Part shown: positions 1 through 64,000 of the stretch, in pieces
Layout: every line of letters starts with the position of its first letter
Position numbering within the stretch: the first letter of the stretch is position 1
Assembly (NCBI GenBank): GCA_046754065.1
Contig: JBHHVB010000007.1
Location: 6,881-70,880, forward strand
Source of the DNA: Gammaproteobacteria bacterium
GTDB lineage: Bacteria; Pseudomonadota; Gammaproteobacteria; SZUA-140
Reading direction: 5' to 3'
DNA length: 64,000 bases
The notes under the pieces: generated by a model
What the model was told of the DNA's origin: nothing
Databases searched by the model: none
What the model saw: only the letters and a program-made list of their open reading frames with translations
Translations under genes and position numbers: made by a program

Positions 1-770
1 AATAGGTCAATCCCGGATCGATGACGAGTGCTTCAGCCGTATCGTAGGCAGCGACAACAAAACTAACCTGATGCCCCTGAAGGTGATATTCACTTTCGAC
101 CATTTTCTTTTCGCCATTAACCACCTGATAGGTCATCGGCGCGCTTTGCTTCATTTCCCCCGCGCTGGTTTCAACAATCAGGTTACCATCAACATCCAGA
201 CGCATAGAATGTAATCCGCTGTAGGACAATTTGATATCCGCCGGATCCGCACCCGGTGAAATGATAAAATCATATTCCAGATGCCGATCTTTATCATAGT
301 ACTCCAGATCTATCCCGGGGTAGATATTTTCATACTGGACCCTGGCAAAGTGGGGAATATCTCGCTGCCAGTTCGCCGGATTCTTGCCCTTGAAATAATT
401 GCTGCGGCTTTTCAGTTTATCCAGGCCTTTGATAACCGGATTAGCACTGCTACCCGTGGTCTCCATCGCTATCACATCCCTCGTTCCCGATAATTCATAG
501 ACGGCACGATTATCAGTCAGAAACAATGTATAGGCTTTATCCCGAACCAGAAACCTGACTTCATCCAGTACCTGCCCCGCATTTTTCTCGAATCGTAATG
601 AGGTTGACGGAACCGATAACGCTGCAGTCCTTGAGCCTCGCGACGAGGAATTATTATTATCTAAATCCGAACGTACTTGAGAAGGATTCTGCAGCTGAAT
701 TCCCCATACCGTCGATAAAACGACCAAAATAAAAACAGACAGGATTGAGAGAATATTTTGAGACGGTTTC
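1..770 (-). CDS. Secreted beta-propeller (SBBP-type) repeat protein, N-terminal part (partial; continues past window start)
   Basis: Reverse translation from ATG at 768-770 gives MKPSQNILSILSVFILVVLSTVWG (signal peptide), then a LSVPSTSLRFEKNAGQVLDEVRFLVRDKAYTLFLTDNRAVYEL motif. This is the conserved N-terminal domain of SBBP/beta-propeller secreted proteins. No stop occurs before position 1. Confidence 0.55.
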
Positions 771-965
771 ATAACTTGTTACAAGTGAGCATCAATCTCT
801 TTTAAGGCAGAATATCCGGTTAGCGGAAAAAACGGCCGGGCACCATGAAAAAAACGCTAACATTTTACCCTATTTCATCCGATATGTCCTTGAATATCAG
901 AATTTTTATTTGTCAGATTGTTTTACAACTTTCGTTATTTTTGGCACAGTAAGCGCATTACGCCT

Positions 966-1721
966 ATGACAAAATTCCATTTAAATCAACTTAGATCATT
1001 AACGCTCTTCATTGGCCTGGCCTCTATTCTATCCGCACAAGCCAATGAAGCCGTTGTCATTAACAGCTTTTCTACCAAATATACATTTGTTGTTGATAAC
1101 ATGGACCTGGGATTCGTCACTCGCACCATGCGTTACAACTCTGATGGCAGCTACCGGTTTGAGTCCTTTTCCGAGGCAACCGGCATACTGTCCTTTTTTG
1201 TCAGCGACAAGATTCTGGAAAAAAGTATCGGCAAACATATCAAGGACTCCTTGCGACCTGATACATATGTCTATCAACGCAGCGAAGGGAAAAAGGACCG
1301 CCATGTCAAGTTGAGTTTCGACTGGGACAAAAACAGGGTAACCAACAAGATAAACGGGGATCTGTGGAACATGACCGTACCCACTGGCGCACTCGACAAG
1401 CTCATTTACCAGTACGTTATGATGCTTGATTTACAAAAAGGGCAAACAACACTGGAATACAAGATTGCCGACGGCGGCAGACTTAAAGACTATCAGTTTG
1501 ATCTTGTCGGAAAAGAAACCATTGATACACCGCTTGGCAGTTTTAAAACCGTTAAGTATAAACGCGTCAACGATAAACGCGGCACGGTGATATGGTTTGC
1601 CGAACGATTAAATTACCTACCGGTGCGTATTGAGCAGCAGGACAACGGTAACGACCTGAAAATGGTCGTAACCAGGGTTAAGGGACTAAAGGCGGATGCA
1701 AGGAAAAAGATACAAGATTAA
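966..1721 (+). CDS. DUF3108-family periplasmic protein
   Basis: ORF with signal peptide MTKFHLNQLRSLTLFIGLASILSAQA. The C-terminal VIWFAERLNYLPVRIEQQDNGNDLKMV resembles the DUF3108 signature. Start moved to ATG 966, which is in frame with the track ORF 918..1721. Confidence 0.55.
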   Translation: MTKFHLNQLRSLTLFIGLASILSAQANEAVVINSFSTKYTFVVDNMDLGFVTRTMRYNSDGSYRFESFSEATGILSFFVSDKILEKSIGKHIKDSLRPDTYVYQRSEGKKDRHVKLSFDWDKNRVTNKINGDLWNMTVPTGALDKLIYQYVMMLDLQKGQTTLEYKIADGGRLKDYQFDLVGKETIDTPLGSFKTVKYKRVNDKRGTVIWFAERLNYLPVRIEQQDNGNDLKMVVTRVKGLKADARKKIQD

Positions 1722-1800
1722 TGGTTGTGCTTTCCAGGCTAAACCAGTCACCTATCGGGAAAAACACAACGTATCGCCATCGAATACTAGAACAACAACC

Positions 1801-3492
1801 TCAGGCCTTCGGCAGCGTAACACCTGTCTGTCCCTGATATTTTCCATCTCGATCCTTGTATGAGGTCTCACAAACCTCATCAGATTCAAAAAACAATACC
1901 TGGGCAACACCCTCATTTGCATAAACCTTGGCGGGTAGTGGCGTTGTATTGGAAAACTCCAGGGTCACATAGCCTTCCCATTCAGGTTCGAAAGGGGTTA
2001 CATTCACGATTATACCGCAATTGTGGACAAACACACCGGCATCTAGTGCAAAATTTCCGGCTTCAGGTACAGTCAAACAATAAACATCATGGTCACCTGC
2101 TAATTCGCGAACACCAGCAACTTTATGGTTCCTTACCGAATTTCCTTTAAAAGAATGAATTACATCAGGGAAACGACGGAACACTGACCGATCACACCCA
2201 AGCAGTCTTGCAGCACCACGAATCGAACCCGTCTGATCAAGCGCTTCACGCACAACATTGGCTGTAATTCCTGGGCGAAGTCTAATTTGTCGTGCGATTT
2301 CAGCCTGACGATTACGTCTTGATCCATCATCGCTAGCCCATGCATCTTTCATTAATTGAGACTGACGTTTGCGTTCAGATGGATCAGAATAACGTCTCTG
2401 CATTGCCAGACGGTGAGCGTTACGAGTTTCATCAGATGGATTTCTTCGGTTTTCTAGGACAATATTGCGCTTTTCTTGATAACGCTCATCATGCCAAAAA
2501 TTAAGTGCTCTTTTTCGCTGCTCCTGAGAATATTGCTTCGCCCAATCAGGATCTTCAGCTAAACGTGCTAAGGCGTCTCGAATTGAAATACTATGCTCAG
2601 CAGGATCAAAGTCGCCACCATATGATAATTTATTATGGTGACGAATATGCTCTCCAGCCTCCATACGGATAATATTCCATGGCCTGTTATTAATCCTGTC
2701 ATGATCTATATGGTGCCTATGGGTACCTGGCTTATCCAGATATACTCCATGCCGCAAATTCCATTCATCAGCTAATCTATGCGTTGGGTACAAGTGACCA
2801 TTTAATGGTTGGTAAACCATTTCATATCCTCGGCAGGTCTGCTTATATAATGGCATAAGCGAGCTCTCAGGACGCAAAAAACGAGCTTCAAGCATGCGGC
2901 CATCACGCATCATGAATTGATGATCAGGCGTACAGTGTATAATTTGACCTGAATCCAAAGTGATCTCTAACAGACTATCTCTTCCGATATACCTAGGAGC
3001 ATCAAGATGAGTCACCATCAATTGGCCATATTGTCCAATGCTATAACCCCAAAACTGTTCACCTGTATCCGCACGCTTAGCCATTTCTTCCAAAGTCGGG
3101 GAGCTTCCATCGACTAGTGCGACGCGCGTATCACCGCGGAAACATCTCGCATAGGTTGATTTTCCGAGGCAGATCGTCAACACATTACGAGGTATACGAA
3201 AATATTCAACCGTTCGCGCCAATGCAAACGAGTTGGGCGGAATAATACAAACATCTGATTTGATATCAACGAAACTGTTTTCATCAAAACACTTGGGGTC
3301 CACTATCGCTGAATTGATATTGGTAAATATCTTGAAGTCATCGGCACAACGAATATCATATCCATAGCTTGATGTGCCATAAGATACAATACGACCGTCA
3401 CCGTTATCCCGAACCTGACCCGCTTCGAACGGTTCAATCATGCCATGTTCCTGCGCCATTCGGCGAATCCATTTATCCGATTTAATTGACAT
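1801..3492 (-). CDS. dcd: dCTP deaminase precursor containing an intein (exteins 3145-3492 and 1801-2019)
   Basis: N-extein [22 protein letters not shown]...[11 protein letters not shown] and C-extein [40 protein letters not shown]...[14 protein letters not shown] are nearly identical to Pseudomonas-type Dcd (188 aa). They are separated here by a 375-aa insertion. Confidence 0.9.
2020..3144 (-). other. Intein (375 aa) with embedded HNH homing endonuclease inside dcd
   Basis: Insertion begins with Cys ([14 protein letters not shown], intein block A) and has a TPDH block B. It ends with block [25 protein letters not shown] followed by +1 Cys (CGIIVN). The internal HNH motif is [31 protein letters not shown]. 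Boundaries were mapped codon-by-codon on the minus strand. Confidence 0.85.
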
Positions 3493-3508
3493 ACTGGTCC
3501 CTGATCAT

Positions 3509-4597
3509 TTATGTATTTTGAATAACAATATTGGGAAACTTCGCGCTATAGTCTTTGGCCTGTACTGCCAAACGCGCAGATACCTGTCTGGCGATTTCCC
3601 GATAGATGTTTGCAATATGGCCTTCCGGCTCGGTGACAACGCTGGGCTTGCCACCATCAGCATCCTCACGGATACGAATGTCGAGTGGCAGTGATCCCAA
3701 CAGATCGACACCATACTGCTCAGACATCTGTCGCCCCCCGCCCTCGCCGAAAATATGCTCCTCATGCCCGCATCGGCTACAAACATGCGTGCTCATATTC
3801 TCAATTACACCCAGTACTGGTACCTCTACCTTTTCAAACATCTTTAACGCCTTGCGCGCATCGAGCAACGCAATATCCTGCGGCGTAGTCACGATGACAG
3901 CACCACTGACGGGTATTTTCTGTGCCAGCGTTAATTGGGTATCACCCGTACCGGGTGGCAGATCAATAACCAGATAGTCCAGGTCTTTCCAGTTTGTATC
4001 ATTTAGCAGCTGTTCCAGCGCAGTCGTCACCATCGGTCCACGCCAGATCATCGGGGTTTCTTCATCAATCAGATATCCGATCGACATCGACTGCAACCCA
4101 TAATTAGTAACAGGTTCCATCGATTTGCCATCGATAGTCTCGGGTTTTTGATCCATACCCAACATGCGCGGTTGACTGGGTCCATATATGTCTGCGTCAA
4201 GAATGCCAGTCTTGGCACCCTCTGCAGCCAGGGCTAAAGCAAGATTTATCGCCGTCGTGGATTTCCCGACCCCGCCTTTACCCGAGGCAACAGCAATGAT
4301 GTTCTTGATATCAGGCATCGGCTTAATGCCTTTTTGTACCGCGTGCGCGACAATATTGGTTGTAACCTTAACGTCAACATCATGAACGCCATCAATAGCT
4401 GATAAACGACGGCAGATCTCTTCCGAGAGCTTAGGGATATAACCGGCGGCCGGAAATCCCAACTGCACAACGACGTTAACCCTGCCGTCATCACCACTTA
4501 ATTCCTTGATAACGCCCGCAGTTATCAAATCACTGCCCATATACGGGTCTTTATATTCTTTTAACGCAACCTCAAGTTGCAAATCTGAATTGGCCAC
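3509..4597 (-). CDS. apbC: Fe-S cluster carrier ATPase Mrp/ApbC
   Basis: P-loop IIAVASGKGGVGKSTTAINLALALA and an N-terminal DUF59-like ALKEYKDPYMGSDLITAGVIKEL. Start reassigned to in-frame GTG at 4597 with AGGTGA SD, giving VANSDLQLEVAL.... This yields 362 aa, typical for Mrp. The track ORF started at a distant alternative codon. Divergent from metG as in E. coli. Confidence 0.85.
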   Translation of the reverse strand: MANSDLQLEVALKEYKDPYMGSDLITAGVIKELSGDDGRVNVVVQLGFPAAGYIPKLSEEICRRLSAIDGVHDVDVKVTTNIVAHAVQKGIKPMPDIKNIIAVASGKGGVGKSTTAINLALALAAEGAKTGILDADIYGPSQPRMLGMDQKPETIDGKSMEPVTNYGLQSMSIGYLIDEETPMIWRGPMVTTALEQLLNDTNWKDLDYLVIDLPPGTGDTQLTLAQKIPVSGAVIVTTPQDIALLDARKALKMFEKVEVPVLGVIENMSTHVCSRCGHEEHIFGEGGGRQMSEQYGVDLLGSLPLDIRIREDADGGKPSVVTEPEGHIANIYREIARQVSARLAVQAKDYSAKFPNIVIQNT

Positions 4598-4781
4598 ATA
4601 TTCACCTAAATATTTTGTCTTGGTACCGAATACCCAAACCAGGCTGGGCAAAAGCGGCATTCTACACCAAATTCCCGCCAACATAACAGGCCAACCTGGC
4701 AATGGACTATTTATATACAACCCCTAATTGCATTATAATGGAGCGTTTAACATTAGAATTAACAAGGAATTAGACGTCTCG

Positions 4782-6860
4782 GTGAAAAACACGCAGCAAA
4801 ATGGGAAACGGCAGATACTTGTCACCAGCGCATTACCGTATGCCAATGGATCGATTCACCTTGGCCATCTGGTGGAATATATACAAAGTGACATCTGGGT
4901 ACGTTTTCAGAAAATGCTTGGCAACACCTGTTTCCATGTTTGCGCCGATGACACACATGGCACCCCAATTATGCTTCGTGCAGAACAGGAAGGCATTACA
5001 CCAGAACAACTGATTGAAAAATCACACGCGGAACATTTAAAGGATTTTACAGACTTTCATATTGAATTTGACAACTACTATTCGACAAACTCTGAAGAGA
5101 ACAAGAAGCTATCACAGGGTATTTATAACAGGCTTAATGATGCCGGGCTGATTGAAACGCGCACTATCGAGCAATTCTATGATCCTGATAGATCCATGTT
5201 TCTCCCTGATCGCTTCATCAAGGGTCAGTGCCCAAAATGCAAAGCCGAGGATCAATATGGAGATGGATGCGAGGTCTGTGGTACGACGTATTCCCCAACA
5301 GATCTGTTAAATCCGGTATCAACCGTATCGGGAGCGACACCGGTTACGAAGGAATCCGATCACTATTTTTTCAAGCTTGGGCAATGTGAATCCTTTCTGA
5401 GAGGGTGGCTCGAAGGCGGTAACGGTGAATCACCCTTGCAAGCCGAAGCAGCCAATAAACTTTCCGAATGGTTTGAAGCGGGATTGAAAGACTGGGATAT
5501 CTCTCGAGATGCGCCCTATTTTGGATTTGAAATACCCGATGCGCCTGGAAAATACCTGTATGTCTGGCTGGATGCACCCATCGGCTACATGGCGAGCTTC
5601 AGGAATCTCTGCGACAAGCAAGGACTGGACTTTGATGCCTTCTGGAGCCCGGATAGCGAAAATGAACTTTACCATTTCATTGGCAAGGATATTCTTTATT
5701 TCCACGCCTTGTTCTGGCCAGCCACACTTCATTTTGCCGATTATCGAACACCAGACAAAATATTTGTTCACGGGTTCCTGACCATCAACGGTCAAAAGAT
5801 GTCCAAATCACGGGGCACCTTCATTACAGCCAGAAGCTATCTCAATCATCTGGATGCAGAATACCTTCGCTATTACTTTGCCGCCAAACTAACGGACCGG
5901 CTAGAAGATATAGACCTGAATCTCGACGACTATGTCGCTCGGGTAAACAGCAATGTCGTTGGAAAATATATCAATATAGCAAGTCGTACCTCGGGTTTTC
6001 TCAAAAAGTTTTTTGATGGCAAACTTTGTGACCATCTTGATAGCGAACACCTTGACCTTGTCAAACGGGTTCAAGGCCATAACAGCAATCTTGCGGAACT
6101 TTATGAACAAAGAAAATTCAGCGAGACGATTCGAGAGATTATGAATCTGGCAGATATGGCCAATGAATATATTAACCATCACAAACCCTGGGAAATTGCC
6201 AAACAAGCGGATGGAAAGGCGACCCTCCATCAGGTTTGCACAACCTGCATCAATATTTTCCGATTATTAACGCTTTATTTAAAACCGGTACTCCCGGTAT
6301 TGGCAAACAAGGTTGAAAAGTTTTTAAACATTTCCCCGTTAGAGTGGCAAGACTCAAAGTCCTTGTTATTGGGACATGCCATTAATCCCTATAAACATCT
6401 TGCTCAACGAATTGATGAAAAACAGATCGAAACCATGTTAAGCGAAAATCAAACCCCAATTGAAACCAATCCTGCTCCCAATTCACCTGCTCGCCACGGA
6501 GAAGCGCAACAGCAAAGCATTGATCCTATAGCGGAGACAATTCTGTTTGATGATTTCGCAAAGATCGATTTACGGGTCGCCAGAATTGAGAATGCTGAAT
6601 TTGTGGAAGGCGCAGACAAACTACTCAGACTTACGCTGGATATAGGCGATGGTACACGTAATGTGTTTGCGGGGATCAAGTCCAGGTATTCACCCGACGA
6701 ACTGCAGGGCAAATTAACGGTGATGGTCGCCAATCTTGCGCCGCGCAAAATGCGCTTTGGCATCTCGGAAGGCATGGTTCTCGCGGCCGGACCGGGAGGC
6801 AAGGACCTTTGGATTCTGCATCCGGACGAAGGCGCAAAACCCGGCATGCGGATTAAATAA
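4782..6860 (+). CDS. metG: Methionine--tRNA ligase
   Basis: Collinear with E. coli MetG over the full length ([24 protein letters not shown] motif as QKMSKSRG, C-terminal EMAP/tRNA-binding domain [15 protein letters not shown]). Start placed at in-frame GTG 4782 with AAGGA upstream. The track start at 4728 is TTG. A TATAAT lies at 4734-4739. Confidence 0.9.
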
Positions 6861-6953
6861 GGACGATTCTGTACTGTAAATGATCTACGTTAAGCATTAC
6901 ACAAGCTGTAGACATTATAGTGATTGCTCGACTGATTCAACGCCATTTTAATT

Positions 6954-7535
6954 ATGAAAGAATATATACTTATCCTTGTCAGTACCGTATTGGTCAATAA
7001 CCTTGTTCTGACCAAATTCCTCGGTCTGTGTCCGTTTATGGGCGTTTCAAAAAAGCTTGAAACGGCTACCGGCATGGCGCTGGCAACAACGTTTGTGTTG
7101 ACACTGTCCTCGATTTCCAGCTACCTGGCAAACACCTACCTGTTGGCACCATTGGGACTGGAATACTTAAGAACCATCACCTTTATCCTGGTAATCGCGG
7201 TTGTTGTGCAGTTCACCGAAATGGTTGTACACAAGACCAGTCCTTTGCTTTACCAGGTCCTGGGCATATTTTTACCATTGATTACCACCAATTGTGCCGT
7301 TTTAGGTGTCGCGTTACTTAACGTACAGCAAGAGCATGGGTTTCTTCATTCCGCATTTTATGGCTTTGGAGCCTCGATTGGCTTTTCGTTAGTGCTGATT
7401 TTATTCGCGGCCATGCGGGAACGCATCACCGTCGCCGACGTACCTGTTGCGTTCCGGGGACCCGCCATTGCATTAGTCACCGCGGGTTTAATGTCACTGG
7501 CATTTATGGGATTCTCCGGTCTGGTCAGGGGATAA
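6954..7535 (+). CDS. rnfA: Rnf electron transport complex subunit A
   Basis: [32 protein letters not shown]... matches RnfA/RsxA. First gene of the conserved rnfABCDGE order. Confidence 0.93.
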
Positions 7536-7541
7536 CCTTAG

Positions 7542-8093
7542 ATGATCACAGCTATTATCGCATTGACAGCGCTCGCCCTTGTTTTCGGCCTGATTCTGGG
7601 ATTTTCGGCCATACGATTCAAGGTTGAAGGCGATCCTTTGGTCGAGAAAATTGATTCGGTATTACCTCAAACTCAATGCGGCCAATGTGGCTACCCCGGC
7701 TGCCGTCCTTACGCAACCGCCATTGCCAATGATGAAGCAGACATTAACCAGTGCCCCCCGGGTGGAGAGGTAACGATCCATGCGTTAGCCGATTTGCTGG
7801 ACCGCGATCCCAAGCCCCTCAATCCTGAAAACGGCGAGATCAAACCCAAAATGGTCGCTATCATTGATGAACCGGTCTGCATTGGCTGCACACTATGCAT
7901 CCAGGCCTGCCCGGTTGATGCCATTCTTGGTGCAGCCAAACAAATGCACACCGTTATTGAAAAGGAGTGCACCGGTTGCGAATTGTGTGTCGCACCATGC
8001 CCGGTAGACTGCATCGAAATGATCCCGATTAAAACCGACATTCTGACCTGGAAATGGCCGTATCCCGATCAACAAAAAGAGGTACGGGCATGA
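7542..8093 (+). CDS. rnfB: Rnf complex subunit B (Fe-S ferredoxin)
   Basis: [13 protein letters not shown] plus two 4Fe-4S ferredoxin motifs ([24 protein letters not shown]). Collinear with E. coli RsxB. Confidence 0.93.
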
Positions 8094-9667
8094 GTCTCGC
8101 GCAGTCCAAATCAGGGAAAAGGCGTCTTTGGTCATTCAATGGCGGAATACACCCGGTGCAAAACAAGGAGTTTTCGAATCAGACTCCATGCATGCCTGCG
8201 TCATTACCAACAGTACTTAAGTTGCCATTACACCAGCATATCGGTGCACCTGCGATATCAATAGTGAACATTGGCGACGATGTTTTAAAGGGACAAATGA
8301 TTGCGAAGGCCAAGGGCTATGTCAGTGCGCCGGTTCACGCCCCCACGTCGGGCAAGGTTATCGACATTGGAAATTACCCAATCCCTCATCCTTCCGGACT
8401 CGATGCCCCCTGTATCGTGATTAAACCCGATGGCAAGGACAAATGGGGAAACAGGCCCAGCGTTGATCATTACGAAGATATTGATCCGAGTTCATTGCGC
8501 AACATCATTCGTGACGCAGGCATTGTCGGCCTGGGCGGGGCCGGTTTCCCCTCGTTTATCAAACTTAATCCTGGCCCGGGGAAGGTAGTCGACACACTAA
8601 TTCTAAATGGCGTCGAATGCGAACCCTATATAACCTGTGATGATCGCCTCATGCAGGAAAGAGCAGACGAAATCATCGGTGGCGCAAAAATTATTCAGCA
8701 TGCTATTAAGGCCAGGCAATGTGTCATCGCAATTGAGGATAACAAACCACAGGCCTTTAAAACAATGTGCATGACCGCTGAAGACGAGGCTGGCATTGAT
8801 GTCGTACAAGTACCTACCTGCTATCCTCAAGGTAGTGAAAAACAACTGATACAGGTGATCACTGGCAAAGAGGTACCTCGAAATGGACTGGCTATCCATG
8901 TTGGCGTTGTATGCCAGAATGTTGGCACCGCAGCCGCTGTCTATCGTGCCATTGAGCACGGAGAACCCCTCATCTCCAGATTCGTCACCATTACCGGCAG
9001 TGGTGTTAAACGGCCCGGAAATATGGAAGTACTCATTGGAACACCCATCAACGAACTCATTAACCAGTGCAATGGTGACATTTCGTCAATTACACGCCTC
9101 GTAATGGGTGGCCCCATGATGGGATTCGCACTCAAAAACATCGATATACCTGTTATAAAAACGACCAACTGCATTCTTGCAGCGACAAAGGACGACCTGC
9201 CCCCGTATCAGCCCGAAATGCCTTGCATACGCTGCGGATCCTGTACTGAGGTTTGTCCGGTTAGCCTGTTACCTCAGCAATTGTACTGGTATGCAAAAAA
9301 CAGGGAGCTGGACAAGGCACAGGACCATCACCTGTTCGACTGCATTGAATGCGGATGCTGTTCCTTCGTTTGCCCTAGCCACATTCCACTAGTACAGTAT
9401 TATCGATACGCCAAGGGTGAAATCTGGATCCAGGAACGTGAAAAGGAAAAGTCCGATATCGCAAGACTACGTCACGATTTCAGACAACAAAGAATCGAGC
9501 GCGAAAAATCTGAACGAGATGCCAAACGAAAAATGAAAAAGGCTGCGGTCAGTAAAAATAGTCCTGACAATTCCAATAAAGCGGAAATTCAGGCTGCCCT
9601 GGACAGAACAAAGGAAAAAAAACAGGCCCTGCAAAACACAGATAATGAAAGTTCTGAACAAACATAG
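8090..9667 (+). CDS. rnfC: Rnf complex subunit C
   Basis: NADH/FMN-binding RnfC domains with 4Fe-4S motifs [12 protein letters not shown] and [15 protein letters not shown] 8090 overlaps the rnfB stop (ATGA), so start set there rather than at the upstream track start. Confidence 0.9.
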
Positions 9668-9679
9668 ACCGAATTATAG

Positions 9680-10762
9680 ATGACATTTTTCACGCCAAGC
9701 TCGCCACATATCCAGCGACCCGAATCTGTGACAACGGTAATGTTGAGGGTCATCTATGCGTTGACTCCCGGTATTGCCGCCTATGTATGGTATTTCGGCT
9801 GGGGCATTGTGATAAACATTTTGCTTGCCTGCATCGTTGCATTAATTTGTGAATCTAGCGTTTTAACTTTAAGACGCAAACCGGTTTTGCCATTTCTGAC
9901 CGATGGAAGCGCGATTGTTACCGCAATGTTATTAGCCCTGGCACTACCGCCGCTCTCGCCCTGGTGGCTGGTCACAATTGGCGTTGCATTCGCAATCATC
10001 ATCGCAAAACATCTCTATGGTGGACTGGGTTATAATCCATTTAATCCCGCAATGATCGGTTATGTAGTCTTACTTGTATCATTTCCACTGGAAATGACCA
10101 ACTGGATCGCACCGCAAATTCATCATGAATTTGACCTGGGGTTTCTCGATTCTGTTATTTTCGTGCTCACCAACCAGTTACCCGCTAACATCAGCTTTGA
10201 CGCGCTTAGTGAGGCAACTCCTCTTGATGCACTAAAAACAAATATTGGCCTGGGTAATACCGTTGAGGAAATTCGGGCGCAGTTAGGTATGAGCGCAGAG
10301 ATCAGCGAGTTACTGAGCATCACTCCTATTTTTGGAAAAATCGGTGGCATTGGGTGGGAATGGGTTAGTGGTGGCTTTCTGCTGGGTGGCTTGTGGCTTT
10401 TGTACAAAAGGGTCATTCAGTGGCAAATACCGATTTCAATGCTTGGTGCGCTCAGCCTGATTTCGCTGATATTTTTCATAATAAACCCTGATCAATACGC
10501 TTCACCCATTTTTCATCTTTTTAGTGGGGCGGCGATACTTGGCGCTTTTTTTATCGCAACCGACCCGGTTACTGCAGCGACTTCACCACCGGCAAGGATT
10601 ATTTATGGGGCCGGTATTGGTGTACTGACCTACGTTATCAGGACATGGGGCGGTTATCCTGATGGTATTGCATTTGCCGTATTGCTTATGAACATGACTT
10701 CTCCAACGCTCGATTATTATTTCAGGCCGAGAGTTTTTGGCCATGACCGTAGAGAGGAATAG
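9680..10762 (+). CDS. rnfD: Rnf complex subunit D
   Basis: PWWLVTIGVAFAIIIAKHLYGGLGYNPFNPAMIGYVVLLVSFP is nearly identical to the RsxD core. Confidence 0.92.
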   Translation: MTFFTPSSPHIQRPESVTTVMLRVIYALTPGIAAYVWYFGWGIVINILLACIVALICESSVLTLRRKPVLPFLTDGSAIVTAMLLALALPPLSPWWLVTIGVAFAIIIAKHLYGGLGYNPFNPAMIGYVVLLVSFPLEMTNWIAPQIHHEFDLGFLDSVIFVLTNQLPANISFDALSEATPLDALKTNIGLGNTVEEIRAQLGMSAEISELLSITPIFGKIGGIGWEWVSGGFLLGGLWLLYKRVIQWQIPISMLGALSLISLIFFIINPDQYASPIFHLFSGAAILGAFFIATDPVTAATSPPARIIYGAGIGVLTYVIRTWGGYPDGIAFAVLLMNMTSPTLDYYFRPRVFGHDRREE

Positions 10763-10763
10763 T

Positions 10764-11393
10764 ATGTTTCGCCACATGTTAATGACTGGCATACTGCTGG
10801 GTATTTTTGCGATAGTCGGCACCGGTATTGTGGCACTGACATTCGATAATACCAAAGAGAGAATCGCGAAAAACGAGCATGAGGCCTTGCTGAAAAGCCT
10901 GCAGGAACTTGTACCGCAACAACTTTATAATAACGACATTACCAGGGATAAAATATCGGTTTCAGCCAAAGAATTATTGGGAACCGATAAACCGGTAACC
11001 ATCTATCGGGCGCGGCTCAACCGCATACCTGTCGCTGCGATCATCTCCCCTGTTGCACCCGATGGGTATAACGGCCCGATGAAATTACTTGTAGCCATTC
11101 AATATGATGGTAATCTGATGGGAGTACGGGTTGTGTCACACAGGGAAACCCCTGGCCTGGGCGACAAGGTCGATTACGAACGCTCAAACTGGGTTGACGG
11201 ATTTAAGGGCTATTCCATTAAAAAAACCGCAAACCTGGGATGGAATGTAAAAAAAGATGGCGGCATCTTTGACCAGTTTACCGGTGCGACAATCACCCCA
11301 CGGGCAGTCGTCAAGGCAGTATATAATAGCCTGAAATTTTATCACTTGAATAGAAATCGAATTTTTAACACACGAGCAAGTATTAATGACTAG
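10764..11393 (+). CDS. rnfG: Rnf complex subunit G (FMN-binding)
   Basis: Start moved to ATG 10764, which has a strong AGAGAGGA SD 5 nt upstream. N-terminal TM followed by an FMN-binding domain. Confidence 0.85.
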
Positions 11394-12078
11394 TCAAAAC
11401 TTCAGACGAATAACTCAGGACGGGCTTTGGAGTAACAACCCCGCGCTAGTGCAAATACTGGGGTTATGTCCATTACTTGCCGTCACCAATTCAGTGGTTA
11501 ACGGCTTGGGTTTAGGGCTGGCAACCATGTTAACGCTGATTCTATCAAACGTTATCGTATCAATGATACGGCATTCCGTTCGACCAGAAATCCGCATCCC
11601 GGTATTTGTTCTGGTTATCGCTTCAATTGTGACGGCTATTGAGTTGGCTATAAATGCCTATTTTCACGAGTTATATAAAATCCTCGGAATCTTCATTCCA
11701 TTGATTGTAACCAACTGTTCCATCATCGCACGCGCTGAAGCATTTGCCTCCAAAAATCCTGTACTCCCGTCGTTTGTAGACGGATTCATGATGGGATTGG
11801 GATTCTTGCTGGTTCTGGTTGTACTCGGTTCTATTCGTGAAGTACTCGGGCAAGGTACACTCTTCTCCCAGGCGCACTTGATGTTTGGCGCCTCTGCTGA
11901 CTGGTTAACCATTACCGTTATCAGTGACTACAAGGGGTTTCTGTTAGCGATTCTTCCACCGGGTGCCTTTATCGGATTAGGTTTCATCATCGCTGGCAAG
12001 AATATTATTGATAACAGAAAACAAAAAAAAGTAATGGTATCCAGTTCTGCGCTGGCACATGTCGAAACACCCGACTAG
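11386..12078 (+). CDS. rnfE: Rnf complex subunit E
   Basis: [39 protein letters not shown] is collinear with E. coli RsxE. The stop codon TAG (12076-12078) lies inside the left inverted repeat of the adjacent MITE-like element. Confidence 0.92.
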
Positions 12079-12366
12079 CCCGAATATTTCACCAAGGATC
12101 CCGGATGATGCCTAACGCCAGACAATTTAGACGCCGCTTTGGAACAAAATCCATAGATAATTCTATCGGTTGCGTGACAAATTGGTATGGAACCAATTTG
12201 AACATCATGGATGCAGCAGTTAGCGTAAAGTCTGGAACATTGACCGAGGGCCGGGATAGGCATCATCTCCGGGTACCATTTGTACTGTTGGGTCAATACG
12301 TTTTTTCTCAAATGAGTCATCAACTTATCTTATCATTTCGCCGCCTTGGTGAAATATTCGGGCTAG
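12075..12366. mobile_element. MITE-like non-autonomous element (292 bp) with perfect 23-bp terminal inverted repeats, between rnfE and nth
   Basis: Left end 12075-12097 ctagcccgaatatttcaccaagg. Right end 12344-12366 ccttggtgaaatattcgggctag is its exact reverse complement. Subterminal inverted repeats cccggatgatgcct / aggcatcatctccggg. No ORF of transposase size. The outer CTAG could instead be a 4-bp palindromic target-site duplication. Confidence 0.7.
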
Positions 12367-12405
12367 ACCTGTGATGATTTATGCAGTTCAGTATTGTACT
12401 CCGGA

Positions 12406-13041
12406 ATGAATAATCAAAAACGACAGAAAATTTTCCAGCGATTAAAAGAAGAAAATCCGCACCCGACTACCGAACTCCTATACAAATCACCATTTGAATT
12501 ATTGATTGCCGTCATTCTTTCTGCACAAGCGACTGACAAAAGCGTTAACAAGGCTACAACAGTTCTATATAAAGTTGCTAACACACCCGAGAAAATATCC
12601 AGGCTGGGAATAACCGGTTTAAAAAAATATATCAAAACGATCGGTCTTTATAACAGCAAGGCGAGGAATATCATCAAAACCTGTCATATAATACAGGAGA
12701 AACACCAGGGTCAGGTACCTGTAAGCCGGGAAGCACTCGAGTCTTTACCCGGGGTTGGCCGAAAGACCGCGAATGTCATACTTAATACGGCGTTTGGTCA
12801 ACCGACCATCGCGGTTGACACACATATTTTCAGGGTTTCAAATCGAACAGGTCTCGCACCCGGCAAAACAGTGCTCGAGGTAGAAAAAAAATTGATTCGA
12901 TTTGTGCCAAATGAATACAAACAGGACGCGCATCATTGGCTCATCCTGCACGGTCGCTATACCTGTATCGCAAAAAAACCCAGGTGTGCCGCTTGCGTCA
13001 TTGAGGATTTATGTGAATTCAAAAAGAAAACTGTGGATTAA
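12406..13041 (+). CDS. nth: Endonuclease III
   Basis: ENPHPTTELLYKSPFELLIAVILSAQATD, LPGVGRKTANV (HhH-GPD) and a C-terminal CX6CX2CX5C cluster. Canonical position downstream of rnfE. Start at ATG 12406; the track start at 12394 is TTG. Confidence 0.9.
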   Translation: MNNQKRQKIFQRLKEENPHPTTELLYKSPFELLIAVILSAQATDKSVNKATTVLYKVANTPEKISRLGITGLKKYIKTIGLYNSKARNIIKTCHIIQEKHQGQVPVSREALESLPGVGRKTANVILNTAFGQPTIAVDTHIFRVSNRTGLAPGKTVLEVEKKLIRFVPNEYKQDAHHWLILHGRYTCIAKKPRCAACVIEDLCEFKKKTVD

Positions 13042-13043
13042 GT

Positions 13044-13490
13044 ATGCTCTTTTACCATGACAGACAAAAGATTCGCCAGTTTTATTTCGATAGCTGGTCC
13101 AAATATCAAAACAACCAACCGCTCGAACCGGTCGAAATGATGATAGCTGAGGTGATCAAGCAGCACCCTGAATACCATATATTACTGGATAGCGAGGTTG
13201 AAAATCAGGATCAAGACTACTTTCCCGAGGCGGGCGAAAGCAATCCGTTTCTTCACATGGGCATGCATATTGCCATTATGGAGCAGCTTTCAACCCAGAG
13301 ACCCAAGGAAATTGTTGAAATTCATCAATCACTTAGTAAAAGTCTGGGTGACTGTCATCAGGCTGAACATCAGATCATGGAATGCCTTGCAGAGATGCTT
13401 TGGCAAAGCCAGAGACAGGGAGAAGCCCCCGATGAAAAAACTTACATTGAAAATTTAACTCAACTGGTAAAAAGGCGGAAAACACCATAG
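13044..13490 (+). CDS. DUF1841-family protein
   Basis: 148-aa ORF starting 2 nt after the nth stop. The EVIKQHPEYHILLDSE pattern is recalled as DUF1841-like. The assignment is weak. Confidence 0.5.
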   Translation: MLFYHDRQKIRQFYFDSWSKYQNNQPLEPVEMMIAEVIKQHPEYHILLDSEVENQDQDYFPEAGESNPFLHMGMHIAIMEQLSTQRPKEIVEIHQSLSKSLGDCHQAEHQIMECLAEMLWQSQRQGEAPDEKTYIENLTQLVKRRKTP

Positions 13491-13632
13491 AATACAACGA
13501 TTGCCAGGGAAATTAAAAATAAACTCATAAATATCAATATCATGGGTTAGCAATAGCAAACAGCAGCAGTGCTTTAAAAAAATAATAATGCGATAAAAGT
13601 TTTTGAACCCCCGAGTCTTTATGATTTAAGAA

Positions 13633-16600
13633 ATGATTTACGAAATAGTGAAAAATCGAGTTTTTTGGCTGGCAATCGTTGCTGTTTTTTTATCCCCATC
13701 AGCATTTTCTGCCGGGACGGCCTGGAAACCGGTCAATCCACTGCCGGTCGGGGCTCATTTGAACGATATTGCCCAAAACTCCAGCCTGCTCGTTACCGTC
13801 GGAGACCAGGGGAATATATTAATCAGCAATGACGGATTTAACTGGTCCAAACAGAACACAAGAACCAACCATCATCTGAATGGGATAGCCTGGACAGGTA
13901 ATCAATTTGTCAGCGTTGGTGAATTCGGGGATATTTTAACAAGTGCTAATGGCACAACCTGGGTCAAACAAAGCGTAAATTCCAGTCTTCATTTATATGA
14001 TGTAGCGGCCAACAACAATATTATTGTCGTCGTCGGGGCAACCGGCTCAATATTTACAAGTGGTGATGGTGTGAGCTGGACCAGCCAGACTTCGGGTACA
14101 GTCAACTCATTATTCGGTATTACCTGGACCGGATCTATGTTTTTTGCCGTCGGCAAATCCGGAACGATATTATCAAGCAGTGATGGATTGACATGGACTG
14201 CTCAATCATCAGGATCCGTTAGCTGGCTTAGATCGATTACCAGAATACAAACCAACAATATTGATAGCCTTTTTGCGGTTGGAGACAGCGCAACAGTATT
14301 ATCCAGCAATGATGGTGTCACCTGGGTTCCAGTTGATATGTCGACGGTCACGACAATGTCATTACGCGATATTGAGACTGATGGAACGGTAATCGTGGCG
14401 AGTGGCGTTGCTGGCACGATAGTCACAAGCTCAAATGACGGACAATTATGGCAATTGCAAAGCTCGGGAACCTCTAAGGCCGTTAATGCATTATTACGGA
14501 CATCCACTCGGTTTGTCGCCACCGGAGAATCTGGAGAGGTTTTGACCAGTCCGGACGCGCTAACATGGCGCTCACAAAAATCCGAATTCGAAACCAATTT
14601 CCTGGAAATTATCAGTACCGGCACGCAAAGTGGTATCGAGTACATTGCGGCTGGTTCCTCAGGCGCCATTTTTACCAGCACCGATGCATCCAGTTGGCAA
14701 TCAACGACCAACACCAGCAATCAACTTCGTGCTGTCGTCTGGAATGGCACAATCTATCTGGCGATCGGCACAAATGGAACACTGGTTAGCAGCAGCGATG
14801 CAGCATCCTGGGCTCCGCTAACTACCAATATCGCGGACTCCTTAACAGATATTGTCTGGGATGGTGCACAGTTTGTCATGCTCGGACAATCTGCAAGCAA
14901 CACTAGCAATATTCACCGAAGCACAGATGGCATTAACTGGACCACAACGCCCATTCCATCGGTTACGCTAAACGATTTATTATGGGCCGATAACCAGTTC
15001 ATCGGTGTAGGCAATGGCGGCGCAATCCTGACGAGTAATGACGCAATCCACTGGATGACGCAAAACTCCGGAACTACTAACAACTTGAACAGCGTAGCGT
15101 GGAATGGATCATCAGTTCCCAGTAAGCAACTCATAGCAATTGGAGAACTCGGGACGATTCTGCTCAGTACTGATGGTATTACGTGGACAGAGTCACTACT
15201 CAACCCGGTGGTAAAAGATATCATCTGGAACCCCAAGGATACCATTGATATTGAAGTTGAAGATGAAAAGTTTTTTACTGTCGGACCCAATGGTCTGATC
15301 GTCAGCAGCGATGACGGTCAGACCTGGTTTGTACAAATTTCCGGAACCACTCAAACCGTGGAAAGTATTACCTGGGATGGTGACCAGCTGGTTGCAGTTG
15401 GAAAAAGTGGAATAATTCTAAGTAGTCAGGACGGAATTAGCTGGAATACCCAGGCTTCAGGAACCAGCTCAAATCTGGTGGATATTGTCTGGAATGGGAG
15501 CCTTTTCGTCGCATCCGGAAAGAATGGCACAATACTGACCAGCCCCGATGCCATCACCTGGACGCAAAGAACCTCGGGAACATCAAATCAGATAGCTGAC
15601 ACGATCTGGGACAACGTCGCTGGCCAGTTTGTGTCAGTTGGTTCTGCCGGTACCATCCTGACCAGCCCGGATGCGATTACATGGACGCCCAGGAATTCTG
15701 GACTTCCCGGTGGAACTACCATTTACCTCGATACAATTACCTCGAGCGGTACAATATATGTTTTGGGCGGAACCCTGGGCACGATTCTAACCAGCCCCGA
15801 TGGCGTTACCTGGACATCACGAACATCCAATGTGACAGGTCAAATCCTCCGCATTATCTGGAACAGTGATCTTGGCCTTTTCGTTGGCGTTACATCATTA
15901 GGCAATGTTATTACTAGCCCCGATGGTATTACCTGGATAGTAAGCGCGTCCCCGGTGAATGATACTATCTATGACCTTGCGTGGAATGGACAAAAGCATG
16001 TGGGCGTCGGCATAAAGATTCCGGTCATTACCAGTAGCGATGCTGTTAGCTGGACCTCTGCACCTGATAAATTGGTAAATAATCTAACCAGCATCGTCTG
16101 GAACAATGATTTAAACCAGTATGCTGCTGTGGGTGCGCTCGGGACAGTCACAACCAGCCCGGATGGAATTGTCTGGACCAAATCATCCACATTTACATCG
16201 CAAAACCTGAATCACATCATTTGGGATAACGTTTCGCAATACCTGGTAACATCAGCGAGCGGTTCTGTTTTGACCAGCGCGGACGGGACCAACTGGACAC
16301 TCAGGCCAACGGGTAAGAATGTTAATCTTAATGAAGTTATCTGGAATAACACCCAGTCACTGTATGTAACCGTGGGATCAAACGGCGCTATTCTTTCAAG
16401 CCCCGACGGCATTAACTGGACTACCCGTTCATTGAATTCCAGTAGCGAACTTCGCACGCTACTCTATACAGGTACCAGTTTTGCGGCGGCAGGCGAAGGC
16501 GGCGCGTTTCTTACCAGTATTGATGGTCAAACATGGATTCAACAAAATACAGGCGTGAGTTTTCGCATTAACGCCATTGCGAGAAACAATTCGCAATACG

Positions 16601-17667
16601 TCGCAGTTGGTCAAAAACCGGGAATCGATCCGGCGACTAACCAGACTATTCAAACAGGAGCGGCTTTGACAAGCCCGGATGGTATCACCTGGACCGAGCA
16701 AAATCCAAATACATTGAATCAGCTACTAGACATCCTGTGGGATGGCTCTAAATTTATAGCAGTGGGTACGGTTGGTGAAATCATCACCAGTGCAGACGGT
16801 ATCAGCTGGAGCAAACAGTCTTCGAATACAACCCGTTCACTGCGATCAATTACGACCTCAGGGGCACAGATCGTCGCTGTTGGCCAAAACACAACAATTC
16901 TGACAAGCACAGATGGCGTAGGTTGGGAGACTTCGACCTTTGGATTGGCAAAGGCATTGGAAAGCGTTCTATGGAATGGCTCAAGTTTTATTGCCGTGGG
17001 CGAAGGCGGTACTATATTGACCAGCATTGATGGCAAAAACTGGACCGCTCAGTCTTCAGGTACTGATCATTGGTTGTACGATGTCACCTGGGATAATAAT
17101 AGCAAGCGGTATTTAATTGTCGGTGGTGGCAATGTAATTCTTAGCAGCTCAGGCAATGAACCTAACCTTTTAATTGAAAGTGGCGTTAATGCAAGTTCTT
17201 TTCTTGTCGACGACAGTATTAGCTATGCCATAACCGTCCGGAACAAGGGACAAATACCAGCCACAGGCATCAGCGTCTCAGACTCATTACCTGCCAAGCT
17301 TAGTTATATATCGGCTACCTCCAGCGACCCCCAGGTCTCCTGTAATCAAAGCAGCGCTTTATTGACGTGTAATATTGGAACCTTGGCCGCTAACCAAAGT
17401 GTCGTAGTCACGGTGAACGTCACCCCAACGGCTTCAGGAACAATCGATAACACCTTCCAGGTTGCAGCCAGTGAGGAGGAGCTCGATTTAACCGACAATA
17501 TATCAACAAGCAGCATTGTCGTTAGCGCAAAACCACTGGCAGGCGGTAACGATACCGGCTCTTCCGGTAGTGGCATCGGCGGCCTTGATTACTCTACAAT
17601 GCTTCTGTTGTTTCTGGGTAGCGTACTCGTCACCCAGCGCAGAACTAAAACGAAGAAAGCCAGGTAA
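13633..17667 (+). CDS. Secreted 1344-aa multi-beta-propeller repeat protein (Ycf48/BNR-like S-x-D-G-x-T-W repeats) with C-terminal DUF11 domain and putative C-terminal sorting signal
   Basis: Signal peptide. About 25 tandem ~45-aa repeats of the form GxxGTILTSxDGxTWTxxxSGTxxxLxxIxWNGxxFVAVG. A C-terminal DUF11-like segment (VRNKGQIPATGISVSDSLPAKLSYISAT...VVVTVNVTP). Terminal tail SGSGIGGLDYSTMLLLFLGSVLVTQRRTKTKKAR. Confidence 0.75.
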   Translation: MIYEIVKNRVFWLAIVAVFLSPSAFSAGTAWKPVNPLPVGAHLNDIAQNSSLLVTVGDQGNILISNDGFNWSKQNTRTNHHLNGIAWTGNQFVSVGEFGDILTSANGTTWVKQSVNSSLHLYDVAANNNIIVVVGATGSIFTSGDGVSWTSQTSGTVNSLFGITWTGSMFFAVGKSGTILSSSDGLTWTAQSSGSVSWLRSITRIQTNNIDSLFAVGDSATVLSSNDGVTWVPVDMSTVTTMSLRDIETDGTVIVASGVAGTIVTSSNDGQLWQLQSSGTSKAVNALLRTSTRFVATGESGEVLTSPDALTWRSQKSEFETNFLEIISTGTQSGIEYIAAGSSGAIFTSTDASSWQSTTNTSNQLRAVVWNGTIYLAIGTNGTLVSSSDAASWAPLTTNIADSLTDIVWDGAQFVMLGQSASNTSNIHRSTDGINWTTTPIPSVTLNDLLWADNQFIGVGNGGAILTSNDAIHWMTQNSGTTNNLNSVAWNGSSVPSKQLIAIGELGTILLSTDGITWTESLLNPVVKDIIWNPKDTIDIEVEDEKFFTVGPNGLIVSSDDGQTWFVQISGTTQTVESITWDGDQLVAVGKSGIILSSQDGISWNTQASGTSSNLVDIVWNGSLFVASGKNGTILTSPDAITWTQRTSGTSNQIADTIWDNVAGQFVSVGSAGTILTSPDAITWTPRNSGLPGGTTIYLDTITSSGTIYVLGGTLGTILTSPDGVTWTSRTSNVTGQILRIIWNSDLGLFVGVTSLGNVITSPDGITWIVSASPVNDTIYDLAWNGQKHVGVGIKIPVITSSDAVSWTSAPDKLVNNLTSIVWNNDLNQYAAVGALGTVTTSPDGIVWTKSSTFTSQNLNHIIWDNVSQYLVTSASGSVLTSADGTNWTLRPTGKNVNLNEVIWNNTQSLYVTVGSNGAILSSPDGINWTTRSLNSSSELRTLLYTGTSFAAAGEGGAFLTSIDGQTWIQQNTGVSFRINAIARNNSQYVAVGQKPGIDPATNQTIQTGAALTSPDGITWTEQNPNTLNQLLDILWDGSKFIAVGTVGEIITSADGISWSKQSSNTTRSLRSITTSGAQIVAVGQNTTILTSTDGVGWETSTFGLAKALESVLWNGSSFIAVGEGGTILTSIDGKNWTAQSSGTDHWLYDVTWDNNSKRYLIVGGGNVILSSSGNEPNLLIESGVNASSFLVDDSISYAITVRNKGQIPATGISVSDSLPAKLSYISATSSDPQVSCNQSSALLTCNIGTLAANQSVVVTVNVTPTASGTIDNTFQVAASEEELDLTDNISTSSIVVSAKPLAGGNDTGSSGSGIGGLDYSTMLLLFLGSVLVTQRRTKTKKAR

Positions 17668-17683
17668 TTTTTTCAAATTAAAT

Positions 17684-18091
17684 TTATTCGGGCCATTCAA
17701 GATGGTAGGTGAAAGGCTGGACATACGATTTATCGTTACAAGCCAGCGTTAACTCGATAACCCAGTCTCCTCCCATTGAGAACTCCGCGCTTTGCGCTTT
17801 AAAACGCCAGTCTCCCTCAGCAGTCATCTCGACAAATGTCTTGTCAAGTGACATCTCCATTCCAGGCATAAATTGCCTGAACCTGGCTTTGCAATCATCC
17901 GACGGTTGATTCTTATCAGACTTGAGCTTTACGCGAATGTCCGCATGACTTCCCACCTGCAAGGGCGCGGGGGTCGTCTGAAGCAGAATGATCAAGCCAT
18001 CCACTTCTTTACGTTGTGCACCTTGCCAATCCGAACAGGCGTTGACTAGCAACACAAATGGTATAGCTATCAAATATCTTTTTTTCATCAA
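17684..18091 (-). CDS. Lipoprotein, FixH/YtkA-like domain
   Basis: Lipobox LLVNAC. MPGMEMS and GGDWVIELT motifs are reminiscent of FixH/YtkA-type periplasmic domains. Confidence 0.5.
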   Translation of the reverse strand: MMKKRYLIAIPFVLLVNACSDWQGAQRKEVDGLIILLQTTPAPLQVGSHADIRVKLKSDKNQPSDDCKARFRQFMPGMEMSLDKTFVEMTAEGDWRFKAQSAEFSMGGDWVIELTLACNDKSYVQPFTYHLEWPE

Positions 18092-18252
18092 TCCAATTCC
18101 GATTCAGCTTTAGCATTCTACCTTGTATATTGATAACGATAACCTTTCTCAATTTACGCTATCATGCATCCGTTCCAACCTTTGAAAAAGGCAGTCACAA
18201 AATAATCTTGCCACGAATCATGGTATGCGAAATACACAAAGAACACGACTAA

Positions 18253-21177
18253 TTAATTCATCAATTCCGGTTTGGAAATTTTAAATCCTTGCGCATAGTC
18301 TACACCTAATGCTTGTAGTCTGGTATAGATAGCATTATTTTCCACGAATTCAGCAATCGTCTTGATACCCATGACATGACCAATATGATTGATAGACTCA
18401 ACCATCGCGCTATCTATCGGGCTTTCGGCAATCCCCCTGACAAATGAACCGTCAATTTTTAGATAATCAACCGGCATATTTTTCAGGTACGCAAAGGACG
18501 ACAAACCACTTCCAAAATCATCCAGCGCAAACAAGCAACCCATCTCCTTAAATTTCGCAATAAATTTAATTGCGCTACTCATATTTGCGATAGCAGCCGT
18601 TTCGGTGATCTCAAAACAAACATGCTGCGGTAATACGGCATTTGATTGAAATTCTTTTTCAACATAGGATATCAATTTTTCATCGCCAAGCGATGCGCCT
18701 GAAAGATTAATTGCAGCGATCATATTTTCTTTTTTCCATCCGTCGTATTCTGAAAACACACGCTTTATGACCCATCGGTCAATTAGTGGCATCAAATCGT
18801 ATCTCTCTGCTGCTGGAATAAACGCCATCGGATAAATATAATCACCATTGTAATCGTGCATCCGTATCAGCATCTCATGATATATTTTTTCCTGATTTTC
18901 TCTTCCCGGTTTAATTCCTCCCTGATTTTCCGTGCGAAGTGGCAGCACTGATTGATGAAATACACAAAACCGATCATCGTTTAGCGCCCTCTTTATCCTG
19001 GATACCCATTGCATTTCACCCTGACGACGCCTTAAATTGACATCATCTTCTTTATAAACATAAACCCGGTTGCGGCCCTTGTCTTTAGCTACATAGCACG
19101 CGGCATCGGCAGCACTCAACAAACCGGTCAAGCCCTCGCTTGCCTGATGTATTTCAACCAGGCCAATGCTCGCGCCAATCTCAAATGTCTTGTCCTGCCA
19201 GACAAACCTGAATTTCTTCACGGTCTGACATAATTTGGTTCCAATCGATAATGCCTGGTCAATTGAACACTCACCCAGCAAGACACCAAATTCATCCCCA
19301 CCTAATCGTGCTAACGTATCCCGTTCTCTTATCTGAGCCTGTATTAGCATGGAAAGTTGCCTTAACAACTCATCGCCCGCGACATGACCACAGGTATCGT
19401 TGACAATTTTGAATTGATCCAGATCAATGTAACAGAGCGCATGCTCATGCCCATCTTTTTTAGCATTCAGAATCATTAATTCGAGTATGCGCTCAAACTC
19501 ATGACGATTAATCAGCCCGGTTAATGCGTCATGTGTTGCCTGGTAGGAAAGTTTATGAGTCAGACCACGAATCTTAGTCACATCATGGAAAATCAGAACC
19601 GCCCCCATAACCTGATTGCTACGACCACGAATTGGCGCAGAGGTTGACTCAACAGCATACTCCTGACCACTCTGTCGGTTAATAATCAGGCCAACGGGAT
19701 AAGTAATGATACGACCATTTATCAGACTTGGGGCCACAATATCTTTAATCGGTTCCCTGGTTTCCTCGTTGACAACATTGAATACGTCTATGAGCAGTTC
19801 ACTTTCAGCTTCATCACATCCCCAACCCAAAATCTGTTCAGCAATCGGGTTCAAATACTCAACCCTGCCTGCAGAATCTGTCGTAATCACCCCATCCCCA
19901 ATCGATTTCAGCGTGACCTGTGCACGCTCTTTCTCAGCAAAAAGTGCCTCTTCTACGAGTTTTCTCCGGGTAATATCGGTCCTGATTCCAACATACTGGT
20001 AGGGTTTATTTAACTCATCCGTAAATGGAACGATCGTCGACTCAACCCAGAACGTACTACCATCCTTGCGACGATTCTTGATTTCGCCGTTCCACACGTG
20101 TCCTCTACTAATTGTTTTCCACATCTCAGAGAAATAGGAGCGCGGATGATAATGCGAATTTAACAGTCTATGATTACTCCCAATTAACTCTTCGCGTGAA
20201 TATTGACTTGTCTCACACATTTTCTCGTTTGCATACGTAATATTCCCGTTTACATCTGAAATAGTGACTATCGAGTGTTGATCCATCGCAAATTTCTGGT
20301 AGTTGAGATCATCGACCGTTTTTTGAAGCAGCTTTTCGCTGTGCATAAGCTTAAGCATGATGTAAGCAATATAGATGATCAGTAGAATCGCAACAACATA
20401 CAATCCCAACCGGTATGCGTTAGCCAGTCGAGATCGGACCTCGTATGACCGACCATAGGCCTCGCCTAGACTATTTACGTGTAATGGAATCGGCAATAGC
20501 GAAAGTTCAGTAATCAACTGGTCTACAACGGGTTTCTGGGAAACCACCGTATTGGCATGTTTTATCAGATGTTCTATATCTTGACGTACAAGCTCCGGAT
20601 ACAGATCAAGATCCGCAACCAGTTCACTGATATGCGATTGCACATGAATCTTAAAATTGTCATCCCCGGTAATATTATAACTTAATGTATCACTCAAAAA
20701 GTCTGACAAGTTGGTAATTCTCGCCGTTTCAAATTGCACCAGTGATAAATGAGTAACGATATCATCGGCAAGCACTGGCAGATAGTGAAGCGAATTTCTC
20801 AGAATTGCGTTTCTGGATTTATAGTCTTCAAGCAGGCCTTTCTTTCGGACGATCAATACATCCAGCTGTTCAATTTCCCTATCAACATCACTTAAACCAT
20901 TTTTGTAAATTGCAAATTGGCTTTCCTTGAATAGCCCCTGCCTTTCTATTAAAGATTTTATGCCGCTGACAAGGGTATCGTAATGCAGCAATAATTCATT
21001 TCGTGATTTTAGAAGGTCCTGGTTTAACGTAGCATCCGCCTGCTTGATAAGATGGACATTGTTTAAAACCTGATTATGTCTGACAAAATTCACAGATCTG
21101 GATTTAATAAATAGTCCCGTAAGAACAAGGATGACCAGGATACCGATGGTTAGCTGCCCTGTTCGTTTTTTTATCAT
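18253..21177 (-). CDS. Membrane sensor diguanylate cyclase/phosphodiesterase (periplasmic domain between two TM segments, PAS domains, GGDEF, EAL)
   Basis: TM1 LTIGILVILVLTGLFI, ~240-aa periplasmic region and TM2 LGLYVVAILLIIYIAYIML. PAS repeats. GGDEF with I-site (RERDTLARLGGDEFGVLL). EAL domain with variant motif YHEMLIRM and conserved ALDDFGSGLSSFAYL. Confidence 0.88.
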   Translation of the reverse strand: MIKKRTGQLTIGILVILVLTGLFIKSRSVNFVRHNQVLNNVHLIKQADATLNQDLLKSRNELLLHYDTLVSGIKSLIERQGLFKESQFAIYKNGLSDVDREIEQLDVLIVRKKGLLEDYKSRNAILRNSLHYLPVLADDIVTHLSLVQFETARITNLSDFLSDTLSYNITGDDNFKIHVQSHISELVADLDLYPELVRQDIEHLIKHANTVVSQKPVVDQLITELSLLPIPLHVNSLGEAYGRSYEVRSRLANAYRLGLYVVAILLIIYIAYIMLKLMHSEKLLQKTVDDLNYQKFAMDQHSIVTISDVNGNITYANEKMCETSQYSREELIGSNHRLLNSHYHPRSYFSEMWKTISRGHVWNGEIKNRRKDGSTFWVESTIVPFTDELNKPYQYVGIRTDITRRKLVEEALFAEKERAQVTLKSIGDGVITTDSAGRVEYLNPIAEQILGWGCDEAESELLIDVFNVVNEETREPIKDIVAPSLINGRIITYPVGLIINRQSGQEYAVESTSAPIRGRSNQVMGAVLIFHDVTKIRGLTHKLSYQATHDALTGLINRHEFERILELMILNAKKDGHEHALCYIDLDQFKIVNDTCGHVAGDELLRQLSMLIQAQIRERDTLARLGGDEFGVLLGECSIDQALSIGTKLCQTVKKFRFVWQDKTFEIGASIGLVEIHQASEGLTGLLSAADAACYVAKDKGRNRVYVYKEDDVNLRRRQGEMQWVSRIKRALNDDRFCVFHQSVLPLRTENQGGIKPGRENQEKIYHEMLIRMHDYNGDYIYPMAFIPAAERYDLMPLIDRWVIKRVFSEYDGWKKENMIAAINLSGASLGDEKLISYVEKEFQSNAVLPQHVCFEITETAAIANMSSAIKFIAKFKEMGCLFALDDFGSGLSSFAYLKNMPVDYLKIDGSFVRGIAESPIDSAMVESINHIGHVMGIKTIAEFVENNAIYTRLQALGVDYAQGFKISKPELMN

Positions 21178-22199
21178 AGTCGTTCGCCGTTGTATTCACC
21201 CGTAAGGGTGTGCAAGAATTTTGCGATTAAATCAACATCGCCAACAGATATTTTTCTTCCCAATTGGTAGGAGGCCATCACCATGATGGCTTGTTCAATC
21301 GTTTCTGCAAACCCATTATGGAAATAAGGCGCCGTCAGCGTTACGTTTCTCAAACTAGGCACCCTGAATCTGTAACGGTCTTCCTCTCTACCGGTCACAT
21401 TGAACCGGCCATAATTTACAGTAGATAAATCCTCTCTATCAAAGTAATAGTCCTGCATCACACCAAGCACCTGATAAAGGTTGCCTCCAACATTTGCTCC
21501 TTGATGGCAGGATACGCATCCATATACCTTGAATAACTGGTATCCCCTTTTCTCGTCCTTACTTAACGCATCATTGTCACCATTCAGGTATTGATCGAAT
21601 CTGGAATTGGGCGTAATTAATGACCGTTCAAATTCCATTATGACTGCTATAACATTCTCCCTGGTTACACCGTCCTTAAATATCATCCGAAACTGACGCA
21701 ATAAATCACTATCACCATTTATAACCTCGATAATGTGAGCCCAGGATGAATCCAGTTCGGTTGGAGAGATTAGTGACTCGGCAATTTGTTGTTCGACTGT
21801 GTCAGCTCGACCATCCCAGTAATAACTTGCATTCAACGCGCTATTAAATACGGTTGGGGTATTAATCTCCCCCAGATTGCCATGGTCTCCTACCGGCACC
21901 AATTCCCTGATTGCTCCCCCGGTTTCAAGTTGATGGCATGTTTCGCAAGAGGACTCCCCATCAGTGGATAATCGTGCATCGCCAAAAAGTCTTTTTCCGA
22001 GCGCTACTTGCTCAACCTTTAGCGAAGATGGATATTCTATGGGCAATATGGGTTCGGGAGACGACGAAGGTCGATCCGCGATTCGAGATTTATGCAATGA
22101 GATGGGTGGCGATTCTTCATCGTCGTTCAGCACTAGCATTGCAGCAGCAACCAACACAACAACCATTATCAGTATTGAAAAATGGATATTTTGCTTCAT
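21174..22199 (-). CDS. Di-haem cytochrome c peroxidase (CcpA/MauG family)
   Basis: Signal peptide. Two haem-binding motifs CETCHQ and CVSCHQ, and a conserved PSLRNVTLTAPYFHNG segment. The stop overlaps the start of the downstream sensor by 4 nt. Confidence 0.88.
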   Translation of the reverse strand: MKQNIHFSILIMVVVLVAAAMLVLNDDEESPPISLHKSRIADRPSSSPEPILPIEYPSSLKVEQVALGKRLFGDARLSTDGESSCETCHQLETGGAIRELVPVGDHGNLGEINTPTVFNSALNASYYWDGRADTVEQQIAESLISPTELDSSWAHIIEVINGDSDLLRQFRMIFKDGVTRENVIAVIMEFERSLITPNSRFDQYLNGDNDALSKDEKRGYQLFKVYGCVSCHQGANVGGNLYQVLGVMQDYYFDREDLSTVNYGRFNVTGREEDRYRFRVPSLRNVTLTAPYFHNGFAETIEQAIMVMASYQLGRKISVGDVDLIAKFLHTLTGEYNGERL

Positions 22200-22430
22200 G
22201 TTCTATCCCAATGATATACCTGCAGACGCGACAAGCACATCACTGGTTCAGGATGTCCCCACATAACATACACCGAACTAACACATGGGATATCAGTATA
22301 TTATAATGATTAAAGAGAAAGATACTGCAGAAAGCAAGGTTTTGCTTAAGGGAACATTAAGGCATGCCTGGAATACCGGTTTACTCTGATTCTGGAATCC
22401 CGAAGGATCCAGTTTAATTAATTGGGCGGC

Positions 22431-23654
22431 TTAGGGGTTAATGTTGCCCTTACTCTTTCTAGCTGCTATACGCATGCGTAACGCGTTAAGCTTGATAAAA
22501 CCAGCGGCATCTTGCTGATCATAAGCCCCTTTGTCTTCTTCAAAAGTAGCCACATCTTCATCAAACAAACTGTTTTCAGACTTTCTGCCAACCACAGTGA
22601 CATTACCCTTGTACAGTTTTATTCGAACAATGCCGTTTACAGTTCGTTGAGAGGCATCAATCATTTCCTGTAACATTTTACGCTCAGGACTCCACCAGTA
22701 TCCATTATAAACAAGACTTGCATAGCGGGGCATGAGTTCATCCTTGAGGTGCGTGACTTCCCGGTCCAGCGTAAGTGATTCCATGGCTCGATGAGCCCTT
22801 AGCATGACAGTACCACCAGGTGTTTCATAGCAACCTCGTGATTTCATACCTACGTAACGATTTTCAACGATATCCTGTCGACCAATACCGTTATCACCAG
22901 CAAGTTTATTCAAGCGCTCAAGCACAGTAGCAGGACTCATCGTTTCACCGTTTATTGCGATGATATCACCTTGTTGATAGGTTAATTCTATATAGGTTTC
23001 TTTATCCGGCGCATCTTCTGGCGACACAGACCATCGCCACATATCACTTTCTGGTTCAGCCCAGGGATCTTCGAGAATATCTCCTTCATACGAGATATGG
23101 AGCAGGTTTGCATCCATGGAATAAGGAGACTTACCCCCTCTTTTCAACTCTACAGGTATATCGTGCTGTTCTGCATAGGTCATCAGTTTTTCGCGGGAGT
23201 TCAGGTCCCATTCACGCCATGGAGCAATCACATGAATATCGGGATTAAGTGCGTAAGCACCTAACTCAAATCGAACCTGATCATTTCCCTTTCCAGTAGC
23301 ACCATGTGAAATCGCATCGGCGTCAGTTTCTGATGCAATCTCAATCAGACGTTTTGCAATCAATGGGCGCGCTATCGAGGTCCCCAGCAGATACTCGCCT
23401 TCATAAATCGTATTTGCACGAAACATTGGGTATACGTAATCCCGGACAAATTCCTCTCTAAGGTCTTCAATAAATATTTCCTTTACACCCAATGCCTCGG
23501 CCTTTGCCCGGGCTGGCTCTACTTCTTCACCTTGTCCAATATCGGCCGTAAATGTGACCACATCACAATGATAGGTATCCTGTAGCCAGCGAAGAATCAC
23601 CGAGGTATCCAGGCCACCAGAATAAGCGAGAACAACTTTCTTAATTTCAGACAT
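22431..23654 (-). CDS. argG: Argininosuccinate synthase
   Basis: [15 protein letters not shown] (PP-loop) and full-length collinearity with type I ArgG. Confidence 0.93.
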
Positions 23655-23710
23655 ATCAGAATCCAGACCTCAATCAGGCAAACAATTTTTCACACCGGCG
23701 TAGTGTACCA

Positions 23711-26700
23711 CTATTTTTGTGGGGTTTTCTTTGCTGATCTTCGTAATCTGGATTGTAGACGACGAGCCATTTCACCAAACATCTCAGTCTGCGTGGGGTG
23801 CGGATGAATCGCACCGGCCACTTGCTCCAGCGTCATTTGGCCGGCCACCATCATCACCGCTTCGCCGATTAACGTATCGGCGTGATCAGCAAGAAAGTGT
23901 ACCCCCATGATGCGTCGGGATTTCTTATCGACAACCATCTTGATTAATCCTGAGGTTTCATTGGTAATCATTGCCTTTGCATCGATACTCATCGGCATTT
24001 TAACCTCAACGGCGTCGATACCACTGGATTTAGCCTGCGCAATCGATAAACCAACAAATGCCGCCTGAGGTCGGGTAAATATCACGCCGCAGTCTTTGTC
24101 CTGATCATATTTTGCTATCTCCCCCAGAATAGTGGACGCTGCAACCCGACCTTGTTGTCCAGCTGTGTGCGCCAACATCAAGCCACCATTGACATCTCCA
24201 ACGGCGAATATATGCGGGACGTTAGTACGGCAACTTGGATCGACCGGTATTATGCGGCCATCTGAACGAACTCCTGCCGGCTCAAGCTTAAGTGCTTCAA
24301 GGACCGGGCGTTTACCGGTTGCGACAATGACATATTCACATTCACAAGCGTGGTTTTGATCTTCGCTATCTTGATAATTCACAACCATTTTGCCGGGCTT
24401 ACCGTGAATACCATCAATTTTCGCGTTCGTCAGGACTTTAAGCCTTGGTTCGTTGTTAAGAATAGTCGTTAACTGCCCGGCAATCTCTGATTCTACCTCT
24501 GCCAGAATTCGCTCCTGCACTTCCAGCAATACTACATCAGCGCCAAAATCATGAAAAATCTGCGCCATTTCAACGCCGATTGCACCACCTCCAATCACTA
24601 CGAGCTTTTTAGGTGCTGATGGCAAGCTCCATACCGTATCAGAGGTCAGCACACCGCCACTCTCCAGTCCGTCATAAGCACCCTCTATTGGAGGCACAAA
24701 TGGTGGAGCGCCGGTTGCAATAACTGCACAGCCAAAACTGATGCTATCTCCGGCCAAACCATCACCAGTTGTTGAACGGCGATGGGGATCATCCTGATTA
24801 CCACTTGTATCGACGAGTAATTGATGATCATTCTGAAATGATGCGTACCCCTGAATAACCTTGATTTTAACGCCTTTGTCGGTCTTTAACGCCATCTCTC
24901 CACGCGTTTCCAGTACTGATCGGCGAGTCCGTTCAAGTGACTTCCAGTCTAATTTTACCTTTGTTGTGCCCTCAACGCCCAGGTGTTGATCATGCGCCCT
25001 GTCTCGTATCCGATCAGCTGCTGCACGCCATGCCTTTGAGGGTATACATCCGCGCCACAGGCACTCCCCCCCCGGGAACGGCGCATCGTTCACCATCGCA
25101 ACGTTAACTCCGTGTTCAGCCAGCTCTCGGGCGCAATCCTCTCCTCCCGGACCACCACCAATCACAACAACATCATAATCCCAGTTGCCTTCCGGAATGA
25201 CTGAAACACCACCAATCCAGGTCTCTGGTTGCTCAATAAACCGCTTTAACGAATTGAGATACATCGCAACATGCGCCCCGTTGACAACCCGATGGTCAGC
25301 GGTAACAGTTAAGGGCATACCATTCGTCCCGGCTGATGAAATCGCAAGAATCGCAGCGATACCGGGGGTCGGAATGGCATCAAAGCCACTAACCCCCATC
25401 ATCCCCATATTTGAAACCATAAATGTCGGATTGGCGTATTCATCGGGAGATAATCGTCTGGTTCGGGCACGGGATACCAAATCCTGCCAATCACGACCCA
25501 GCTCATCCAGTTGCCTTGACTCGCAGTTTCTTAAAACCGGTACAACCAGGCTGCCATCGTCAGCCGCGACTGCCATACCAATATCAACATTGTCTCTTTC
25601 AATCAGTTTGTCTACAGGTTGATATGCCCAGTTGATCTGGGGGTGTTCCTGAATTGCCAGCGCGCAAGCCTTTGCAATCGCAATGGTCACTGAAACACCG
25701 TGTTTCTTCGCTGTAGCAATCAACCTGTCAGGCATAGCATTGACGGTTACATGGAAGGTGGGCATGGTTAGCGAGCCTGACATGTTCTTACTAATAGCAC
25801 GCTCCATCGCTGTCATCTTTCTCCCGGCACCCGGCACCTCTGCCTCGATAAACGGCGTAGTTGCGGTCGTTGATTGCGGCTGCGTCCTGAGAACATCGGC
25901 TGCAACAATTTCACCTGAGGGGCCTGAACCATTCACGGCATTCAGATTAACACCCTGCTCACCAGCTAATTTTCTTGAATAAGGTGTAGCCTGCTTACCT
26001 GCTGGGCGCGGAGCTGGACCAGCGTCGGTTGAGTTCGCTGTTATTCCGGATGACTCCTGGCTAATAGATGTCGCAGACCCGGATAATGATTGTCCGGCCT
26101 GTGCAGACACCACGGACGATACAGTATCTGTTTTCACCTGATCCTGATCTTCAACCAGGTACGCCATCGCACCACCCACAGGAATGACACAATCCACCTC
26201 GGCTAAAGGACCCGACAGGTAACCTTCACGAAATACTTCAACATCCATGATTGCCTTGTCAGTTTCTACCTGGGCAACAATATCACCCCTGGAAATTTTC
26301 TCTCCTGGCTGCCTCGTCCATTCCACAACCAGACCTTCTGTCATCGTGTCAGACAGTTGCGGCATTTTTATCGTATGAACAACGCCATCGGGTTCCTGAC
26401 TATCCGGGGTTTCCGGGCCCCGGCCTTCTGTGATATTTTTGTCTTCTACTTCTGGAGCAGGACTGGATGTAGCTGGAGTTCCCGCATCAACAACTTCACC
26501 CTGATTGGCAACTATGAACGCGATCGCCTCGCCTACCGGAATAGTGCTATCGACCTCAACCAGAGGTCCGGATAAAAATCCGTCTCGAAAAACCTCGACA
26601 TCCATGATCGCTTTATCGGTTTCGACGGTTGCGACAATTTCTCCACGGTTTACCTTGTCGCCGATATTCTTTTCCCAGCTGATCAATACGCCCTCAGTCA

Positions 26701-26746
26701 TCGTGTCAGACAGTTGCGGCATTTTGATCGTGTATTTATCAGACAT
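23711..26746 (-). CDS. Fused dihydrolipoamide acyltransferase (E2; two lipoyl domains, E3-binding domain, catalytic domain) and dihydrolipoamide dehydrogenase (E3) in a single 1011-aa ORF
   Basis: Two lipoyl domains (VETDKAIMDVEV, twice). A peripheral-subunit-binding domain (ATPYSRKLAGEQGVNLNAVNGSGPSGEIVAADV). An E2 catalytic domain with DHRVVNGA. Then a ~12-aa join directly into a full E3 (DYDVVVIGGGPGG, redox disulfide GGECLWRGCIPSK, NAD site VVIGGGAIGVEMA, C-terminal HPHPTQTEMFGE). Confidence 0.85.
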   Translation of the reverse strand: MSDKYTIKMPQLSDTMTEGVLISWEKNIGDKVNRGEIVATVETDKAIMDVEVFRDGFLSGPLVEVDSTIPVGEAIAFIVANQGEVVDAGTPATSSPAPEVEDKNITEGRGPETPDSQEPDGVVHTIKMPQLSDTMTEGLVVEWTRQPGEKISRGDIVAQVETDKAIMDVEVFREGYLSGPLAEVDCVIPVGGAMAYLVEDQDQVKTDTVSSVVSAQAGQSLSGSATSISQESSGITANSTDAGPAPRPAGKQATPYSRKLAGEQGVNLNAVNGSGPSGEIVAADVLRTQPQSTTATTPFIEAEVPGAGRKMTAMERAISKNMSGSLTMPTFHVTVNAMPDRLIATAKKHGVSVTIAIAKACALAIQEHPQINWAYQPVDKLIERDNVDIGMAVAADDGSLVVPVLRNCESRQLDELGRDWQDLVSRARTRRLSPDEYANPTFMVSNMGMMGVSGFDAIPTPGIAAILAISSAGTNGMPLTVTADHRVVNGAHVAMYLNSLKRFIEQPETWIGGVSVIPEGNWDYDVVVIGGGPGGEDCARELAEHGVNVAMVNDAPFPGGECLWRGCIPSKAWRAAADRIRDRAHDQHLGVEGTTKVKLDWKSLERTRRSVLETRGEMALKTDKGVKIKVIQGYASFQNDHQLLVDTSGNQDDPHRRSTTGDGLAGDSISFGCAVIATGAPPFVPPIEGAYDGLESGGVLTSDTVWSLPSAPKKLVVIGGGAIGVEMAQIFHDFGADVVLLEVQERILAEVESEIAGQLTTILNNEPRLKVLTNAKIDGIHGKPGKMVVNYQDSEDQNHACECEYVIVATGKRPVLEALKLEPAGVRSDGRIIPVDPSCRTNVPHIFAVGDVNGGLMLAHTAGQQGRVAASTILGEIAKYDQDKDCGVIFTRPQAAFVGLSIAQAKSSGIDAVEVKMPMSIDAKAMITNETSGLIKMVVDKKSRRIMGVHFLADHADTLIGEAVMMVAGQMTLEQVAGAIHPHPTQTEMFGEMARRLQSRLRRSAKKTPQK

Positions 26747-26877
26747 AGAACACCTTAATATAATTTTGATTTTTCAAATTCGCTGAACGCGCATGACAAA
26801 CCGCTTGCGCAGCGCGCTAATGATTCCCCACTCATGCTTACTGATACGAATGTATCATTATCGTGCCAGTTGCTATT

Positions 26878-27864
26878 TTATCTGGATTTACCAAACAATC
26901 CCAAAACGGCGTCAACTACTTCATTCGCATTGGGTATCGCAGCCTTTTCCAGCTTATGATTAAATGGAATAGGTACGTTTCGTGCGGACACGCGTCGTGG
27001 CGGTGCATCCAGTTCAAAGAAGCAACCTTCGTTTATGATTGCCATCACCTCCGAACCAACACCAACCGGTGCCTCAGCTTCTTCAGTGATGACTGCCTTA
27101 TGTGTTTTTGTAACCGATGCAACAATGCCTTCGCGGTCCAACGGATTTAACGCATACAGGTCGACAATTTCCGCCTCTATACCATACTGTCTGGAAAGCA
27201 TTTCTGCCGCCTGCAAACACCAATGAACTGAAATATTATAACCAAACAGCGTAACATCGTTACCCCTGCGAACAATCTCGGACCCCTCCAGCGGGTGAAA
27301 AAACTCCTCATCGGGCACTTCGCCTTTCAGGTTATACATCAGTTCGTGTTCATTAATAAAAACGGGATCATCGCATCGCACTGCCGACTTCAACAGTCCG
27401 TATGCCTGACGAGGTGTAGAGGGTGTTACAACGCGTAAACCCGCTATACCCATAAATACTTTTTCCATTCTCGCGGAATGTTGTGCCCCTAACTGATGAG
27501 CGGTACCACCTGGTGAACGAATTACAATAGGCGCAGTCAACTGACCGCCCGACATATATCGCACCTTGGCAGCGGTATTAATGATTTGATCTGTTGCCAA
27601 CCACACAAAATTGACCGACATAATTTCAATGATTGGCCTGACACCCACATATGAAGCGCCAATGCCCAGTCCAGTAAAGCCATTTTCTGATATAGGTGTA
27701 TCAATAATCCGTTCGGAACCATATTTTTCATACAGTCCTTGCGTAGCCTTATAGGTACCGCCAGCGATCCCAATATCTTCACCCATCGCAATGACAAGCG
27801 GGTCATTTTCCATTTCCTCATCATGGGCTCGACGAATCGCTTCCCAATACATTAAATCAGCCAT
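26878..27864 (-). CDS. 2-oxo acid (pyruvate/acetoin-type) dehydrogenase E1 component beta subunit
   Basis: Transketolase-like pyrimidine-binding and C-terminal domains (MGEDIGIAGGTYKATQGL, RVVTPSTPRQAYGLL). Start overlaps the E1alpha stop. Confidence 0.88.
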   Translation of the reverse strand: MADLMYWEAIRRAHDEEMENDPLVIAMGEDIGIAGGTYKATQGLYEKYGSERIIDTPISENGFTGLGIGASYVGVRPIIEIMSVNFVWLATDQIINTAAKVRYMSGGQLTAPIVIRSPGGTAHQLGAQHSARMEKVFMGIAGLRVVTPSTPRQAYGLLKSAVRCDDPVFINEHELMYNLKGEVPDEEFFHPLEGSEIVRRGNDVTLFGYNISVHWCLQAAEMLSRQYGIEAEIVDLYALNPLDREGIVASVTKTHKAVITEEAEAPVGVGSEVMAIINEGCFFELDAPPRRVSARNVPIPFNHKLEKAAIPNANEVVDAVLGLFGKSR

Positions 27865-28856
27865 TAGTTAATCGCCCCCGTAACAAAGGGATCGTTTTCT
27901 GCGAGAACATATTTTTCCAGCTCATCGACAGACGGCTCTGGAGATTCATCTGCATATTTAATTATCTCTTCTTCAATTTGTTTCAGTATACTCTTATCCA
28001 TCAGCTGATATTCTTCTGTAGTTAAATCTCCACTTTCAATCAAGCGATCCCTGAGAATATTGAGTGGATCACGATCTGACCATTCCTTCTCCTCATCTTT
28101 GGAGCGATAAGCGTTTGAATCAGACATCGAGTGCCCGCGATATCGATACGTCATGAGCTCCAGGAAATAAGGACCCTTGCCCGACCGAACATGATCAACT
28201 GCAATCTTTGCCGCGTCGTAAACAATTTCCACATCCTGTCCGTCAACCTGCGCTGACGGAATATCATATCCACTGACACGTTTGTACTGGTCAAGCACCG
28301 CGGTCGAACGTTCAATGCGGGTTCCAATACCATACAAATTGTTTTCGCAAACAAACATCACAGGTAGCTCCCATACCTTTGCCATATTCAGGGTTTCATG
28401 AAATGTGCCCTGATTGTTCGCAGCATCCCCGAGAAAGCAGATCGAGATATCATCTCCCCCTTTCATCTTGATGCCTTTGGCAATGCCAGCCGCTAATGGA
28501 AAAGGACCACCAACCAGCGAATACCCTCCCATGAATCGATGCTCAACGTCGAAAATATGCATGGATCCTCCACGTCCCTTGCTGGAGCCTGTTTCTTTTG
28601 CATAGAGCTCTGCCATGACCACTTTAGGATCTGAACCACATTTGATGGCATGTACATGGTCTCTATAACCGGTAATGACATAATCACGCCCAGGTCTTGC
28701 GGCCTCAAGTACGCCATGCGCACATGCCTCCTGCCCTGAGTACAAATGTAAAAAGCCACCGATTTTTCTTTCCACATACGCTTCATAACACCGCTCTTCA
28801 AATCGCCTGGCGAACAACATTTCATTCAGGAGACGTTTTCTGTCTGAAGTATTCAT
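27864..28856 (-). CDS. 2-oxo acid (pyruvate/acetoin-type) dehydrogenase E1 component alpha subunit (TPP-dependent)
   Basis: GFLHLYSGQEA and the TPP-binding motif GDAANNQGTFHETLNMAKVWELPVMFVCENNLYG. Confidence 0.88.
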   Translation of the reverse strand: MNTSDRKRLLNEMLFARRFEERCYEAYVERKIGGFLHLYSGQEACAHGVLEAARPGRDYVITGYRDHVHAIKCGSDPKVVMAELYAKETGSSKGRGGSMHIFDVEHRFMGGYSLVGGPFPLAAGIAKGIKMKGGDDISICFLGDAANNQGTFHETLNMAKVWELPVMFVCENNLYGIGTRIERSTAVLDQYKRVSGYDIPSAQVDGQDVEIVYDAAKIAVDHVRSGKGPYFLELMTYRYRGHSMSDSNAYRSKDEEKEWSDRDPLNILRDRLIESGDLTTEEYQLMDKSILKQIEEEIIKYADESPEPSVDELEKYVLAENDPFVTGAIN

Positions 28857-29023
28857 TTAGATCTCACTTGGTTTATATCACTAAATTGATTGTCATTAAC
28901 TCAAATTCATTTCCATTGACTGATCTTTTGTAAACCTGACCTGGTTCGCTAAAAAGATTTTGCTCTCATCCATACATATTCATTTAGATCTTATGCGTCT
29001 ATAATGATTCCAGATTAATTGGA

Positions 29024-29048
29024 AACCCGATATGATCGGGTTTTTTTA
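29024..29048 (+). terminator. Rho-independent terminator-like hairpin with T7 tract (plus-strand orientation)
   Basis: aacccgat-atg-atcgggtt stem followed by ttttttt. There is no annotated plus-strand gene upstream of it. Confidence 0.45.
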
Positions 29049-29094
29049 ACATAAAATCAAGAATATCACTTATATATCACGCGGTTATTGACAT

Positions 29095-30585
29095 ATGAAC
29101 ATCCACATAAGCCAGCCAAAAGACAGGGTTACCAAGCGGTTTCTGGACAGTTTTGAAAATCTGATATTGATACTTCCAGCGCCACAACCCAAAAAATGGT
29201 CCGTATTCCCGTATTGTGAGTTACTTAAACGTCGTTTGCATAAAAGTGGAACTACAAAACTTTCTTCGTCACCACTGGTAACTGATCTACCCAATATAAA
29301 TGACACTCATGTCACGTTGTGTCACATCAATGCAGATAGCAATAGCTTTGAATTATTGACAGTCGCCCGGAAACTGGCGTCGATCCATGATAGGCGTCAG
29401 GCCAAAAATGTCGCCGTCTATTTACCGGGGTTTACTGGTGAAAAGGCAGAAACACTCGCCCACGCGATTTGCGCAGCCGTACTCGCGACGAACTGTGAAC
29501 TACCTGTCTACAAAAGCGGATCAAAAAATCGTAAAAAAATACGGAAGCTTTCTATCCTCGGCCTGAGTCAACCTATCGATTTTCAGCGCGTTCGTGCCGA
29601 AGCGGAAGGCAATAATCTTGCCAGACAGCTGACAGCTTTACCACCCAACGAGTTAACCCCTGCCAGTTACAATAAAAAGGTCAAAAAGCTCGCCTCCGAG
29701 ATGGGATGGCGGTACGAGTTTCTGGGCCAGGCGAGGTTAAAGAAGGAAGGCGCTGGCGCATTTCTGGCCGTTGCACAGGGTAGTGAAAATAATGATGCAG
29801 GTATTATCCATCTGACCTACACACCCCCATCAGGGCAATTAAATAAAAAACTTTCGCTCGTAGGCAAGGGGGTCTGCTTTGATACAGGTGGCGTTAATCT
29901 TAAACCGGCCAAACATATGCACGGTATGCACGAGGATATGCAAGGCAGTGCAGTTGCGTTGGGCTCACTACTGGCCTTATCAACATTAAAGGCTCCGTTC
30001 CGGATAGACTGCTGGTTAGCATTGGCAGAAAATCATATTGGTCCCAGGGCGTACAAACAGAATGAAATTGTAACGGCAAGTAACGGGACTACCATTGAGG
30101 TCATGCACACCGACGCTGAAGGTCGCATGATGCTGTCTGATACCCTGGCGATTGCCAGCAAGCACAAACCGGATTTGATTATCGATTATGCCACATTAAC
30201 CGGAACCTGCGTCTATGCGCTTAGCTCCCGCTATAGCGGTGCATTTACCAACCAGGAAAACTTTCATACTGATTTGATTGAGGCTGGCAAACTCAGTGGC
30301 GAACGTGTATGGCCCTTTCCCATGGATGAAGATTTTGACAAGGCGCTGGACAGTGACTTGGCCGATATCAAGCAATGTACGCTGAGTGGAGATGCCGATC
30401 ATATTCTGGCTGCACGATTCCTTGGCAAATTTGCCGGCAAACAACCATGGGTCCATATTGATCTTTCTGCGGGCAATCACAAGGGAGGATTGGCTCAAAT
30501 ACCGACTGATATCACCGGATTTGGTGTACGTCTAACAACCAGCTTATTACTTGACCGCCGGGTGCTCGACGGGAACGAAAAATGA
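29095..30585 (+). CDS. M17-family leucyl aminopeptidase
   Basis: VGKGVCFDTGGVNLKP and HTDAEGRMMLSD (NTDAEGRL-type active-site motif) identify the M17 catalytic domain. Confidence 0.85.
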   Translation: MNIHISQPKDRVTKRFLDSFENLILILPAPQPKKWSVFPYCELLKRRLHKSGTTKLSSSPLVTDLPNINDTHVTLCHINADSNSFELLTVARKLASIHDRRQAKNVAVYLPGFTGEKAETLAHAICAAVLATNCELPVYKSGSKNRKKIRKLSILGLSQPIDFQRVRAEAEGNNLARQLTALPPNELTPASYNKKVKKLASEMGWRYEFLGQARLKKEGAGAFLAVAQGSENNDAGIIHLTYTPPSGQLNKKLSLVGKGVCFDTGGVNLKPAKHMHGMHEDMQGSAVALGSLLALSTLKAPFRIDCWLALAENHIGPRAYKQNEIVTASNGTTIEVMHTDAEGRMMLSDTLAIASKHKPDLIIDYATLTGTCVYALSSRYSGAFTNQENFHTDLIEAGKLSGERVWPFPMDEDFDKALDSDLADIKQCTLSGDADHILAARFLGKFAGKQPWVHIDLSAGNHKGGLAQIPTDITGFGVRLTTSLLLDRRVLDGNEK

Positions 30586-30791
30586 ACCAGCGAGATAAAT
30601 TGATTGACCTTGAAACCAGAATTACGTATCAGGAAGACACGCTACATACGTTAAATGCTATAGTTTCCGATCAACAGCAAATCATTGATAAACTGGAACA
30701 GGATATTACATTTCTCAAACAACGCATTGCTACACTAACCGAATCTGATATTCTGCATGAATCAGTAGAAACAAAACCACCTCATTATTAA
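30582..30791 (+). CDS. slyX: SlyX-family protein
   Basis: 69-aa coiled-coil ORF. LETRITYQEDTLHTLNAIVSDQQQIIDKLEQ and the C-terminal PPHY match E. coli SlyX. Start overlaps the upstream stop. Confidence 0.85.
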   Translation: MNQRDKLIDLETRITYQEDTLHTLNAIVSDQQQIIDKLEQDITFLKQRIATLTESDILHESVETKPPHY

Positions 30792-30810
30792 AGTAATCAA
30801 GGAAATACCT

Positions 30811-31812
30811 ATGAGTGAAACATCCCCCCTGGTCGAAGCACAAGAGCAATTTATTGCAGCCGTTCCATTTCGAAGCACAGGCTCAGAAATCGTCAGCCTG
30901 GCGGATGCCTGTGGCCGCACCTTATACCGCGATATTAAATCACCCACCGCATTGCCCCCGTATAATCGGGCAATTGTCGAGGGTTTTCTGGTGCGAACCG
31001 AGGATACGGCTGATGCGAGTGAAGAATCAAAAACAGGTTTTACCATTATCGGCAAGGTCAACCCGGGAGATGCTGAATGTGGAAACCCTGAGCCTGGCCA
31101 GGCAATCCAGGTAGTAACAGGCAGTCTTGTCCCTGATGGCCCGTATTCGATCGTAAGAATGTGGGAAGCCGATATTGATAACGATCATTTTTCAATCTCG
31201 CGTCCATTTCCACCGCGTTTTTTCATTGAAGACAAAGGATGCGATCTGGAACTTGACGCCACTGCCATTACTGCAGGCGCTATCATCACCCCTCAATCGA
31301 TTGGGACCATCGCGTCAATGGGTTTAAATGAAGTTGAATTATCAAAAAAACCAGTCGTTACTGTCTTCGCCTCGGGGGATGAACTGGTCCCTTACACCGA
31401 TCCGGTAACACCCGGCACGATGAGAGATAGTAATTCGATCATGCTGGCTTCAGCAATTAATGCGAACGGTGCAACAGCAAAGATAGCCGGCATTATGAGT
31501 GATGACTTTGAGCAATTTTCATCTGAATTGGGTGAGTCCCTGTCCCGATCGGACATGGTAGTCATCTCGGGAGGGACTGCCGTTGGCGGGCGTGATTTTA
31601 TATCTGATCTGGTTAAGGGAGCTGGCCAAGTCATTGTAGACGGTGTCCCGATGCGTTCAGGTCGCCCGTTGATTATGGGTGTTAGTGACAACAAACCCAT
31701 TGTATGTGTCGCTGGTCACCCGCCAGAAGCACTCCGAGGATTCAATTTATTTGGTGTCGCTGCGATCAACAAACTACTGGGAAACCACAAACCACTACCT
31801 GCTGACGATTGA
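30811..31812 (+). CDS. MoeA-family molybdopterin-binding protein, short form (lacks C-terminal domain)
   Basis: MoeA N-terminal domain plus MoCF-biosynthesis domain (TVFASGDELVPYTD, ISGGTAVGGRDF). At 333 aa it is about 70 aa shorter than canonical MoeA. Confidence 0.65.
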   Translation: MSETSPLVEAQEQFIAAVPFRSTGSEIVSLADACGRTLYRDIKSPTALPPYNRAIVEGFLVRTEDTADASEESKTGFTIIGKVNPGDAECGNPEPGQAIQVVTGSLVPDGPYSIVRMWEADIDNDHFSISRPFPPRFFIEDKGCDLELDATAITAGAIITPQSIGTIASMGLNEVELSKKPVVTVFASGDELVPYTDPVTPGTMRDSNSIMLASAINANGATAKIAGIMSDDFEQFSSELGESLSRSDMVVISGGTAVGGRDFISDLVKGAGQVIVDGVPMRSGRPLIMGVSDNKPIVCVAGHPPEALRGFNLFGVAAINKLLGNHKPLPADD

Positions 31813-31819
31813 TACGCTG

Positions 31820-32860
31820 GTGCAATCTATAACGCTCACACGACCGGATGACTGGCACGTACATTTACGTGATGGCCCACTGCTTGGCTTGACGGTTAAA
31901 CACTGCGCCCAGCGATTCGCTCGCGCCATTGTCATGCCGAACCTGGCAGACCCGGTAACGGCGACCATCAAGGCGCTTCAATACAGAGAACGTATCATTG
32001 CTTCGATACCTGAAGGTCTATCGTTTACTCCATTAATGACACTTTATCTAACGGACAATACAACGGCAAAAGAAATTAAAACTGCCAGGGATAGTGGCTA
32101 TATTAAGGCCGTGAAATTATATCCCTCTGGTGCCACAACCAATTCAAACTCAGGTGTAACCAGCATCGACAAGGTACTTAAAGCCATTGCAGCTATTGAA
32201 GAAAACAACCTGTTACTGCTTATACATGGTGAGGTAACCGATGATAAAACCGATGTCTTCGACCGGGAAAAGGTATTTATTGATAAAATCCTGGCTCCGC
32301 TGATTGATAGATTCCCGGGGCTGCGCATCGTACTGGAACATATTACGACAAAAGACGCCGTTGAGTTTGTCTCGTCAGCGCCGTCAACCGTTGCCGGAAC
32401 CATTACCCCTCATCATCTTTTGCTAAACCGGAATGCTATTCTTGTTGGTGGTATACACCCTCACTATTATTGCTTGCCTGTTCTCAAGCGTGAGTCCCAT
32501 CGCGAAGCGTTAATTTCTGCTGCCACCAGCGGTAATCCCAAATTTTTTCTGGGCACTGATAGCGCCCCACATGATGTAAGCAGAAAAGAATCGGCTTGCG
32601 GCTGCGCGGGTATTTATTCTTCTCATGCAGCATTAGAACTCTATGCAGAGGTATTTGACCAGGTTGGAAAACTCGACAAACTGGAGGCTTTTGCCAGCCA
32701 CTTTGGCGCTGATTTTTATGGCTTACCCAGAAACACCGATGAAATCACTCTAACCAGAAAAGACTGGTCTGTTTCTGAAGAACTTTCGTTTGAAACGGGT
32801 AAAATAGTCCCATTTCGCAGCAATGAACTGATTCATTGGCAACTCGACCTATCAGATTAG
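31820..32860 (+). CDS. pyrC: Dihydroorotase, class II
   Basis: [35 protein letters not shown] and CGCAG are collinear with E. coli PyrC. The track ORF starts at 31679 and overlaps the upstream gene by 134 nt. The start was placed at in-frame GTG 31820 (9 aa before RPDDW). No clear SD, so the start is uncertain. Confidence 0.85.
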
Positions 32861-32913
32861 ACGTTAACCATGACCCAAATACCAGACCAGTTAATGCCAC
32901 AAGCAACAAACGA

Positions 32914-33534
32914 ATGAATGGAAACAGTTTATTTGCTTCACGTTTTCGGGGTTATCTGCCCGTAGTTATCGATGTAGAAACTGCAGGTTTTAATCCTCAA
33001 ACCGACGCGTTACTGGAAATGGCAGTGGTAACGATCGACATGAGCGACGAAGGGTATCTAACACCCGCAGAGACCCATGCACACCATATTATTCCTTTTG
33101 AAGGCGCAAATCTTGAGCCTAAAGCCCTGGCCTTTAACGGGATAGACCCCTATCACCCGTTAAGAAATGCGATCGACGAAAAAACAGCGCTCAATTCTCT
33201 GTTTCGAGTGATTCGCAATAAAGTAAGACATTTTGAATGCAATCGGGCAATTCTGGTGGGGCATAACGCCTCATTTGACCTGAGTTTTGTTAATGCTGCG
33301 GCCAATCGTGCCGATATAAAACGAAACCCCCTACATCCATTCAGTAGTTTTGATACTGCAACACTGGGGGGAGTGGCATTTGGCCAGACAGTGCTCGCGA
33401 AAGCGCTGGCTGTTGCTGGCATCGACTGGAATAATGAACTGGCTCATTCCGCAATTTATGATGCCGAGAGAACAGCAGAATTATTCTGTCAAATTGTCAA
33501 TCAGTGGGATAGCTATAGAAAGATGACTGATTGA
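32914..33534 (+). CDS. rnt: Ribonuclease T
   Basis: [36 protein letters not shown] and [15 protein letters not shown] (DEDDh exonuclease) are collinear with E. coli RNase T. Start at ATG 32914. Confidence 0.88.
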
Positions 33535-33563
33535 CTTGCAATACAACGGGTCTACATATTGTC

Positions 33564-34517
33564 ATGACAGCAAAACCTGATTTATCCATCATCGTGGCAG
33601 ACGATGTTGAACTAACGCGTGCAATCATCAAGTCTGCGCTCACCAAGGCTGGGTACCAGGATGTTCGGCTAGCTGAAGATGCTGACCAGGTTCTGGTACA
33701 AATCAATGAGCGTCGGGCAGATATTATTCTCGCTGACTGGGTGATGCCGGAAATGGATGGCCTTGAACTCACAAACTGTGTCAGGCAACATGATGAAGAT
33801 GCCAATCATTACACATCCATCATCCTCATAACGTCAAAGGATGGTATGGACCACCTGGTTGAGGCATTCGACCACGGCGTTGACGATTACCTCCAAAAAC
33901 CGATTAACGAAAGAGAACTTGCTGCCAGGGTCTACGCAGCAGGTCGATCAGCCACGCTACAAAACACGCTACTGGAAACAACCCAGGCCCTGGAATACAG
34001 CAATCGGCAGTTACAGGAACTTGCGACCACAGACCCGTTAACGGGCCTGGGCAATAGACGTCATATTGTGCAGAATTTAACCGCTGTATTACACGACACC
34101 GAAGCGCGTGGCGGGATGGTTGCTTGCCTTAGCCTGGATCTCGATAATTTCAAGGACATTAACGATAACTTCGGCCACCAGGTCGGGGATGAGGTGCTCG
34201 TCGGTTTGGCCAGACGCCTGCGCAGGGCGATAAGACCAACAGACACCATTGGTCGCATGGGCGGAGAAGAATTTTGTATCGTGATGTACTTCATGGATCC
34301 GGCACACTGTAAACCAGGCATCTTCGACAGAATTCTTACCTCAATCAGTAAACGCCCCTTCCAGACATCTGCTGGAGAAATGGCGATTACCGCCTCAATT
34401 GGTGTAAGCTATTTCGATAGTAAAGAACATAACGATCCGCTGGAAGGTGTACTAAAAAAAGCGGATGACAAACTTTATCAGGCAAAGGCGTCGGGACGTA
34501 ATATTGTCATTTCCTAA
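33564..34517 (+). CDS. Response regulator with receiver domain and GGDEF diguanylate cyclase domain
   Basis: Receiver (IIVADDVELTRAI...ADWVMPEMDGLEL, with the phospho-acceptor Asp in ILADW). GGDEF domain with I-site RPTD and active-site GGEEF (RMGGEEFCIVM). Confidence 0.88.
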   Translation: MTAKPDLSIIVADDVELTRAIIKSALTKAGYQDVRLAEDADQVLVQINERRADIILADWVMPEMDGLELTNCVRQHDEDANHYTSIILITSKDGMDHLVEAFDHGVDDYLQKPINERELAARVYAAGRSATLQNTLLETTQALEYSNRQLQELATTDPLTGLGNRRHIVQNLTAVLHDTEARGGMVACLSLDLDNFKDINDNFGHQVGDEVLVGLARRLRRAIRPTDTIGRMGGEEFCIVMYFMDPAHCKPGIFDRILTSISKRPFQTSAGEMAITASIGVSYFDSKEHNDPLEGVLKKADDKLYQAKASGRNIVIS

Positions 34518-34537
34518 CCGATTGTTCAGGGCTACAA

Positions 34538-34867
34538 TCAAAGGACTTCCTGCTGCATTGCACTCTTCACCATTTGCTGCAGTTCACCTTGCTGGTATAA
34601 CTCCATGACAATATCGCAACCACCAATAAGATCGCCATTAATGTACAATTGCGGAAATGTGGGCCAATTCGCATATCGAGGAAGATTTTCACGTAATTCG
34701 GGATCTGCCAATACATTAAAATGCGCAAATTCAGCGCCGCACGCCTGAAGCGCCTGGGCCGTGTGACTGGAAAAACCACACTGTGGAAACTGAGGGGTGC
34801 CTTTCATATATAATACGATTGGCGCACTTTCTATTTGCTGCTTAATTTTTTCCATCACATCCATCAA
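34538..34867 (-). CDS. grxD: Monothiol glutaredoxin Grx4
   Basis: CGFS active site (PQFPQCGFSSHTAQAL) and collinearity with E. coli GrxD. Confidence 0.9.
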   Translation of the reverse strand: MMDVMEKIKQQIESAPIVLYMKGTPQFPQCGFSSHTAQALQACGAEFAHFNVLADPELRENLPRYANWPTFPQLYINGDLIGGCDIVMELYQQGELQQMVKSAMQQEVL

Positions 34868-34969
34868 CTCTACCTCAACATATTAATCAGTGTATAAATA
34901 TTCCATTATACACCTAATTCCTGACTAAATGAATAGGGAATTATTGGTGCAGATGTTCATCGACCTGGA

Positions 34970-36538
34970 TTACTCCATTTTCCCTGGTTTTATATTCGCG
35001 CTACCCCACCCACCACCACCGGGTGTATAAATCGCCAAACGTTCGCCTTTCTTGACACTGAAACTAACCTTCGGTGGCACAATTTCTCCGGAATACACAT
35101 TTTTGCCCGGTAATCCGGGTTTCCCTCCGTTGAGACCCCAGGGTGCATGCAGGCGTCTTTCCGTCAGCAACGTAACTGAACTGTCCGCTAAAAATTCAAA
35201 CTCTCTTTTCAATCCTTTGCCGCCGCAATGAATACCCGTACCCGCAGAATTCTGCCGAATGGAATACTCGGTGACTCTTAATGGGTAGACCATTTCAACG
35301 GTTTCTACCGGTGTATTCCGTGTATTGGTCATATGGGTTTGTACCGCGTCAAGTCCATCTGATAATGGACCACCGCCCATTCCACCACCCAGTGTTTCGT
35401 AATAATCCCAATTTTCACCCTGGCTGGTTCCCCCCATTGCAATATTATTCATGCTGCCCTGACTCGCTGCAGGAACCAGAGTGGGAATGGCCTGCGCCAG
35501 TGCGCCCATGACTACATCGACAATGCGTGTGCTTGTCTCCACATTTCCCGCTGCGACCGCCGCCGGGTACCTTGCATTTAATAAAGAACCCTCCGGAGCA
35601 GAAATCTCTATTGACCGAAAACTCCCCGCACACGCTGGCGTCTCAGCGGGCATCAGGCATCGAAAAACGTAGAAAACAGCTGCCGCTGCGACTGACAGAG
35701 GGCAATTAATATTACCGGTAACCTGTAACGAAGTGCCTTCAAAATTGACATCAATACTACCTTGTATAACCTTCAAGTTAGCCTTTATGACGATATCAAC
35801 CGATCCGACCCCATCATCGTCCATAACATCTGAAAATTGATATTCTCCATCCGGAAGAATCGCCAAACCAGATAGCGCCATTCGTTCAGCATAATGATCC
35901 AATTCGATGAGCCCCAGCCTGTATTGATTGATGCTCATACTGCTTACCAGATCCTTTAAACGAGCCTCACCGCAGCGATTTGCGCTCATTTGGGCAGCAT
36001 AGTCTCCATAACACTGGAATTTATTTCTTGTCGCACCGGTAATGGACGCAAGCAAATCTTCGTCCAACACACCCTGTTTAACAATCAATGTCGGGGATAT
36101 GATGATCCCTTCTTCTTGCAGTGTTTGGGATATCGGCATAGAGCCAGGGGAAATCGCGCCTATATCCGCGTGGTGCGCACGATTCGCAACAAAACCGCTT
36201 AATTCATCATCAACAAAAACTGGCGATATCAGCGTTACGTCAGGAAGATGTGTTCCGCCGAGATAGGGATTGTTCACTATCAACATATCACCATCGTGCC
36301 AGGACACTTTTTCCACAATATCCCGCATGGCAAATGCCATGCTGCCAAGATGGACTGGAATGTGAGCTGCCTGGGCACAAAGTGATCCATCAACGTCAAA
36401 GACGGCACAGGAGTAATCCAGTCGATCTTTGATATTTGGCGATAAGGCTGCACGCTTTAATGTGGCACCCATTTCATCGCATACAGCCGTCAATCGACTG
36501 GAAAAAACACCTAATTCTATAGCATCCATATTAACCAT
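34970..36538 (-). CDS. Hydantoinase B / oxoprolinase (HyuB) family protein
   Basis: Full-length HyuB-family similarity (MVNMDAIELGVFSSRLTAVCDEMGATLKRAALSPNIKDRLDYSCAVFD...). Start set at ATG 36538; the track ORF begins 73 codons upstream. No hyuA-like partner in the window. Confidence 0.75.
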   Translation of the reverse strand: MVNMDAIELGVFSSRLTAVCDEMGATLKRAALSPNIKDRLDYSCAVFDVDGSLCAQAAHIPVHLGSMAFAMRDIVEKVSWHDGDMLIVNNPYLGGTHLPDVTLISPVFVDDELSGFVANRAHHADIGAISPGSMPISQTLQEEGIIISPTLIVKQGVLDEDLLASITGATRNKFQCYGDYAAQMSANRCGEARLKDLVSSMSINQYRLGLIELDHYAERMALSGLAILPDGEYQFSDVMDDDGVGSVDIVIKANLKVIQGSIDVNFEGTSLQVTGNINCPLSVAAAAVFYVFRCLMPAETPACAGSFRSIEISAPEGSLLNARYPAAVAAGNVETSTRIVDVVMGALAQAIPTLVPAASQGSMNNIAMGGTSQGENWDYYETLGGGMGGGPLSDGLDAVQTHMTNTRNTPVETVEMVYPLRVTEYSIRQNSAGTGIHCGGKGLKREFEFLADSSVTLLTERRLHAPWGLNGGKPGLPGKNVYSGEIVPPKVSFSVKKGERLAIYTPGGGGWGSANIKPGKME

Positions 36539-36687
36539 TATATTTTCGGGGAAAAATGAAAAAACCCGTAAACTGCTCGTCCCACCGCTTTTCCCTTGCA
36601 TCTTGCATCCTAATTGCTGACAATTATCGGCTACAATTAACGAATAGCAAAATTTAGCCATGATATCGAACAAACAGGAGATACAAG

Positions 36688-37266
36688 ATGGAACATAAGT
36701 TACCCGAATTACCATACGCAAAAGATGCACTTGAACCCCACATCTCTGCCGAGACACTTGAATTCCATCATGGTAAACATCATCAAACTTATGTGACCAA
36801 CCTGAATAACCTCATTCCTGGTACCGAGTTTGAGAATATGTCATTGGAAGAAATTGTCAAAAACGCGTCCGGCGGTATCTTCAATAATGCTGCACAAATC
36901 TGGAATCATACTTTTTACTGGAATTGTCTGAGCCCTAATGGCGGTGGCAACCCCGAAGGCGCACTTGCGGATGCCATTAACAAGGCCTTTGGTTCTTTTG
37001 AAGATTTTAAAAAACAGTTCTCGCAAACGGCGATTACGACTTTCGGCTCCGGATGGGGGTGGCTGGTAAAAAATGCAGATGGATCTGTTGAACTAATGAG
37101 CACCAGCAACGCGGGAACACCCATGACCGAAGGGAAAACAGCATTACTGACCTGTGATGTCTGGGAACACGCTTATTATGTCGACTATCGAAATGCGAGA
37201 CCACAATACGTCGAGAATTTCTGGAACATCGTAAACTGGGATTTTGTTAGTCAGAATTACGCATAA
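36688..37266 (+). CDS. sodB: Superoxide dismutase [Fe]
   Basis: [32 protein letters not shown] and the C-terminal [11 protein letters not shown]. Confidence 0.93.
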
Positions 37267-37274
37267 TTCAGGTA

Positions 37275-37310
37275 CCCACGAGGAAGACAGCTTGTTTTCC
37301 TCGTGGGCCA
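37275..37310. terminator. Stem-loop downstream of sodB (no U-tract)
   Basis: cccacgagga...tcctcgtggg forms a 10-bp stem. No T-run follows on either strand, so the function is uncertain. Confidence 0.3.
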
Positions 37311-37340
37311 AAAACGCATCAGACTTTCAGGCTAGTCCCC

Positions 37341-37895
37341 ATGGATCCAGGCTGGATAATTCAAAGAATTGAATCGTATCGGCCTTATGACTCAACCGAG
37401 CATGGCTTTCATCAACAAATTTTAAAATTCATCTCGGACGAACCAGACTTTTGCGCTCGCAGCACGAAAACTGGACATATCACGGGCTCAGCCTGGGTGA
37501 CAAACGTCAACTACACGCATGCGTTATTGATTCATCATAAAAAGCTTGATCGATGGCTGCAACCCGGTGGACATGTTGAAAATGATACCAATATTCTGGA
37601 AACCGCGCTCCGGGAGGCCAAAGAGGAAACAGGTATCAACGATTTCCAGATTCCCCTGGAGAATATTTTCGACATTGATATACACACGATTCCGGCCATT
37701 AAAAAAGAGCGGGAACACTATCACTACGATGTCAGATTTCTTCTGGTTGCAGATGAATATTCTCCAATAACAATCAGTCATGAATCCAATGATTTGAAAT
37801 GGTTTTCATTAGCAGAAATATCTGCAATGAATGAGGGCCCATCAATTCAACGAATGGTTGATAAAACGTTAGCTAAATATGCGGGAATAAAATAA
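37341..37895 (+). CDS. NUDIX hydrolase
   Basis: Nudix box GGHVENDTNILETALREAKEETGI. Confidence 0.8.
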   Translation: MDPGWIIQRIESYRPYDSTEHGFHQQILKFISDEPDFCARSTKTGHITGSAWVTNVNYTHALLIHHKKLDRWLQPGGHVENDTNILETALREAKEETGINDFQIPLENIFDIDIHTIPAIKKEREHYHYDVRFLLVADEYSPITISHESNDLKWFSLAEISAMNEGPSIQRMVDKTLAKYAGIK

Positions 37896-37920
37896 TCTGG
37901 TACCTCACAACCCATGGTTA

Positions 37921-38436
37921 ATGGAAAACAACGTGTCGAACCATCTCTTATATTTTGCCTATGGCTCCAATATGCATCCCCGACGGATGAAAAAACGTGC
38001 GCCACATAGCCAATTTGTTTGTACCGCTACACTCCACAGATACAAGTTATATTTCCATAAAAAAGGTAAAGATGAATCGGGAAAATGTAACGCTTACTTT
38101 ACAGACAACCCGTTCCATCGGGTATTCGGGGTCGTTTATAGAATCAGCGCTAGCGATAAATTAGCGCTTGATAAGGTAGAGGGACTGGGGAGCGGCTATG
38201 ATGCGGCCAAAATAGACGTTTTTGCCAACAATCACTATTCGCACGTTTTCGCCTATCTTGCCAATCCCGACTATATTGATGACCAGCTAATCCCCTTTTC
38301 ATGGTATAAGCAACTTGTGATCCAGGGTGCTGGCATTCACGGATTCCCGGCAAGCTATGTCAAACGCATTCAAAATATAACTGCGATTGCCGATACCGAT
38401 GCTATCCGGGCAAGAAACCATCTGAATCACCTGTAA
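37921..38436 (+). CDS. Gamma-glutamylcyclotransferase (AIG2/GGCT)-like protein
   Basis: N-terminal LLYFAYGSNMHPRRM (YGS-x-M motif of the GGCT fold). Confidence 0.7.
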   Translation: MENNVSNHLLYFAYGSNMHPRRMKKRAPHSQFVCTATLHRYKLYFHKKGKDESGKCNAYFTDNPFHRVFGVVYRISASDKLALDKVEGLGSGYDAAKIDVFANNHYSHVFAYLANPDYIDDQLIPFSWYKQLVIQGAGIHGFPASYVKRIQNITAIADTDAIRARNHLNHL

Positions 38437-38538
38437 TTCAGGGTTAATGCGTAAATTCCCCAATCCGGAGTTTGACTGTGGTTTTTTTCCGTTATAATTG
38501 ATCGTTTCACAAAAATTGAGTGCTAACCAGGAAAAGCG

Positions 38539-39702
38539 ATGCAGGAACATTTAATGACAACCTATGCCAGATTACCCGTTGAATTTGTTCGCGGTGAAGG
38601 TTGTTGGTTATGGGATAGCAACAATAACAAATACCTCGATGCCTTGAGCGGAATCGGGGTTTGTGGTTTGGGGCACGCACATCCATCGGTATCAGATGCA
38701 GTCTGCAAACAAGCCAAAACGCTCGTCCATACTTCGAATCTGTACCAAATTCCTCTCCAGCGCCAATTGGCCTCCGAGCTTTCTCGCATCACCGATATGG
38801 AGAATGCGTTTATTTGCAATTCCGGAGCGGAAGCCGTTGAGGCCGCAATAAAGCTGGCAAGATTACATGGACATAATAAGGGTATTCACGAACCCGTTAT
38901 CATCGTCGCGGACAACAGTTTTCATGGCAGAACAATGGCAACATTATCTGCGAGTGGCAATCGCAAGGTTCAGGCCGGGTTTGAGCCGCTGGTTACCGGC
39001 TTTATCAGGGTTGCCTATAACGACGTCAAGGCATTGGAGAATATTGTCAGCAATACCTCCAGTGTCGCGGCAATATTGATAGAACCAATTCAGGGTGAGG
39101 GTGGTATCAATGTTCCATCTCCGGCATACCTTAATGCTGTAAGAGATATTTGTGATGATAATGATTGGCTAATGATGCTTGATGAAATTCAAACCGGCAT
39201 GTGTCGTACTGGCAAGTGGCTTGCCTACCAACACAATGGAATTACACCCGATGTCATCACGCTTGCCAAGGGGCTGGCTAATGGTCTGCCCATTGGCGCG
39301 TGCATGGCCAATGGTCCCGCGGCCTCGCTGTTTAATCCAGGCAATCACGGCTCCACATTTGGAGGAAATCCCCTAGTTTGCAGCGCAGCATTAGCAACTA
39401 TTGAATCGCTTGAAAACGAATCTCTTGCTGAAAATGCTGCCGCTCAGGGACAGTACCTTCTCAAAGGCATCAGCGAGGCCACGAAAAACATCCCCATTGT
39501 CAAGGAAGTTCGCGGTAGTGGGTTGATGATAGGTATCGAGCTCAACTCCCGTAGCACTGACCTGATTCAGATGGCACTGGCACAAAGGTTGCTCATTAGC
39601 ATTCAGGCAGAGAAGGTGATTCGCCTGTTACCACCTCTCATTCTTAACCGGGAGGAAGCGGATCTGATCATTGAAAAAATCACCGTACTTCTTACCAACT
39701 AA
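38539..39702 (+). CDS. argD: Acetylornithine aminotransferase
   Basis: Class III PLP aminotransferase (DEIQTGMCRTGKWLAYQH, TLAKGLANGLPIGA) collinear with ArgD. Adjacent to argF. Confidence 0.88.
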   Translation: MQEHLMTTYARLPVEFVRGEGCWLWDSNNNKYLDALSGIGVCGLGHAHPSVSDAVCKQAKTLVHTSNLYQIPLQRQLASELSRITDMENAFICNSGAEAVEAAIKLARLHGHNKGIHEPVIIVADNSFHGRTMATLSASGNRKVQAGFEPLVTGFIRVAYNDVKALENIVSNTSSVAAILIEPIQGEGGINVPSPAYLNAVRDICDDNDWLMMLDEIQTGMCRTGKWLAYQHNGITPDVITLAKGLANGLPIGACMANGPAASLFNPGNHGSTFGGNPLVCSAALATIESLENESLAENAAAQGQYLLKGISEATKNIPIVKEVRGSGLMIGIELNSRSTDLIQMALAQRLLISIQAEKVIRLLPPLILNREEADLIIEKITVLLTN

Positions 39703-39755
39703 CAGGATTTTCAGCGATACTGAATAGTCCGGAACAATAAAGTTTAGCCAGACCT

Positions 39756-40676
39756 ATGAAAAAAGCGCGTCATTTCCTAACCCTGCTGGACCTCACTGCC
39801 GGAGAACTCGATCGACTGATTGTCAGGGGATGCGAACTAAAGAAACTTCACGCTGAAAATGAGATCTACGAACCATTAAAGAACAAAGTACTAGGCATGG
39901 TCTTTGAAAAGTCCTCGACTCGCACTCGCGTATCTTTCGAGACCGGCATGATACAGTTTGGCGGAGACGCAATTTTTTTATCGCCACGCGACACCCAGTT
40001 AGGCCGCGGTGAACCCATTGAGGATTCCGCGAAGGTTCTGTCTCGTATGGTTGATATCATCATGATCCGTACTTATGCTCATCAGTCTCTGGTAACCTTT
40101 TCCGATAACGCCAATGTACCGGTTATCAATGGCCTGTCGGATATGTATCACCCGTGTCAATTGCTTGCTGATATGCAAACTTATTACGAACACAGGGGTG
40201 ATATCAGGGCAAAAACCGTCACATGGATCGGTGATGGTAATAATATGTGTCACTCGTACGTCAATGCAGCCCGCCAGTATGGATTTCATTTAAATATCGC
40301 TTCTCCCGCTGGTTTCGAACCCGACGACGCTGTAATCAACAACAATTCAGATATTGTCTCATTAAGCCGGAATCCGCTAGAGGCTGCCGACGGCGCCGAT
40401 TTGATTGTCACTGATGTCTGGGCAAGCATGGGACAGGAAGATGAATCTACAGAACGGGCCAGAGCCTTTCAGGCATTTCAGGTCGATAAAAAGGTTATGG
40501 CAGCAGCAGATAAAAATGCACTTTTTATGCACTGTTTGCCCGCTCATCGTGGCGAGGAAGTCAGCGCCGATGTAATAGACGGCCCACAAAGCGTCGTCTG
40601 GGATGAGGCCGAAAACAGGCTTCACGCGCAGAAGGCACTTTTGGAACATCTCTTGAAGCCGAATCAAACCGTTTAG
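39756..40676 (+). CDS. argF: Ornithine carbamoyltransferase
   Basis: STRTRVSFE carbamoyl-phosphate motif, and [11 protein letters not shown]. Confidence 0.92.
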
Positions 40677-40682
40677 ATACCC

Positions 40683-41732
40683 ATGACGAGCACAATTCTT
40701 GAATTAAAAGAGCTTGGGTGCGAATACGAAAAACTGGTAGTCGTCAATAACTTATCGTTACATGTCAGAAAAGGCATGTTCGTCTGTTTATTGGGCCCTA
40801 GCGGCTGCGGCAAAACGACGGTACTTCGGGCTATCGCGGGTTTCGAACCGATTACCCACGGCGAAATCAAGCTTCAGGATCAGATCATTTCCAAACCCGG
40901 TTATACGTTACCTCCAGAAAAACGTCATCTTGGTATGGTCTTCCAGGACTACGCACTGTTCCCGCATATGACTGTCGCGGACAATATAGGCTTCGGCTTA
41001 CGTGGAATGCAGCGAAAAGAAAAAAATACCGTCTGCGAAGATTTACTGCAAACTGTTGGCCTTGAAGGATTTGAGAAGCGCTTTCCGCATGAGCTCTCTG
41101 GTGGTCAGCAACAACGCGTAGCGTTGGCACGCTCACTCGCTGCCAAACCCCGGCTGGTATTGCTCGATGAGCCCTTCTCGAACCTTGATATCGAACTGCG
41201 CGAACGACTGGGGCAGGATGTACGCGATATCCTCAAGTCACAGGGAATTACGGCTGTGCTGGTTACACACGATCAACAGGAGGCGTTTGCACTGGGAGAC
41301 ATGGTTGGCATTATGCACCAGGGGAAAATTGTCCAATGGGACACACCGTTTAATCTTTACCATGAACCCGCTGAGCGATTTGTCGCCGACTTCATCGGCC
41401 AAGGCATATTTCTAAACGGCAGGATGCTTTCACCAGAATCCGTTGAAACCGAACTGGGAATAATCCAGGGAGACAGAGCCTACCCCTTACAACAGGGAGA
41501 TAAAGTCGATGTTCTTATCCGACCGGATGACATCGTGCCGGATATGCGCAGTCTTTTGCGTGGCGAGATCATTCAAAAGGCATTCAAGGGCGCGGAAATT
41601 ATGTACACACTAAGACTCCCCACGGGAAGCAAATTATTATCACTTTTTCCAAGTCATTATGACCACAAAATCGGGGAACAGGTAGGGATAAGGGTAGCGG
41701 CAGACCATCTGGTGATATTCCCCAACCGATAA
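40683..41732 (+). CDS. ABC transporter ATP-binding protein (PotA/FbpC type with C-terminal TOBE domain), orphan
   Basis: Walker A GPSGCGKTT, signature LSGGQQQRVALAR and Walker B LLDEPFSNLD. No adjacent permease or binding-protein gene. Confidence 0.85.
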   Translation: MTSTILELKELGCEYEKLVVVNNLSLHVRKGMFVCLLGPSGCGKTTVLRAIAGFEPITHGEIKLQDQIISKPGYTLPPEKRHLGMVFQDYALFPHMTVADNIGFGLRGMQRKEKNTVCEDLLQTVGLEGFEKRFPHELSGGQQQRVALARSLAAKPRLVLLDEPFSNLDIELRERLGQDVRDILKSQGITAVLVTHDQQEAFALGDMVGIMHQGKIVQWDTPFNLYHEPAERFVADFIGQGIFLNGRMLSPESVETELGIIQGDRAYPLQQGDKVDVLIRPDDIVPDMRSLLRGEIIQKAFKGAEIMYTLRLPTGSKLLSLFPSHYDHKIGEQVGIRVAADHLVIFPNR

Positions 41733-41773
41733 TCAATCTCGGGCCGAAACAAGCTTCACATTTGTACCAAAAC

Positions 41774-41812
41774 AAAAGAGCAAGCCAAACGGAATCTGGC
41801 TTGCTCTTTTCA
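41774..41812. terminator. Bidirectional rho-independent terminator between convergent genes
   Basis: aaaagagcaagcc-aaacggaatct-ggcttgctctttt forms a 10-11 bp stem flanked by an A-tract and a T-tract. Confidence 0.65.
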
Positions 41813-41824
41813 AAATAATTAATC

Positions 41825-42469
41825 TTATAATTGTGCTGACAGGTATTCGGCTACTGCCTTAATCTCCGCATCAGTCAGTTTTTTCGCAATGTCGGCCATC
41901 ATACCGCCAGGATCATTCGAGCGAGTACCTGCTCTTAAATCGGTCAGATTCTTGATAATGTAATCTCGATGCTGGCCACCAATAACTGGAAACTGAGATA
42001 TCGATGCAGATTTGCCTTTACCTCGTTCGCCATGGCAGTTGATACATCCATAGACGCCGCTTTTAGGATTACCGTTTTTAAAGAGCTTTTCACCCTGGGA
42101 AGCGAGCTTCTTGTTTACCTTCGTCAGTGGTTTTTTGGCCATTTTTTGTTTGGAAAAATAAGCGCCAATATCCTTGGCATCCTGCACACTTGCGACCGTA
42201 GCGGCCATGCCAGCCATCGTATCATTGTTGGCCCTTGCGCCGGTCTGGAATTCTCTAATCTGTTTTACAATATAGGCTTCATATTGTCCAGCCAGGCGAG
42301 GAAAGGTGGCATCTTGACTATTACCATCCACTCCATGGCAACCACCGCACAAAGCAGACTTGGCTTCTCCGGCTGCAGGATCACCAGCTGTTGCTGCAAG
42401 CGCGCCCCCCGCGAACACGATAGAAATCAAGAACCCAATGATAGTAAAACTGTATGAATTTCTGGTCAT
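41825..42469 (-). CDS. Cytochrome c4 (di-haem)
   Basis: Two CxxCH motifs (CGGCHG, CINCHG) and a signal peptide. Start set at ATG 42469 (MTRNSYSF...), which has an AAAAGGA SD. Confidence 0.85.
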   Translation of the reverse strand: MTRNSYSFTIIGFLISIVFAGGALAATAGDPAAGEAKSALCGGCHGVDGNSQDATFPRLAGQYEAYIVKQIREFQTGARANNDTMAGMAATVASVQDAKDIGAYFSKQKMAKKPLTKVNKKLASQGEKLFKNGNPKSGVYGCINCHGERGKGKSASISQFPVIGGQHRDYIIKNLTDLRAGTRSNDPGGMMADIAKKLTDAEIKAVAEYLSAQL

Positions 42470-42924
42470 AAGCAGGATCCTTTTGTTTTTATAATAGCCC
42501 ATCTGATGTTGTAATTTATTTTTTTGGGCCCACATGGTTTAAACAGCATAACCCTATCAATCTCTTAGCAATTCGTCAATCATGCGCTTGAATATTTCGG
42601 CACATTCTGACTCGTTAGCCATGCTGTAGATTCGCCTCCCAACGCCATAAATACCCATACTACCATTAATCCCGCGATAACCCTATCTATTTGACTCGTC
42701 GCGGGTTATTTGATCACCTGAATATTCTATCGGGGTATACAGTCCTTCGTATTCAGCCCCTACTGGCTTTGGGCCAATTTTAACAGTTTGAAATATAGTA
42801 TACGCCTAACATGGACTAAATAAGGGCAATCCGGGCATGGGTCGAGGCAAGCCCGTCATTTTGATATGGTTTCTGGACAACGACCGGAGACGATCTGGCT
42901 GGATACAGTCTAATTAATCAAGGG

Positions 42925-44313
42925 CTAGTAGGCATTCTTACCCACAAATCCTTTTATCAGTGTCATCAATATAATCTTGAAATCTAGCCACAATGACCAG
43001 TTACGAATATAGGCCAAATCATATTCCACCCGTTTTTGCATTTTGTCGAGCGTGTCCGTTTCACCACGCCAACCACTAATCTGAGCCAGCCCGGTTATTC
43101 CTGGTTTGACTTTATGTCTAAGCATATAACCACTTATGAGTTTACGGTATTGTTCATTATGCACAATCGCATGCGGCCTGGGTCCAACAATGGACATACT
43201 ACCCTGTAACACATTAATAAACTGAGGCAATTCATCCAGTGATGTCTTTCTTAAAAATGCGCCTATCGGGGTCACTCTGGGGTCAGATTTCGTCGCCTGC
43301 GCCACATCGATATCATTTTCACAAACCTTCATGGTCCTGAATTTCCATACTTCAATCTTGTTTCCACGCAAACCATACCGGTGTTGTTTAAACAATGCAG
43401 GTCCTGGTGAGGTCACTTTCACTGCAATCGCAATTAACATCATCGGGATAAATGTTACCAGTAAAATGATACATGCCATCACAAAGTCCTCGACCCGCTT
43501 GACCCAACCATCAACACCATAAAATGGCGTCTCAAAGATGTCGACTGTCGGAATATCTCCAACGCTTCCCCAGCTTGCATTCATCAGGTCAGATAAAAAG
43601 AAATCGGGGACCAGACAGACCGACACCGTTGTATCAGACAGTTCTGAGATAATACGCTGTATACGCTTCTCTGCACGCATAGGAAGTGTGATATAGACCA
43701 GATCCAGCCTCCCCTCGCGGGCATCCCTAATCAGGGTTTCCAGATTCCCAATCACCTGAACCGGCTCATTTACCAAAGGACGAGTCCCGGTCACCTTACG
43801 ATCATCATAAAACCCAATTGGGCGTAACCCCATCCAGGGGGCCTCGAGTACTGTGCGCGCCAATTGGGCACCCAGATCTCTTGCACCGACAATCGCAACA
43901 TGACGCATATTTGCACCATGTTCGCGGAGAGAACCCAAAATCATTTGCAGACTTGCTCGCCATACAATGACAGAGAAAGGCGCTACCAGAAACCAGCTTA
44001 AAACGAGGCGTCTTGAAAAATAGGCTGAGGTCTTCGTTGCATACGCCAAAAATAACAGGCCGAGGATCACCGCCATCCAGGCCAGCCAAATACGCACAAC
44101 CTCCTGGCGAATAGTGCCACCTCGCCAGGAACGATATAAATCCCGGGACTGACCGAAGAAAAAGAATAATCCAATCGACCAGGCAACTGCGAGGTTGTAA
44201 TTGTTATCCCATTGAATGCCAAATAATAATGCCAGGAGCCATAAGGATCCGCCGACCACTATCGCGTCGACAATGCGAATGATCGGAGCAAGTTTAGAAT
44301 GTTGCGGTTGCAT
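42925..44313 (-). CDS. Undecaprenyl-phosphate sugar phosphotransferase (WbaP/EPS priming glycosyltransferase family)
   Basis: Multi-TM N-terminus, a CoA-binding-like central domain and a C-terminal bacterial sugar transferase domain (PRPHAIVHNEQY, KPGITGLAQISGWRGETD). Start at ATG 44313 (MQPQHSKL...). Confidence 0.85.
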   Translation of the reverse strand: MQPQHSKLAPIIRIVDAIVVGGSLWLLALLFGIQWDNNYNLAVAWSIGLFFFFGQSRDLYRSWRGGTIRQEVVRIWLAWMAVILGLLFLAYATKTSAYFSRRLVLSWFLVAPFSVIVWRASLQMILGSLREHGANMRHVAIVGARDLGAQLARTVLEAPWMGLRPIGFYDDRKVTGTRPLVNEPVQVIGNLETLIRDAREGRLDLVYITLPMRAEKRIQRIISELSDTTVSVCLVPDFFLSDLMNASWGSVGDIPTVDIFETPFYGVDGWVKRVEDFVMACIILLVTFIPMMLIAIAVKVTSPGPALFKQHRYGLRGNKIEVWKFRTMKVCENDIDVAQATKSDPRVTPIGAFLRKTSLDELPQFINVLQGSMSIVGPRPHAIVHNEQYRKLISGYMLRHKVKPGITGLAQISGWRGETDTLDKMQKRVEYDLAYIRNWSLWLDFKIILMTLIKGFVGKNAY

Positions 44314-44852
44314 AACCCCCCTCAGATTTTGCGAACCCTGTTTTCTCTTGTTTGTCGTAGGTAACCCTGTACTATACAGCATTTTTTATAAATATTTATT
44401 TGGATTTTCTATGCCTTATAAATAGAGTCAACACAACTCTTCCCGAACCACTCTAAATCATGTCTCTATCCGTCCAGAGCTCTGGATAGACTCGTCAGCC
44501 ATTCGGCTTAAGATGACTTTCATCCTACCAATAGCAGTATCCATGCCACCCGAAAGTTACTGGCAAATATCGAAGCGCTAGTTGTTGTATATAATACAAA
44601 AAAAATCAACTTTCGCTTACCAGGACAGTTCATTAAGTAATAAAGGCAGCTCATGAAGTGTTAAAAGTATCGACACTTGCTGTTTGCAATCCAGGCTGTA
44701 AAAAATTACAGAGTTGTCGTATCACGTTAACAATCCCGTCATGTTCACAGGTCTAACGAGTGAACCCGGTTTAATCTACCAGTCGATATGCAGCTCGTTG
44801 TAGCCGCACCAATCAGATATTCTATTGACGACAGTTTATTGCCAAAGAAAGA

Positions 44853-45818
44853 CTAGCCTGCGGACGAGGCACTGCCAATACGATGATGAATCATTGCGAT
44901 ACCAATTGAGACGATAAGGCTTAGAATGAAGACCAGTGAAATGAGATGGTGTGAAGGTGAAATCTGCTTTTCCGGAACGACTGCAGGATCAATGACCTTA
45001 AATGAAAATTCACCCCTGGATTTTGCCAGCATAATGGTTTTTTGTTGCGCCTCAATTAATCGGTAAATTGCTTGCTGTATTTCCACGGAGCTGGTATTTT
45101 CCAACTGATCAGTTAGATATTTTATGCCTGTCTCCGATTCAAGTATTGTTTCCTCACGACGCTTTTCATTGACGCGTTCAACCAGTTTATTAGCCCATTC
45201 GGCCGCAATTTGGGGATCAGTCCAATCGATTGACAGGGTCACCAAACCAGTATTTCTATCCACATTGACTTTACGGATACGACTCGAGAACAAGTCATAT
45301 GCCTCTCGTTCGGTTGGAACCTCTGACAGATTTTTCCATCGCTTGTTATTCTCATCCCAGGCCTCTGAAAACAGTATTGGCATCAGATTTTCGTCTTTAA
45401 TGAATTGATCCGAGAGTTTTCTCGATTTCAATGCCGCAACCGCCTCTGCAGATGAATTATTCTTGAACATCGTATTGATACTGGCCAGGTCCTCAAGTCC
45501 GGAATACTGGGTAAAAAAAGAACCAAAGCCGGTACTCCTATTAGACTCAGTTGGCGCCAATAAAGTTTCAGCCCGATAAACCGGTTCCATCGTAACAAAA
45601 ACGATTGCTGCAACCAGTGAAGCAAGCAAAGAAAATATAAATATAAACGTTTTATATTTTTTAAGTACTTGCCAAATATCCAGCAAGTTTACTTCATCGC
45701 TGTCAGGGATGTTATTATCAGGGATATTCCGAGGTACACGAAAGGGTACTTCTTCCCGCAATCGTGAGACCGGGCTTTCCTCTTTATCTTTATCGACAAC
45801 CTTATACTCGGGAATCAT
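44853..45818 (-). CDS. Wzz/polysaccharide co-polymerase (chain-length determinant) family protein, short form
   Basis: N-terminal Wzz-like segment (EVNLLDIWQVLKKYKTFIFIFSLLASLVAAIVFVTMEPVYRAET) and a C-terminal TM segment. No kinase domain. Confidence 0.75.
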   Translation of the reverse strand: MIPEYKVVDKDKEESPVSRLREEVPFRVPRNIPDNNIPDSDEVNLLDIWQVLKKYKTFIFIFSLLASLVAAIVFVTMEPVYRAETLLAPTESNRSTGFGSFFTQYSGLEDLASINTMFKNNSSAEAVAALKSRKLSDQFIKDENLMPILFSEAWDENNKRWKNLSEVPTEREAYDLFSSRIRKVNVDRNTGLVTLSIDWTDPQIAAEWANKLVERVNEKRREETILESETGIKYLTDQLENTSSVEIQQAIYRLIEAQQKTIMLAKSRGEFSFKVIDPAVVPEKQISPSHHLISLVFILSLIVSIGIAMIHHRIGSASSAG

Positions 45819-45927
45819 AGGAGATACATATCACAGCTCTGCAGGAATGTATACCCACAAGCGAAACATTAACCTGTAACATACATTTGACACGCAAAGT
45901 TTATATAACAACCTCACAAGGACGAAG

Positions 45928-48585
45928 CTAAAAAACGTTGATCGCTTTCAAACTCGCAACCGTGATTGCCAACTGATAAATAACCTGTGAAATATCAGTA
46001 TATAGCTTGAGCTGACTAACCCGATCCACCTTGGGGGGAACCACGATGATATCCCCTGGCCCAATGTCAATCCTTCCACCAAACCAGTTTTGAGTGACGC
46101 TCACTGCACCATTGGCATGTACTACGTAAATTGCACTTTTATTACCGTTTTCATTCACCCCACCACTCAGGCGAAGATAATCTTTCTTTTTATATTTAGC
46201 CTTATAAAGATGAGAGGTTGGATAATACACCTCCCCCAAAACCGTGACCTCTTCATATTTCTGGGGAATATACAATCGATCACCGGGTTGAACCGTTACA
46301 TCCAAATCATCATTTCCGTCTAATATGGCCTTTAGCTCGATGACCATCCTCCCGGTTGCTTTCGCTTTACTAATCTCCTCCAGTAACGTCTCTCCTTCTA
46401 TCAGGGCCTTAGGATCACTCATTTCCTCTGCTTCAGCGATTTTAATATCTCGCTGCAATTGTTTGGTCAGTTTTTTCAACTGTTCCTGTTCACGAAGCCT
46501 GATCGATTCCCTGACAAATATGGCACCATCAACAAATGCGCTTTTAGTGATACCACCAGCCCTTTTCAAAACGGAGGATAATTTTTCGCTTTTTGAAACC
46601 GGATATTTACCCGGAAAAACGATTTCACCTTCAATCTGAACAACGCCAATCTCATTCCAGTTCGGGAGGCGTTTTATCACGACCTGATCATATGGCGACA
46701 GTTGAATATTGGACGCATCGTCTTTCATTACTGCTGCGAGTTCTATATCCAAACGATTGTGCTCACGATACTCATTATCAACGTTTACAAACCTCGTCAA
46801 TTCTGCATTAAGCAGATATGCGCTGTCTAACAAACCACCGGCAGCAAATATCAAATCTCTTATGGTCATTCCTGATGTCAGTGGAAAATCTCCCGAATGG
46901 TGCACCATGCCCTCGATAGATACGACGTGAAGCGGTTTCTCCGGCGTAGCTATCGCACTCGCATTTTCAATCAGTGGTTTTAAATAAGCTCCTCTATCCC
47001 CAAGAATATCAAACACATGAATTTCATCTCCCGATTCCAGTCTTGTATTGTATTCACCCTCTGGGTTTGACCATGCCAACGAAAGATTTGTGCTTACTAA
47101 CTCATAGGCATTGTTCAGCGGGTTTATCCGTCTTATAAGCACATAACGACTGTCCGCATCAATCGCAAGGTCTTGCACCGACTTAATGACGTCCGTCAAA
47201 CGCATATCCTGATGCCATTGAACATTGCCCGGTCTAACCACATAGCCACTAACCTTTACAGTCGCCGCAAAATTATCCAGCACAGAAAACACACGGATAC
47301 TATCACCAGCTTTTAACTCAAATTTGCCAGCATCTTTTGTGGAAAGATCCACGTCCAAAACGACTCTTTCCCTATTATTTTCTATTCTCTTTAGCTGCAC
47401 TCGCCCGATAAATGCATCAGGCATCAAACCACCCGACAGGTTGAAGACCTCACTCAAGGTCTTTTCATTTTTAAGCTCGTATATTGCAGGACGCCGGACT
47501 TTCCCAGAAATTGAAACCTTATTTTTGGCCGGAGGAACGAAAATGACATCCCCGGGTTGAAGCCTTGCGTCCCCACTGGTGTCCCCATCGAGCAAAAGAT
47601 CGTACAAATCCAGTTCAGAGACCAGTGATCCATTTCTCTTAAGCTGTATCTGGCGCAGGCTTCCGATGGTTTTAACACCACCGCTGCTTAACAGCGCATT
47701 GGTCAACGTAGACAAACTACTAACCGTATAGGAACCAGGGTGATTTACCTCGCCCAAAACAAAAACCCGAATGGATCTCAGTTTACCCAGTGTCACCGAC
47801 GCCTTCACGCCGATCAGCTGGCGACTTACTCGTGATTCAATTTCACTTTGTAGCTGTTTAAACTCAAGCCCGGAAACGGATATCGGACCAATACTGGGAA
47901 ATAACAGTTGCCCATCGCGGTTGATTGGCAATTCATACTGAGCATTTTCCTTGCCAAATAGCTGGACAACAACCGTATCACCTGGACCTACGACATAATC
48001 AGTCGGAACCGGAATATTGGTGACAGGCGTAAATGTATCTGGCACTGCCAGAAACAGTTCATAACCGAACTCTTTCAGTTCCTGGTCAATCATCAATAAC
48101 TTCACCTTCACATCCAGACCGGAAAAAACAGGCTCAGCCATTAGTCGTGCGGCAGCTTCTTTTTCACTGAGTCCCGACAAGTGAAAACGGCCAAAATTTG
48201 GTATGTAGATTGTTCCTGACTTATCAAGAACAAATAATTTTTTTTCAGGAAGACGACGCAGGATTTCTTTTAAGTAATCGTCGTCTGTCTCATCGCTGAA
48301 TTGTAAAATAAGGGTATCACCCACATGCATACGCGGGATTCCCGTGTAGTCATCCGCATCCAGCCTGGAGGGGACGATTGATCTTTCTTCTGTATTTTCA
48401 ACTTGTGATTTTTGGTCGCTGATCTGGTGTTGATTAACCAGCATATGATTTTCTGGAGAGTTCGCATATTTTTTTAGCGCTGCAATGTCTTCCTGGGAAA
48501 TGGTCGGCACTTCTGCTAGCCCGATCGGGGCATAACAAATGAAGCCGATAACAGCGAATATATATAATTGCAGGAGTTTAATCAT
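45928..48585 (-). CDS. Polysaccharide export protein, Wza-like with N-terminal extension and multiple SLBB (beta-grasp) domains (885 aa)
   Basis: Signal peptide. Poly_export motif YVVGPGDTVVVQLFGKENAQYELPINRDGQLLFPSIGPISVSGLEFKQLQSEI. Then several repeated GD-x-[IVL]-x-[IV]-P-type SLBB units. Confidence 0.78.
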   Translation of the reverse strand: MIKLLQLYIFAVIGFICYAPIGLAEVPTISQEDIAALKKYANSPENHMLVNQHQISDQKSQVENTEERSIVPSRLDADDYTGIPRMHVGDTLILQFSDETDDDYLKEILRRLPEKKLFVLDKSGTIYIPNFGRFHLSGLSEKEAAARLMAEPVFSGLDVKVKLLMIDQELKEFGYELFLAVPDTFTPVTNIPVPTDYVVGPGDTVVVQLFGKENAQYELPINRDGQLLFPSIGPISVSGLEFKQLQSEIESRVSRQLIGVKASVTLGKLRSIRVFVLGEVNHPGSYTVSSLSTLTNALLSSGGVKTIGSLRQIQLKRNGSLVSELDLYDLLLDGDTSGDARLQPGDVIFVPPAKNKVSISGKVRRPAIYELKNEKTLSEVFNLSGGLMPDAFIGRVQLKRIENNRERVVLDVDLSTKDAGKFELKAGDSIRVFSVLDNFAATVKVSGYVVRPGNVQWHQDMRLTDVIKSVQDLAIDADSRYVLIRRINPLNNAYELVSTNLSLAWSNPEGEYNTRLESGDEIHVFDILGDRGAYLKPLIENASAIATPEKPLHVVSIEGMVHHSGDFPLTSGMTIRDLIFAAGGLLDSAYLLNAELTRFVNVDNEYREHNRLDIELAAVMKDDASNIQLSPYDQVVIKRLPNWNEIGVVQIEGEIVFPGKYPVSKSEKLSSVLKRAGGITKSAFVDGAIFVRESIRLREQEQLKKLTKQLQRDIKIAEAEEMSDPKALIEGETLLEEISKAKATGRMVIELKAILDGNDDLDVTVQPGDRLYIPQKYEEVTVLGEVYYPTSHLYKAKYKKKDYLRLSGGVNENGNKSAIYVVHANGAVSVTQNWFGGRIDIGPGDIIVVPPKVDRVSQLKLYTDISQVIYQLAITVASLKAINVF

Positions 48586-48685
48586 ATGAATTTATAAGGT
48601 AATTCCATTTAATGAATAAGCTTTCATATTGCCACAATATTGGTAACGGTATAGCCTACCTCTTTTCGAAAGCGCTAACAAATCA

Positions 48686-50788
48686 TCAATGATTGAAATC
48701 TGTTAAAAAGCCCTGGTCACGGCTACCAAGCCCCATCGGCCTTTCTATCAGTTGGTACAGGTCTCCAGGTGAAACAACCATTTGACCCACATCACGCGTC
48801 CATGGCGATAGGGACAGAAAAGCGCTTTCATGCGTATCCCTGGTTAGCATCGAACTCAAAGGAACATACATCAATACACCGTGATCCTGGTAAGGGTCTC
48901 CAGGCCTACCTGGCGACGTATTATCGTTTCCGTTAGTATGGGTATACCATGCTCCGACTTCGACACCCGAACGAAAACGCCGCTTCATCTCAATTCGCAT
49001 CCCTTCATCTTTGGCCAAAAAACGTCCGACTTTTGCTGAGAGGGTTATATCATAACGAGAAAACCGGTGATGCAATCCCGCAAATCCAGATATAACTGAA
49101 TAGTCCATCAGGCTAAAGGTATCCCCCGGCCTTCTTTGTTTTAATTGATCCAGAGTTAGATCAAAAGCCCAGCTTCCACCATCTTTTATATATAGTAGCT
49201 GCCCCCCGTAGCCAGCGAACATCGACTCATAATAGCCTGCCGAGGCTCTTGCAAATAACCGCCTATCAATATTCAGGTACTTATTAAGAATCAACCTATC
49301 CAACCTTAACCTGTTGTTTTCACTATTGTACCTGGCAATATCCGTTCTTACGTGGGGCAATAAACTATTTGATTCCTGAGTTACATCGCTCACGTCTTCA
49401 ATCAACGTTAATCGTAATGACGAATCTATAAACAATGAATTACCAATATTTTTGTGAACATCGAGTAGAGAGAAGGTATCATAATGAAATACTCCACTCG
49501 GATCGTTAAAGAAAAACTGCATATTAAATGGTTTAAAGCGGAAGGGGCTATATGCCTGAACATCTCCCGACAAATCCGGTTGATCTGCATCCATTAGAGT
49601 GCGGGACTTCCCCGGATCATCAAAATACAAACCTTCGTCACTATTCTCGACCTTGTTAGTCGAAGACTGAGGATCATAATGATCAAAAGCAACAAGATCG
49701 ATAAGCTCACTGGCATCAACGCCCCGAGCAACCTCTTGGGCAAATCTGGAAGGATCCGTGATTCTATATGTTGCAACTGAAATATCGTTCAGCGTATAGG
49801 TAATCACAATCTCCTCGATTTCCTTCGGAACCAGGTTAACCACCACCTTGGCCGCCCGTCCGACTGCTCTGCTCATCAAGCTTATTCTGTTGTGCGATAA
49901 AGATACGCTAACTTTATGATTAGAGACATTCACAATCACTCGACCAAACCCCCGGCGAACTAGCTCCAAATATAATTTATCCGTTAGATTTACCAATGAT
50001 CTGGAAGTTTTACCTACGGTACCTGGCTCTGACAAACTGGTAAATGATTCAGGTTCATCAATTTTTGGTACAAATTCCTTTTTCATCAGGGGCGCCCCCA
50101 CATAGATATTAAACCCCACTGTATGCGAATTCATTGAAAGCTGCGCACCGTACCAATCGCCAGTATACTCAACGCCGTACCCGAGTTTACGCCTATGATT
50201 TCCTACCTCCGATAACTCTGAATGTGGATCCGTTCTATAGTCATTGGCATCGTACTCCAGAAGGAACGCAAATCGCCTGTTTTTGAACGGCCTGTAACGA
50301 GCCCCACCAAAAAGGCCTTTTATTCGTTCCTTCCCGTATCCGATTGATACATCAAGGGCATTTAACTTTTTGTTCGCAACCACGTACGTGGTTGAAAAAA
50401 GCTGTGTTCCGGTAAAGTCCTGAATACCCACCGCTAACTGAGGCCAATATTTTTTTTCTCCGAATAAAAGTAACTTGGCATCAAATGCCTTGTCCTTTAA
50501 GTCTCCGAATGCGGTATTGGGCCCAAGACCAGGAACATTATCAATCTCGGTATATCGAGCTGATAGTTCCAGATAAGGTAAAACAGTTACGCTGCTCCAC
50601 AGCGCTCGATAGGGTTCAGCCATACTGACTCCTAGCATGAACTGACCATCGCTGCTTAGACGACCATCAGGCATATTGATCAAGCCTGACTGACCAATTA
50701 GCGACGGACCGGCAAAAGCTGAACTTGCATATAAGAAAATGGATACATGAAGTGAACGAAAGAAGCGAAAGCAGGCACTGACCATCAA
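48686..50788 (-). CDS. YjbH/GfcD-family outer-membrane exopolysaccharide protein
   Basis: 700 aa with a signal peptide. N-terminal GQSGLINMPDGRLSSDGQFMLGVS...PYLELSARYTEI resembles the conserved YjbH start (GGvGLlqtPtAR...). Size matches E. coli YjbH/GfcD (~698 aa). Confidence 0.65.
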   Translation of the reverse strand: MMVSACFRFFRSLHVSIFLYASSAFAGPSLIGQSGLINMPDGRLSSDGQFMLGVSMAEPYRALWSSVTVLPYLELSARYTEIDNVPGLGPNTAFGDLKDKAFDAKLLLFGEKKYWPQLAVGIQDFTGTQLFSTTYVVANKKLNALDVSIGYGKERIKGLFGGARYRPFKNRRFAFLLEYDANDYRTDPHSELSEVGNHRRKLGYGVEYTGDWYGAQLSMNSHTVGFNIYVGAPLMKKEFVPKIDEPESFTSLSEPGTVGKTSRSLVNLTDKLYLELVRRGFGRVIVNVSNHKVSVSLSHNRISLMSRAVGRAAKVVVNLVPKEIEEIVITYTLNDISVATYRITDPSRFAQEVARGVDASELIDLVAFDHYDPQSSTNKVENSDEGLYFDDPGKSRTLMDADQPDLSGDVQAYSPFRFKPFNMQFFFNDPSGVFHYDTFSLLDVHKNIGNSLFIDSSLRLTLIEDVSDVTQESNSLLPHVRTDIARYNSENNRLRLDRLILNKYLNIDRRLFARASAGYYESMFAGYGGQLLYIKDGGSWAFDLTLDQLKQRRPGDTFSLMDYSVISGFAGLHHRFSRYDITLSAKVGRFLAKDEGMRIEMKRRFRSGVEVGAWYTHTNGNDNTSPGRPGDPYQDHGVLMYVPLSSMLTRDTHESAFLSLSPWTRDVGQMVVSPGDLYQLIERPMGLGSRDQGFLTDFNH

Positions 50789-50888
50789 TAGAATCGCTTA
50801 TTCATTAGACCGGATAGCGATGCGAAAACAGATCCAATTAAACATTAACCACTTTCAAAGAACCGGCCTGGTTAGAAGCTCCCGGGCT

Positions 50889-51266
50889 CTAATGCTGGGT
50901 TGTTGAACTGCCTCCGCCACCAGCGATAGCACCCAACGTTACAGCTATACCTGCACCAATTGCGATGGCCATTTTAGAAACGCCTGACCCGCTAATTTCT
51001 GGTAGCTTTGTCGCCGGAGGAATCGGCAATTCATCTGACAGTATAGTCGGTTCAGGTTGTATCTCCTCGACGACCGGTTCCCGTTGCGGTTTGACCGTAG
51101 GCTCATCCATCCCAATGGCCGCTGCCATTTGTATTTCTGTTTCGACAGAAGACGGGCGATCCCCGTCAACAAATTGCAGCAGTTCATCAAGAATACCCTC
51201 CGAGTCTGAATAAGCCGGTGCTGTAACAAAAAGGATAGTAATAAGAACTATTCGTTGAATCGCCAC
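50889..51266 (-). CDS. Small secreted Gly/Ala/Ser/Thr-rich protein (YjbE/GfcA-like)
   Basis: Start set to GTG 51266 with a strong AAGGAAGG SD, giving signal peptide (M)AIQRIVLITILFVTAPAYS. The C-terminus AIAIGAGIAVTLGAIAGGGGSSTTQH resembles the low-complexity tails of YjbE/GfcA. Confidence 0.5.
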   Translation of the reverse strand: MAIQRIVLITILFVTAPAYSDSEGILDELLQFVDGDRPSSVETEIQMAAAIGMDEPTVKPQREPVVEEIQPEPTILSDELPIPPATKLPEISGSGVSKMAIAIGAGIAVTLGAIAGGGGSSTTQH

Positions 51267-51350
51267 TGGATTGCCTTCCTTATGCGTCAATTAATGCGGA
51301 CAATTTATTCCACTATTACAATCAAATTCGGGATGTCCTAGACTAAAGTT

Positions 51351-53444
51351 TTAATGATATGTATGCACTACTTTGGTTATCAAGTTGGCATTATCACGTT
51401 TTTCTACATTAAATTCCACCTGGCCATAATACGACTTCAACTCGTCACTATTAACCCTTTGTACCCTGACGTGAAAATCTGCACTACCGCTAGCGAAACC
51501 ACCCTGTATTTGCCAAACTATTTTACCTAGAAAAAATTCTCTTTTTTCTGTCGCAGCGAATAACGCACGATAATCTTTCATAACACCGACAAGACTATCA
51601 TGATCATCCGTCACAACATCGTGTGAAAACAACGAGATAAACCGCGCCAAATTGCCTTCCTCGTAAAAGGTAACGAAGTTATCAATCGTCACTTCTAACT
51701 CATCCCGTGTGAGTGCTGTTTGCACTTCAACGGTTTCAGAATTGCCTGAAGGCTCTACCGGGCTATCGCTGCTTCCCGGCACCAAAAAATCATCAACAGT
51801 AGAATTGTCAGGAATTTCGGCAAACTCTCTATTTGAAGCGAACTCATTAATACTGTTTTCAATCTCAGCGTCTACAAACGCATTCTGAACATCAGGCATA
51901 ATAGTCGAAGTATCTTGAGATTGCTCAGGTTGATTGGGCTGATCGAGTAGCGGCCCGGATACCATACTCATCTCGGCATCCTGTTGAGCCGTCAGATGAT
52001 TGACAGGCTGATCCGCCCCAGGAGTAAAACGTTCAGCATTCAGGTTGGCTGTACTGATGGGCTGCAGGACTGAGTCATCGCTTACCGAAGCAGGATTCTT
52101 GCCCGACTGGATATCCCCATTATTATCAATATTTTTTGCAAATTCATTATCTTCAAGCACATTTGGGATATCCGCGGCTGGCAGTTTTTCAACGTCAGCG
52201 GTGCTGGAAGCAGGACTAACTGAGATAGGTCCCGAATCTATCGGTGCCTCCGGCTCCACCAAATCATTATTGACCGTTTGGGATTCTTGTTCTGCCATAC
52301 CCACAGAAAGCGATGCATTAACCTCTGTTTCAACAACAGGTTCTTCTGTATCAACAGGCGGCAGATTTGCTAACTGGTCGCGGTCGATACGGTCAGATTG
52401 TACTATATCCGTCGGCGGGATTTGTTCATCATCACTGGATGAAAGCATCGTAAAACCAACATACAAAAGAATGATAGCTAATGCCGTAATCCCTCCCACC
52501 ATTACTGGTTTACTATTAGAGGGTTGTGAATATCTGTCACGTGCAGTGGCAGCCCGCGTCTTTTTTTGGCCACTGCCTTGATAATCCAGACTTTCCTTTT
52601 TCAATACAATCGTAACATCCGATTGCATATTACTTTGTTTTGGAGAGTCTTCTGAATAATTGCTTTTTTGTTCGCCGATATTATCCAATTTTGGCGGGAC
52701 GACATCATTAACGTCATTTACCGCGTCATATGCGCGGTCAATATTCCTCGCAACATATGATTTACCTATTGGCTTGATTTTTGGTTGGGAGCCGTAGTCT
52801 TGCTCCAGTTCATCGGAACTGTCTTTATGCGGATGATTCACTTGATCAACGAGACTTCCCCCCGGCGAGGATAATACTGACGCTGAAAAAGACACAACGG
52901 GTTTTTCGTTAATCTGCTCACTAGAAGACGCACCAAACCCGGTTGCTAGATTTGAAGCGGTTGATGGCCTACTAAAATCGATGCCCTGAGCACGTAATTT
53001 ATTGTCATATAATCGCTTCTTTTCCGGATCTCGCAAAATACTGTAAGCGCGGTTAAGACGCATAGCATATTCAGCATTCCATTCATCGGCCTTATCGGAT
53101 TTATCCAGGTGAAATAAATGCAGCAAAAGTTTGTAGTTTCGACTTACTTCCTGGAGGGACGCTCCAGGGAATAAGCCTAGCATTCGATACCAGTTACCCC
53201 GGCTTGATAACAGCACACGTTCTGCAAAAAAGGTGACGGCAGCCAGCAGTTCTGTAGGCGGAACATTCTTGAATTCTGGAGAAAGTAAAACAGAGGGTTT
53301 CTGCGAATTACCTGCTGCCAATTCGAGCAATAGATCCACATCTTGCGGCAAATCAACAGAAGAATCTGTTAAATAGTCGTATTGCGAAGGAGCGCGGAAG
53401 AAATCCAGCGCCAGCTGTAAAATATTCTGTATCATTATTACCAA
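51351..53444 (-). CDS. Membrane protein with cytoplasmic degenerate J domain (HLD instead of HPD), single TM, acidic disordered periplasmic linker and C-terminal NTF2/SnoaL-like domain
   Basis: WYRMLGLFPGASLQEVSRNYKLLLHLFHLDKSDKADEWNAEYAMRLNRAYSILRDPEKKRLYD aligns residue-for-residue with DnaJ J-domain helices II-IV except HPD->HLD. TM VMVGGITALAIILLYVGFTML. C-terminal LTRDELEVTIDNFVTFYEEGNLARFISLFSHDVV has an NTF2-like pattern. Confidence 0.65.
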   Translation of the reverse strand: MVIMIQNILQLALDFFRAPSQYDYLTDSSVDLPQDVDLLLELAAGNSQKPSVLLSPEFKNVPPTELLAAVTFFAERVLLSSRGNWYRMLGLFPGASLQEVSRNYKLLLHLFHLDKSDKADEWNAEYAMRLNRAYSILRDPEKKRLYDNKLRAQGIDFSRPSTASNLATGFGASSSEQINEKPVVSFSASVLSSPGGSLVDQVNHPHKDSSDELEQDYGSQPKIKPIGKSYVARNIDRAYDAVNDVNDVVPPKLDNIGEQKSNYSEDSPKQSNMQSDVTIVLKKESLDYQGSGQKKTRAATARDRYSQPSNSKPVMVGGITALAIILLYVGFTMLSSSDDEQIPPTDIVQSDRIDRDQLANLPPVDTEEPVVETEVNASLSVGMAEQESQTVNNDLVEPEAPIDSGPISVSPASSTADVEKLPAADIPNVLEDNEFAKNIDNNGDIQSGKNPASVSDDSVLQPISTANLNAERFTPGADQPVNHLTAQQDAEMSMVSGPLLDQPNQPEQSQDTSTIMPDVQNAFVDAEIENSINEFASNREFAEIPDNSTVDDFLVPGSSDSPVEPSGNSETVEVQTALTRDELEVTIDNFVTFYEEGNLARFISLFSHDVVTDDHDSLVGVMKDYRALFAATEKREFFLGKIVWQIQGGFASGSADFHVRVQRVNSDELKSYYGQVEFNVEKRDNANLITKVVHTYH

Positions 53445-54162
53445 ACATCCACGATGTAGCTTTCCAATATATTGTTTATCGGTAGTCTATCAAGAAATTT
53501 GAATAGAGAGGCACTATATTTAGGGTACTATTACCCGGATTTCAAAAATTCCAGGGGAAGCTAGCTAAATCCAGGCTATTGACGAAGTTATTCAGTCTTT
53601 TTGTTCACTTTCCGATCAGTCCAACACAAAGCTATTTCTTTTTCAAATAGTTCATTCTGAGCAATTATACTATAATTTTCATAAAGATACGAAAAACCAG
53701 GAAAAGTAGCCAAAATACGGCAAAAGTCAGAATGATGCGTGGACAACCCATGGGTGCTGGCAAAACCGTCTGATGCGGTTTTTGAATTAATACAGGAACG
53801 TCGATATAACCGGGCTAGTTCATCCGCACGGCATTCCCAAACAGCGAGCATACTGAATTTAGAAAATCTTCCAAAGCATATCAATAAACAGTTCCTTTTG
53901 CCGATAGTTTTACCTAATCAGGGAGATAAATTTGAAATAATGGCTTGAGTCCAGCTCACACAAAGAGTCCAAAACAAGTTTTTAGTCTCCCCCCGTTTTT
54001 AATATAGAATGCCAAACTGTGAAATAATTTCATATGCCACATTGATAAAAACGAAACTCTAAACCAGGTTAAGATGTTGAGTCTTTTCCGACAAAGTGAA
54101 GTCAGTATCTTTTTAGACTGCACAACAATTCGCACTGCCTAACTTTTAAAAAAGGAAAATCC

Positions 54163-56133
54163 TTGTCAATTTTCTCAATCAAACACCCATTAATTATCAA
54201 AACAATTTCGTTAATATTTGCGGTTGTTCTTCTGGCAATAATGTTGCTACAGTTTAGCAGCAATGAATCCGTAGGCCGCCTCGCCAAGTTTCCCAAACAA
54301 CCTTTCTCACTTGCTGAGTTTGGTCTTTTCGATATGGGGATAGCTGACATCAATGATGATTTATACCTGGATATCTATACAGTTAACCATTCGGGAACAC
54401 AGAGCCTTCTTGTTAATCAAAGCGGCAAAGGATTCGTTGAATCTTTCAACTCAATGGATTTAGATCAGGATCCTTCGTTTCCCGGTCTGGTCGTCAGCCC
54501 GGATAAACCTGAATTTGATAAACCTGGGCTTTATATATACTGGCATGGACCCAAACTGGTTGTAGAGGCATATAGCCTGGTTAGATCTGAACCGGTAAAA
54601 GGTAGCATAGAATTGTTATCTCCAACTGAAGATCATGCTGACCCGGTCGTAAAATTCTCAAAGCGAGAAACTGCACTGGATCATGGTATCAATAAAACAA
54701 GTATCTCCTTCACCTTTGAAAAAGATGGCGTTTTCGCCATCAAACCCCTTTTACATGCACTGCCTATCCAGTTTGATATTGATAAAAAAGTTGAACCCGA
54801 ATCAATTTTTATCGGGCATAAACACATAGCACCTGATTTCAATTTTTTCTCCATAAACATGCGTGATCGCCATGGCATGTCCTGGGCAGATCTAACCAAT
54901 GACGGAAACACCGATTTATTAATTACACGAGGCGGACAGAGAGGGTGGATGGTACGCATGGATGAGAATTACTGGGATGAACTGTTTATCAGCGATGGTA
55001 ATAAATTTCATGAAACTGGCAAATCCGCTTCGCTACTGAAGGATGGATGTTCAGGCAGAAAAATAGCGTTAGTTGACTATAACAACGATAACAATCTCGA
55101 GTTTTATATCGTGTGCGGCAAGGGTCGCTCCTACCAACCTAACAAACTGTTTGCTCAGCAAGCAGATGGTACCTATTTTGATATTGCCAGCCAGGTCGGG
55201 TTAGATATAGGCCAGGATGGTAATTTTATCTGGACAGATGCCGATGCAGATGGGGATCTGGATATGTTTTGGGTTGATCACCAGTCATTTTATATCTATC
55301 AAAATCAATCTGGACATTTTGAAAAATTTCATCTTGGAACCAACCCAGCCCAACGAGTAAGCGAAAAACTCACAATCGCCGATTTTGATAACGATGGTGA
55401 TTTTGATATTTTTTCAGCATCGCCCGGCGGAAATGTATTATGCATTAACACCGGGAGCACCTATGCGATCACGAATCCCGTGCAGTGGGGGTTGCCTGCC
55501 AAAAGTGCCGTCGCAAACTGGGTAGACTATGACAACGATGGATTAAAAGACATACACTTTATTCCGAACGGAATATACCGCAATCTTGGAAACGGGAGAT
55601 TCAAACGAACATCTATATTATCGTTACAAGAAAACAAATACTCTTCCCGGCGCCTATATAAATCGAGGGTTTCGTGGTTTGATATCGACAACGATGGTAC
55701 GCGCGATGCAGTCATTGCCATGGAATTCGGTTTAAACCAAGGATTCCCGGCTTCAATTCTGGCCAGACTTAATGGTGACAGCAATCGCCTGGGAGGATTA
55801 AGGTCATTCTGGGAAGCCGGTCTGTATAGGAATGATCATACCGTTAATAACTGGCTTCAAATAGACGTGACCGGACCTCCAGGAAACAAACCTGGCATAG
55901 GCGCTAAAGTGACTGTTGAAACCAGCAACTTCATCCAGGTTCAGCAAGTCGGGGAAAATGAGGGAGCACGATACTCCCAAGGTCACTACCGATTATATTT
56001 TGGTCTCGGGAAGATGCATGAAATAAAATCCATTACCGTCGACTGGCCTGATGGGCGAGCACAATCCATACAATCGCAACAGCCAAACCAGTTAATCACA
56101 ATTGACTGGGTTAACGCCGATAGTGCAGTATAG
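54163..56133 (+). CDS. CRTAC1-family protein (FG-GAP/VCBS repeats + ASPIC/UnbV C-terminal domain), paralogue 1
   Basis: FG-GAP-like Asp-rich repeats (DFDNDGDFDIF, DADGDLDMFWVD). C-terminal UnbV_ASPIC signature NNWLQIDVTGPPGNKPGIGAKVTVETSN...YRLYFGLGKMHEIKSITVDWPDGRAQ. TTG start with AAGGAAAA SD. Confidence 0.75.
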   Translation: MSIFSIKHPLIIKTISLIFAVVLLAIMLLQFSSNESVGRLAKFPKQPFSLAEFGLFDMGIADINDDLYLDIYTVNHSGTQSLLVNQSGKGFVESFNSMDLDQDPSFPGLVVSPDKPEFDKPGLYIYWHGPKLVVEAYSLVRSEPVKGSIELLSPTEDHADPVVKFSKRETALDHGINKTSISFTFEKDGVFAIKPLLHALPIQFDIDKKVEPESIFIGHKHIAPDFNFFSINMRDRHGMSWADLTNDGNTDLLITRGGQRGWMVRMDENYWDELFISDGNKFHETGKSASLLKDGCSGRKIALVDYNNDNNLEFYIVCGKGRSYQPNKLFAQQADGTYFDIASQVGLDIGQDGNFIWTDADADGDLDMFWVDHQSFYIYQNQSGHFEKFHLGTNPAQRVSEKLTIADFDNDGDFDIFSASPGGNVLCINTGSTYAITNPVQWGLPAKSAVANWVDYDNDGLKDIHFIPNGIYRNLGNGRFKRTSILSLQENKYSSRRLYKSRVSWFDIDNDGTRDAVIAMEFGLNQGFPASILARLNGDSNRLGGLRSFWEAGLYRNDHTVNNWLQIDVTGPPGNKPGIGAKVTVETSNFIQVQQVGENEGARYSQGHYRLYFGLGKMHEIKSITVDWPDGRAQSIQSQQPNQLITIDWVNADSAV

Positions 56134-56169
56134 AAACATAAACTTATTCAGCAAATCCTGGAATAAAAA

Positions 56170-57138
56170 TTGCTCCAATCAAATCAAAAAAACGACTTAG
56201 CCGCCGACCAAAAGCCTATTTTGGTGACTGGTTCACCTCGCTCGGGCACAACCTGGGTGGGGCAGATGTTGGCAAAAGATCATCGCCTATATTACGTTCA
56301 CGAACCGTTTAATCCGGCAAGCAAGTATGTAAAAAAACATTATAATCTCAGGCTCAATCAACATTTCATACACATTTGTGATGAAAACAGCCAACAATAT
56401 TACTCAGCGATCACAGATTTAATAAACGGCAAATATAACTTGCTAAATGCACTTACCTACGCGCGTTCTCTTCAGGATCTTAGATCCACCTTCAGGGAAT
56501 GGCGGCAGACCACCGTCCAAAAGAACAAGGGCATATTACCTCTAATCAAGGATCCGATTGCCCTGATGTCTGCGGAGTGGCTGTACAACAACTTTGATAT
56601 TCGCTGCGTGGTATTGATCAGACATCCAGCTGCGTTTGTTTCAAGCATGAAACGATTAAACTGGGTATCACACCCTGAAAACTGGGCACTGTCTCAACCC
56701 CTGCTTATCCGGGATTTTCTTAAGCCACTGGAATCAGAGATCAATGCACTTCGGACTGGTGAGCATGACATTATTGAACGGGCAGCATTAGCGTGGAAAA
56801 TCCACCATTTAGTGATTTCGAAATACTATGCCAAGCACGAAGACTGGATATTTCTGCGTCACGAAGATATATCGAAAACCCCAATGGATTCCTTTGAGAA
56901 ACTATATCACAGCCTGGGATTGACATTTAATAATGAGATTCGACAAATCATAAACGAGCATAGCAGCGAAACAAACCCTGACAGCTCGACTGGAAAAGAC
57001 AAACCCATCAGACTCAACAGCCAGCAAAATATTTCAAGCTGGAAAAAACGTTTGGCATCGGACGAAGTAGCCCGAATACGAGACAGCGTTGAAGATATTT
57101 CAACTCAGTTCTATTCGGATGACGACTGGCTTACCTAG
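56170..57138 (+). CDS. Sulfotransferase-family protein
   Basis: PAPS 5'-phosphosulfate-binding loop LVTGSPRSGTTWVGQML near the N-terminus. TTG start. Confidence 0.7.
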   Translation: MLQSNQKNDLAADQKPILVTGSPRSGTTWVGQMLAKDHRLYYVHEPFNPASKYVKKHYNLRLNQHFIHICDENSQQYYSAITDLINGKYNLLNALTYARSLQDLRSTFREWRQTTVQKNKGILPLIKDPIALMSAEWLYNNFDIRCVVLIRHPAAFVSSMKRLNWVSHPENWALSQPLLIRDFLKPLESEINALRTGEHDIIERAALAWKIHHLVISKYYAKHEDWIFLRHEDISKTPMDSFEKLYHSLGLTFNNEIRQIINEHSSETNPDSSTGKDKPIRLNSQQNISSWKKRLASDEVARIRDSVEDISTQFYSDDDWLT

Positions 57139-59144
57139 TCTATTTCTACCAGCCCACCACTTTCCGTTATTTTGACAATCTGGTCTGCACTGATATCTGT
57201 AAACTCTTGTTCCATTCCGCTCGGCCACCTGAGTTTTAATCTATCGATCTTTTCGTTAGAACCTAAACCAAAATGAAGCCGTTGAAAATTTTGTGCAATT
57301 CGATGATACCCACCACGTTGTTCTCTGACCTGCTTATGACCTCCGGCGTCAATCCAAACCGTTGCGCCTATACCGTCCCGATTAGATTCCTGCCCCTCAA
57401 GGTCTATTTCCAGCCAATGATTATTATTTCCCTTATTACGGTATAACTGATGCGGGCCGGCTGCTACAAAAGGCGAAGCGGGGTCCAGGCCATTGGTGAT
57501 AAAGAGATCCAGGAACCCGTCATGATCATAATCGGCTAACGCAACCACATCACCGCGCCCCAGATGACTACCTTCAGCCCCACCTGCATATTTTACCTCT
57601 TTAAAATTACCCGACCCGTCATTCTCTAATAACCGGTTAGGTATATTCTGTACTGGGCCGGAACAGACCAGGTACAGATCAATATCCTGATCATTGTCAA
57701 AGTCGCCTTCAGCGACCGAATGACAGGATGTATCGTTAGCCAACTCGTCTTTCATAGCTCGCCTTGCAAATTTACCACCTTCCCTGATCAACAGGACATC
57801 GGCACCTGTTTCTGCAAAAGGTCGAAATCCCTGCATCTGAATATTCTTTACAGGCTTCTCTGACTTGACGATAAAATCGACAAATGCACTCCTTGATGTA
57901 TTTCTTATTGTCCAGCTTTTTTTCTCTGTATCATAAAAGATCGCGACCCCCTTGTGCTTGACTGTTTCCGGAAATTCTGGACCATGGATGCTAACATCAT
58001 CATCAGATAGCCTGAATAACCTTTTTACCGGGTTACGCCCCTGATGGCCAAGAAATATGTTCGACAGTTTCAGGAAAGTAGGATGTATCTCTACGCTAAT
58101 ACTTCCGTCCGTTTGAAAGTCCACAGATTTGATTTGCCCGCCCCGGCGCCCCATCAATGATCCCCGAATCTCCTTATCTCCCAGCTGAACAACATCCGAC
58201 ACCAGGAATGGCCCTTTCGTTAAATACATATCAGATTGCCCATCACCGTTATAATCTGCAATCGCCACATCACTAACCGTATCAACAGAAGGAAAACCGG
58301 CAGCGGCAGTTTCTTCATTTAATTCATTTTCAACAAGAGAGAACAGCCTGGTCGGTGATGAAAAGAAGACGAGATCCAGCCGCTTGTCATCCAAAAGCCT
58401 GGTTAACTGCGCATGTTCCTGGTTTAAATCCATATGAAGCAGGCCCACATCTTCAAAATTCAGATCTAATGCGTTGTATAACATTGCCAAATAGTGGTCC
58501 GTAGTCGACCATTCTTCGTCTACGAATCCGATCTCATCATTCGCCGCGACAAACCTGGCCGCCTGTTGAATAAAAAGTGTTGACGAAGGCATACCCCGAC
58601 TTCGGTTCCGGGTATTGATTGCCAAAAGATCAAGCCGACCGTCATTGTTGGCATCAAGCCACAGCGGAGAACGGCCCAGACCTTTGACAGCCACACCCAG
58701 CGTCCTTGCACTTTCAATCAGCTTCCCCTGATCATTAACAAACAGGTGATTTCGCCCGCAACCAAAACACAAGGTTCCATCGTTATTGACCGTAGCGCCA
58801 ACAATCTCTACAAGGTCCTGGTCCCCATCATTATCAAAATCTGCCCATGCAGCGCCATGAGTATCAGCTTCAGGATTCTCATTCCATATATTGTCAATAA
58901 TGTTATCAAAAGTGCCATCTTGCTTATTCAGGTATAAACTCGGTTTGCTGTTATGATTCCCTACCCATAAATCTGGCCAGCGATCACCGTTAAAATCTCC
59001 CCACGCGGCACCATAACTCTGCCCGGCATGACCCATATTGACTTTTTCGGTGACCTCCTCAAACTGAATATCAGCGACAACCACTTCAGAAACCAGCAGC
59101 ATAGCAATAATCGCTGACAACCATTTCGTTGACATTAATTTCAT
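57135..59144 (-). CDS. CRTAC1-family protein (FG-GAP + ASPIC/UnbV), paralogue 2
   Basis: Signal peptide MKLMSTKWLSAIIAMLLVSEVVVA. Repeats WGDFNGDRWPDLWVGNH, WADFDNDGDQDLV. UnbV_ASPIC end NHWLEIDLEGQESNRDGIGATVWIDAGG...RLHFGLGSNEKIDRLKLRWPSG. About 50% identical to paralogue 3. Start uncertain (59144 vs 59216). Confidence 0.75.
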   Translation of the reverse strand: MKLMSTKWLSAIIAMLLVSEVVVADIQFEEVTEKVNMGHAGQSYGAAWGDFNGDRWPDLWVGNHNSKPSLYLNKQDGTFDNIIDNIWNENPEADTHGAAWADFDNDGDQDLVEIVGATVNNDGTLCFGCGRNHLFVNDQGKLIESARTLGVAVKGLGRSPLWLDANNDGRLDLLAINTRNRSRGMPSSTLFIQQAARFVAANDEIGFVDEEWSTTDHYLAMLYNALDLNFEDVGLLHMDLNQEHAQLTRLLDDKRLDLVFFSSPTRLFSLVENELNEETAAAGFPSVDTVSDVAIADYNGDGQSDMYLTKGPFLVSDVVQLGDKEIRGSLMGRRGGQIKSVDFQTDGSISVEIHPTFLKLSNIFLGHQGRNPVKRLFRLSDDDVSIHGPEFPETVKHKGVAIFYDTEKKSWTIRNTSRSAFVDFIVKSEKPVKNIQMQGFRPFAETGADVLLIREGGKFARRAMKDELANDTSCHSVAEGDFDNDQDIDLYLVCSGPVQNIPNRLLENDGSGNFKEVKYAGGAEGSHLGRGDVVALADYDHDGFLDLFITNGLDPASPFVAAGPHQLYRNKGNNNHWLEIDLEGQESNRDGIGATVWIDAGGHKQVREQRGGYHRIAQNFQRLHFGLGSNEKIDRLKLRWPSGMEQEFTDISADQIVKITESGGLVEID

Positions 59145-59236
59145 TACCTTTGTTTTGTACTTTCTGTTCATCGCCATACCCTGTAACTCAGCACCAACAT
59201 TAACGGCAAACCACAAAACGTGGTTAGCCTTCCAAT

Positions 59237-61168
59237 TCAGGATTCTTCATTAACAGTAAGAATCTGATTCGCGCTTATATTTCGCAATTCCTGCACTACA
59301 CCGCTTGGCCAGAAAATAGTTAACTTCTTTGCATTGACGTAATTTCCCAGCCCAAAATGCACGCGCATCGCGTCCTGGGAAAAACTGTGCATACCACCAT
59401 TGTTAACCCTGACCTGTCTGACTCCACCCGTTTCGAGTATTAACCTTGCCCCAATTCCATCTCGATTGGACTGTTTACCTACCAGGTCTATTTCAAGCCA
59501 GTGATTGGAATTACCCGCATTTCTGAATAATTGATGTGATCCTTCATTCGCAAAAGGAGGAGGACCGAAACCGTTGGTTACAAACAAATCCAGAAACCCG
59601 TCCTGATCAAAATCTGCCACCGAGACCTGATTTCCCCTACCAGACATACTTCCGGAGGCACCACCGGCTCGTGCTACCTTTACAAACCTACCCTGTCCAT
59701 CGTTTTCATATAACAGGTTTGGGTAATTTGATGTTGGTCCCGAGCAAACCAGATACAGATCGATATCCATATCATTGTCAAAATCCCCTGATGCGGCGGA
59801 TGCACACGCAGTAAAGTGGTCAACCAACCCCATTTGCCGCTGCTTGTAATCTCCATTTTCATTTAGCAGTAACACATCACTCAATGCACCATCAGATGGT
59901 TTAAAGCCTTTTGTCTCCACATAATCAATAAAATCAGTTGAAGAAACCCTGAAATTGATCATGCGCAGGGAACTGCCAAAACTCCACTCTCTTGATTTGG
60001 CGTCAAAACGAATCCAAGTTGCTAAATCTTTACGATTTTTAGAGGGTACTGGCCCAATCACAGCGGGATCACTGGGCGAGACCGTCACTGTTGAACTTGT
60101 CAATTCAACTTTTTTTGATCCAACAAACAGAATAGTTTTCTCATTCCGTCTTGGGTCGGATGGGTCCATCCAGGGAAGGTGTACGTCAAGGGTAATCTCT
60201 CCCTCACTTCGAAATAACACTGTTTTTGTCTGATTTTTCCTGTTTGCCAACTTTCCCTGTATATGCTGCCTATCTGTTTGCAGCACCGTCATCGCAGACT
60301 GCCTAGAACGAACCAGAAACCAGTCGAACACACCATCACCGTTAAAATCATTGATCGCTATATCCCTGATGGCGCGAATTTTGGGAAGTTTTATCTGACC
60401 CGTGATTTCCTCGTAATCATCCAACCCAATATTTATAATCCTCTCTGGATTGGTATAGGTTATTAACTCTATCCCTTCATGTTTGGATATGTCCGCGAGT
60501 TGAGCAAATTCATCCGCAACTTTTAGCCCAGGTGATTTTGCGGTACTTTTTTTTGTATTTTTGAAAATATCTACCATTTTACCCGAGGAGAATTTTCCAT
60601 CAATTGCCTGCAGGAATACATCCGTCGGTGCCTCTGCTCTATAGCGATTCATGAGCAAGGCATCAAGCAATCCATCAGCGTTATAATCCAGCCACAATGG
60701 TGTTCTACCTCTACCAAGAGGATAACTTAGTCCCACTTCCTCCGCCTTCTCAACCAGATTGCCCGATTCATTGACAAAATAATGATTGGGACTAACACCA
60801 TGCCCGGCCCCTCCACCCGTGACAACGAGCAAGTCCTGATCGCCATCATTATCAACGTCGGCCCATGACGCACCGTGGTAATCCAGCACAGGAGTTCCGT
60901 CCAGCAGCTCGCTGGCAATATCCCTAAAACGACCGTCACGTTGATTCAAGTAGAGGCTAGGTGCTATCCCATGGTGATTTGATACCCACAGGTCCGGCCA
61001 GCCATCGTTATTGAGATCACCCCAGGCAGAGGCTGCCGTGGGTAAACCGGATTTCATACCAGCCTTATTTGAAACATCCACGAATTGAATTTCGCAAAAA
61101 GACGTAAGGGGAATGACGAATAATAATAGTGCACCCGAAATTCGGGATAAAACGCTGCTATCAGTCAT
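59237..61168 (-). CDS. CRTAC1-family protein (FG-GAP + ASPIC/UnbV), paralogue 3
   Basis: Signal peptide. WGDLNNDGWPDLWVSNHHG, WADVDNDGDQDLLVVTGG. C-terminal NHWLEIDLVGKQSNRDGIGARLILETGG...RVHFGLGNYVNAKKLTIFWPSG. Confidence 0.75.
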   Translation of the reverse strand: MTDSSVLSRISGALLLFVIPLTSFCEIQFVDVSNKAGMKSGLPTAASAWGDLNNDGWPDLWVSNHHGIAPSLYLNQRDGRFRDIASELLDGTPVLDYHGASWADVDNDGDQDLLVVTGGGAGHGVSPNHYFVNESGNLVEKAEEVGLSYPLGRGRTPLWLDYNADGLLDALLMNRYRAEAPTDVFLQAIDGKFSSGKMVDIFKNTKKSTAKSPGLKVADEFAQLADISKHEGIELITYTNPERIINIGLDDYEEITGQIKLPKIRAIRDIAINDFNGDGVFDWFLVRSRQSAMTVLQTDRQHIQGKLANRKNQTKTVLFRSEGEITLDVHLPWMDPSDPRRNEKTILFVGSKKVELTSSTVTVSPSDPAVIGPVPSKNRKDLATWIRFDAKSREWSFGSSLRMINFRVSSTDFIDYVETKGFKPSDGALSDVLLLNENGDYKQRQMGLVDHFTACASAASGDFDNDMDIDLYLVCSGPTSNYPNLLYENDGQGRFVKVARAGGASGSMSGRGNQVSVADFDQDGFLDLFVTNGFGPPPFANEGSHQLFRNAGNSNHWLEIDLVGKQSNRDGIGARLILETGGVRQVRVNNGGMHSFSQDAMRVHFGLGNYVNAKKLTIFWPSGVVQELRNISANQILTVNEES

Positions 61169-61576
61169 TAGTTATTTAAGATCCTGTTAATTTGGAATAA
61201 GAGAAACAAGCACCGCATACCGAGTTTTTCCTTACAGATTGCTGATTGAAGATACTGCTAACGATTCATCACATCAACTAAAGTTAACGGCCAAAATACG
61301 CGTTGCTTGATCACGCAAATCCTGTAACGGAATCATTAAAATAGGTTTTACAACCTAATCCGGGAAATTGATCATTTCTTATGGCCAGGAGCGCACGAAC
61401 TCAGTGAGTTGACTAACATAGTAGATTTTCACTATGGAAACCAGGCCACGCGTTTGAAACACCATTTAAACCGACATTTACATAGACCTCTTTAAAGTAC
61501 AAACATAAACCATTGAGTGACAAGTTCATTTTATCAGGCGGTATTTTTTAACCTATGTTATTGAAATAATTTTAGA

Positions 61577-61604
61577 ATTTCCGCCTTGACAAGCCAACAA
61601 CGCC
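61577..61604 (+). promoter_or_regulatory. Near-consensus sigma70 promoter (TTGACA-16 nt-TATAAT)
   Basis: ttgaca at 61577-61582, a 16-nt spacer and tataat at 61599-61604. This predicts a TSS near 61611, about 380 nt upstream of the next ORF. Confidence 0.5.
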
Positions 61605-61990
61605 CCCTATAATAGCCGCTTTTTGGCTTGCAGGACGTTGTAGAGCTGGAAATTCAAGGGATAAGCTGTTAGTTTTCTTGTTTTTTAATTAGAAACACCA
61701 TATAGTACACAGGTTTTGTTAAAAGACACTATATATAGTTTCCTCCTTGCAGTGGCAATACTTGATAGGCCAGTAAGGTGACTCGAATTGGTAGCCTGAG
61801 GGAACCGTCGATTAATTCCGACGGAGGGCAAAGGTCAAATACTAGTTCGAAAATAAATTCCTAATAATAATAATTGTTTGACCGATACAGTATCTTTAAT
61901 GAGGTGCATGGCCAGGCGAAATCGTCGGCCAGACAAGTTGGTATGAACAATAGTTTTTGCTGGTTGTGAAAAGCTTATTTTAGGAAATTT

Positions 61991-63364
61991 ATGAAATCGT
62001 CACCAAAATTTAGTTTGTTGTTGCGAATCTGCTTAACGGTTTTTATATCGTTATGCTTTGCTGCGTGTAATAACCTAAACGATTTACACGGTAATAATTC
62101 TAGCGGAACTGATTTTTCCATTGGTGTCTCAGCCAATTCGGTCGTTGGTACCCAGACCGTTACCGAATCAAAAATTGAGATCAACGGCCAGACAAACAGT
62201 GAAGCCATAGAAGCCCTAAATATTTCCGGGGCTGACTTTACGCTTGATATTTCTGCGAGTGCGACCTACCCCGTGATCATAAGTACCGTGGATGGAACTA
62301 ATGTTGTTACCGGATTATCTGAAGAACTCACTTTGCATTCAGTAATAATGTCAGAAAATCAAAAAACGGCGAACCTCAATTCACTTTCCACAATCATCGC
62401 CAAAACCGCGCAAGCCATGCCAGGCGGATTGACAGATGATAATTTTGCGCTTGCAAATCAATACGTCCAGCAAAGCCTGAATTTTGGTCTGGACACGCAG
62501 CTGATCGAGAATGCTGTGACATCAACTGTCAATGAAAATAATGTAGCGGCCTTGGTCAAAGCCAGCGAATCTTTTTCAGAGTCGCTTCGTAGAACAATAT
62601 CTGCACTACAAATAATCGGGTTGACGGTGACGCTTGATGATCTTGTTGAGGCCTTGGCTGCTGACCTGATCGATGGGTACCTGGATGGATCCGGAGGCGA
62701 AAAAGCAAAAGCACTCTATACGGCAACGACCCTCATCGTAGCCGGACAGGTCATCATTGAAGCACTTAGCAATAATCTGGCTCTAAACCAAATTCAGGAT
62801 AATGGCCAATTGGATAATGCGGTGAAAATTATGGTCCCTGCTACCGAGACCACTATTGAAGATGTATCAATTACTCCAGAATTATTGATTCAACTTCGTC
62901 ACGCACTAAACGTAGCAAAACTGGTGACTCCTGGAGAAAATATATCCACACTGATGCTTGCATTAAACACACTTGATGCAGGCCAAAGCGCAGCAGAAAT
63001 GGGTTCATTATTGCCACCATCAAGAGGCGCTGAACTTAACGATGCCATTACACTTGCATCATTAACTATAAACATTGAGCTTAGCAAAGTTTACGCGATG
63101 GAAAACATCGCCGCACCATCAGATTCGAATCTAACACTTGCATGGAATTCACCAGATCAGAACATCATAGGTTATATCGTCTATTACGGTGATTCTCCCC
63201 TTACTGCGTCATCCATCGTCTCAGAAACTAATCAATCGGCGATCACATTTGATGTCGACAAGGACCTGGGTCTGAAACCTGGAGACAACCTGTGCCTGAG
63301 ATTAAAAGCCTATAATCAGTTTGGCCTGTCAGATTTCTCAGGCGCTGCCTGTATGGTATTATAA
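61991..63364 (+). CDS. Lipoprotein with C-terminal fibronectin type III-like domain
   Basis: Lipobox LCFAAC. Thr/Ser-rich N-terminal region. C-terminal NLTLAWNSPDQNIIGYIVYYGDSPL...LKPGDNLCLRLKAYNQFGLSDFS is FN3-like. Confidence 0.6.
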   Translation: MKSSPKFSLLLRICLTVFISLCFAACNNLNDLHGNNSSGTDFSIGVSANSVVGTQTVTESKIEINGQTNSEAIEALNISGADFTLDISASATYPVIISTVDGTNVVTGLSEELTLHSVIMSENQKTANLNSLSTIIAKTAQAMPGGLTDDNFALANQYVQQSLNFGLDTQLIENAVTSTVNENNVAALVKASESFSESLRRTISALQIIGLTVTLDDLVEALAADLIDGYLDGSGGEKAKALYTATTLIVAGQVIIEALSNNLALNQIQDNGQLDNAVKIMVPATETTIEDVSITPELLIQLRHALNVAKLVTPGENISTLMLALNTLDAGQSAAEMGSLLPPSRGAELNDAITLASLTINIELSKVYAMENIAAPSDSNLTLAWNSPDQNIIGYIVYYGDSPLTASSIVSETNQSAITFDVDKDLGLKPGDNLCLRLKAYNQFGLSDFSGAACMVL

Positions 63365-63586
63365 CGCGAGAATAATTAACGCAATCTCGTTAGTAGTACA
63401 AAATTCCCAATCTATATCGGCAATTTCTGATACTGGAAATCCGGTACCGGCGATTCATGGTCTACAGTCATTCGCATGAAAAATTAAGTTTTCGTTAAGA
63501 ATATCTTATTAAGATGACATTCAACTTCTGCAATATATAGTGCTTCACATTTTTTATCGAAACGGAACTTTTCAATAAATCGCATC

Positions 63587-64000
63587 ATGCAGCCAACCAG
63601 ACAAAGATCATCGCAAACGGGTAAAGCCGGTACTACTGTTGCAGTCCTCACAGCAGGTTTGATACTGGGCATATCTACCGCAGCAACTGCTGCGGTTGGC
63701 ACTCCCACTGTCACCTATAACCTGTTCTCCAGCGATAGTTCAATCCGACTCAATAGCCAACTATTATCTAGCGATGCCATAACACACAATGAGAACAGGT
63801 ACATATACGTTTATCCAACAGATAACATAGCCAAAGTCGAATATTACCTTGATGGAATTGCGTACCAGACAGAATATTATCGGCCATATGATTTCTCCGG
63901 TACTGTTAAGGGAGTTGCGTCTCCGTTCTTTACCGGCGACCTGTCACCCGGTACTCACAACATCACGGCAGAGTTATTCCTTAAAAACGGAACCGTTATT
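63587..64000 (+). CDS. Secreted hypothetical protein (partial, continues past window end)
   Basis: ATG 63587 and signal-like AGTTVAVLTAGLILGISTAATAAVG. No stop before 64000. Confidence 0.45.
   Translation, partial: MQPTRQRSSQTGKAGTTVAVLTAGLILGISTAATAAVGTPTVTYNLFSSDSSIRLNSQLLSSDAITHNENRYIYVYPTDNIAKVEYYLDGIAYQTEYYRPYDFSGTVKGVASPFFTGDLSPGTHNITAELFLKNGTVI

Follow-up and report, generated by a model that had tools for sequence, protein, structure and literature searches.

Within the window, i.e. the complete 64,000-nt stretch of DNA analysed here, rnfE (11386..12078, plus strand; 230 aa) is followed on the same strand by nth (12406..13041; 211 aa), which codes for endonuclease III. The rnfE assignment is based on the ORF list, on the Pfam family Rnf-Nqr recorded for an identical product, and on homologues named RnfE; the nth product carries HhH-GPD and HHH domains. 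The rnfE stop codon TAG is located at 12076-12078 and the nth ATG at 12406, leaving a gap of 327 nt between the two genes.

An inverted repeat delimits most of this gap. The sequence CTAGCCCGAATATTTCACCAAGG occupies 12075-12097, and 12344-12366 is its exact reverse complement. Shuffled sequence contained no match to the 23-nt repeat even with three mismatches permitted, and no second copy of the repeat was found within the window even at five mismatches. The 23-nt repeat is composed of a 4-bp target-site duplication, CTAG, and a 19-bp terminal inverted repeat. The left CTAG (12075..12078), in which the rnfE stop codon lies, and the identical right CTAG (12363..12366) form a direct repeat that encloses an element of 284 bp (12079..12362). 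The element is assigned to the minus strand, in which reading both of its termini align with a wider family described below. Its terminal inverted repeats are perfect (19 of 19 nt) and have the sequence CCCGAATATTTCACCAAGG. An IRR-type end (12079..12097, plus strand) is followed by a subterminal ATCCCGG (12098-12104) that matches ATCCGG of the wider family, and an IRL-type end (12344..12362, minus strand) lies at the nth side, where 39 nt separate the element, right CTAG included, from nth. The initial annotation had described a MITE-like insert of 292 bp with perfect 23-bp ends; the repeat is exact as given there, while the boundaries are refined here to 284 bp with 19-bp ends plus CTAG. The subterminal inverted repeats that it also listed are real: 11 nt are perfectly paired (12104-12114 / 12257-12267), and in the predicted fold the pairing extends to about 15 pairs with one bulge between the left arm CCCGGATGATGCCTA (12100..12114) and the right arm TAGGCATCATCTCCGGG (12257..12272). 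A small hairpin followed by a T-run, CCGATAGAATTATCTATGGATTTT, was read from alignments at 12146..12169 on the minus strand, antisense to rnfE and nth. Its counterpart in the wider family is CCATAGCCGGGCTATGGTTTTT, and it falls under the threshold of the terminator scan.

To reconstruct the site before insertion, positions 12079-12366 were removed in silico, which yields gaC-TAG-acctgtg... and an rnfE-nth spacer of 39 bp. Under the duplication model the target CTAG already contained the in-frame TAG, and the stop codon and length of rnfE were kept after insertion. The proposal that rnfE owes its 3' end to the insertion was therefore abandoned, because the target already read gaC-TAG-acc; in keeping with this, RnfE has 230 aa here and 226-244 aa in relatives. 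The rnfE homologues closest to the window show 77-79% RnfE identity. Three of these relatives were fetched, and all have the order rnfC-D-G-E, nth and a gene for a DUF1841 protein, as in the window. Their rnfE and nth genes are spaced by 20, 53 and 57 bp, and the element is absent. The spacer of 292 bp is thus not conserved at this junction, although at 77-79% RnfE identity these relatives do not include a strain-level empty site. Farther downstream, beyond nth and the DUF1841 gene, the window contains a 1344-aa ORF (13633-17667, plus strand) for which Pfam records no family; in relatives, too, this position is taken by large ORFs.

The junctions were also inspected in Logan contigs from sequencing runs SRR29324588-94, which encode identical RnfE and Nth. 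Four to five independent runs yielded contigs that cross from rnfE into the left end or from the right end into nth, and the CTAG junctions in them match those of the window; the right CTAG is seen, for example, in contigs L004 and L005. Those on the rnfE side cross the entire left repeat and stop at 12103/12104, and those on the nth side begin at 12275/12280 and cross the right repeat into nth. Since both junctions are present in independent Logan assemblies, the insertion at the rnfE-nth site is real and not an assembly artefact. Misplacement of a repeat between rnfE and nth during assembly would fit one detail: the window differs from the Logan contigs at three to four positions in 12275-12366 (12278, 12310, 12316 and 12343), while the 3.7-kb flank on the rnfE side is identical and that on the nth side shows 0-1 difference. 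Given the identical CTAG junctions on both sides in four to five runs, such an artefact is nevertheless extremely improbable, and the differences within the element suggest either that sister copies were mixed in one of the assemblies or that copies have undergone gene conversion. Breaks at 12104 would be expected of a 31-mer assembly graph if every 31-mer from 12075 onward is shared among copies; breakage inside the element is taken as indirect evidence that the element is repeated.

Sister copies were recognized through the reading frames that they contain. In the annotation of the source bin, where the locus lies on a 76,134-bp contig, an 81-codon ORF on the minus strand (12075..12320) is listed as hypothetical protein ACE5EH_02620, with protein accession MFQ5469182.1, and its stop codon is the duplicated TAG. 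When compared with 1.84 billion representative proteins, this ORF retrieved, apart from itself, two short ORFs related to it and a 739-aa protein of repetitive sequence. The last, at 26% identity, was taken as spurious and rejected as a homologue. By indexed search and cluster look-up, all real relatives of the ORF fall within one bin, with locus tags ACE5EH_. There are eight such sister ORFs (ACE5EH_00190, 00450 [partial], 01960, 02185, 03875, 04160, 09325 and 13270 [partial]), and together with ACE5EH_02620 the nine are spread over contigs of eight different sizes. The copies fall into at least three length classes. Four of their ORFs have 112 aa and one has 109 aa. Relative to the commonest, 112-aa copies, protein alignment places the junction of a 93-nt (31-codon) in-frame deletion at 12207..12212 of the window copy, with identical Ile-His codons at both edges of the gap. 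A 45-aa sister ORF has lost most of the interior and shifts frame into the terminal repeat. Several of the translations end in ...GSLVKYSG, which is a reading of the terminal repeat. With the ends and duplications of the sisters deduced from ORF translations, the element is present in at least nine copies in this genome, that is, at least eight copies in addition to the one at rnfE-nth.

The alternative that the locus holds a small protein-coding gene, either ACE5EH_02620 or the 89-aa ORF on the plus strand, was weighed against these data. Most sister copies, including the four of 112 aa and the one of 109 aa, keep the minus-strand ORF open, and the 93-nt difference of the window copy is in frame. 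On the other hand, the minus-strand ORF crosses the terminal repeat and terminates in the duplicated target TAG, and its ATG is not preceded by a Shine-Dalgarno-like sequence. Amino-acid changes from copy to copy are mostly non-conservative (Y/S, G/R, G/C, P/L, F/S), and other copies are frameshifted or truncated (P0123, P0130). Pfam assigned neither element ORF to a family, and among the 1.84 billion representative proteins there is no homologue outside one genome. A look-up of exact products for the element ORFs and for sister ORFs P0122, P0125 and P0123 returned none on record. A gene in either frame is accordingly very unlikely, and the nine ACE5EH hypothetical proteins are probably annotation artefacts, namely reading frames through MITE copies.

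The search was extended beyond this bin with the 19-mer CCCGAATATTTCACCAAGG, which was matched to one genome per species and gave 64 loci. About 26 of the 64 matches are coding (in-frame PEYFTK) and were discarded; they lie in valyl-tRNA-synthetase-like genes of Anaerolineae/Chloroflexi and in a conserved alphaproteobacterial gene reading ...RPEYFTKEFSLFPAWPRFDYERAL (loci of this type include L011, L019, L026, L040, L046 and L063, and L012, L016, L028 and L037). Short elements with the same 19-mer end number 37 and are distributed over five genome bins: the gammaproteobacterial bin CAWDDX01 (25), an Acidimicrobiia-labelled bin (7), Wenzhouxiangellaceae (3), Xanthomonadales (1) and Lysobacterales (1). 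A metagenome scan with a 22-mer, consisting of the 19-mer and the next three bases, added 19 further loci, whereas a metagenome scan with the subfamily-specific 19-mer AAGGATCCCGGATGATGCC gave no match. In all, about 55 elements from other gammaproteobacterial bins and from metagenomes bear the same 19-bp end. Most copies measure 241/242 bp; a second class is of about 178 bp, and shorter truncated forms occur too. Among the latter are forms of about 110 bp (L041, L070/L084 and L078) whose terminus is an internal CCTATCCGGG, after which comes TTAG or TTAT. The 7-mer TATCCGG occurs both internally and in the normal right end, and these forms resemble products of a deletion from one occurrence to the other; their two flanking 4-mers each differ at one position. 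The Acidimicrobiia-labelled bin, CAXMRK01, contributes seven MITE-bearing contigs (L021, L022, L036, L038, L041, L052 and L058) with a G+C content of 43-46%; their elements are nearly identical to those on Lysobacterales and marine-sediment contigs, which could be due to a binning error or to horizontal spread.

Comparison of the window element with the wider family shows that similarity is concentrated at the termini. On the minus strand, going inward at the IRL-type end, the window element reads CCAAGG-CGGCGAAATGA and the wider family CCAAGG-CGGACGAACAAATGA; at the other terminus the respective sequences are CCGGGATCC-TTGG and CCGGATCC-CTGG. A BLAST match between the window element and the 241-bp family covers about 40 nt at the terminus with 83-85% identity. 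The interiors are weakly similar (z = 2.6 against shuffles), and a hairpin followed by T residues occurs at the corresponding position in both. The window element is a separate subfamily that shares the family ends, a pattern expected if the same kind of transposase moves both.

The flanks of the wider family settle the size of the target-site duplication. In 25 of 40 non-redundant complete copies the flanking 4-mers are identical, and all conform to YTAR (12 TTAG, 8 CTAA, 3 CTAG and 2 TTAA); at flank position 1, as at position 4, the two sides agree in 34 of the 40. The window CTAG is palindromic and, taken alone, fits a duplication of TA as well as one of 4 bp. An element of the IS630/Tc1-mariner type, duplicating only TA within an NTAN target, was considered for this reason, and apparent TTAA repeats have been described for one member of the IS630 family (PMC3606827). 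However, 20 of the 25 perfect duplications are non-palindromic TTAG or CTAA in direct repeat, and positions 1 and 4 would have to agree in 34 of 40 copies without being duplicated. As a TA-only duplication cannot yield matched TTAG/CTAA flanks, an IS630/mariner origin is excluded for the family and is scarcely credible for the window element. The duplication is 4 bp at YTAR and not TA alone, because most matched flanks are non-palindromic 4-mers in direct repeat. The suggestion in the initial annotation that the outer CTAG is a 4-bp YTAR-type target-site duplication is thereby borne out.

Like the window copy, many family members abut a stop codon. A duplication whose TAR serves as the stop codon of an ORF of 100 codons or more, in either orientation, is present in 16 of the 40 copies, as compared with about 21% in a crude control made up of those YTAR sites of the same loci that lie outside long ORFs (p ~0.005). 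Selection alone is enough to explain this excess: YTAR holds TAA or TAG, and insertions just past genes do little harm. The duplication regenerates the stop codon and leaves the gene intact, which may be the reason why 40% of the copies abut a stop codon.

At two CAWDDX01 loci the outer edge of a MITE end is occupied by an element of 1.64 kb that codes for an IS110-family transposase, with the Pfam families DEDD_Tnp_IS110 and Transposase_20. It lies at about 5470-7105 in L049 (oriented with the MITE end forward) and at about 3659-5294 in L025, and positions 1-656 of L020 also belong to an element of this type. The two CAWDDX01 loci share 100% identity over 1,664 nt, a block made up of this element and the first 28 nt of the MITE. 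In a third case, on an Azotimanducaceae chromosome, identity is 73% in the IS110-type body and 97.6% in the 41-nt junction. The junctions have the form ...CT|AGACATAAT...CATATC|AA|CCCGAAT, so that the CTAA duplication of the MITE is apparently split; the right-hand duplication in L049 is intact (CTAA). This looks like a site-specific IS110/IS1111-type element that uses the MITE end as its target. A search of L025 and L049 against Rfam gave no guide-RNA match.

Next, the element was considered at the level of RNA. Its predicted fold has a free energy of -109 kcal/mol (z = -5.2 versus shuffled sequence; z = -8 when folded as DNA). A stability so far beyond that of shuffled sequence is what would be expected if the rnfE-nth junction had a conserved and structured intergenic RNA, or an attenuator, of its own, but it is equally what any inverted-repeat element would yield. 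Relatives with the same gene order lack the structure, copies are found at several unrelated loci of the same genome, and elements with the same ends adjoin unrelated genes in other bacteria. Furthermore, Rfam returned no match for 11000-13500 at E values up to 1, and scans of 11900-12500 on both strands detected neither promoter-like nor terminator-like sites. On the plus strand, from which rnfE and nth are read, no U-run follows the hairpin; the sequence 3' of the right arm is ACCTGTGATGA. A native structured RNA at this junction is thus most improbable. The initial annotation had also raised the idea of a hairpin attenuator between rnfE and nth. The long RNA hairpin is real, but attenuation is not supported in view of the missing plus-strand U-run and the negative terminator scan.

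In Escherichia coli the corresponding genes form the rsxABCDGE-nth operon, and by analogy nth is probably transcribed here by read-through from the rnf operon. The operon mRNA would then contain a long hairpin in which 23 perfect pairs are joined by about 15 further ones. Its effect on nth expression may be neutral, and a neutral insertion is taken as the default. Correia elements of Neisseria and ERIC elements of enterobacteria are likewise short inverted-repeat elements that lie intergenically in operons, are co-transcribed and give rise to long RNA hairpins, the stems of which are RNase III substrates. The window element resembles them as a short inverted-repeat element between operon genes, and only by analogy might its hairpin be cleaved. 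Correia elements differ in that they duplicate TA and have known promoter and IHF sites, as opposed to the 4-bp CTAG duplication of the window element.

Taken together, the data make it highly probable that the rnfE-nth gap contains a 284-bp non-autonomous cut-and-paste transposon (MITE) inserted in the CTAG that holds the rnfE stop codon. Its anatomy, target duplication and family membership, the multiple copies in the same genome and the absence from relatives are matters of observation, whereas the events that produced them can be described in conditional terms. A transposase supplied in trans, putatively of the DDE type, would bind to the 19-bp ends, make a cut with a 4-nt stagger in the YTAR target and insert the element there. 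Repair of the gaps would generate the CTAG...CTAG duplication. As the stop codon is part of the duplicated target, rnfE is left unchanged, and the rnfE-nth spacer grows from 39 to 327 nt. The insertion is recent enough for perfect ends and a perfect duplication to persist. The mobile, MITE-like nature of the insert proposed in the initial annotation has thus been corroborated by additional copies and by the short spacers (20-57 bp) of relatives. In terms of what defines a MITE, the element is shorter than about 500 bp and lacks a transposase gene, has inverted repeats and a duplication of fixed length, and occurs in dispersed copies. While the element is of a well-known kind, the repeat family itself appears to be undescribed.

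For annotation, a single repeat family accounts for the 327-nt gap, for ACE5EH_02620 and for the eight sister ORFs. The same family breaks short-read assemblies of this organism. The locus is also a clean case of a YTAR-targeting element that has landed on a stop codon and left the gene intact. If the transposase were found, a MITE family that occurs in several lineages of uncultured gammaproteobacteria could be assigned to an IS family.

A full-length IS or other autonomous partner with matching ends was sought in 0.65 Mb of fetched loci around the copies, in plasmids and in viral contigs, and was found in none of them. In the 0.65 Mb, neither a screen for pairs of ends at distances of 0.6-4 kb nor one for ORFs present in several copies revealed a transposase partner; the repeated ORFs proved to be orthologous host genes brought in by the coding matches and were dismissed. 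BLAST searches of plasmids with the element, the 241-bp consensus and a 39-nt end produced matches at chance level only. Viral contigs contained neither the 19-mer nor its IRR variant, and 66 matches to a 15-mer were all attributed to chance, as they had no YTAR flank or partner end. A literature search for the end sequences returned one unrelated paper on sugarcane, and the ends are not printed in the papers found. Two leads were dropped: ...GSLVKYSG* as the C-terminus of a transposase, since both ends read alike on account of the inverted repeats, and a resemblance of the reversed end to that of IS5 (GGTG..AAT), since the orientation is wrong.

Among known systems, the IS5 family had been put forward as the source of the element. 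IS5 ends begin GGAAGGTGCGAA, and ends of the IS5 group start with GG or GA, such as GGAAGGT.... IS5 of E. coli duplicates 4 bp at a 5'-YTAR-3' target (PMC5009759). The MITE family shares this pattern of YTAR targets and 4-bp duplication, which fits the proposed origin. In contrast, IS5 is autonomous and of about 1.2 kb, whereas the MITE family ends start with CCCGAAT; ends such as CCCGAATATTTCACCAAGG are unlike those of the IS5 type, and no transposase with such ends was found in the sequences searched, so that the proposed IS5 link is only partly supported. The closest parallel in form is MITEPsy1 of Pseudomonas syringae pv. phaseolicola, which is derived from ISPsy2 of the IS5 family (PMC3189936). 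It is a non-coding element of 100 nt with inverted repeats of 18-19 nt and a 4-nt CTAG/YTAA duplication, is present in several copies and is mobilised in trans (PMC3189936). The two elements are alike in being short, non-coding and multi-copy, with ends of about 19 nt and a 4-nt duplication of the CTAG/YTAA type. They differ in length (100 versus 284 nt), in their ends (GGAAGGTCTGAAAAAGCC in MITEPsy1, as opposed to CCCGAATATTTCACCAAGG) and in that the parent IS of MITEPsy1 is known.

Members of the IS1380 family and the eukaryotic piggyBac have ends beginning with CC(C) and duplicate 4-5 bp. For piggyBac, integration at TTAA is described (PMC7351741). These general features recur in the MITE family, which has CCC ends, a 4-bp duplication and TTAA among its four targets. 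It is a speculative and rather unlikely possibility that the elements form a CCCGAAT-ended, YTAR-duplicating group with an undescribed autonomous member, perhaps closer to IS1380/piggyBac than to IS5. In this comparison too there is a difference in target choice, as the commonest targets of the MITE family are TTAG and CTAA and not TTAA.

Follow-up and report, generated by a model that had tools for sequence, protein, structure and literature searches.

An in-frame fusion of an E2 acyltransferase and a dihydrolipoamide dehydrogenase in a probable pyruvate dehydrogenase operon of an uncultured gammaproteobacterium

Organisation of the locus

Within the window (the whole 64,000-nucleotide stretch of DNA analysed here), positions 23711-26746 are spanned on the minus strand by a single unbroken open reading frame (ORF) of 1011 amino acids plus stop, which starts at an ATG with a Shine-Dalgarno sequence (AAGGTG) 6 nt before it. 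The ORF put forward in the original prediction is real, but it is read from the minus strand; the plus strand of the same interval contains many stops. The gene lies directly downstream of, and on the same strand as, genes for an E1α and an E1β subunit. The stop of E1α overlaps the start of E1β, and a gap of 131 nt separates E1β from the fusion gene (pdhC). The features are as follows.

27864-28856, minus strand: E1α subunit gene, 330 aa (Pfam E1_dh; TIGR03182, PDH_E1_alph_y, 406.5 against a cut-off of 393.85)
26878-27864, minus strand: E1β subunit gene, 328 aa (Pfam Transket_pyr and Transketolase_C; NF006667, 367.9 against a cut-off of 321)
23711-26746, minus strand: complete pdhC-like ORF, lipoyl-lipoyl-PSBD-E2 catalytic-E3 (ORF reading, Pfam, NCBIfam)
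26516-26731, minus strand: lipoyl domain 1, residues 6-77, lipoyl-lysine K45 in ETDKA (Biotin_lipoyl, PF00364, 1.3e-26)
26156-26374, minus strand: lipoyl domain 2, residues ~125-197, lipoyl-lysine K164 (second Biotin_lipoyl stretch, PF00364)
25889-25990, minus strand: peripheral subunit-binding domain (PSBD), residues 253-286 (E3_binding, PF02817, 1.7e-10)
25217-25819, minus strand: E2 acyltransferase catalytic domain, residues 310-510, with S445 and the C-terminal PETW 3-10 helix (2-oxoacid_dh, PF00198, 2.1e-46)
25274-25297, minus strand: DHRVVNGA motif of the E2 domain, residues 484-491 (D484, H485 and R486 invariant)
25178-25216, minus strand: E2–E3 connector, residues 511-523, IGGVSVIPEGNWD (alignment, stand-alone E3 P0122)
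23714-25177, minus strand: dihydrolipoamide dehydrogenase (E3), residues 524-1011 (PF07992, PF00070, PF02852; Pyr_redox_2 at 524-866, 1.8e-61; Pyr_redox_dim at 887-993, 5.2e-27; TIGR01350; Foldseek)
25046-25072, minus strand: redox disulfide C562/C567 in GGECLWRGC, invariant
23783-23806, minus strand: HPHPTQTE dyad, residues 981-988, invariant

Pfam finds all of these domains in one frame, and its E-values, together with an open frame of 1011 codons, lie far outside chance. The complete in-frame E2–E3 fusion that had been proposed is genuine, and the motifs quoted for it are in place (DHRVVNGA at residues 484-491, QPETWIGGVSVIPEGNW at 506-522 and GGECLWRGCIPSK at 559-571). AF2 models are confident for all domains (mean pLDDT 85.8 and 89.1), and no NCBIfam model attains its own curated cut-off with the 1011-residue protein. 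An Rfam scan of the window, including the 131-nt gap between E1β and pdhC, returned no RNA element, and a scan for promoters and terminators gave background level only.

The two adjoining upstream genes bear out the proposed operon with a heterodimeric E1α/E1β. They are adjacent and co-oriented, and both products score above PDH-specific NCBIfam cut-offs, as in a heterotetrameric pyruvate dehydrogenase (PDH) E1. The complex had been called ‘acetoin/PDH-like’; the PDH-type half of this description stands, with E1α above its equivalog cut-off, whereas the acetoin-type half does not. Elsewhere in the window there are no lpd, gcv, OGDH or lipoate genes.

Lipoyl domains, PSBD and E2 core

The lipoyl-lysine motif of an E2 is conserved at both K45 and K164; the ETDKA of the first lipoyl domain is invariant in alignment A1 and near-invariant in alignment A2. 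In the AF2 model the second lipoyl domain forms a β-barrel (residues 122-198) and the PSBD, which lies between the lipoyl domains and the core (PF02817, 41.4 bits against a cut-off of 23.7), forms two short helices. The histidine of the DHRxx(D/N)G motif and the catalytic serine, both characteristic of CAT-like cores, are found as H485 (in DHRVVNGA) and S445, each invariant. Asn in the DHR motif also occurs in the E2p of A. vinelandii (DHRVINGA, 1eaa), and is replaced by Tyr or Ser in five related loci.

The E2 domain can be aligned to human and A. vinelandii E2p as far as their C-termini, W510 corresponding to residue 645 of 647 in the human protein, i.e. at most two residues from the natural C-terminus; a 12-14-residue hairpin which both of these E2p proteins have is missing. 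In other E2 proteins a free C-terminal 3-10 helix makes the trimer–trimer contacts of a 24- or 60-mer core. The sequence of this helix is retained (PETW, with W510 invariant, and a 3-10/helix turn at residues 507-509 in the model), except that it is not C-terminal, being followed by the E3.

The original prediction regarded the retained PSBD, normally the docking site of E3, as redundant or as a possible recruiter of a second E3. Redundancy is not upheld. In complexes with an α2β2-type E1 (Geobacillus stearothermophilus, mammals) the PSBD is the docking site of E1 too; since E1 recruitment is still required in the fused system, the PSBD is needed, and most likely serves here as the E1 dock.

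We consider it unlikely that the fused E2–E3 belongs to a complex other than PDH, i.e. to another 2-oxoacid dehydrogenase with an E1α/β-type E1, or to an acetoin dehydrogenase. Such an assignment would accommodate the score of the E2 part, which is under the cut-off of every E2 equivalog model, the family-specific deletion of the hairpin in the catalytic domain and the Tyr or Ser in place of the DHRVVNG Asn in five loci, and sequence gives no certain substrate specificity. Nevertheless, E1α exceeds the PDH_E1_alph_y equivalog cut-off and E1β that of the PDH E1β subfamily, the best-scoring E2 model is that of the PDH acetyltransferase (TIGR01349, 308.2 bits against a cut-off of 445), the top solved E2 matches are E2p proteins of PDH, and the genes lie in a housekeeping context (argG, pepA) with no aco genes. 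With the E2 score below the TIGR01349 cut-off, the PDH assignment rests on the E1 subunits.

The E3 domain and its clade

The E3 part carries both nucleotide-binding GxGxxG folds (FAD, GGGPGG at residues 530-535; NAD, GGGAIG at 719-724, plus E742), the C562-x4-C567 disulfide, H983 and E988, and the dimerisation domain; these residues are invariant. Foldseek matches it to solved lipoamide dehydrogenases with TM scores of 0.87-0.91, and TIGR01350, the E3 equivalog, is its best model by far, at 386.1 bits marginally below the cut-off of 408.8. As had been pointed out, the redox motif is atypical, with CLWRGC instead of CLNVGC. GGECLWRGC is the mark of a distinct, divergent E3 clade, with at most ~38% identity to ordinary stand-alone E3s save P0122 and P0124. 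Members of the clade occur also as a stand-alone gene and in fusion with a lipoyl plus a CMD/AhpD-like domain.

The stand-alone form is represented by P0122 (487 aa). The possibility that this protein is a fragment read from an internal Met was dropped, as the contigs show a real stand-alone E3 adjoining a canonical, complete E1-E2-E3 operon. P0122 therefore demonstrates that the clade exists unfused, and is not an orthologous split of the fusion operon.

The presence of an additional clade E3 beside an operon that already has one hints at a role not identical to that of the housekeeping Lpd, and raises the question of whether the GGECLWRGC E3 is mainly the lipoamide dehydrogenase of the complex at all. 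It might instead hand electrons from the lipoyl groups to a different acceptor, in the manner of the Lpd-lipoyl-AhpD peroxidase relay, or its main role might be to dimerise and so cross-link the structure, the needs of the cell being met by a separate Lpd. The distinctness of the clade, its fusion to a lipoyl plus CMD/AhpD-like domain and its score under the TIGR01350 cut-off would fit such specialisation. Set against this, all residues for lipoamide dehydrogenase chemistry are invariant, the NAD site has its acidic residue (E742), the fold is that of Lpd (TM ~0.9), and the operon encodes no other E3, an enzyme on which re-oxidation of the lipoyl arms depends. We regard a specialised role, in either form, as very unlikely.

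The E2–E3 junction

The spacer of ~12 residues given in the original prediction is correct, the E2 ending at its natural C-terminus (W510) and the first β-strand of the E3 beginning at residue 524 in the AF2 model. Part of this connector belongs to the E3 proper: its IPEGxWD motif is the N-terminus typical of the clade, and P0122 begins ...VIPEGDWD. Only about 5-6 residues are left between the C-terminal helix of the E2 and the N-terminal motif of the E3 clade. Of 76 loci, 64 have this same spacing and seven a longer one; some relatives carry 10-35 extra linker residues. P518, G520 and W522 of the connector are invariant in 120 sequences, and the junction columns average 0.74-0.95 identity, as against 0.07-0.30 in the three inter-domain linkers.

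Structure prediction of the junction, which had been proposed as a check and bears on whether E2 and E3 pack rigidly against each other, was informative for the domains and less so for their arrangement. The junction has pLDDT values of 83-97 in the full-length AF2 model; in a model of a 300-1011 construct the domains are confident, but the relative orientation of E2 and E3 is not confidently predicted (pTM 0.70, connector pLDDT 72).

It had been a concern that the fusion might be an assembly or sequencing artefact, in which neighbouring E2 and E3 genes had been merged through loss of a stop, or through an indel of 1 nt, where they meet. Two things gave grounds for it: E2 and E3 genes commonly lie side by side, and the window comes from a metagenome-assembled genome (MAG). 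That concern is settled. A protein of 100% identity (P0001) is encoded both by an NCBI MAG and by an independently built Logan assembly; all of the 81 loci compared (the Logan re-assembly and 80 other species genomes) read through the junction without a stop over more than 1000 aa; W510, P518, G520 and W522 are invariant; and the 5-6 residues between the E2 helix and the E3-clade motif leave no space for an intergenic region. The artefact reading is effectively refuted.

Distribution and conservation of the fusion

A pattern scan found a relative in at least 557 species genomes, of which the best 80 were taken; every one of these encodes a full-length fusion. Relatives with separate genes and a stop at the junction would have spoken for an artefact, and such a stop occurs in 0 of the 81 loci. 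One of the loci belongs to a cultured isolate, Thiohalophilus thiocyanatoxydans DSM 16326, and the homologue list contains proteins from isolate genomes of Sulfuriflexus mobilis and Ectothiorhodospiraceae bacterium 2226. Among the best 80 loci the closest named relatives are Thiohalomonadales, Thiohalobacter, Thiogranum, Sulfuriflexus and Granulosicoccaceae, and Acidithiobacillus is absent. E1β lies upstream in 75 and E1α in 69 of the 81 loci.

The best database homologues are likewise full-length, 120 of 120 (996-1140 aa, 65-70% identity, 96-100% coverage). Invariant across these 120 sequences are D484, H485, R486, S445, W510, C562, C567, H981, H983, E988 and both GxGxxG motifs; all predicted catalytic residues of both enzymes are conserved. 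One candidate for an unfused E2, P0121 (536 aa, equivalent to residues 1-523), was rejected, as it stops mid-motif at ...IPEGNWD and is read as a putative contig-end truncation.

Fusions of an E2 core to an E3 extend further. In a single search, at least 10 more distant clusters at 50% identity carry an E2 core and an E3 on one chain. Nine proteins of 838-928 aa (P0128, P0129, P0131, P0135, P0137, P0161, P0167, P0169 and P0210) have the Pfam order lipoyl-PSBD-E2 core-E3, the same domain order as here at only 28-35% identity, but they have a single lipoyl domain, and their redox loops are of the canonical GGxCLNxGC type. A rough neighbour-joining tree intersperses their E3 domains with stand-alone E3s, so that they look like independent fusion events. 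With these clusters and the 80 fused relatives, the earlier description of such fusions as rare does not hold.

Comparison with known systems

The domain content is that of a PdhC-type protein: a single ORF downstream of pdhA and pdhB encodes the lipoyl domains, the PSBD, the E2 core and the E3. Powles and Rawlings, writing in Microbiology in 1997, reportedly described an E2–E3 fusion PdhC in Thiobacillus (Acidithiobacillus) ferrooxidans, a chemolithoautotrophic sulfur/iron oxidiser. Its pdhABC cluster is said to encode E1α and E1β, followed by a single ORF of ~980 aa that joins lipoyl domains, an E2 core and an E3 in one frame. Compared by description only, gene order and domain order in the window are the same; the host here is an uncultured gammaproteobacterium. 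In the A. ferrooxidans genome paper PDH comprises exactly three genes, AFE3068-70 (PMC2621215), consistent with such a cluster. The E2–E3 fusion of the window is real and unexceptional, of a kind that is already known although structurally unstudied; the existence of the fusion is not new and will not surprise specialists.

With the canonical PDH of α2β2-E1 type (Geobacillus stearothermophilus; mitochondrial and alphaproteobacterial), the system shares E1α and E1β subunits of the PDH ‘y’ type, an E2 with lipoyl domains, PSBD, CAT-like core, DHR motif and the sequence of the hydrophobic C-terminal 3-10 helix, and a standard E3 fold (best solved match, G. stearothermophilus E3, 1ebd). It differs in that the E3 is covalently attached to the C-terminus of E2 rather than docked non-covalently on the PSBD, in an E2:E3 ratio that the fusion would fix at 1:1, in the loss of about 12-14 hairpin residues from the E2 core, and in the redox loop (CLWRGC against CLNVGC).

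The lipoyl–E3 fusions (Neisseria P64K, PDB 1bhy/1ojt) also place a component of a lipoate-dependent complex and an E3 on one chain, and many 560-600-aa proteins composed of an N-terminal extension plus E3 were among our matches. Proteins of the P64K type have only a lipoyl domain before the E3, with neither PSBD nor oligomerising E2 core, and so pose no problem of assembly symmetry. In actinobacterial OdhA an E2o-like domain is fused to E1o, and corynebacterial E2p is trimeric (Bruch et al., bioRxiv 10.1101/2020.07.24.212647). The fused partner is E1 there and E3 here, and the C-terminal helix sequence is kept in the present protein (PETW, W510 invariant) and followed by the E3, with no re-orienting three-residue insertion. 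None of the solved structures matched in the structure comparison spans both E2 core and E3.

Discussion

Very probably the ORF encodes a genuine PdhC-type protein with two enzyme functions, which belongs to a pyruvate dehydrogenase complex and is co-transcribed with an α2β2-type E1. We infer that pyruvate is the substrate, that the E3 part dimerises, that E2 and E3 are present at a fixed 1:1 stoichiometry and that E1 docks on the PSBD. The scores of the E2 and E3 parts below the TIGR01349 and TIGR01350 cut-offs, the CLWRGC loop, the missing E2 hairpin, the extra stand-alone E3 of the same clade next to a canonical operon and the low confidence in the predicted orientation of E2 relative to E3 are points against.

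In the proposed mechanism, E1α/β docked on the PSBD (residues 253-286) would reductively acetylate lipoyl-K45 or lipoyl-K164, and the swinging lipoyl domain would present its acetyl group at the active site of the E2 (S445 and the H485 of DHRVVNGA), where acetyl-CoA would be made. The dihydrolipoyl arm would then be re-oxidised by the E3 of the same particle via the C562/C567 disulfide and FAD, with the H983/E988 dyad presumably supplied by the partner chain of the E3 dimer, and the electrons would pass from the E3 to NAD+.

A likely evolutionary rationale is that, in chemolithoautotrophs with few other lipoate-dependent complexes, the E3 would not have to be shared; tethering it would then cost nothing and would guarantee E3 on the core. 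The T. ferrooxidans study is said to have argued the same rationale.

The original prediction asked how a 24- or 60-mer E2 core could be assembled with E3 attached 1:1. As an E3 that presumably dimerises follows only about 5-6 residues past the predicted trimer–trimer helix, the classical bare E2 core may not form. We tentatively suggest, as a possibility rather than an expectation, that E2 trimers are cross-linked or capped by E3 dimers in strict 1:1 ratio, in place of a bare 24- or 60-mer core with a few docked E3 dimers; such a trimer–dimer fusion could build a natural cage or lattice with E3 on the two-fold axes, and the PSBD would be wholly available for E1. If true, this E2-trimer/E3-dimer core would be an architecture unseen in any solved 2-oxoacid dehydrogenase complex.

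For annotation, the finding means that at least 80 sulfur-oxidising Gammaproteobacteria genomes contain a complete PDH E2 core that goes unrecognised, because no NCBIfam model exceeds its curated cut-off and the public names of the homologues (‘FAD-dependent oxidoreductase’, ‘dihydrolipoamide dehydrogenase’, ‘pyruvate dehydrogenase’) make no mention of E2. The fusion family is a natural experiment, with a presumably fixed 1:1 ratio of E2 to E3 and a three-fold and a two-fold oligomeriser in one chain, and cryo-EM of the fusion could reveal a new way of building the core of a 2-oxoacid dehydrogenase complex.

Gene, domains and operon

The open reading frame predicted at window 23711-26746 was borne out, although on the minus strand: translation gives a single uninterrupted frame, 1011 codons long before its stop, beginning with an ATG that has a Shine-Dalgarno sequence (AAGGTG) 6 nt upstream; the plus strand contains many stops. 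All motifs quoted in the original prediction are found in the protein, and its placement of the fusion gene in an operon with E1alpha and E1beta holds, both scoring above PDH-specific NCBIfam cut-offs. argG lies downstream of the fusion gene and pepA upstream of the operon, in divergent orientation.

Features of the fusion protein (residue numbers) and its operon
Residues 6-77, minus strand: lipoyl domain 1 (Pfam)
Residues ~125-197, minus strand: lipoyl domain 2 (Pfam)
Residues 253-286, minus strand: E3-binding domain/PSBD (Pfam)
Residues 310-510, minus strand: 2-oxoacid dehydrogenase acyltransferase domain, E2 (Pfam, 2.1e-46)
Residues ~462-491 (window 25274-25360), minus strand: hairpin deletion in the E2 domain (alignment; whole fusion family)
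Residues 524-866, minus strand: Pyr_redox_2, E3 (Pfam, 1.8e-61)
Residues 887-993, minus strand: E3 dimerisation domain (Pfam, 5.2e-27)
Window 26878-27864, minus strand: E1beta, upstream, co-oriented with the fusion gene
Window 27864-28856, minus strand: E1alpha, upstream, co-oriented with the fusion gene

The top NCBIfam models are the PDH acetyltransferase TIGR01349 for residues 126-508 and the dihydrolipoyl dehydrogenase TIGR01350 for residues 524-997, the latter at 386 bits, marginally below its 408.8 cut-off. The E3 part is a complete class-I pyridine-nucleotide disulfide oxidoreductase, and overlays solved lipoamide dehydrogenases at TM 0.87-0.91.

Elsewhere in the window, an Rnf-type electron-transport operon (6954-12078, plus strand; RnfC and RnfD identified) precedes an endonuclease III-like gene (12394-13041). 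A 563-aa dCTP deaminase-like ORF (1801-3492, minus strand) carries an interrupting intein splicing domain (Pfam PF22769 and PF14890). The genes for a MauG/MbnH-like di-haem cytochrome c peroxidase (341 aa) and a 974-aa DAHL-PAS-PAS-GGDEF-EAL signalling protein (18253-22199, minus strand) may be translationally coupled, because they overlap by 4 nt. A 333-aa MoeA-like ORF (30811-31812, plus strand) has MoeA_N and MoCF_biosynth but lacks the C-terminal MoeA domain, and overlaps the next ORF, an amidohydrolase (31679-32860, plus strand), by ~130 nt; it could be a truncated gene, a frameshifted gene or one with a mis-set start.

Evidence for a genuine fusion

A lost stop or frameshift at the E2/E3 junction is excluded on five grounds, which establish the complete in-frame fusion as genuine. 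Firstly, an identical protein, with the same gene neighbourhood, is encoded in the independent Logan assembly of SRR29324594; the identical database entry, P0001, comes from an NCBI MAG. Secondly, every one of the 120 best homologues in the databases has a length of 996-1140 aa, with 65-70% identity over 96-100% of the query. Thirdly, a scan of species-representative genomes found relatives encoded in at least 557, and in the best 80 of these every match spans from query residue 1-5 to at least 977. Fourthly, the junction is stop-free, over >1000 residues of reading frame, in 81/81 loci (those of the best 80 genomes and the Logan re-assembly); E1alpha precedes the fusion gene in 69 of the 81 and E1beta in 75. 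Finally, W510, P518, G520 and W522 at the junction are invariant in the 120 sequences, with mean column identity of 0.74 (residues 501-520) and 0.95 (521-540), compared with 0.07-0.30 in the three flexible linkers between domains.

Of the 80 loci, those with a named carrier come from the cultured isolate Thiohalophilus thiocyanatoxydans DSM 16326 and from MAGs with the labels Sulfuriflexus, Thiohalobacter, Thiogranum, Thiohalomonadaceae, Granulosicoccaceae, Chromatiales and, in one case, Thiobacillus; the protein matches extend to the genomes of two isolates, Sulfuriflexus mobilis and Ectothiorhodospiraceae bacterium 2226. One family member, P0002 (1140 aa), has three lipoyl domains rather than two in the family alignment.

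Catalytic residues

The alignments show little or no variation within the family in the following: the lipoyl-lysines K45 and K164 (in ETDKA); S445 and D484-H485-R486 of E2; and, in E3, the FAD motif GGGPGG, the redox pair C562/C567, the NAD motif GGGAIG with the acidic E742, and the His/Glu dyad in HPHPTQTE. The Asn of DHRVVNG is not abnormal, as A. vinelandii E2p has DHRVINGA. Five relatives have Tyr (DHRVVYG; L010, L036, L052 and L075) or Ser (DHRVVSG; L066) in place of the Asn/Asp of DHRxx(D/N)G. A hairpin of ~12-14 residues, which in human and A. vinelandii E2p follows the 'ILAI' strand and directly precedes the DHR motif, is missing from the E2 of the fusion family.

The E2/E3 junction

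Human E2p aligns to the E2 domain through its residue 645 of 647, equivalent to W510, so the E2 core is complete, including the short C-terminal hydrophobic 3-10 helix; the AlphaFold2 model has a helical turn at residues 507-509. In all classical cores, trimers contact one another through this helix in a 'knob and socket' manner (Bruch et al., bioRxiv 10.1101/2020.07.24.212647). The IPEGxWDY motif that follows E2 is the N-terminal motif of the E3 clade itself: the stand-alone E3 P0122 has ...VIPEGDWD and the lipoyl-E3 protein P0124 has ...AAGDWDY. The true tether is therefore only ~5-6 residues (GGVSV in the query, GPxGPA in most relatives).

The E2-E3 spacing is the same in 64 of 76 loci and 8-26 residues longer in seven; the connector is much longer in L046, L006 and T. 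thiocyanatoxydans (L080), where it comprises ~35 low-complexity, Ala/Pro/Ser-rich residues. Given this variability, a rigid, fixed E2-E3 geometry is not absolutely required. The individual domains are modelled confidently by AlphaFold2 (mean pLDDT 85.8 full-length; 89.1 for residues 300-1011), and the monomer model of the two-domain construct (300-1011), with a pTM of only 0.70 and connector pLDDT of 72, does not fix their mutual orientation.

The redox loop and related fusions

The atypical redox loop, GGECLWRGCIPSK, is a marker of the E3 clade: it is invariant in the fusion family and occurs outside it in two proteins. P0122 (487 aa) is a true stand-alone E3 and shares 58% identity with the fused E3; its gene (L082 5001-6464, L083 1949-3412) adjoins, in divergent orientation, a canonical operon of E1alpha, E1beta, E2 (437 aa) and E3 (472 aa), which has an E3 of its own. 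P0124 (797 aa, metagenomic) combines a lipoyl domain, a 'GGECLWRGC'-clade E3 and a C-terminal CMD/AhpD-like domain in one chain, and could be a one-polypeptide form of the mycobacterial Lpd-lipoyl-AhpD peroxidase relay. Both branch just outside the family in an approximate neighbour-joining tree built from E3 domains, without support values. Identity does not exceed about 38% for the remaining stand-alone E3s or about 42% for unfused E2s. The loop's invariance, these low identities and the family's falling into one 50%-identity cluster suggest that the fusion is old within the family.

The original prediction took the fusion to be rare. The breadth of the family does not support this, and nor do 16 representatives of other 50%-identity clusters that match both E2 core and E3 (two of these matches extend no further than about query residue 650). 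Pfam confirms the lipoyl-PSBD-E2 core-E3 order in nine (P0128, P0129, P0131, P0135, P0137, P0161, P0167, P0169 and P0210; 838-928 aa), which share 28-35% identity with the query and differ from it in having canonical GGxCLNxGC-type loops. Ten of the representatives passed the domain filter for the tree; their E3 domains are scattered among stand-alone E3s, suggesting several independent E2-E3 fusions.

The architecture was reportedly first described by Powles & Rawlings, in Microbiology in 1997, for the Thiobacillus ferrooxidans pdhABC cluster. The A. ferrooxidans genome paper gives PDH as three genes, AFE3068-70 (PMC2621215), which fits E1alpha, E1beta and E2-E3. The query is a further example of a conserved kind that has already been sequenced and, we believe, published.

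Working model and assembly

In alpha2beta2-E1 complexes, the PSBD binds both E1 and E3 in Geobacillus stearothermophilus, and E1 only in the mammalian E2. The original prediction considered the retained PSBD redundant or perhaps a recruiter of a second E3; since the domain is the E1 dock in such complexes, it is most likely needed. E1alpha2beta2 would dock onto the PSBD, the two lipoyl domains would bring the acetyl group to the active site of E2, and the reduced lipoyl arm would be re-oxidised by an E3 domain within the same particle. The E3 domain must dimerise, because the His/Glu dyad works across the dimer interface in the lipoamide dehydrogenase family, and E2:E3 stoichiometry would necessarily be 1:1. 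In one possible particle, E3 dimers would hang from the two-fold edges of a classical 24- or 60-mer; in another, they would cross-link E2 trimers. None of the solved structures searched has an E2 core and E3 in one chain.

Database names serve the family poorly, and it is structurally uncharacterised; its quaternary architecture is the only aspect that is potentially surprising. The 64-kb window holds no other lipoate-related genes. A plausible selective rationale is that a chemolithoautotroph having few other complexes that depend on lipoate would not need a shared, diffusible E3.

Follow-up and report, generated by a model that had tools for sequence, protein, structure and literature searches.

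A Yjb/Gfc-related surface-polysaccharide export locus with a conserved accessory gene pair upstream of yjbH in an uncultured gammaproteobacterium

The window, i.e., the whole 64-kb stretch of DNA analysed here, derives from an uncultured gammaproteobacterium and contains a genuine cluster for sugar-polymer export in a Gram-negative cell, supported as a Yjb/Gfc-related surface-polysaccharide export locus. Most of its genes fall in known families, and the undescribed part is a conserved accessory pair upstream of yjbH. The locus comprises six co-oriented genes, all of them found on the minus strand where the first-pass annotation had placed them. The same gene order repeats across many independent genomes, and a chance juxtaposition is therefore rejected. 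The locus quite probably encodes the half of a Wzx/Wzy-type exopolysaccharide or capsule pathway that spans the envelope and exports the polymer, along with its priming enzyme and complemented by the accessory pair.

YjbH and the Class 2B Exporter

The YjbH/GfcD-family outer-membrane protein (48686..50788, 700 aa) matches PF06082 with 430.7 bits against a Pfam cut-off of 24, and E. coli K-12 YjbH in tblastn (E 1e-41, 26% identity over residues 11-689), which bears out its earlier assignment over the full length. It carries an N-terminal signal peptide, while a convincing lipobox was not found in its sequence. A search returned 623 homologues, the best 120 of these being 42-49% identical; 302 relatives were found in species genomes.

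The Wza-like exporter (45928..48585, 885 aa) is a Class 2B-type OPX protein, as indicated by Pfam, hhalign, AF2 and Foldseek. It gives the expected Poly_export (80.4 bits), SLBB (129.7 bits) and SLBB_2 (129.9 bits) matches, and likeness to Wza is seen in PDB sequence and profile searches and by Foldseek (E 7e-19). Its N-terminal part holds a signal peptide, an extra domain (~aa 91-164) and Poly_export (192-266). SLBB/beta-grasp domains arranged in a chain come next, and after them the helical hairpin (693-740), the GfcC/YjbG-like module (~732-871) and the terminal helix (865-881). The AF2 model has a mean pLDDT of 79; the terminal helix, which has no match to Wza_C of Pfam, is modelled at low confidence (pLDDT ~50-66).

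Profile and model comparisons identify the C-terminal ~150-230 residues as a fused GfcC/YjbG-like module. The OPX family aligns to E. coli YjbG in hhalign (93.7% probability, E 1.9e-7, OPX 732-871 to YjbG 98-241) and the model superposes on GfcC 3p42 in Foldseek (E 2e-9, TM 0.58, ~234 columns, probability 1.0), a match that is partly due to beta-grasp domains common to GfcC and OPX proteins. A PDB profile search places 3p42 at the same position (E 0.047). Caps_syn_GfcC_N and _C match weakly in 15 and 13 of 40 OPX homologues, respectively, and the window protein itself has no Pfam GfcC match at E<=1. Thus, of the F and G genes that had been described as missing, a YjbF/GfcB homologue is indeed undetectable within the window, but "G" is fused to the OPX C-terminus rather than missing.

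Because of this C-terminal fusion, the size of the exporter, correctly noted as about twice that of Wza-like proteins, corresponds to the known Class 2B (KpsD/WbfF-like) layout, the type being assigned by domain architecture. Class 2B OPX proteins are organised as Poly_export-SLBBn-GfcC-(Wza_C), have a median length of 824 aa and are typified by KpsD; YjbH/GfcD homologues beside their genes have already been recorded (PMC9603273). In Vibrio CPS loci, yjbH is paired with wzz and a gene that goes by the name wbfF or kpsD (PMC7829505), and both a GfcB-GfcC-GfcD complex and a GfcC-GfcD fusion, OtnG, have been published (PMC8592465). The window shares with Class 2B systems (E. coli KpsD type; Vibrio WbfF/OtnA) an OPX of ~820-900 aa that combines Poly_export and multiple SLBB domains with a GfcC-like module and a terminal helix at the C-terminus, as well as a kinase-less PCP (Vibrio Wzz/OtnB) and a nearby YjbH/GfcD-family gene (PMC9603273; PMC7829505), the likeness to WbfF and KpsD being set by domain architecture and published descriptions. 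Unlike the Vibrio loci (yjbH-yjbG-yjbF/wbfBCD), it has neither yjbG nor yjbF as a gene of its own, and the genes ahead of yjbH encode a bitopic J-like/NTF2 protein and a distinct small protein.

The comparison with E. coli yjbEFGH and gfcABCDE-etp-etk, proposed earlier, holds in part. Common features are a full-length YjbH/GfcD homologue, a small protein with a signal peptide and a tail rich in Gly, Ser and Thr, encoded just upstream of yjbH, and a GfcC-like module and Wza-family exporter encoded in the same transcriptional direction. However, YjbF/GfcB is absent, GfcC forms part of the OPX and is not a free protein, and the OPX belongs to Class 2B, whereas GfcE belongs to Class 1. The gfcABCDE-etp-etk logic is not followed in full, because neither the Etp phosphatase nor the Etk kinase (Wzb/Wzc) is found in the locus.

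Co-Polymerase, Spacer and Priming Transferase

The 321-aa polysaccharide co-polymerase (44853..45818) matches Wzz PF02706 with 37.4 bits (cut-off 25.5), in agreement with its earlier description as Wzz-like, and GNVR PF13807 with 30.7 bits (cut-off 27.7). Two TM segments are predicted (~aa 54-81 and 286-315), and Pfam/NCBIfam searches detect no kinase domain. The profiles for YjbH, Poly_export, SLBB and Wzz thus all match the genes for which they had been suggested.

A non-coding spacer (44383..44852) lies upstream of the priming-transferase ORF. Its reported length of 470 bp is valid for an ORF start at 44382, whereas the start listed at 44313 gives 539 bp. The spacer probably holds the priming gene's own promoter region. 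It contains no Rfam match and no ops/JUMPstart element, and matches to promoters and terminators are no more than chance would give. The orthologous gene in the related locus L014 also has a spacer of similar length before it, and alignment of the two reveals no convincing conserved element.

The priming transferase (42925..44382) comprises 462-485 aa, depending on the start, with four hydrophobic segments and a cytoplasmic catalytic domain (Bac_transf 226.9 bits, CoA_binding_3 145 bits). It had been called WbaP-type, but it is a large WcaJ-type polyprenyl-phosphate hexose-1-phosphate transferase: the NCBIfam model TIGR03023 (WcaJ) scores 555.7 bits, above its cut-off of 410.75, and TIGR03022 (WbaP) 255.6, under its cut-off of 403. 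The L014 orthologue is 68% identical and occupies the same position, with the same dihaem cytochrome c encoded after it.

In line with the first-pass annotation, a scan of 50 ORFs in the window detected neither a glycosyltransferase nor Wzx or Wzy; outside these 50, the ORFs of 120 aa or more that are clear of any longer ORF number seven (6954-7535, 7542-8093, 13044-13490, 17684-18091, 32836-33534, 36688-37266 and 37341-37895), none of them exceeding 232 aa. An exosortase or PEP-CTERM substrate was likewise not found in the window. The missing biosynthetic genes, together with the lack of the gmd and fcl-like genes that L014 carries between wzz and the priming gene, would fit a decaying remnant in which export genes were stranded and no polymer is made. 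This scenario is very improbable: none of the six ORFs is disrupted or shortened relative to its homologues, a second MAG lineage, whose priming transferase is 68% identical, retains the glycosyltransferase-less arrangement, and split EPS clusters are documented, those of M. xanthus lying up to ~1 Mbp apart (PMC9603273). In the cultured Sulfurifustis variabilis, a larger cluster opens with the five-gene export module, after which come a Polysacc_synt (Wzx-family flippase) gene, glycosyltransferase genes and a priming transferase. The idea of a reduced apparatus is therefore apt insofar as the window lineage, like L014, keeps together just the export genes and the priming enzyme, but the same module is part of a larger biosynthetic cluster in S. 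variabilis.

The Bitopic J-Like/NTF2 Protein

The first gene of the accessory pair (51351..53444) encodes a bitopic inner-membrane protein of 694 aa from the ATG at 53435 (NCBI call) or 697 aa from the TTG at 53444. The earlier reading recognised a J-domain membrane protein, which is confirmed by a DnaJ PF00226 match (38.9 bits against a Pfam cut-off of 27.8, residues 84-147) and a single hydrophobic segment forming one TM helix (~aa 311-337); it missed that this protein and the small protein constitute a conserved pair with a periplasmic NTF2 domain. In the 697-aa numbering, a conserved N-extension and the J-like domain occupy ~aa 4-155, with the J domain at 84-147, and an acidic, Pro/Ser-rich, disordered linker connects the TM helix to the periplasmic NTF2-fold domain (~aa 578-697). 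The latter is modelled by AF2 with a pLDDT of 96 and a pTM of 0.87, resembles NTF2-superfamily structures (Foldseek TM 0.82-0.85) and has a profile match to ketosteroid isomerases (E 6e-4); SnoaL_2 matches weakly in 27 of 32 family members. The family counts 2520 representatives at E<1e-3, and both end domains are present in 139 of its top 149 members. The periplasmic domain is its most conserved, invariant portion.

Family alignment shows that HLD replaces the HPD motif in the window protein; close relatives also lack HPD (HLD, Y/F-L/Q-D), and distant members keep it. The degenerate motif argues against classical DnaK stimulation. This bears on whether the protein acts as a DjlA-like transcriptional or post-translational capsule regulator that recruits DnaK to a signalling protein and is no partner of the export machine. 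E. coli DjlA likewise combines a J-type domain with a single-TM inner-membrane tether and a functional tie to capsule/EPS, and its overproduction induces colanic-acid capsule via Rcs in a manner that requires DnaK and the HPD histidine (PMC11709261). The HPD of distant family members and the receiver-containing variants, which imply signalling input, would also suit such a regulator. DjlA, however, has an N-terminal TM helix, a C-terminal J domain with intact HPD and almost no periplasmic part, whereas the window protein has the opposite topology, with an N-terminal J-like domain and a ~360-residue periplasmic portion that ends in the NTF2 domain. The two share no sequence relationship beyond the J domain. 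As the HPD is lost in the window protein and its close relatives, the most conserved part is absent from DjlA and the window holds no Rcs-type partner, a DjlA-like regulator is improbable.

The cytoplasmic module is swappable and the NTF2 end conserved. A receiver domain (REC) is the N-terminal module in relatives from L004 and L006, and in that of S. variabilis (hhalign 99.9%). In some other members of the family, a bona fide TIGR03015 ATPase (XrtA/PEP-CTERM system-associated) is fused before the J-like domain, as in relative P0137 (361 bits, cut-off 324.5), where the gene is followed by a small ORF and then yjbH; unlike these, the window protein has no ATPase. TIGR03015 is an AAA+ protein, presumably ExeA/GspA-like. 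In architecture, the bitopic protein appears to resemble assembly factors of the ExeA and VirB8 types, with a cytoplasmic module, one TM helix and a periplasmic domain that would serve an outer-membrane secretion complex; with VirB8 it shares the NTF2 fold class but no sequence similarity.

The Small Secreted Protein

The second accessory gene (50889..51290) encodes a small secreted or anchored protein of 125 aa from the ATG at 51266 or 133 aa from the TTG at 51290. After the signal peptide come a 'Q-x-A-A-A-I-G' motif and a Pro-rich spacer; the chain then runs through a hydrophobic stretch rich in Gly and Ala to a C-terminus reading GGGG-SSTTQH (the GGGG-STTQH tail). Two hydrophobic segments are present, and A48, A50, I51, G52, G104, A108, G118 and the terminal His are invariant in alignments A1 and A7. 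At least 25 related loci have an ORF with this tail immediately upstream of yjbH. The protein had been likened to YjbE/GfcA, which fits its position and composition but not homology: Pfam/NCBIfam searches give no family match, and hhalign against E. coli YjbE yields 19%, which falls short of significance.

Gene Order in Related Loci

YjbH is followed by the OPX gene in 35 of 83 related loci, at a distance of ~100 bp or less in this gammaproteobacterial clade, and a Wzz gene comes after the OPX in 26 of the 35. The J/NTF2 gene, together with that of the small protein, precedes the YjbH-OPX-Wzz series in 17 of 29 assessable OPX-linked loci, but it precedes yjbH in only 2 of 34 loci without an adjacent OPX. 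Since it is absent from the other 12 of the 29, the J/NTF2 gene is not obligatory for OPX-linked loci. HPD-type members adjoin Wzc kinases, so the family in its entirety goes with PCP/OPX export machines.

The synteny also weighs on a division of the locus into two machines, in which the J/NTF2 protein, small protein and YjbH export a protein or lipid-linked cargo, and OPX, Wzz and priming transferase serve a distinct polysaccharide route. The cargo would be the Gly/Ser/Thr-tailed small protein, possibly glycosylated and secreted or anchored via the YjbH double barrel, and its tail with the invariant terminal His looks like a signal for recognition or modification. In published fold recognition, YjbH and GfcD both match the amyloid transporter FapF in their N-terminal halves, and GfcD has been put forward as another route, taken by polymer linked to protein or lipid, for which GfcA might be the acceptor (PMC9603273; PMC8592465). 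The small ORF-yjbH pair moreover occurs without adjacent OPX in betaproteobacterial loci and L005. Such a division is nevertheless rather unlikely, given the tight yjbH-OPX-Wzz linkage, the preference of the J/NTF2 gene for the OPX-linked form and the GfcC-like module on the OPX, GfcC being a known GfcD binding partner (PMC8592465).

Proposed Mechanism of Export

The Wzx/Wzy-type export reading draws on families above curated thresholds, YjbH homology, the GfcC module, Class 2B publications and synteny, and on conservation of the small-protein tail, the swappable modules, the Sulfurifustis cluster and the NTF2 fold. Against it stand the 470-bp spacer that separates the priming gene from the other five and the typification of Class 2B OPX by KpsD. 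As KpsD serves ABC-transporter pathways, whereas the window module is tied to a WcaJ-type transferase and in Sulfurifustis to a Wzx-family gene, the pathway type rests on Wzz/GNVR, the priming transferase and Sulfurifustis synteny.

Since its equivalog match exceeds the threshold, the WcaJ-type transferase would load hexose-1-phosphate, probably glucose, onto undecaprenyl phosphate. Genes outside the window would complete the repeat unit, flip it and polymerise it, as the Sulfurifustis cluster suggests. The inner-membrane kinase-less Wzz/GNVR co-polymerase would then pass the polymer to the Class 2B OPX, whose stacked beta-grasp rings are predicted to span the periplasm and to end in the GfcC/YjbG-like module and terminal helix. 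By analogy with E. coli GfcB-GfcC-GfcD, the fused module may dock the OPX on the YjbH/GfcD barrel in the outer membrane, which would make a separate YjbG unnecessary.

The two upstream genes are viewed as a clade-specific accessory pair that may link intracellular signals to export. The bitopic protein would place its NTF2-fold domain in the periplasm under an exchangeable cytoplasmic input, which is the degenerate J domain in the window and, among relatives, either a receiver domain or an AAA+ ATPase joined to a J domain. The protein is most likely an inner-membrane-anchored assembly or gating factor coupling a cytoplasmic signal to the YjbH/OPX machine, and possibly substitutes for the missing lipoprotein YjbF/GfcB. 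The small GGGG-STTQH protein could be its periplasmic partner, or an acceptor or anchor exported via YjbH, a role earlier proposed for GfcA (PMC9603273; PMC8592465).

YjbH and a GfcC-fused Exporter

The export locus of this uncultured "Gammaproteobacteria bacterium" MAG comprises six genes, all of which were found on the minus strand when the ORFs of the window were read. The product of 48686-50788 matches PF06082 (YjbH/GfcD, DUF940) with 430.7 bits against a cut-off of 24, and residues 11-689 of E. coli K-12 YjbH align with it in tblastn (E = 1e-41). The family model and the full-length homology thus bear out the first-pass annotation, which had proposed a YjbH/GfcD identity for this 700-aa protein. 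Both GfcD and YjbH have been described as double β-barrel proteins (PMC9603273, PMC8592465); members of this family are expected to lie in the outer membrane, with a periplasmic domain at the centre of the chain. Public gene calls use later starts than the longest ORFs, giving 645 instead of 700 aa for YjbH and 860 instead of 885 aa for the outer-membrane polysaccharide export (OPX) protein (45928-48585). The longer forms of both proteins regain plausible signal peptides, and that of YjbH also regains N-terminal residues conserved in its homologues.

The locus differs from the yjbEFGH and gfcABCD operons by the absence of separate genes for the YjbF/GfcB lipoprotein and for YjbG/GfcC. No separate YjbF/GfcB gene was found by tblastn across the 64 kb (best E 6.8 with E. 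coli YjbF, at BLAST-level sensitivity), nor was a separate YjbG/GfcC gene (best E 1.0 with E. coli YjbG), and the intergenic gaps of 60-110 bp leave no space for either. The earlier view that the F and G components are missing therefore holds for separate genes, but the G component is present as a module fused to the OPX protein.

The OPX protein contains Poly_export (80.4 bits) and several SLBB domains (129.7 bits, in 3-6 stretches), and its AF2 model (mean pLDDT 79) matches Wza in Foldseek with E = 7e-19, which confirms the proposed Poly_export/SLBB identity. Its remaining architecture was checked on an alignment of 40 OPX homologues. With this alignment, residues 732-871 match residues 98-241 of E. 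coli YjbG in hhalign (probability 93.7%, E = 1.9e-7), and a search of PDB profiles returned GfcC (3p42) at residues 738-864 with E = 0.047. The OPX model also matches 3p42 in Foldseek (E = 2e-9, target-normalised TM 0.58, about 234 columns). Weak matches to Caps_syn_GfcC_N and Caps_syn_GfcC_C occur in 15 and 13 of the 40 homologues, respectively, while the OPX protein of the window itself has no GfcC Pfam match at E ≤ 1. The GfcC-homologous region lies C-terminal of the SLBB domains and does not overlap the Wza-homologous region. Taken together, the hhalign, profile, Pfam and Foldseek matches indicate that the exporter carries the "missing" G component as a fused part, as judged from sequence profiles and a predicted structure. 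Weak cupin and JmjC matches in the OPX C-terminus were dismissed as spurious β-sandwich noise because this part aligns with GfcC.

OPX proteins were sorted into three classes by Saidi et al. 2022 (PMC9603273). Class 2B, with KpsD as the type, has the architecture Poly_export-SLBBn-GfcC-Wza_C and a median length of 824 aa, and is separated from Class 2A by a C-terminal Wza_C-like helix that spans the outer membrane (Saidi et al. 2022, PMC9603273). Wza_C (PF18412) has no match in the OPX protein; the AF2 model contains a C-terminal helix at residues 865-881, with a pLDDT of only about 50-66. YjbH/GfcD homologues adjoin 18-19 Class 2B genes (PMC9603273). The size of the exporter, noted earlier as roughly twice that of Wza, is real but no oddity, since it is a known feature of Class 2B, and the published architecture largely explains both puzzles of the first-pass annotation. 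The closest described arrangement is that of the Vibrio parahaemolyticus CPS loci, which contain yjbH-yjbG-yjbF together with wbfE, wbfF (= kpsD) and wzz (PMC7829505). GfcB, GfcC and GfcD form a complex, and in Burkholderia OtnG GfcC is fused to GfcD (PMC8592465).

Co-polymerase, Priming Transferase and Locus Content

The Wzz-type co-polymerase (PCP, 44853-45818) scores over the cut-offs of both Wzz (37.4 bits) and GNVR (30.7 bits), and these domains are flanked by TM segments at residues 54-81 and 286-315, in agreement with its initial assignment as Wzz-like. Unlike the PCP-2a tyrosine autokinases Wzc and Etk, it lacks a C-terminal BY-kinase domain: the chain ends at residue 321 and has no AAA_31, CbiA or ParA match. 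The large phosphoglycosyl transferase (PGT, 42925-44382) passes the WcaJ equivalog model TIGR03023 (555.7 bits, cut-off 410.75) and fails the WbaP model TIGR03022 (255.6 bits, cut-off 403), so that its previous WbaP-type label has to be replaced by WcaJ type.

The 50 window ORFs scanned yielded neither a glycosyltransferase nor Wzx or Wzy, as had been noticed before; seven further ORFs of 120 aa or more, each free of overlap with a longer one and none exceeding 232 aa, lay outside that scan. The scanned ORFs likewise include no Wzb/Etp homologue and no exosortase. PEP-CTERM-like tails are absent from all window ORFs of at least 80 aa, and the PEP-CTERM-specific NCBIfam models for OPX, PCP and PGT score under their cut-offs. 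A link of the window to XrtA/PEP-CTERM exosortase EPS systems was rejected, given the lack of an exosortase among the scanned ORFs and of PEP-CTERM tails. The locus contains no ops/JUMPstart element; GGCGGTAG occurs in the window just once, at 9944, which is not within the locus, and this is no more often than expected by chance. Rfam has no match in 42000-54500 at E ≤ 1, promoter and terminator motifs are no more frequent than in shuffled controls, and alignment of the window with a related MAG (L014) revealed no convincing conserved leader block 5' of the PGT gene. The remaining window genes are of the housekeeping type (Rnf, MetRS, Mrp, Nth, arginine and oxo-acid metabolism, c-di-GMP proteins). 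A core made up of YjbH, a Class 2B OPX, a PCP that lacks a kinase domain and a PGT has been described before. As far as the window is concerned, the analysis in practice corrects the annotation of what is a rather ordinary locus for EPS export.

Conservation of the Module

The 83 related loci (L004-L086) come from two sources, metagenomic relatives of the YjbH protein of the window and the scan of a genome collection with a YjbH-family alignment; genes were counted in them by tblastn with the window proteins. A large OPX gene follows yjbH within 2 kb in 35 of the 83 loci, and Wzz comes next in 26 of these 35. The gene for the J-domain protein, hereafter J/NTF2 protein, is located upstream in 17 of the 29 OPX-linked loci with enough upstream sequence, and in 2 of 34 YjbH loci without adjacent OPX.

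The cultured Sulfurifustis variabilis (AP014936.1) has the order REC-NTF2 protein (gene at 1,581,098-1,583,017), small protein ending in STTQH, YjbH, OPX and PCP. Next come a Polysacc_synt gene of the Wzx family, genes for a methyltransferase and for glycosyltransferases, one for a 439-aa protein that has no annotation and may be Wzy, and a PGT gene. The content of this cluster indicates that the module belongs to a Wzx/Wzy-type pathway. MAG L014 shares the arrangement of the window down to the flanking dihaem cytochrome c, except that gmd and an fcl-like gene separate wzz from the PGT gene there. The layout devoid of glycosyltransferases is thus conserved in that lineage and no assembly accident. 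The possibility that the locus is a decaying remnant was considered, but the ORFs are intact and synteny is conserved. In L014, the OPX orthologue (4211-6735) is split into two overlapping ORFs by a frameshift or an assembly error.

The J/NTF2 Protein

The first gene of the locus (51351-53444) was initially described as encoding a J-domain membrane protein, and residues 84-147 indeed match PF00226 with 38.9 bits (cut-off 27.8). Stimulation of Hsp70/DnaK by J domains requires the HPD tripeptide between helices II and III. The window protein reads LFHLDKSD, with HLD where HPD is expected; close relatives have Y, F, S or M at the His position and L, Q or F at the Pro position, and HPD is kept only in distant members. 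A role as a DjlA-like co-chaperone regulator was considered in comparison with DjlA biology (PMC11709261). The degenerate HPD motif argues against such a role.

The C-terminal domain adopts an NTF2-like α+β cone fold in the AF2 model (pLDDT 96, pTM 0.87), and Foldseek aligns it with structures of the NTF2 superfamily at TM 0.82-0.85 and an rmsd of 1.7-1.8 Å. In profile searches it matches ketosteroid isomerases (E = 6e-4), and 27 of 32 members show weak SnoaL_2 matches, all Pfam matches being below the gathering score. The chain has a lone hydrophobic helix at about residues 311-337, preceded by the J-like domain and followed by a long acidic linker rich in Pro and Ser and by the NTF2 domain. 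This arrangement suggests a cytoplasmic N-terminus and a periplasmic C-terminus.

An exhaustive HMMER search showed this family to be large, with 2520 representatives at E < 1e-3, of which 732 also pass E < 1e-10. Among the 149 top representatives, 139 contain the N-terminal stretch of approximately 150 residues as well as the C-terminal domain of approximately 120 residues, the latter in one or two copies. The cytoplasmic module is exchangeable, with a receiver domain in L004, L006 and S. variabilis. In another family member (P0137), a TIGR03015 XrtA/PEP-CTERM-associated AAA+ ATPase is combined with the J-like domain, followed by a small ORF and yjbH; TIGR03015 is carried only by this distant member and not by the window protein. 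HPD-type members directly follow a CpsB-like phosphatase and a Wzc tyrosine kinase in all three loci examined (L088, 3248-4690; L090, 4951-6411; L091, 8001-9548, CP038033.1). The next gene in these three loci encodes a protein of about 410-435 aa, with weak TPR or PrsT-like matches in two of them and none in the third. The TIGR03015 fusion at locus L087 (10001-13699) is 1232 aa long and combines the AAA+ ATPase with a J-like domain and two copies of the NTF2 domain; a 91-aa ORF and yjbH come after it, and a NusG paralogue and a MarR-like gene lie between yjbH and the OPX gene.

In every locus examined, the J/NTF2 family adjoins YjbH/OPX or Wzc. NCBIfam has no model for the pair of J/NTF2 and small protein, and no description of this pair at YjbH/SLBB polysaccharide-export loci was found in the literature. 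What appears to be novel is the conserved J-like/REC/AAA+-TM-NTF2 protein together with the small protein, both as accessories to export machines of the YjbH/OPX and Wzc kinds.

The Small Protein

The small ORF (50889-51266) matches no family. Besides a signal peptide, its product has a Q-x-AAAIG motif, a spacer rich in Pro, a hydrophobic Gly/Ala stretch and the C-terminus GGGG-SSTTQH. In 25 or more related loci, some of them betaproteobacterial, an ORF with a GGGG-STTQH-like tail is found directly 5' of yjbH. The protein had been called YjbE/GfcA-like, a label that fits its composition and position: it is small, has a signal peptide and a Gly/Ser/Thr-rich tail, and is encoded immediately upstream of yjbH. 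Sequence homology to YjbE is undetectable and was statistically rejected, as hhalign gives a probability of 19% over 13 columns and the YjbE-family Pfam model matches none of 12 family members at E ≤ 10. In tblastn, the best match of E. coli YjbE in the window has E = 5.6 and lies elsewhere than the small ORF.

Eight betaproteobacterial YjbH loci (L035, L037, L041, L043, L044, L059, L082 and L086) are devoid of adjacent OPX, Wzz and J genes and keep an ORF 5' of yjbH with a ...GGGGS(D)TTTHH tail. The N-terminal part of this ORF is longer in L035, L041, L043 and L044, where it contains a 'GIRGTDF' or 'GVRGTDF' motif.

Possible Coupling of Signals to Export

To our knowledge, the function of YjbH/GfcD and its small partners has stayed enigmatic for about 20 years, even in the E. 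coli and Vibrio capsule systems. The best-supported reading of the locus is an export machine in which the PCP and the Class 2B OPX would span the periplasm, the fused GfcC-like module would dock the OPX protein onto the YjbH/GfcD barrel, by analogy with GfcBCD, and the WcaJ-type enzyme would prime synthesis, the other biosynthetic genes presumably being located elsewhere. The bitopic NTF2 protein is most plausibly an inner-membrane-anchored assembly or gating factor with variable cytoplasmic input, and the small protein could be its partner or an acceptor or cargo, as proposed for GfcA. A separate YjbH-dependent cargo route was considered as an alternative to such an export machine.

Starting from the export machine, a bolder proposal, which we advance tentatively and consider rather improbable, is that the J-like/REC/AAA+-TM-NTF2 protein and the small GGGG-STTxH protein form an unrecognised, widespread class of trans-membrane coupling devices acting in polysaccharide export. 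Their cytoplasmic input, which could be chaperone-like, a phosphorylation or ATP, would be exchangeable and would act through the NTF2 domain in the periplasm to control how the YjbH/GfcD barrel is assembled or gated with the GfcC-fused OPX protein. In function, the device would stand in for the GfcB lipoprotein. If true, it would provide the long-enigmatic YjbH/GfcD family with a defined, regulated partner. 

Compared with the E. coli and Vibrio systems, the clade represents a simplified, naturally re-wired version: GfcC is part of the exporter, GfcB is absent, and a bitopic NTF2 protein with exchangeable cytoplasmic inputs occurs in its place. This re-wiring points to the contacts that matter, namely those between the GfcC module and YjbH and between the NTF2 domain and the export machine. 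It also suggests that export, besides synthesis, is under direct signal control. The presence of the module in the cultured, fully sequenced S. variabilis makes this hypothesis testable.

Other Genes in the Window

The export locus is flanked at 54163-61168 by genes for three FG-GAP/UnbV_ASPIC paralogues and for a sulfotransferase (56170-57138). A sulfotransferase is also encoded near the homologous locus L004 and a sulfatase near L021, which hints at a sulfated polymer. A DAHL-PAS-GGDEF-EAL protein (18253-21177, minus strand) and a REC-GGDEF response regulator (33531-34517, plus strand) are possible c-di-GMP inputs to EPS production.

The 1344-aa DUF6242/DUF11 surface protein at 13633-17667 (plus strand) has the C-terminus ...GIGGLDYSTMLLLFLGSVLVTQRRTKTKKAR, in which a Gly-Gly motif, a TM helix and a basic cluster resemble a GlyGly-CTERM-type sorting signal. 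A 563-aa dCTP deaminase-like protein (1801-3492, minus strand) is split by an intein splicing domain (PF22769 and PF14890). Finally, 23711-26746 (minus strand) encodes a 1011-aa fusion of two lipoyl domains, an E2 acyltransferase core and a complete E3 dihydrolipoamide dehydrogenase, and adjoins the E1 α and β genes.

Follow-up and report, generated by a model that had tools for sequence, protein, structure and literature searches.

The window, a stretch of 64,000 nucleotides, harbors a run of six genes on the same strand, separated by intergenic gaps of 84–470 nt. The first of these encodes a protein in which a cytoplasmic J-like head and a periplasmic NTF2-like domain are joined through the membrane (Table 1). 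Its open reading frame comprises 697 residues if the TTG at 53444 is taken as the start; the public gene call and the alignment of orthologs favor the ATG at 53435, which yields 694 residues and is probably the true start. A gap of 727 nt separates the gene from a divergently oriented gene upstream. In a sequence scan, the counts of promoter-like and terminator-like sites are not above chance; the genes form a putative operon, judged only by their order, shared orientation, and close spacing.

Table 1. Features of the J-like/NTF2 gene and of the export locus that follows it (residues as numbered in the open reading frame).
Feature	Coordinates	Strand	Basis
J-like/NTF2 open reading frame, whole	51351..53444	(-)	stop codon 51351-53
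Conserved N-terminal extension, residues 4-83, five helices	53196..53435	(-)	alignments and model
J-like domain, residues 84-150, cytoplasmic	52995..53195	(-)	Pfam DnaJ, PDB J domains
H-L-D tripeptide, residues 112-114, at the invariant HPD site	53103..53111	(-)	alignment and model
Cytoplasmic linker, residues 151-312 (162 aa), mostly little conserved	52509..52994	(-)	composition and alignment
SYVARNIDRAY motif within the cytoplasmic linker	52728..52760	(-)	ortholog alignment
Single transmembrane helix, residues 313-335	52440..52508	(-)	hydrophobicity and flanking charge
Acidic Pro/Ser/Thr-rich periplasmic tether, residues 336-575 (240 aa)	51720..52439	(-)	composition
NTF2-like cone domain, residues 576-697, periplasmic	51354..51719	(-)	AF2, Foldseek, family profile
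Small secreted protein, 125 aa, between the head-TM-NTF2 gene and YjbH	50889..51266	(-)	co-conservation
YjbH/GfcD-family outer-membrane protein	48686..50788	(-)	Pfam YjbH, E = 1.8e-128, 430.7 bits
Wza-like outer-membrane polysaccharide export (OPX) protein, 885 aa	45928..48585	(-)	Poly_export and 5-6 SLBB domains
Wzz/GNVR chain-length-determinant (PCP) protein, without kinase domain	44853..45818	(-)	domain search
Priming sugar transferase	42925..44382	(-)	CoA_binding_3 and Bac_transf

The small secreted protein carries a signal peptide, an AAAIG motif, an Ala/Gly-rich hydrophobic segment, a poly-Gly run, and a Ser/Thr…His tail. One of the five such proteins tested matches Pfam YjbE, weakly (E = 0.013) and short of the family cutoff. 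The neighboring YjbH/GfcD-family gene is adjacent to that of the OPX protein, as is characteristic of YjbEFGH/GfcABCD-type cassettes.

This arrangement recurs outside the window. In 11 distinct loci, a gene for a cytoplasmic head, a transmembrane (TM) helix, and an NTF2-like domain is directly followed by those for the small secreted protein, YjbH, and a Wza-like exporter of ~900 aa, and Wzz comes next after the exporter in all seven loci with enough sequence. The small open reading frame followed by YjbH is found behind J-like heads (the window, L003, L004, L005/L017, L006/L019, L015, and L016), behind ATPase-fused genes (L027 and L031), and behind a receiver-fused gene (L028), and it is conserved in 10 loci besides the window. 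A second type of cassette, present in L008 and L030, consists of a short OPX, a PCP tyrosine kinase, the J-TM-NTF2 gene, Wzy_C, and CpsB, which extends the association to OPX/PCP export in general. The initial annotation had placed the gene at the head of an export locus; gene order in the window and the co-occurrence with YjbH and Wza-like genes kept in other genomes agree with this placement. The protein belongs to a recurring head-TM-NTF2 module and is no isolated oddity. Related loci were gathered with the ortholog alignment as the query, and all relatives found are from metagenomes or uncultured genomes.

From the N terminus, the protein is composed of an N-terminal extension, a J-like domain, a cytoplasmic linker, one TM helix, an acidic periplasmic tether, and an NTF2-like cone. 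No model of Pfam or NCBIfam spans the protein over its full length, and none covers the C-terminal domain, in keeping with the earlier view that the architecture lies outside named families. The architecture and the fold matches are not due to chance. The TM segment is the sole strongly hydrophobic one, with a 19-residue Kyte–Doolittle maximum of 2.2. The 23 residues on its N-terminal side have a net charge of +5 and the 23 on its C-terminal side a net charge of −5; the orientation is therefore N-in/C-out, such that the two domains lie on opposite sides of the membrane, as had been claimed together with the single helix.

Of the two long connecting segments, the periplasmic tether is as acidic as first described, with a net charge of −42, 23 Pro, and 40 Ser/Thr, and differs in length and sequence between orthologs. 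The cytoplasmic linker had been described as ~170 residues of low complexity. Its existence and approximate length hold, but it is not uniformly of low complexity, as it harbors a conserved motif with the consensus SFIAxNIxRAY, in which I232 is invariant among nine orthologs.

The J domain recognized in the initial annotation is present as a fold. Pfam DnaJ (PF00226) matches residues 84–147 with an E value of 9.5e-10 and a score of 38.9 bits vs. a gathering cutoff of 27.8, and the AlphaFold2 (AF2) model of the head exhibits the four helices of the J fold (82–85, 94–113, 116–135, and 137–149). Foldseek superimposes the head onto J domains in the PDB (e.g., 2och, with an rmsd of 1.9 Å and a target-normalized TM score of 0.88). 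In J-domain proteins, an invariant HPD occupies the loop that joins helices II and III. Here the tripeptide is HLD, as had been noted: the HMMER alignment to the solved J domains 9dyv and 4j7z places “fHLDks” opposite “yHPDvn”, and helix II of the AF2 model continues through the tripeptide.

HPD is kept in only five of 43 J-bearing relatives. The nearest relatives have YFD, YLD, FFD, SLD, MLD, or CLD, the ATPase-fused clade has RQD or RQE, and among relatives the first position changes from H to Y, F, S, M, C, R, and others. The D of HPD, the YRxLGL motif of helix I, and the core residues of helices III and IV are still conserved. The basic face of helix II for Hsp70 docking is missing; the net charge of this helix is +1 here, with a family mean of +0.35, vs. 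+4 in DnaJ and +6 in CbpA, two canonical sequences that make up the entire reference. No Hsp70 gene is found in the 473 kb of the window and related loci. The loss of HPD, the neutralized helix II, and the lack of a linked Hsp70 gene together characterize a J-like domain and not a degenerate co-chaperone. The loss is ancient and extends throughout the family, and the HLD-to-HPD substitution that had been put forward as a test would not be expected to restore co-chaperone activity.

The 83 residues preceding the J-like domain are a conserved extension that folds with it and not a spacer. The extension bears the motif ILxLxLxFxRxPxxxxxLxDxxxPLPxxIxxLLE, packs with the J-like domain as one helical globule in the AF2 model, and has no structural match in the PDB according to Foldseek. 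It also directly precedes the J-like domain in the ATPase-fused relatives, and 46 of the 150 top family representatives have a near-full module of extension and J-like domain. Identity across orthologs is about 26–45% in the extension, the J-like core, the linker motif, and the NTF2 domain, suggesting purifying selection on the module.

The C-terminal NTF2/SnoaL-like fold had been proposed from sequence. By itself, the window protein matches only SnoaL_2 in Pfam, at an E value of about 0.08–0.1 and 13.7–14 bits vs. a cutoff of 27, which alone would be noise. The AF2 model of the domain, built from an alignment of 36 sequences, has a pLDDT of 96.5 and a pTM of 0.88. In the numbering of the model, it comprises helices 8–24, 27–31, and 46–58, a short strand at 34–39, and five further strands, such that three helices pack on a curved antiparallel sheet as in the NTF2-like superfamily. 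Foldseek returns 626 PDB chains at E ≤ 1e-3, and nearly all of the best 50 of these are of the NTF2-like/cystatin-like fold or designs derived from it, mostly with TM scores of 0.6–0.87. The query-normalized TM scores to 3b8l, 3ef8, and 3soy are 0.83–0.87, with a probability of 1.0. Homologues exceed Pfam cutoffs (P0024, SnoaL_2, 30.7 bits; P0017, DUF4440, 27.4 bits), 26 of the 36 family members touch SnoaL_2 at E ≤ 1, and the family profile matches ketosteroid isomerase with an E value of 9e-5. Because the model, Foldseek, the scores of the homologues, and the profile agree, the predicted NTF2-like fold is regarded as confirmed. With matches to both a J fold and an NTF2-like fold, and with these domains separated by the membrane, none of the observations that would have spoken against the initial annotation was made.

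The family to which the domain belongs has no name and comprises 595 cluster representatives (at 50% identity). It was recovered by exhaustive phmmer; a word-indexed search with the C-terminal domain or the 36-sequence profile gave no relatives, and one with the full-length protein, in which the low-complexity linkers overwhelmed the word filter, matched the protein alone. Across the 36 members, F, F, R, and W are invariant and Y, G, L, T, G, G, and I nearly so. Some relatives carry the domain in tandem copies, one family member follows a PpkA-like kinase in a locus for type VI secretion (L029), and another adjoins adhesin genes (L010). The NTF2 domain is therefore a generic periplasmic module, and its partner may be something other than YjbH or OPX.

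The head, in turn, is exchangeable at a fixed slot and can be J-like alone, as here, a TIGR03015 (XrtA/PEP-CTERM system-associated) AAA ATPase plus the J-like domain, or a response-regulator receiver. Of four long relatives scanned, three (P0004, P0010, and P0126) score above the TIGR03015 cutoff, with 343–361 bits vs. 324.5. In these three, the ATPase is followed by the N-terminal extension, the J-like domain, the TM helix, and the NTF2 domain, and the contigs of P0004 and P0010 show the fusion in the same slot, upstream of the small open reading frame, YjbH, and OPX. The pre-J region of the ATPase-fused relatives aligns with the N-terminal extension of the genes in L003–L009, a block that ortholog alignments also find in the window protein, and the receiver class keeps the C-terminal end of the TIGR03015 model region. 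The types of head are evolutionarily related, and the window protein is the ATPase-less form of a module that is fused to a TIGR03015 ATPase in other lineages.

Neither NCBIfam nor Pfam matches an AAA domain in the window protein, which lacks the N-terminal, ExeA/GspA-like AAA_22 P-loop domain, scoring above 324.5 bits, that marks TIGR03015. The C-terminal extension and the genomic slot are common to the protein and some TIGR03015 members, the extension being a sign of homology, although the family model is not defined by it. The AAA part of the ATPase has no tblastn match in the window, and the ortholog loci contain no such ATPase. NCBIfam grades TIGR03015 as a hypothetical equivalog; therefore, no characterized function can be transferred from it. 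The ATPase is not mentioned in the Haft 2006 PEP-CTERM paper, and a literature search turned up no earlier account of EPS or PEP-CTERM clusters that encode J- or DnaJ-domain proteins. Assignment of the window protein as a PEP-CTERM substrate was rejected, as it has no PEP-CTERM tail.

The initial annotation had suggested a regulatory or chaperone-like coupling role. Head swapping at a fixed genomic slot best supports transmembrane coupling or regulation, while the chaperone-like part is not sustained by the tripeptide, helix II, or the search for Hsp70. It is considered about an even call that the protein, bitopic in the inner membrane, is an accessory subunit of a polysaccharide export cassette of the YjbH/OPX type, acting as a non-chaperone coupler or regulator across the envelope. 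In a mechanism derived from architecture and synteny, the NTF2-like cone would be the constant, partner-binding end, docking either the polymer or a cassette component located in the periplasm or outer membrane; candidate partners are the small Gly/Ser/Thr-tailed protein, YjbH, OPX, and Wzz. The cytoplasmic head would be the swappable input or docking end. The J-like head may serve here as a protein-interaction module, e.g., to bring in a biosynthetic component or an ATPase encoded by another gene, and not as an Hsp70 activator. The protein could thereby couple the cytoplasmic state to the assembly or gating of the export apparatus. An ATPase partner acting in trans is hypothetical, as neither the window nor the ortholog loci encode one of the TIGR03015 type.

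Information might also flow in the opposite direction, with the cone sensing an envelope cue, a fragment of the polymer, or a small molecule; in an anti-sigma-like manner, the J-like head would then sequester or release a cytoplasmic regulator controlling transcription of the locus. Domains of the SnoaL type occur widely in sigma and anti-sigma systems, and the protein is bitopic with a ligand-binding type of fold on the outside; its gene is first in the locus, behind a long, regulatory-looking gap, and the type VI secretion relative follows what resembles a sensor kinase. However, neither a sigma factor nor a DNA-binding regulator is conserved beside the gene in the loci compared, an observation that also led to the rejection of an anti-sigma factor, and the AAA ATPase and receiver heads of relatives take cytoplasmic inputs (ATP and phosphorylation) and accord better with assembly or with control from the inside out. 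Such a sensor is unlikely, although it retains some weight.

Alternatively, the NTF2-like domain could be a tethered periplasmic enzyme of the isomerase, dehydratase, or cyclase type that acts on the polymer or a lipid-linked precursor, with the head only localizing or oligomerizing it. The best fold matches include ketosteroid isomerase, scytalone dehydratase, and LinA, and the invariant R and W and the near-invariant Y and T could line a pocket. Nevertheless, the invariant F, F, R, and W, together with Y, T, and several G, do not appear to reproduce the catalytic Tyr/Asp/Asp or Asp/His sets of these enzymes, the sequence identity to the matched enzymes is 10–17%, and the tandem copies and non-polysaccharide loci suit a binding module better. 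NTF2 cones of the envelope, such as VirB8, TcpC, Tim44, and MecA_N, are usually non-catalytic, and weak Pfam matches to envelope NTF2 cone families occur among the 36 family members. Catalysis by the cone is thus decidedly doubtful.

A genuine membrane-anchored Hsp70 co-chaperone similar to DjlA is very improbable; with an HLD that is still functional or compensated, it would bring DnaK to the membrane for the folding or remodeling of a cytoplasmic component of the polysaccharide machinery or of its regulator. The J fold above the Pfam cutoff, the residues still conserved in it, and the five HPD-keeping relatives would be in line with it, and the membrane J protein DjlA induces capsule synthesis via DnaK (PMC11709261). 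Yet a single H233Q substitution in the DjlA tripeptide abolishes both co-chaperone activity and Rcs induction (PMC11709261), whereas the window protein has L in place of P and its close relatives have Y, F, S, M, or C in place of H. Against it also stand the modeled helix II, which lacks a basic face and passes through the tripeptide, the lack of a linked Hsp70 gene across the loci, and the precedent of ARC6, in which an HPD-less J-like domain can act without Hsp70 (PMC12232670). Given the five relatives that keep HPD, a link to Hsp70 may be ancestral, or real for some members.

A functionless, decaying remnant of an ATPase-fusion gene that has lost its AAA domain, as the missing ATPase, the degenerate HPD, and the long, poorly conserved linkers might suggest, was rejected as exceedingly improbable, for the 697-codon frame is intact, the ATPase-less form is found in no fewer than 10 distinct loci, where three blocks are conserved at 26–45% identity and contain invariant residues, and both structured domains are modeled with high confidence.

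The preferred reading, a non-chaperone coupler of the export cassette, can tentatively be extended to a modular class of head-TM-NTF2 trans-envelope couplers for YjbH/GfcD and OPX export; this broader proposal is possible but is held with less confidence. The cone would capture a specific partner, and interchangeable heads (AAA ATPase, phospho-receiver, or HPD-less J-like adaptor) would drive channel assembly or gating. The most attractive partner for the cone would be the Gly/Ser/Thr…His C-terminal tail of the small protein, by comparison with ARC6/PARC6 and the tails of PDV proteins. J-like domains without the Hsp70-activating motif are known mostly from organelles (ARC6 and Pam16); if the proposal is true, a bacterial J fold has been reused as a non-chaperone adaptor. 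The trans-membrane coordination of Wzx/Wzy-type polysaccharide export and the role of YjbH/GfcD are poorly understood (PMC9603273), and the same proposal, if true, would provide the YjbH/GfcD double-barrel systems with an inner-membrane control element. The exchange of ATPase, receiver, and J-like heads in front of the genes for the small protein, YjbH, and OPX points to an element of export control or assembly. The analysis also affords a first functional context for the unnamed NTF2-like periplasmic family, for the C-terminal extension of the uncharacterized, PEP-CTERM-associated TIGR03015 ATPase, and for a bacterial J-like clade that gave up its Hsp70-activating motif.

Among known systems, the E. 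coli yjbEFGH and gfcABCDE (group 4 capsule) loci share the YjbH/GfcD-family protein beside OPX (PMC9603273). Ahead of these genes, the locus described here also encodes a small secreted protein, reminiscent of YjbE/GfcA, whose C-terminal part is rich in Gly and Ser/Thr, although its match to Pfam YjbE is weak at best. The E. coli loci, however, have no J-like/NTF2 membrane protein, and the locus described here has no YjbF/GfcB-like or YjbG/GfcC-like gene between the small open reading frame and YjbH.

E. coli DjlA is a membrane-anchored J protein that induces the colanic acid capsule through the Rcs phosphorelay; like the window protein, it is anchored in the membrane, carries a J-type domain in the cytoplasm, and is connected with capsule or exopolysaccharide (PMC11709261). 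In contrast, DjlA consists of an N-terminal TM segment, a TerB-like middle, and a C-terminal J domain whose HPD is essential (H233Q is inactive), lacks a sizeable periplasmic domain, and acts on Rcs signaling proteins while being encoded outside an export locus. The window protein falls outside the DjlA family, as its domain order is reversed, TerB is not matched, and HPD is absent.

ExeA–ExeB (GspA–GspB) of type II secretion likewise joins a head in the cytoplasm, through one TM helix, to a binding domain in the periplasm and assembles an outer-membrane channel with a partner (PMC4098917). The periplasmic domain of ExeA, however, binds peptidoglycan and is no NTF2 cone, and the head described here is J-like instead of an ATPase, while the target would be a YjbH/OPX polysaccharide channel in place of a secretin. 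The comparison is thus intended as a functional analogy only.

In architecture, the protein is like ARC6 of chloroplasts and Ftn2/ZipN of cyanobacteria, bitopic proteins of the inner (envelope) membrane in which one TM helix links an HPD-less J-like domain on the cytoplasmic or stromal side to a compact C-terminal domain across the membrane. The window protein has each of these elements when set against the published description. The J-like domain of ARC6, a protein with one TM helix, modulates the binding of partners without itself binding Hsp70, and the C-terminal pocket of ARC6/PARC6 accommodates the C-terminal tail of an outer-envelope protein, coupling two membranes (PMC12232670, PMC9945983). 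Homology to the intermembrane-space domain of ARC6 was not seen among the matches listed: the best 60 of 103 PDB sequences matching the family profile at E ≤ 10 include no ARC6/PARC6 chain, and the Pfam family of the ARC6 domain is absent among 25 of the 38 families matched by the 36 members at E ≤ 1. The genomic context also differs, being polysaccharide export here and not cell division. The protein is therefore best described as ARC6-like in architecture and ExeA-like in logic, and as a member of neither family.

The product of the J-like gene is arranged as an N-terminal extension, a J-like domain, a transmembrane (TM) helix, an acidic tether, and an NTF2-like domain. Because the public gene call (P0001, named 'MAG: DnaJ domain-containing protein [Gammaproteobacteria bacterium]') and the ortholog alignment agree on an ATG three codons downstream of the TTG codon, the likely start is 53435, giving a protein of 694 aa. 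Exactly one segment is strongly hydrophobic (residues 313-335). Net charge is +5 over the 23 residues preceding it and −5 over the 23 following, which by the positive-inside rule predicts an N-in/C-out topology. The heads found in relatives point to the same orientation, as ATPase and receiver domains act in the cytoplasm. The cytoplasmic linker (162 aa) contains a conserved SFIAxNIxRAY motif, while the periplasmic stretch comprises 240 aa with a net charge of −42, 23 Pro, and 40 Ser/Thr. The single TM helix and long acidic periplasmic stretch proposed in the initial annotation are thus both present, and its topology holds on the flanking charges.

Five same-strand genes follow the J-like gene at gaps of 84-470 nt, encoding a small secreted protein, YjbH, a Wza-like outer-membrane polysaccharide export protein (OPX), a Wzz/GNVR protein, and a priming transferase. 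The OPX is unusually long and paired with YjbH, and no Wza_C helix is detected in it; homologues in related cassettes have 905-993 aa. Upstream lies a 727-nt gap, followed by divergent FG-GAP/ASPIC and sulfotransferase genes; promoter and terminator scans of the locus are uninformative. The gap contains a 98-aa ORF with no family match that is publicly annotated as a gene, although its reality is uncertain. The FG-GAP/ASPIC and sulfotransferase genes, divergent from the export genes, may point to a sulfated polymer or associated matrix proteins. Elsewhere in the window, a cyclic-di-GMP turnover sensor could regulate matrix production, and a single ORF encodes an uncommon fusion of a 2-oxoacid dehydrogenase E2 with a complete E3 dihydrolipoamide dehydrogenase.

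Coordinates of the features in the window and in the loci of relatives (L-numbers)
Feature	Position	Strand	Remarks
J-like gene ORF	51351-53444	-	697 aa from TTG
H-L-D tripeptide, residues 112-114	53103-53111	-	HMMER alignment to J domains
Small secreted protein	50889-51266	-	125 aa; first gene downstream of J-like gene
YjbH		-	Second gene downstream; Pfam E = 1.8e-128
Wza-like OPX	45928-48585	-	885 aa; Poly_export, 5-6 SLBB domains
Wzz/GNVR protein		-	Fourth gene downstream; kinase-less
Bac_transf priming transferase		-	Fifth gene downstream
98-aa ORF	53588-53884	-	In upstream gap
Three paralogous FG-GAP/ASPIC (UnbV) proteins and sulfotransferase	54163-56133, 56170-57138, 57135-59216, 59237-61168	+, +, -, -
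fn3 protein	61991-63364	+	457 aa; C-terminal fn3 domain
fn3-protein homologues	L009:4284-5705, L016:6090-7466, L018:2-1180
Small protein, other loci	L003:10525, L004:11954, L005:12034, L006:12122, L015:3666, L016:10540
Small protein, head-swapped loci	L027:14152-14427, L028:12366-12779, L031:7891-8154
Insertions	L027:16919-18722, L027:21830-22444		Between YjbH and OPX genes; past OPX gene
Stand-alone NTF2-like proteins	L007:4250-4912, L008:7818-8447		~200 aa; E about 1e-26
Short-class member	L029:9272-10921		TM helix near residue 80; two cone domains; 'hypothetical protein [Kaarinaea lacus]'
DAHL-PAS-PAS-GGDEF-EAL protein	18253-21177	-	974 aa
E2-E3 fusion	23711-26746	-	1011 aa; lipoyl, E3-binding, acyltransferase (E2); Pyr_redox_2, dimerisation (E3)
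E1 alpha and E1 beta	26878-28856		Upstream of E2-E3 ORF

The order head-TM-NTF2 gene, small ORF, YjbH, OPX, Wzz recurs in L003, L004, L005/L017, L006/L019, L015, and L016 as far as the contigs reach (L015 and L017 stop inside YjbH), with neighbour proteins about 39-57% identical to those of the window. The exact same slot is held by the ATPase-fused P0004 (L027) and P0010 (L031) and the receiver-fused P0046 (L028), whose genes also adjoin a member of the same small-protein family. The position at the head of an export locus with YjbH and Wza, as first suggested, is therefore borne out in L003, L004, L027, L028, L031, and others. The small protein (87-237 aa) is in every case encoded between the head-TM-NTF2 gene and YjbH. 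Its features are a signal peptide, an AAAIG motif, a hydrophobic segment rich in Ala/Gly, a run of poly-Gly, and a tail rich in Ser/Thr, in most cases with a terminal His. The ATPase-fused cassette of L027 is interrupted by MarR/HTH and NusG-like genes and two HepT/nucleotidyltransferase toxin-antitoxin pairs. In three loci, homologues of the window's fn3 protein lie divergently upstream of the J-like gene.

The C-terminal domain is found fused to several distinct heads: the extension and J-like domain of the window protein; an AAA_22 ATPase preceding these two (P0004, P0010, and P0126); a response-regulator receiver, in a class that still carries at its N-terminus the final part of the region covered by the TIGR03015 ATPase model; and a short class in which the TM helix lies near residue 80. 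In variants, the periplasmic part includes RodZ_C or one further copy of NTF2. P0004, P0010, and P0126 exceed the curated cutoff of NCBIfam TIGR03015, the XrtA/PEP-CTERM system-associated ATPase (343-361 bits vs 324.5), and their pre-J region aligns with the N-terminal extension of the L003-L009 relatives, a block shared by the window protein. Searches of the window and of all retrieved loci turned up no stand-alone TIGR03015 ATPase. Public names for these proteins are only 'hypothetical' or 'DnaJ domain-containing'. Exchangeable heads thus occupy a fixed genomic slot. An outside-in sensor controlling transcription is an unlikely role for the protein, since no conserved regulator adjoins the gene and the ATPase and receiver heads favour cytoplasmic input.

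For the C-terminal ~125 aa of the window protein alone, Pfam gives only a sub-threshold SnoaL_2 match (E about 0.08-0.1). An NTF2-like fold, as initially proposed, is nonetheless established by four other results. In an exhaustive phmmer search, 595 cluster representatives reach E <= 1e-3 and 266 reach E <= 1e-10, and nearly all matches listed carry the domain at the C-terminus; F, F, R, and W are invariant in a gap-poor alignment of 36 sequences; AlphaFold2 with this alignment predicts an alpha+beta cone (pLDDT 96.5, pTM 0.88); and a Foldseek search yields 626 PDB chains with E <= 1e-3, the top ones being NTF2-like proteins (TM 0.8-0.87). Relatives exceed the Pfam cutoffs for SnoaL_2 and DUF4440, and the family profile matches ketosteroid isomerase (E = 9e-5), yet the domain has no Pfam family of its own. 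Its fold neighbours are enzymes, which would suit a tethered periplasmic enzyme, but this reading is unlikely: the domain shares 10-17% identity with them and also appears as tandem copies and in non-polysaccharide loci.

The genomic settings of the family vary. A second cassette type, found in L008 and the HPD-retaining L030, consists of a short OPX, a chain-length (PCP) tyrosine kinase, and then the J-TM-NTF2 gene, with Wzy_C and CpsB nearby. In L007 and L008, both of this type, a stand-alone NTF2-like gene follows the J-TM-NTF2 gene at a distance of 1.3-1.5 kb. The L009 member adjoins fn3 proteins and asparagine synthases, and that of L010, with both modules present (E about 1e-28), adjoins adhesins, a PIG-L deacetylase, and GGDEF genes. 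The short-class L029 member belongs to a type VI secretion locus, where the gene immediately before it encodes a PpkA-like Ser/Thr kinase with a fused FGE-sulfatase domain; therefore, the periplasmic module is not restricted to polysaccharide systems.

Canonical J domains dock on Hsp70 via the basic face of helix II. Residues 84-147 match Pfam DnaJ (E = 9.5e-10, 38.9 bits vs a gathering score of 27.8), and HMMER alignments to solved J domains place their H-P-D opposite the H-L-D reported in the initial annotation. HPD is kept in just 5 of 43 J-bearing relatives; the closest full-architecture relatives have YFD, YLD, FFD, SLD, MLD, or CLD, and the ATPase-fused clade RQD or RQE. The loss of HPD is a family trait beyond the window protein. 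The mean net charge of helix II is +0.35 in the family vs +4 in DnaJ and +6 in CbpA (the only two canonical sequences compared). The structural core (YRxLGL, INRAYSxLRD, KRxxYD) is conserved in ortholog alignments, as is an extension of 80 residues before the J domain. Extension and domain are modelled as a single compact helical globule (pLDDT 84.8, pTM 0.80), with PDB matches limited to its J half; helix II continues through the HLD position, and the next turn is of low confidence. The protein is best called J-like because it fails two sequence hallmarks of J-domain co-chaperones despite its J fold. At the sequence level, the Hsp70-activating features are lost and the protein is under purifying conservation. 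No Hsp70 gene was detected in the window or in the loci retrieved. A true DjlA-like co-chaperone is improbable, as the tripeptide is lost family-wide, helix II is neutral, and the single change H233Q inactivates DjlA (PMC11709261). A decaying remnant, contradicted by the conservation, is very improbable.

The preferred reading, to which we give about even weight, is a subunit of the export cassette with a coupling or regulatory role across the envelope and no chaperone function; any particular named partner is far less certain. The constant periplasmic cone would bind a cassette component or the polymer, the long acidic tether could span the periplasm, and the cytoplasmic head would provide an input or docking surface, such that the protein would link the state of the cytoplasm to how the YjbH/OPX export route is assembled or gated. 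One attractive candidate ligand is the Gly/Ser/Thr...His tail conserved in the small protein. All family members derive from metagenomes or uncultured genomes, and function is inferred.

None of the papers searched describes a polysaccharide export cluster that contains a J-domain membrane protein. The architecture, the family, the TIGR03015 link, and the swapping of heads at one constant position in a YjbH/OPX cassette are new; the domain kinds of the parts are already known, and the proposed logic has precedents. The conserved cassette and the repurposed J fold would be notable and testable for envelope-biogenesis specialists.

In the yjbEFGH/gfcABCDE loci, YjbH lies beside an OPX as in the window (PMC9603273), but these loci lack a J-like/NTF2-type membrane protein. 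The small protein is similar to E. coli YjbE/GfcA, but of five members tested just one gives a Pfam YjbE match, and a weak one (E = 0.013). The window protein shares homology with the C-terminal extension present in some TIGR03015 ATPases, but the AAA domain that defines them is missing from it. The coupling role is plausible because of two precedents. ARC6 combines an HPD-less J-like domain, which tunes partner binding and does not bind Hsp70, with a single TM helix and, C-terminally, a pocket in which an outer-envelope protein's tail is bound (PMC12232670, PMC9945983); secretin assembly requires ExeA with ExeB (PMC4098917). The window protein resembles ARC6 in architecture and ExeA in logic, with no homology to either detected in their family-defining parts.
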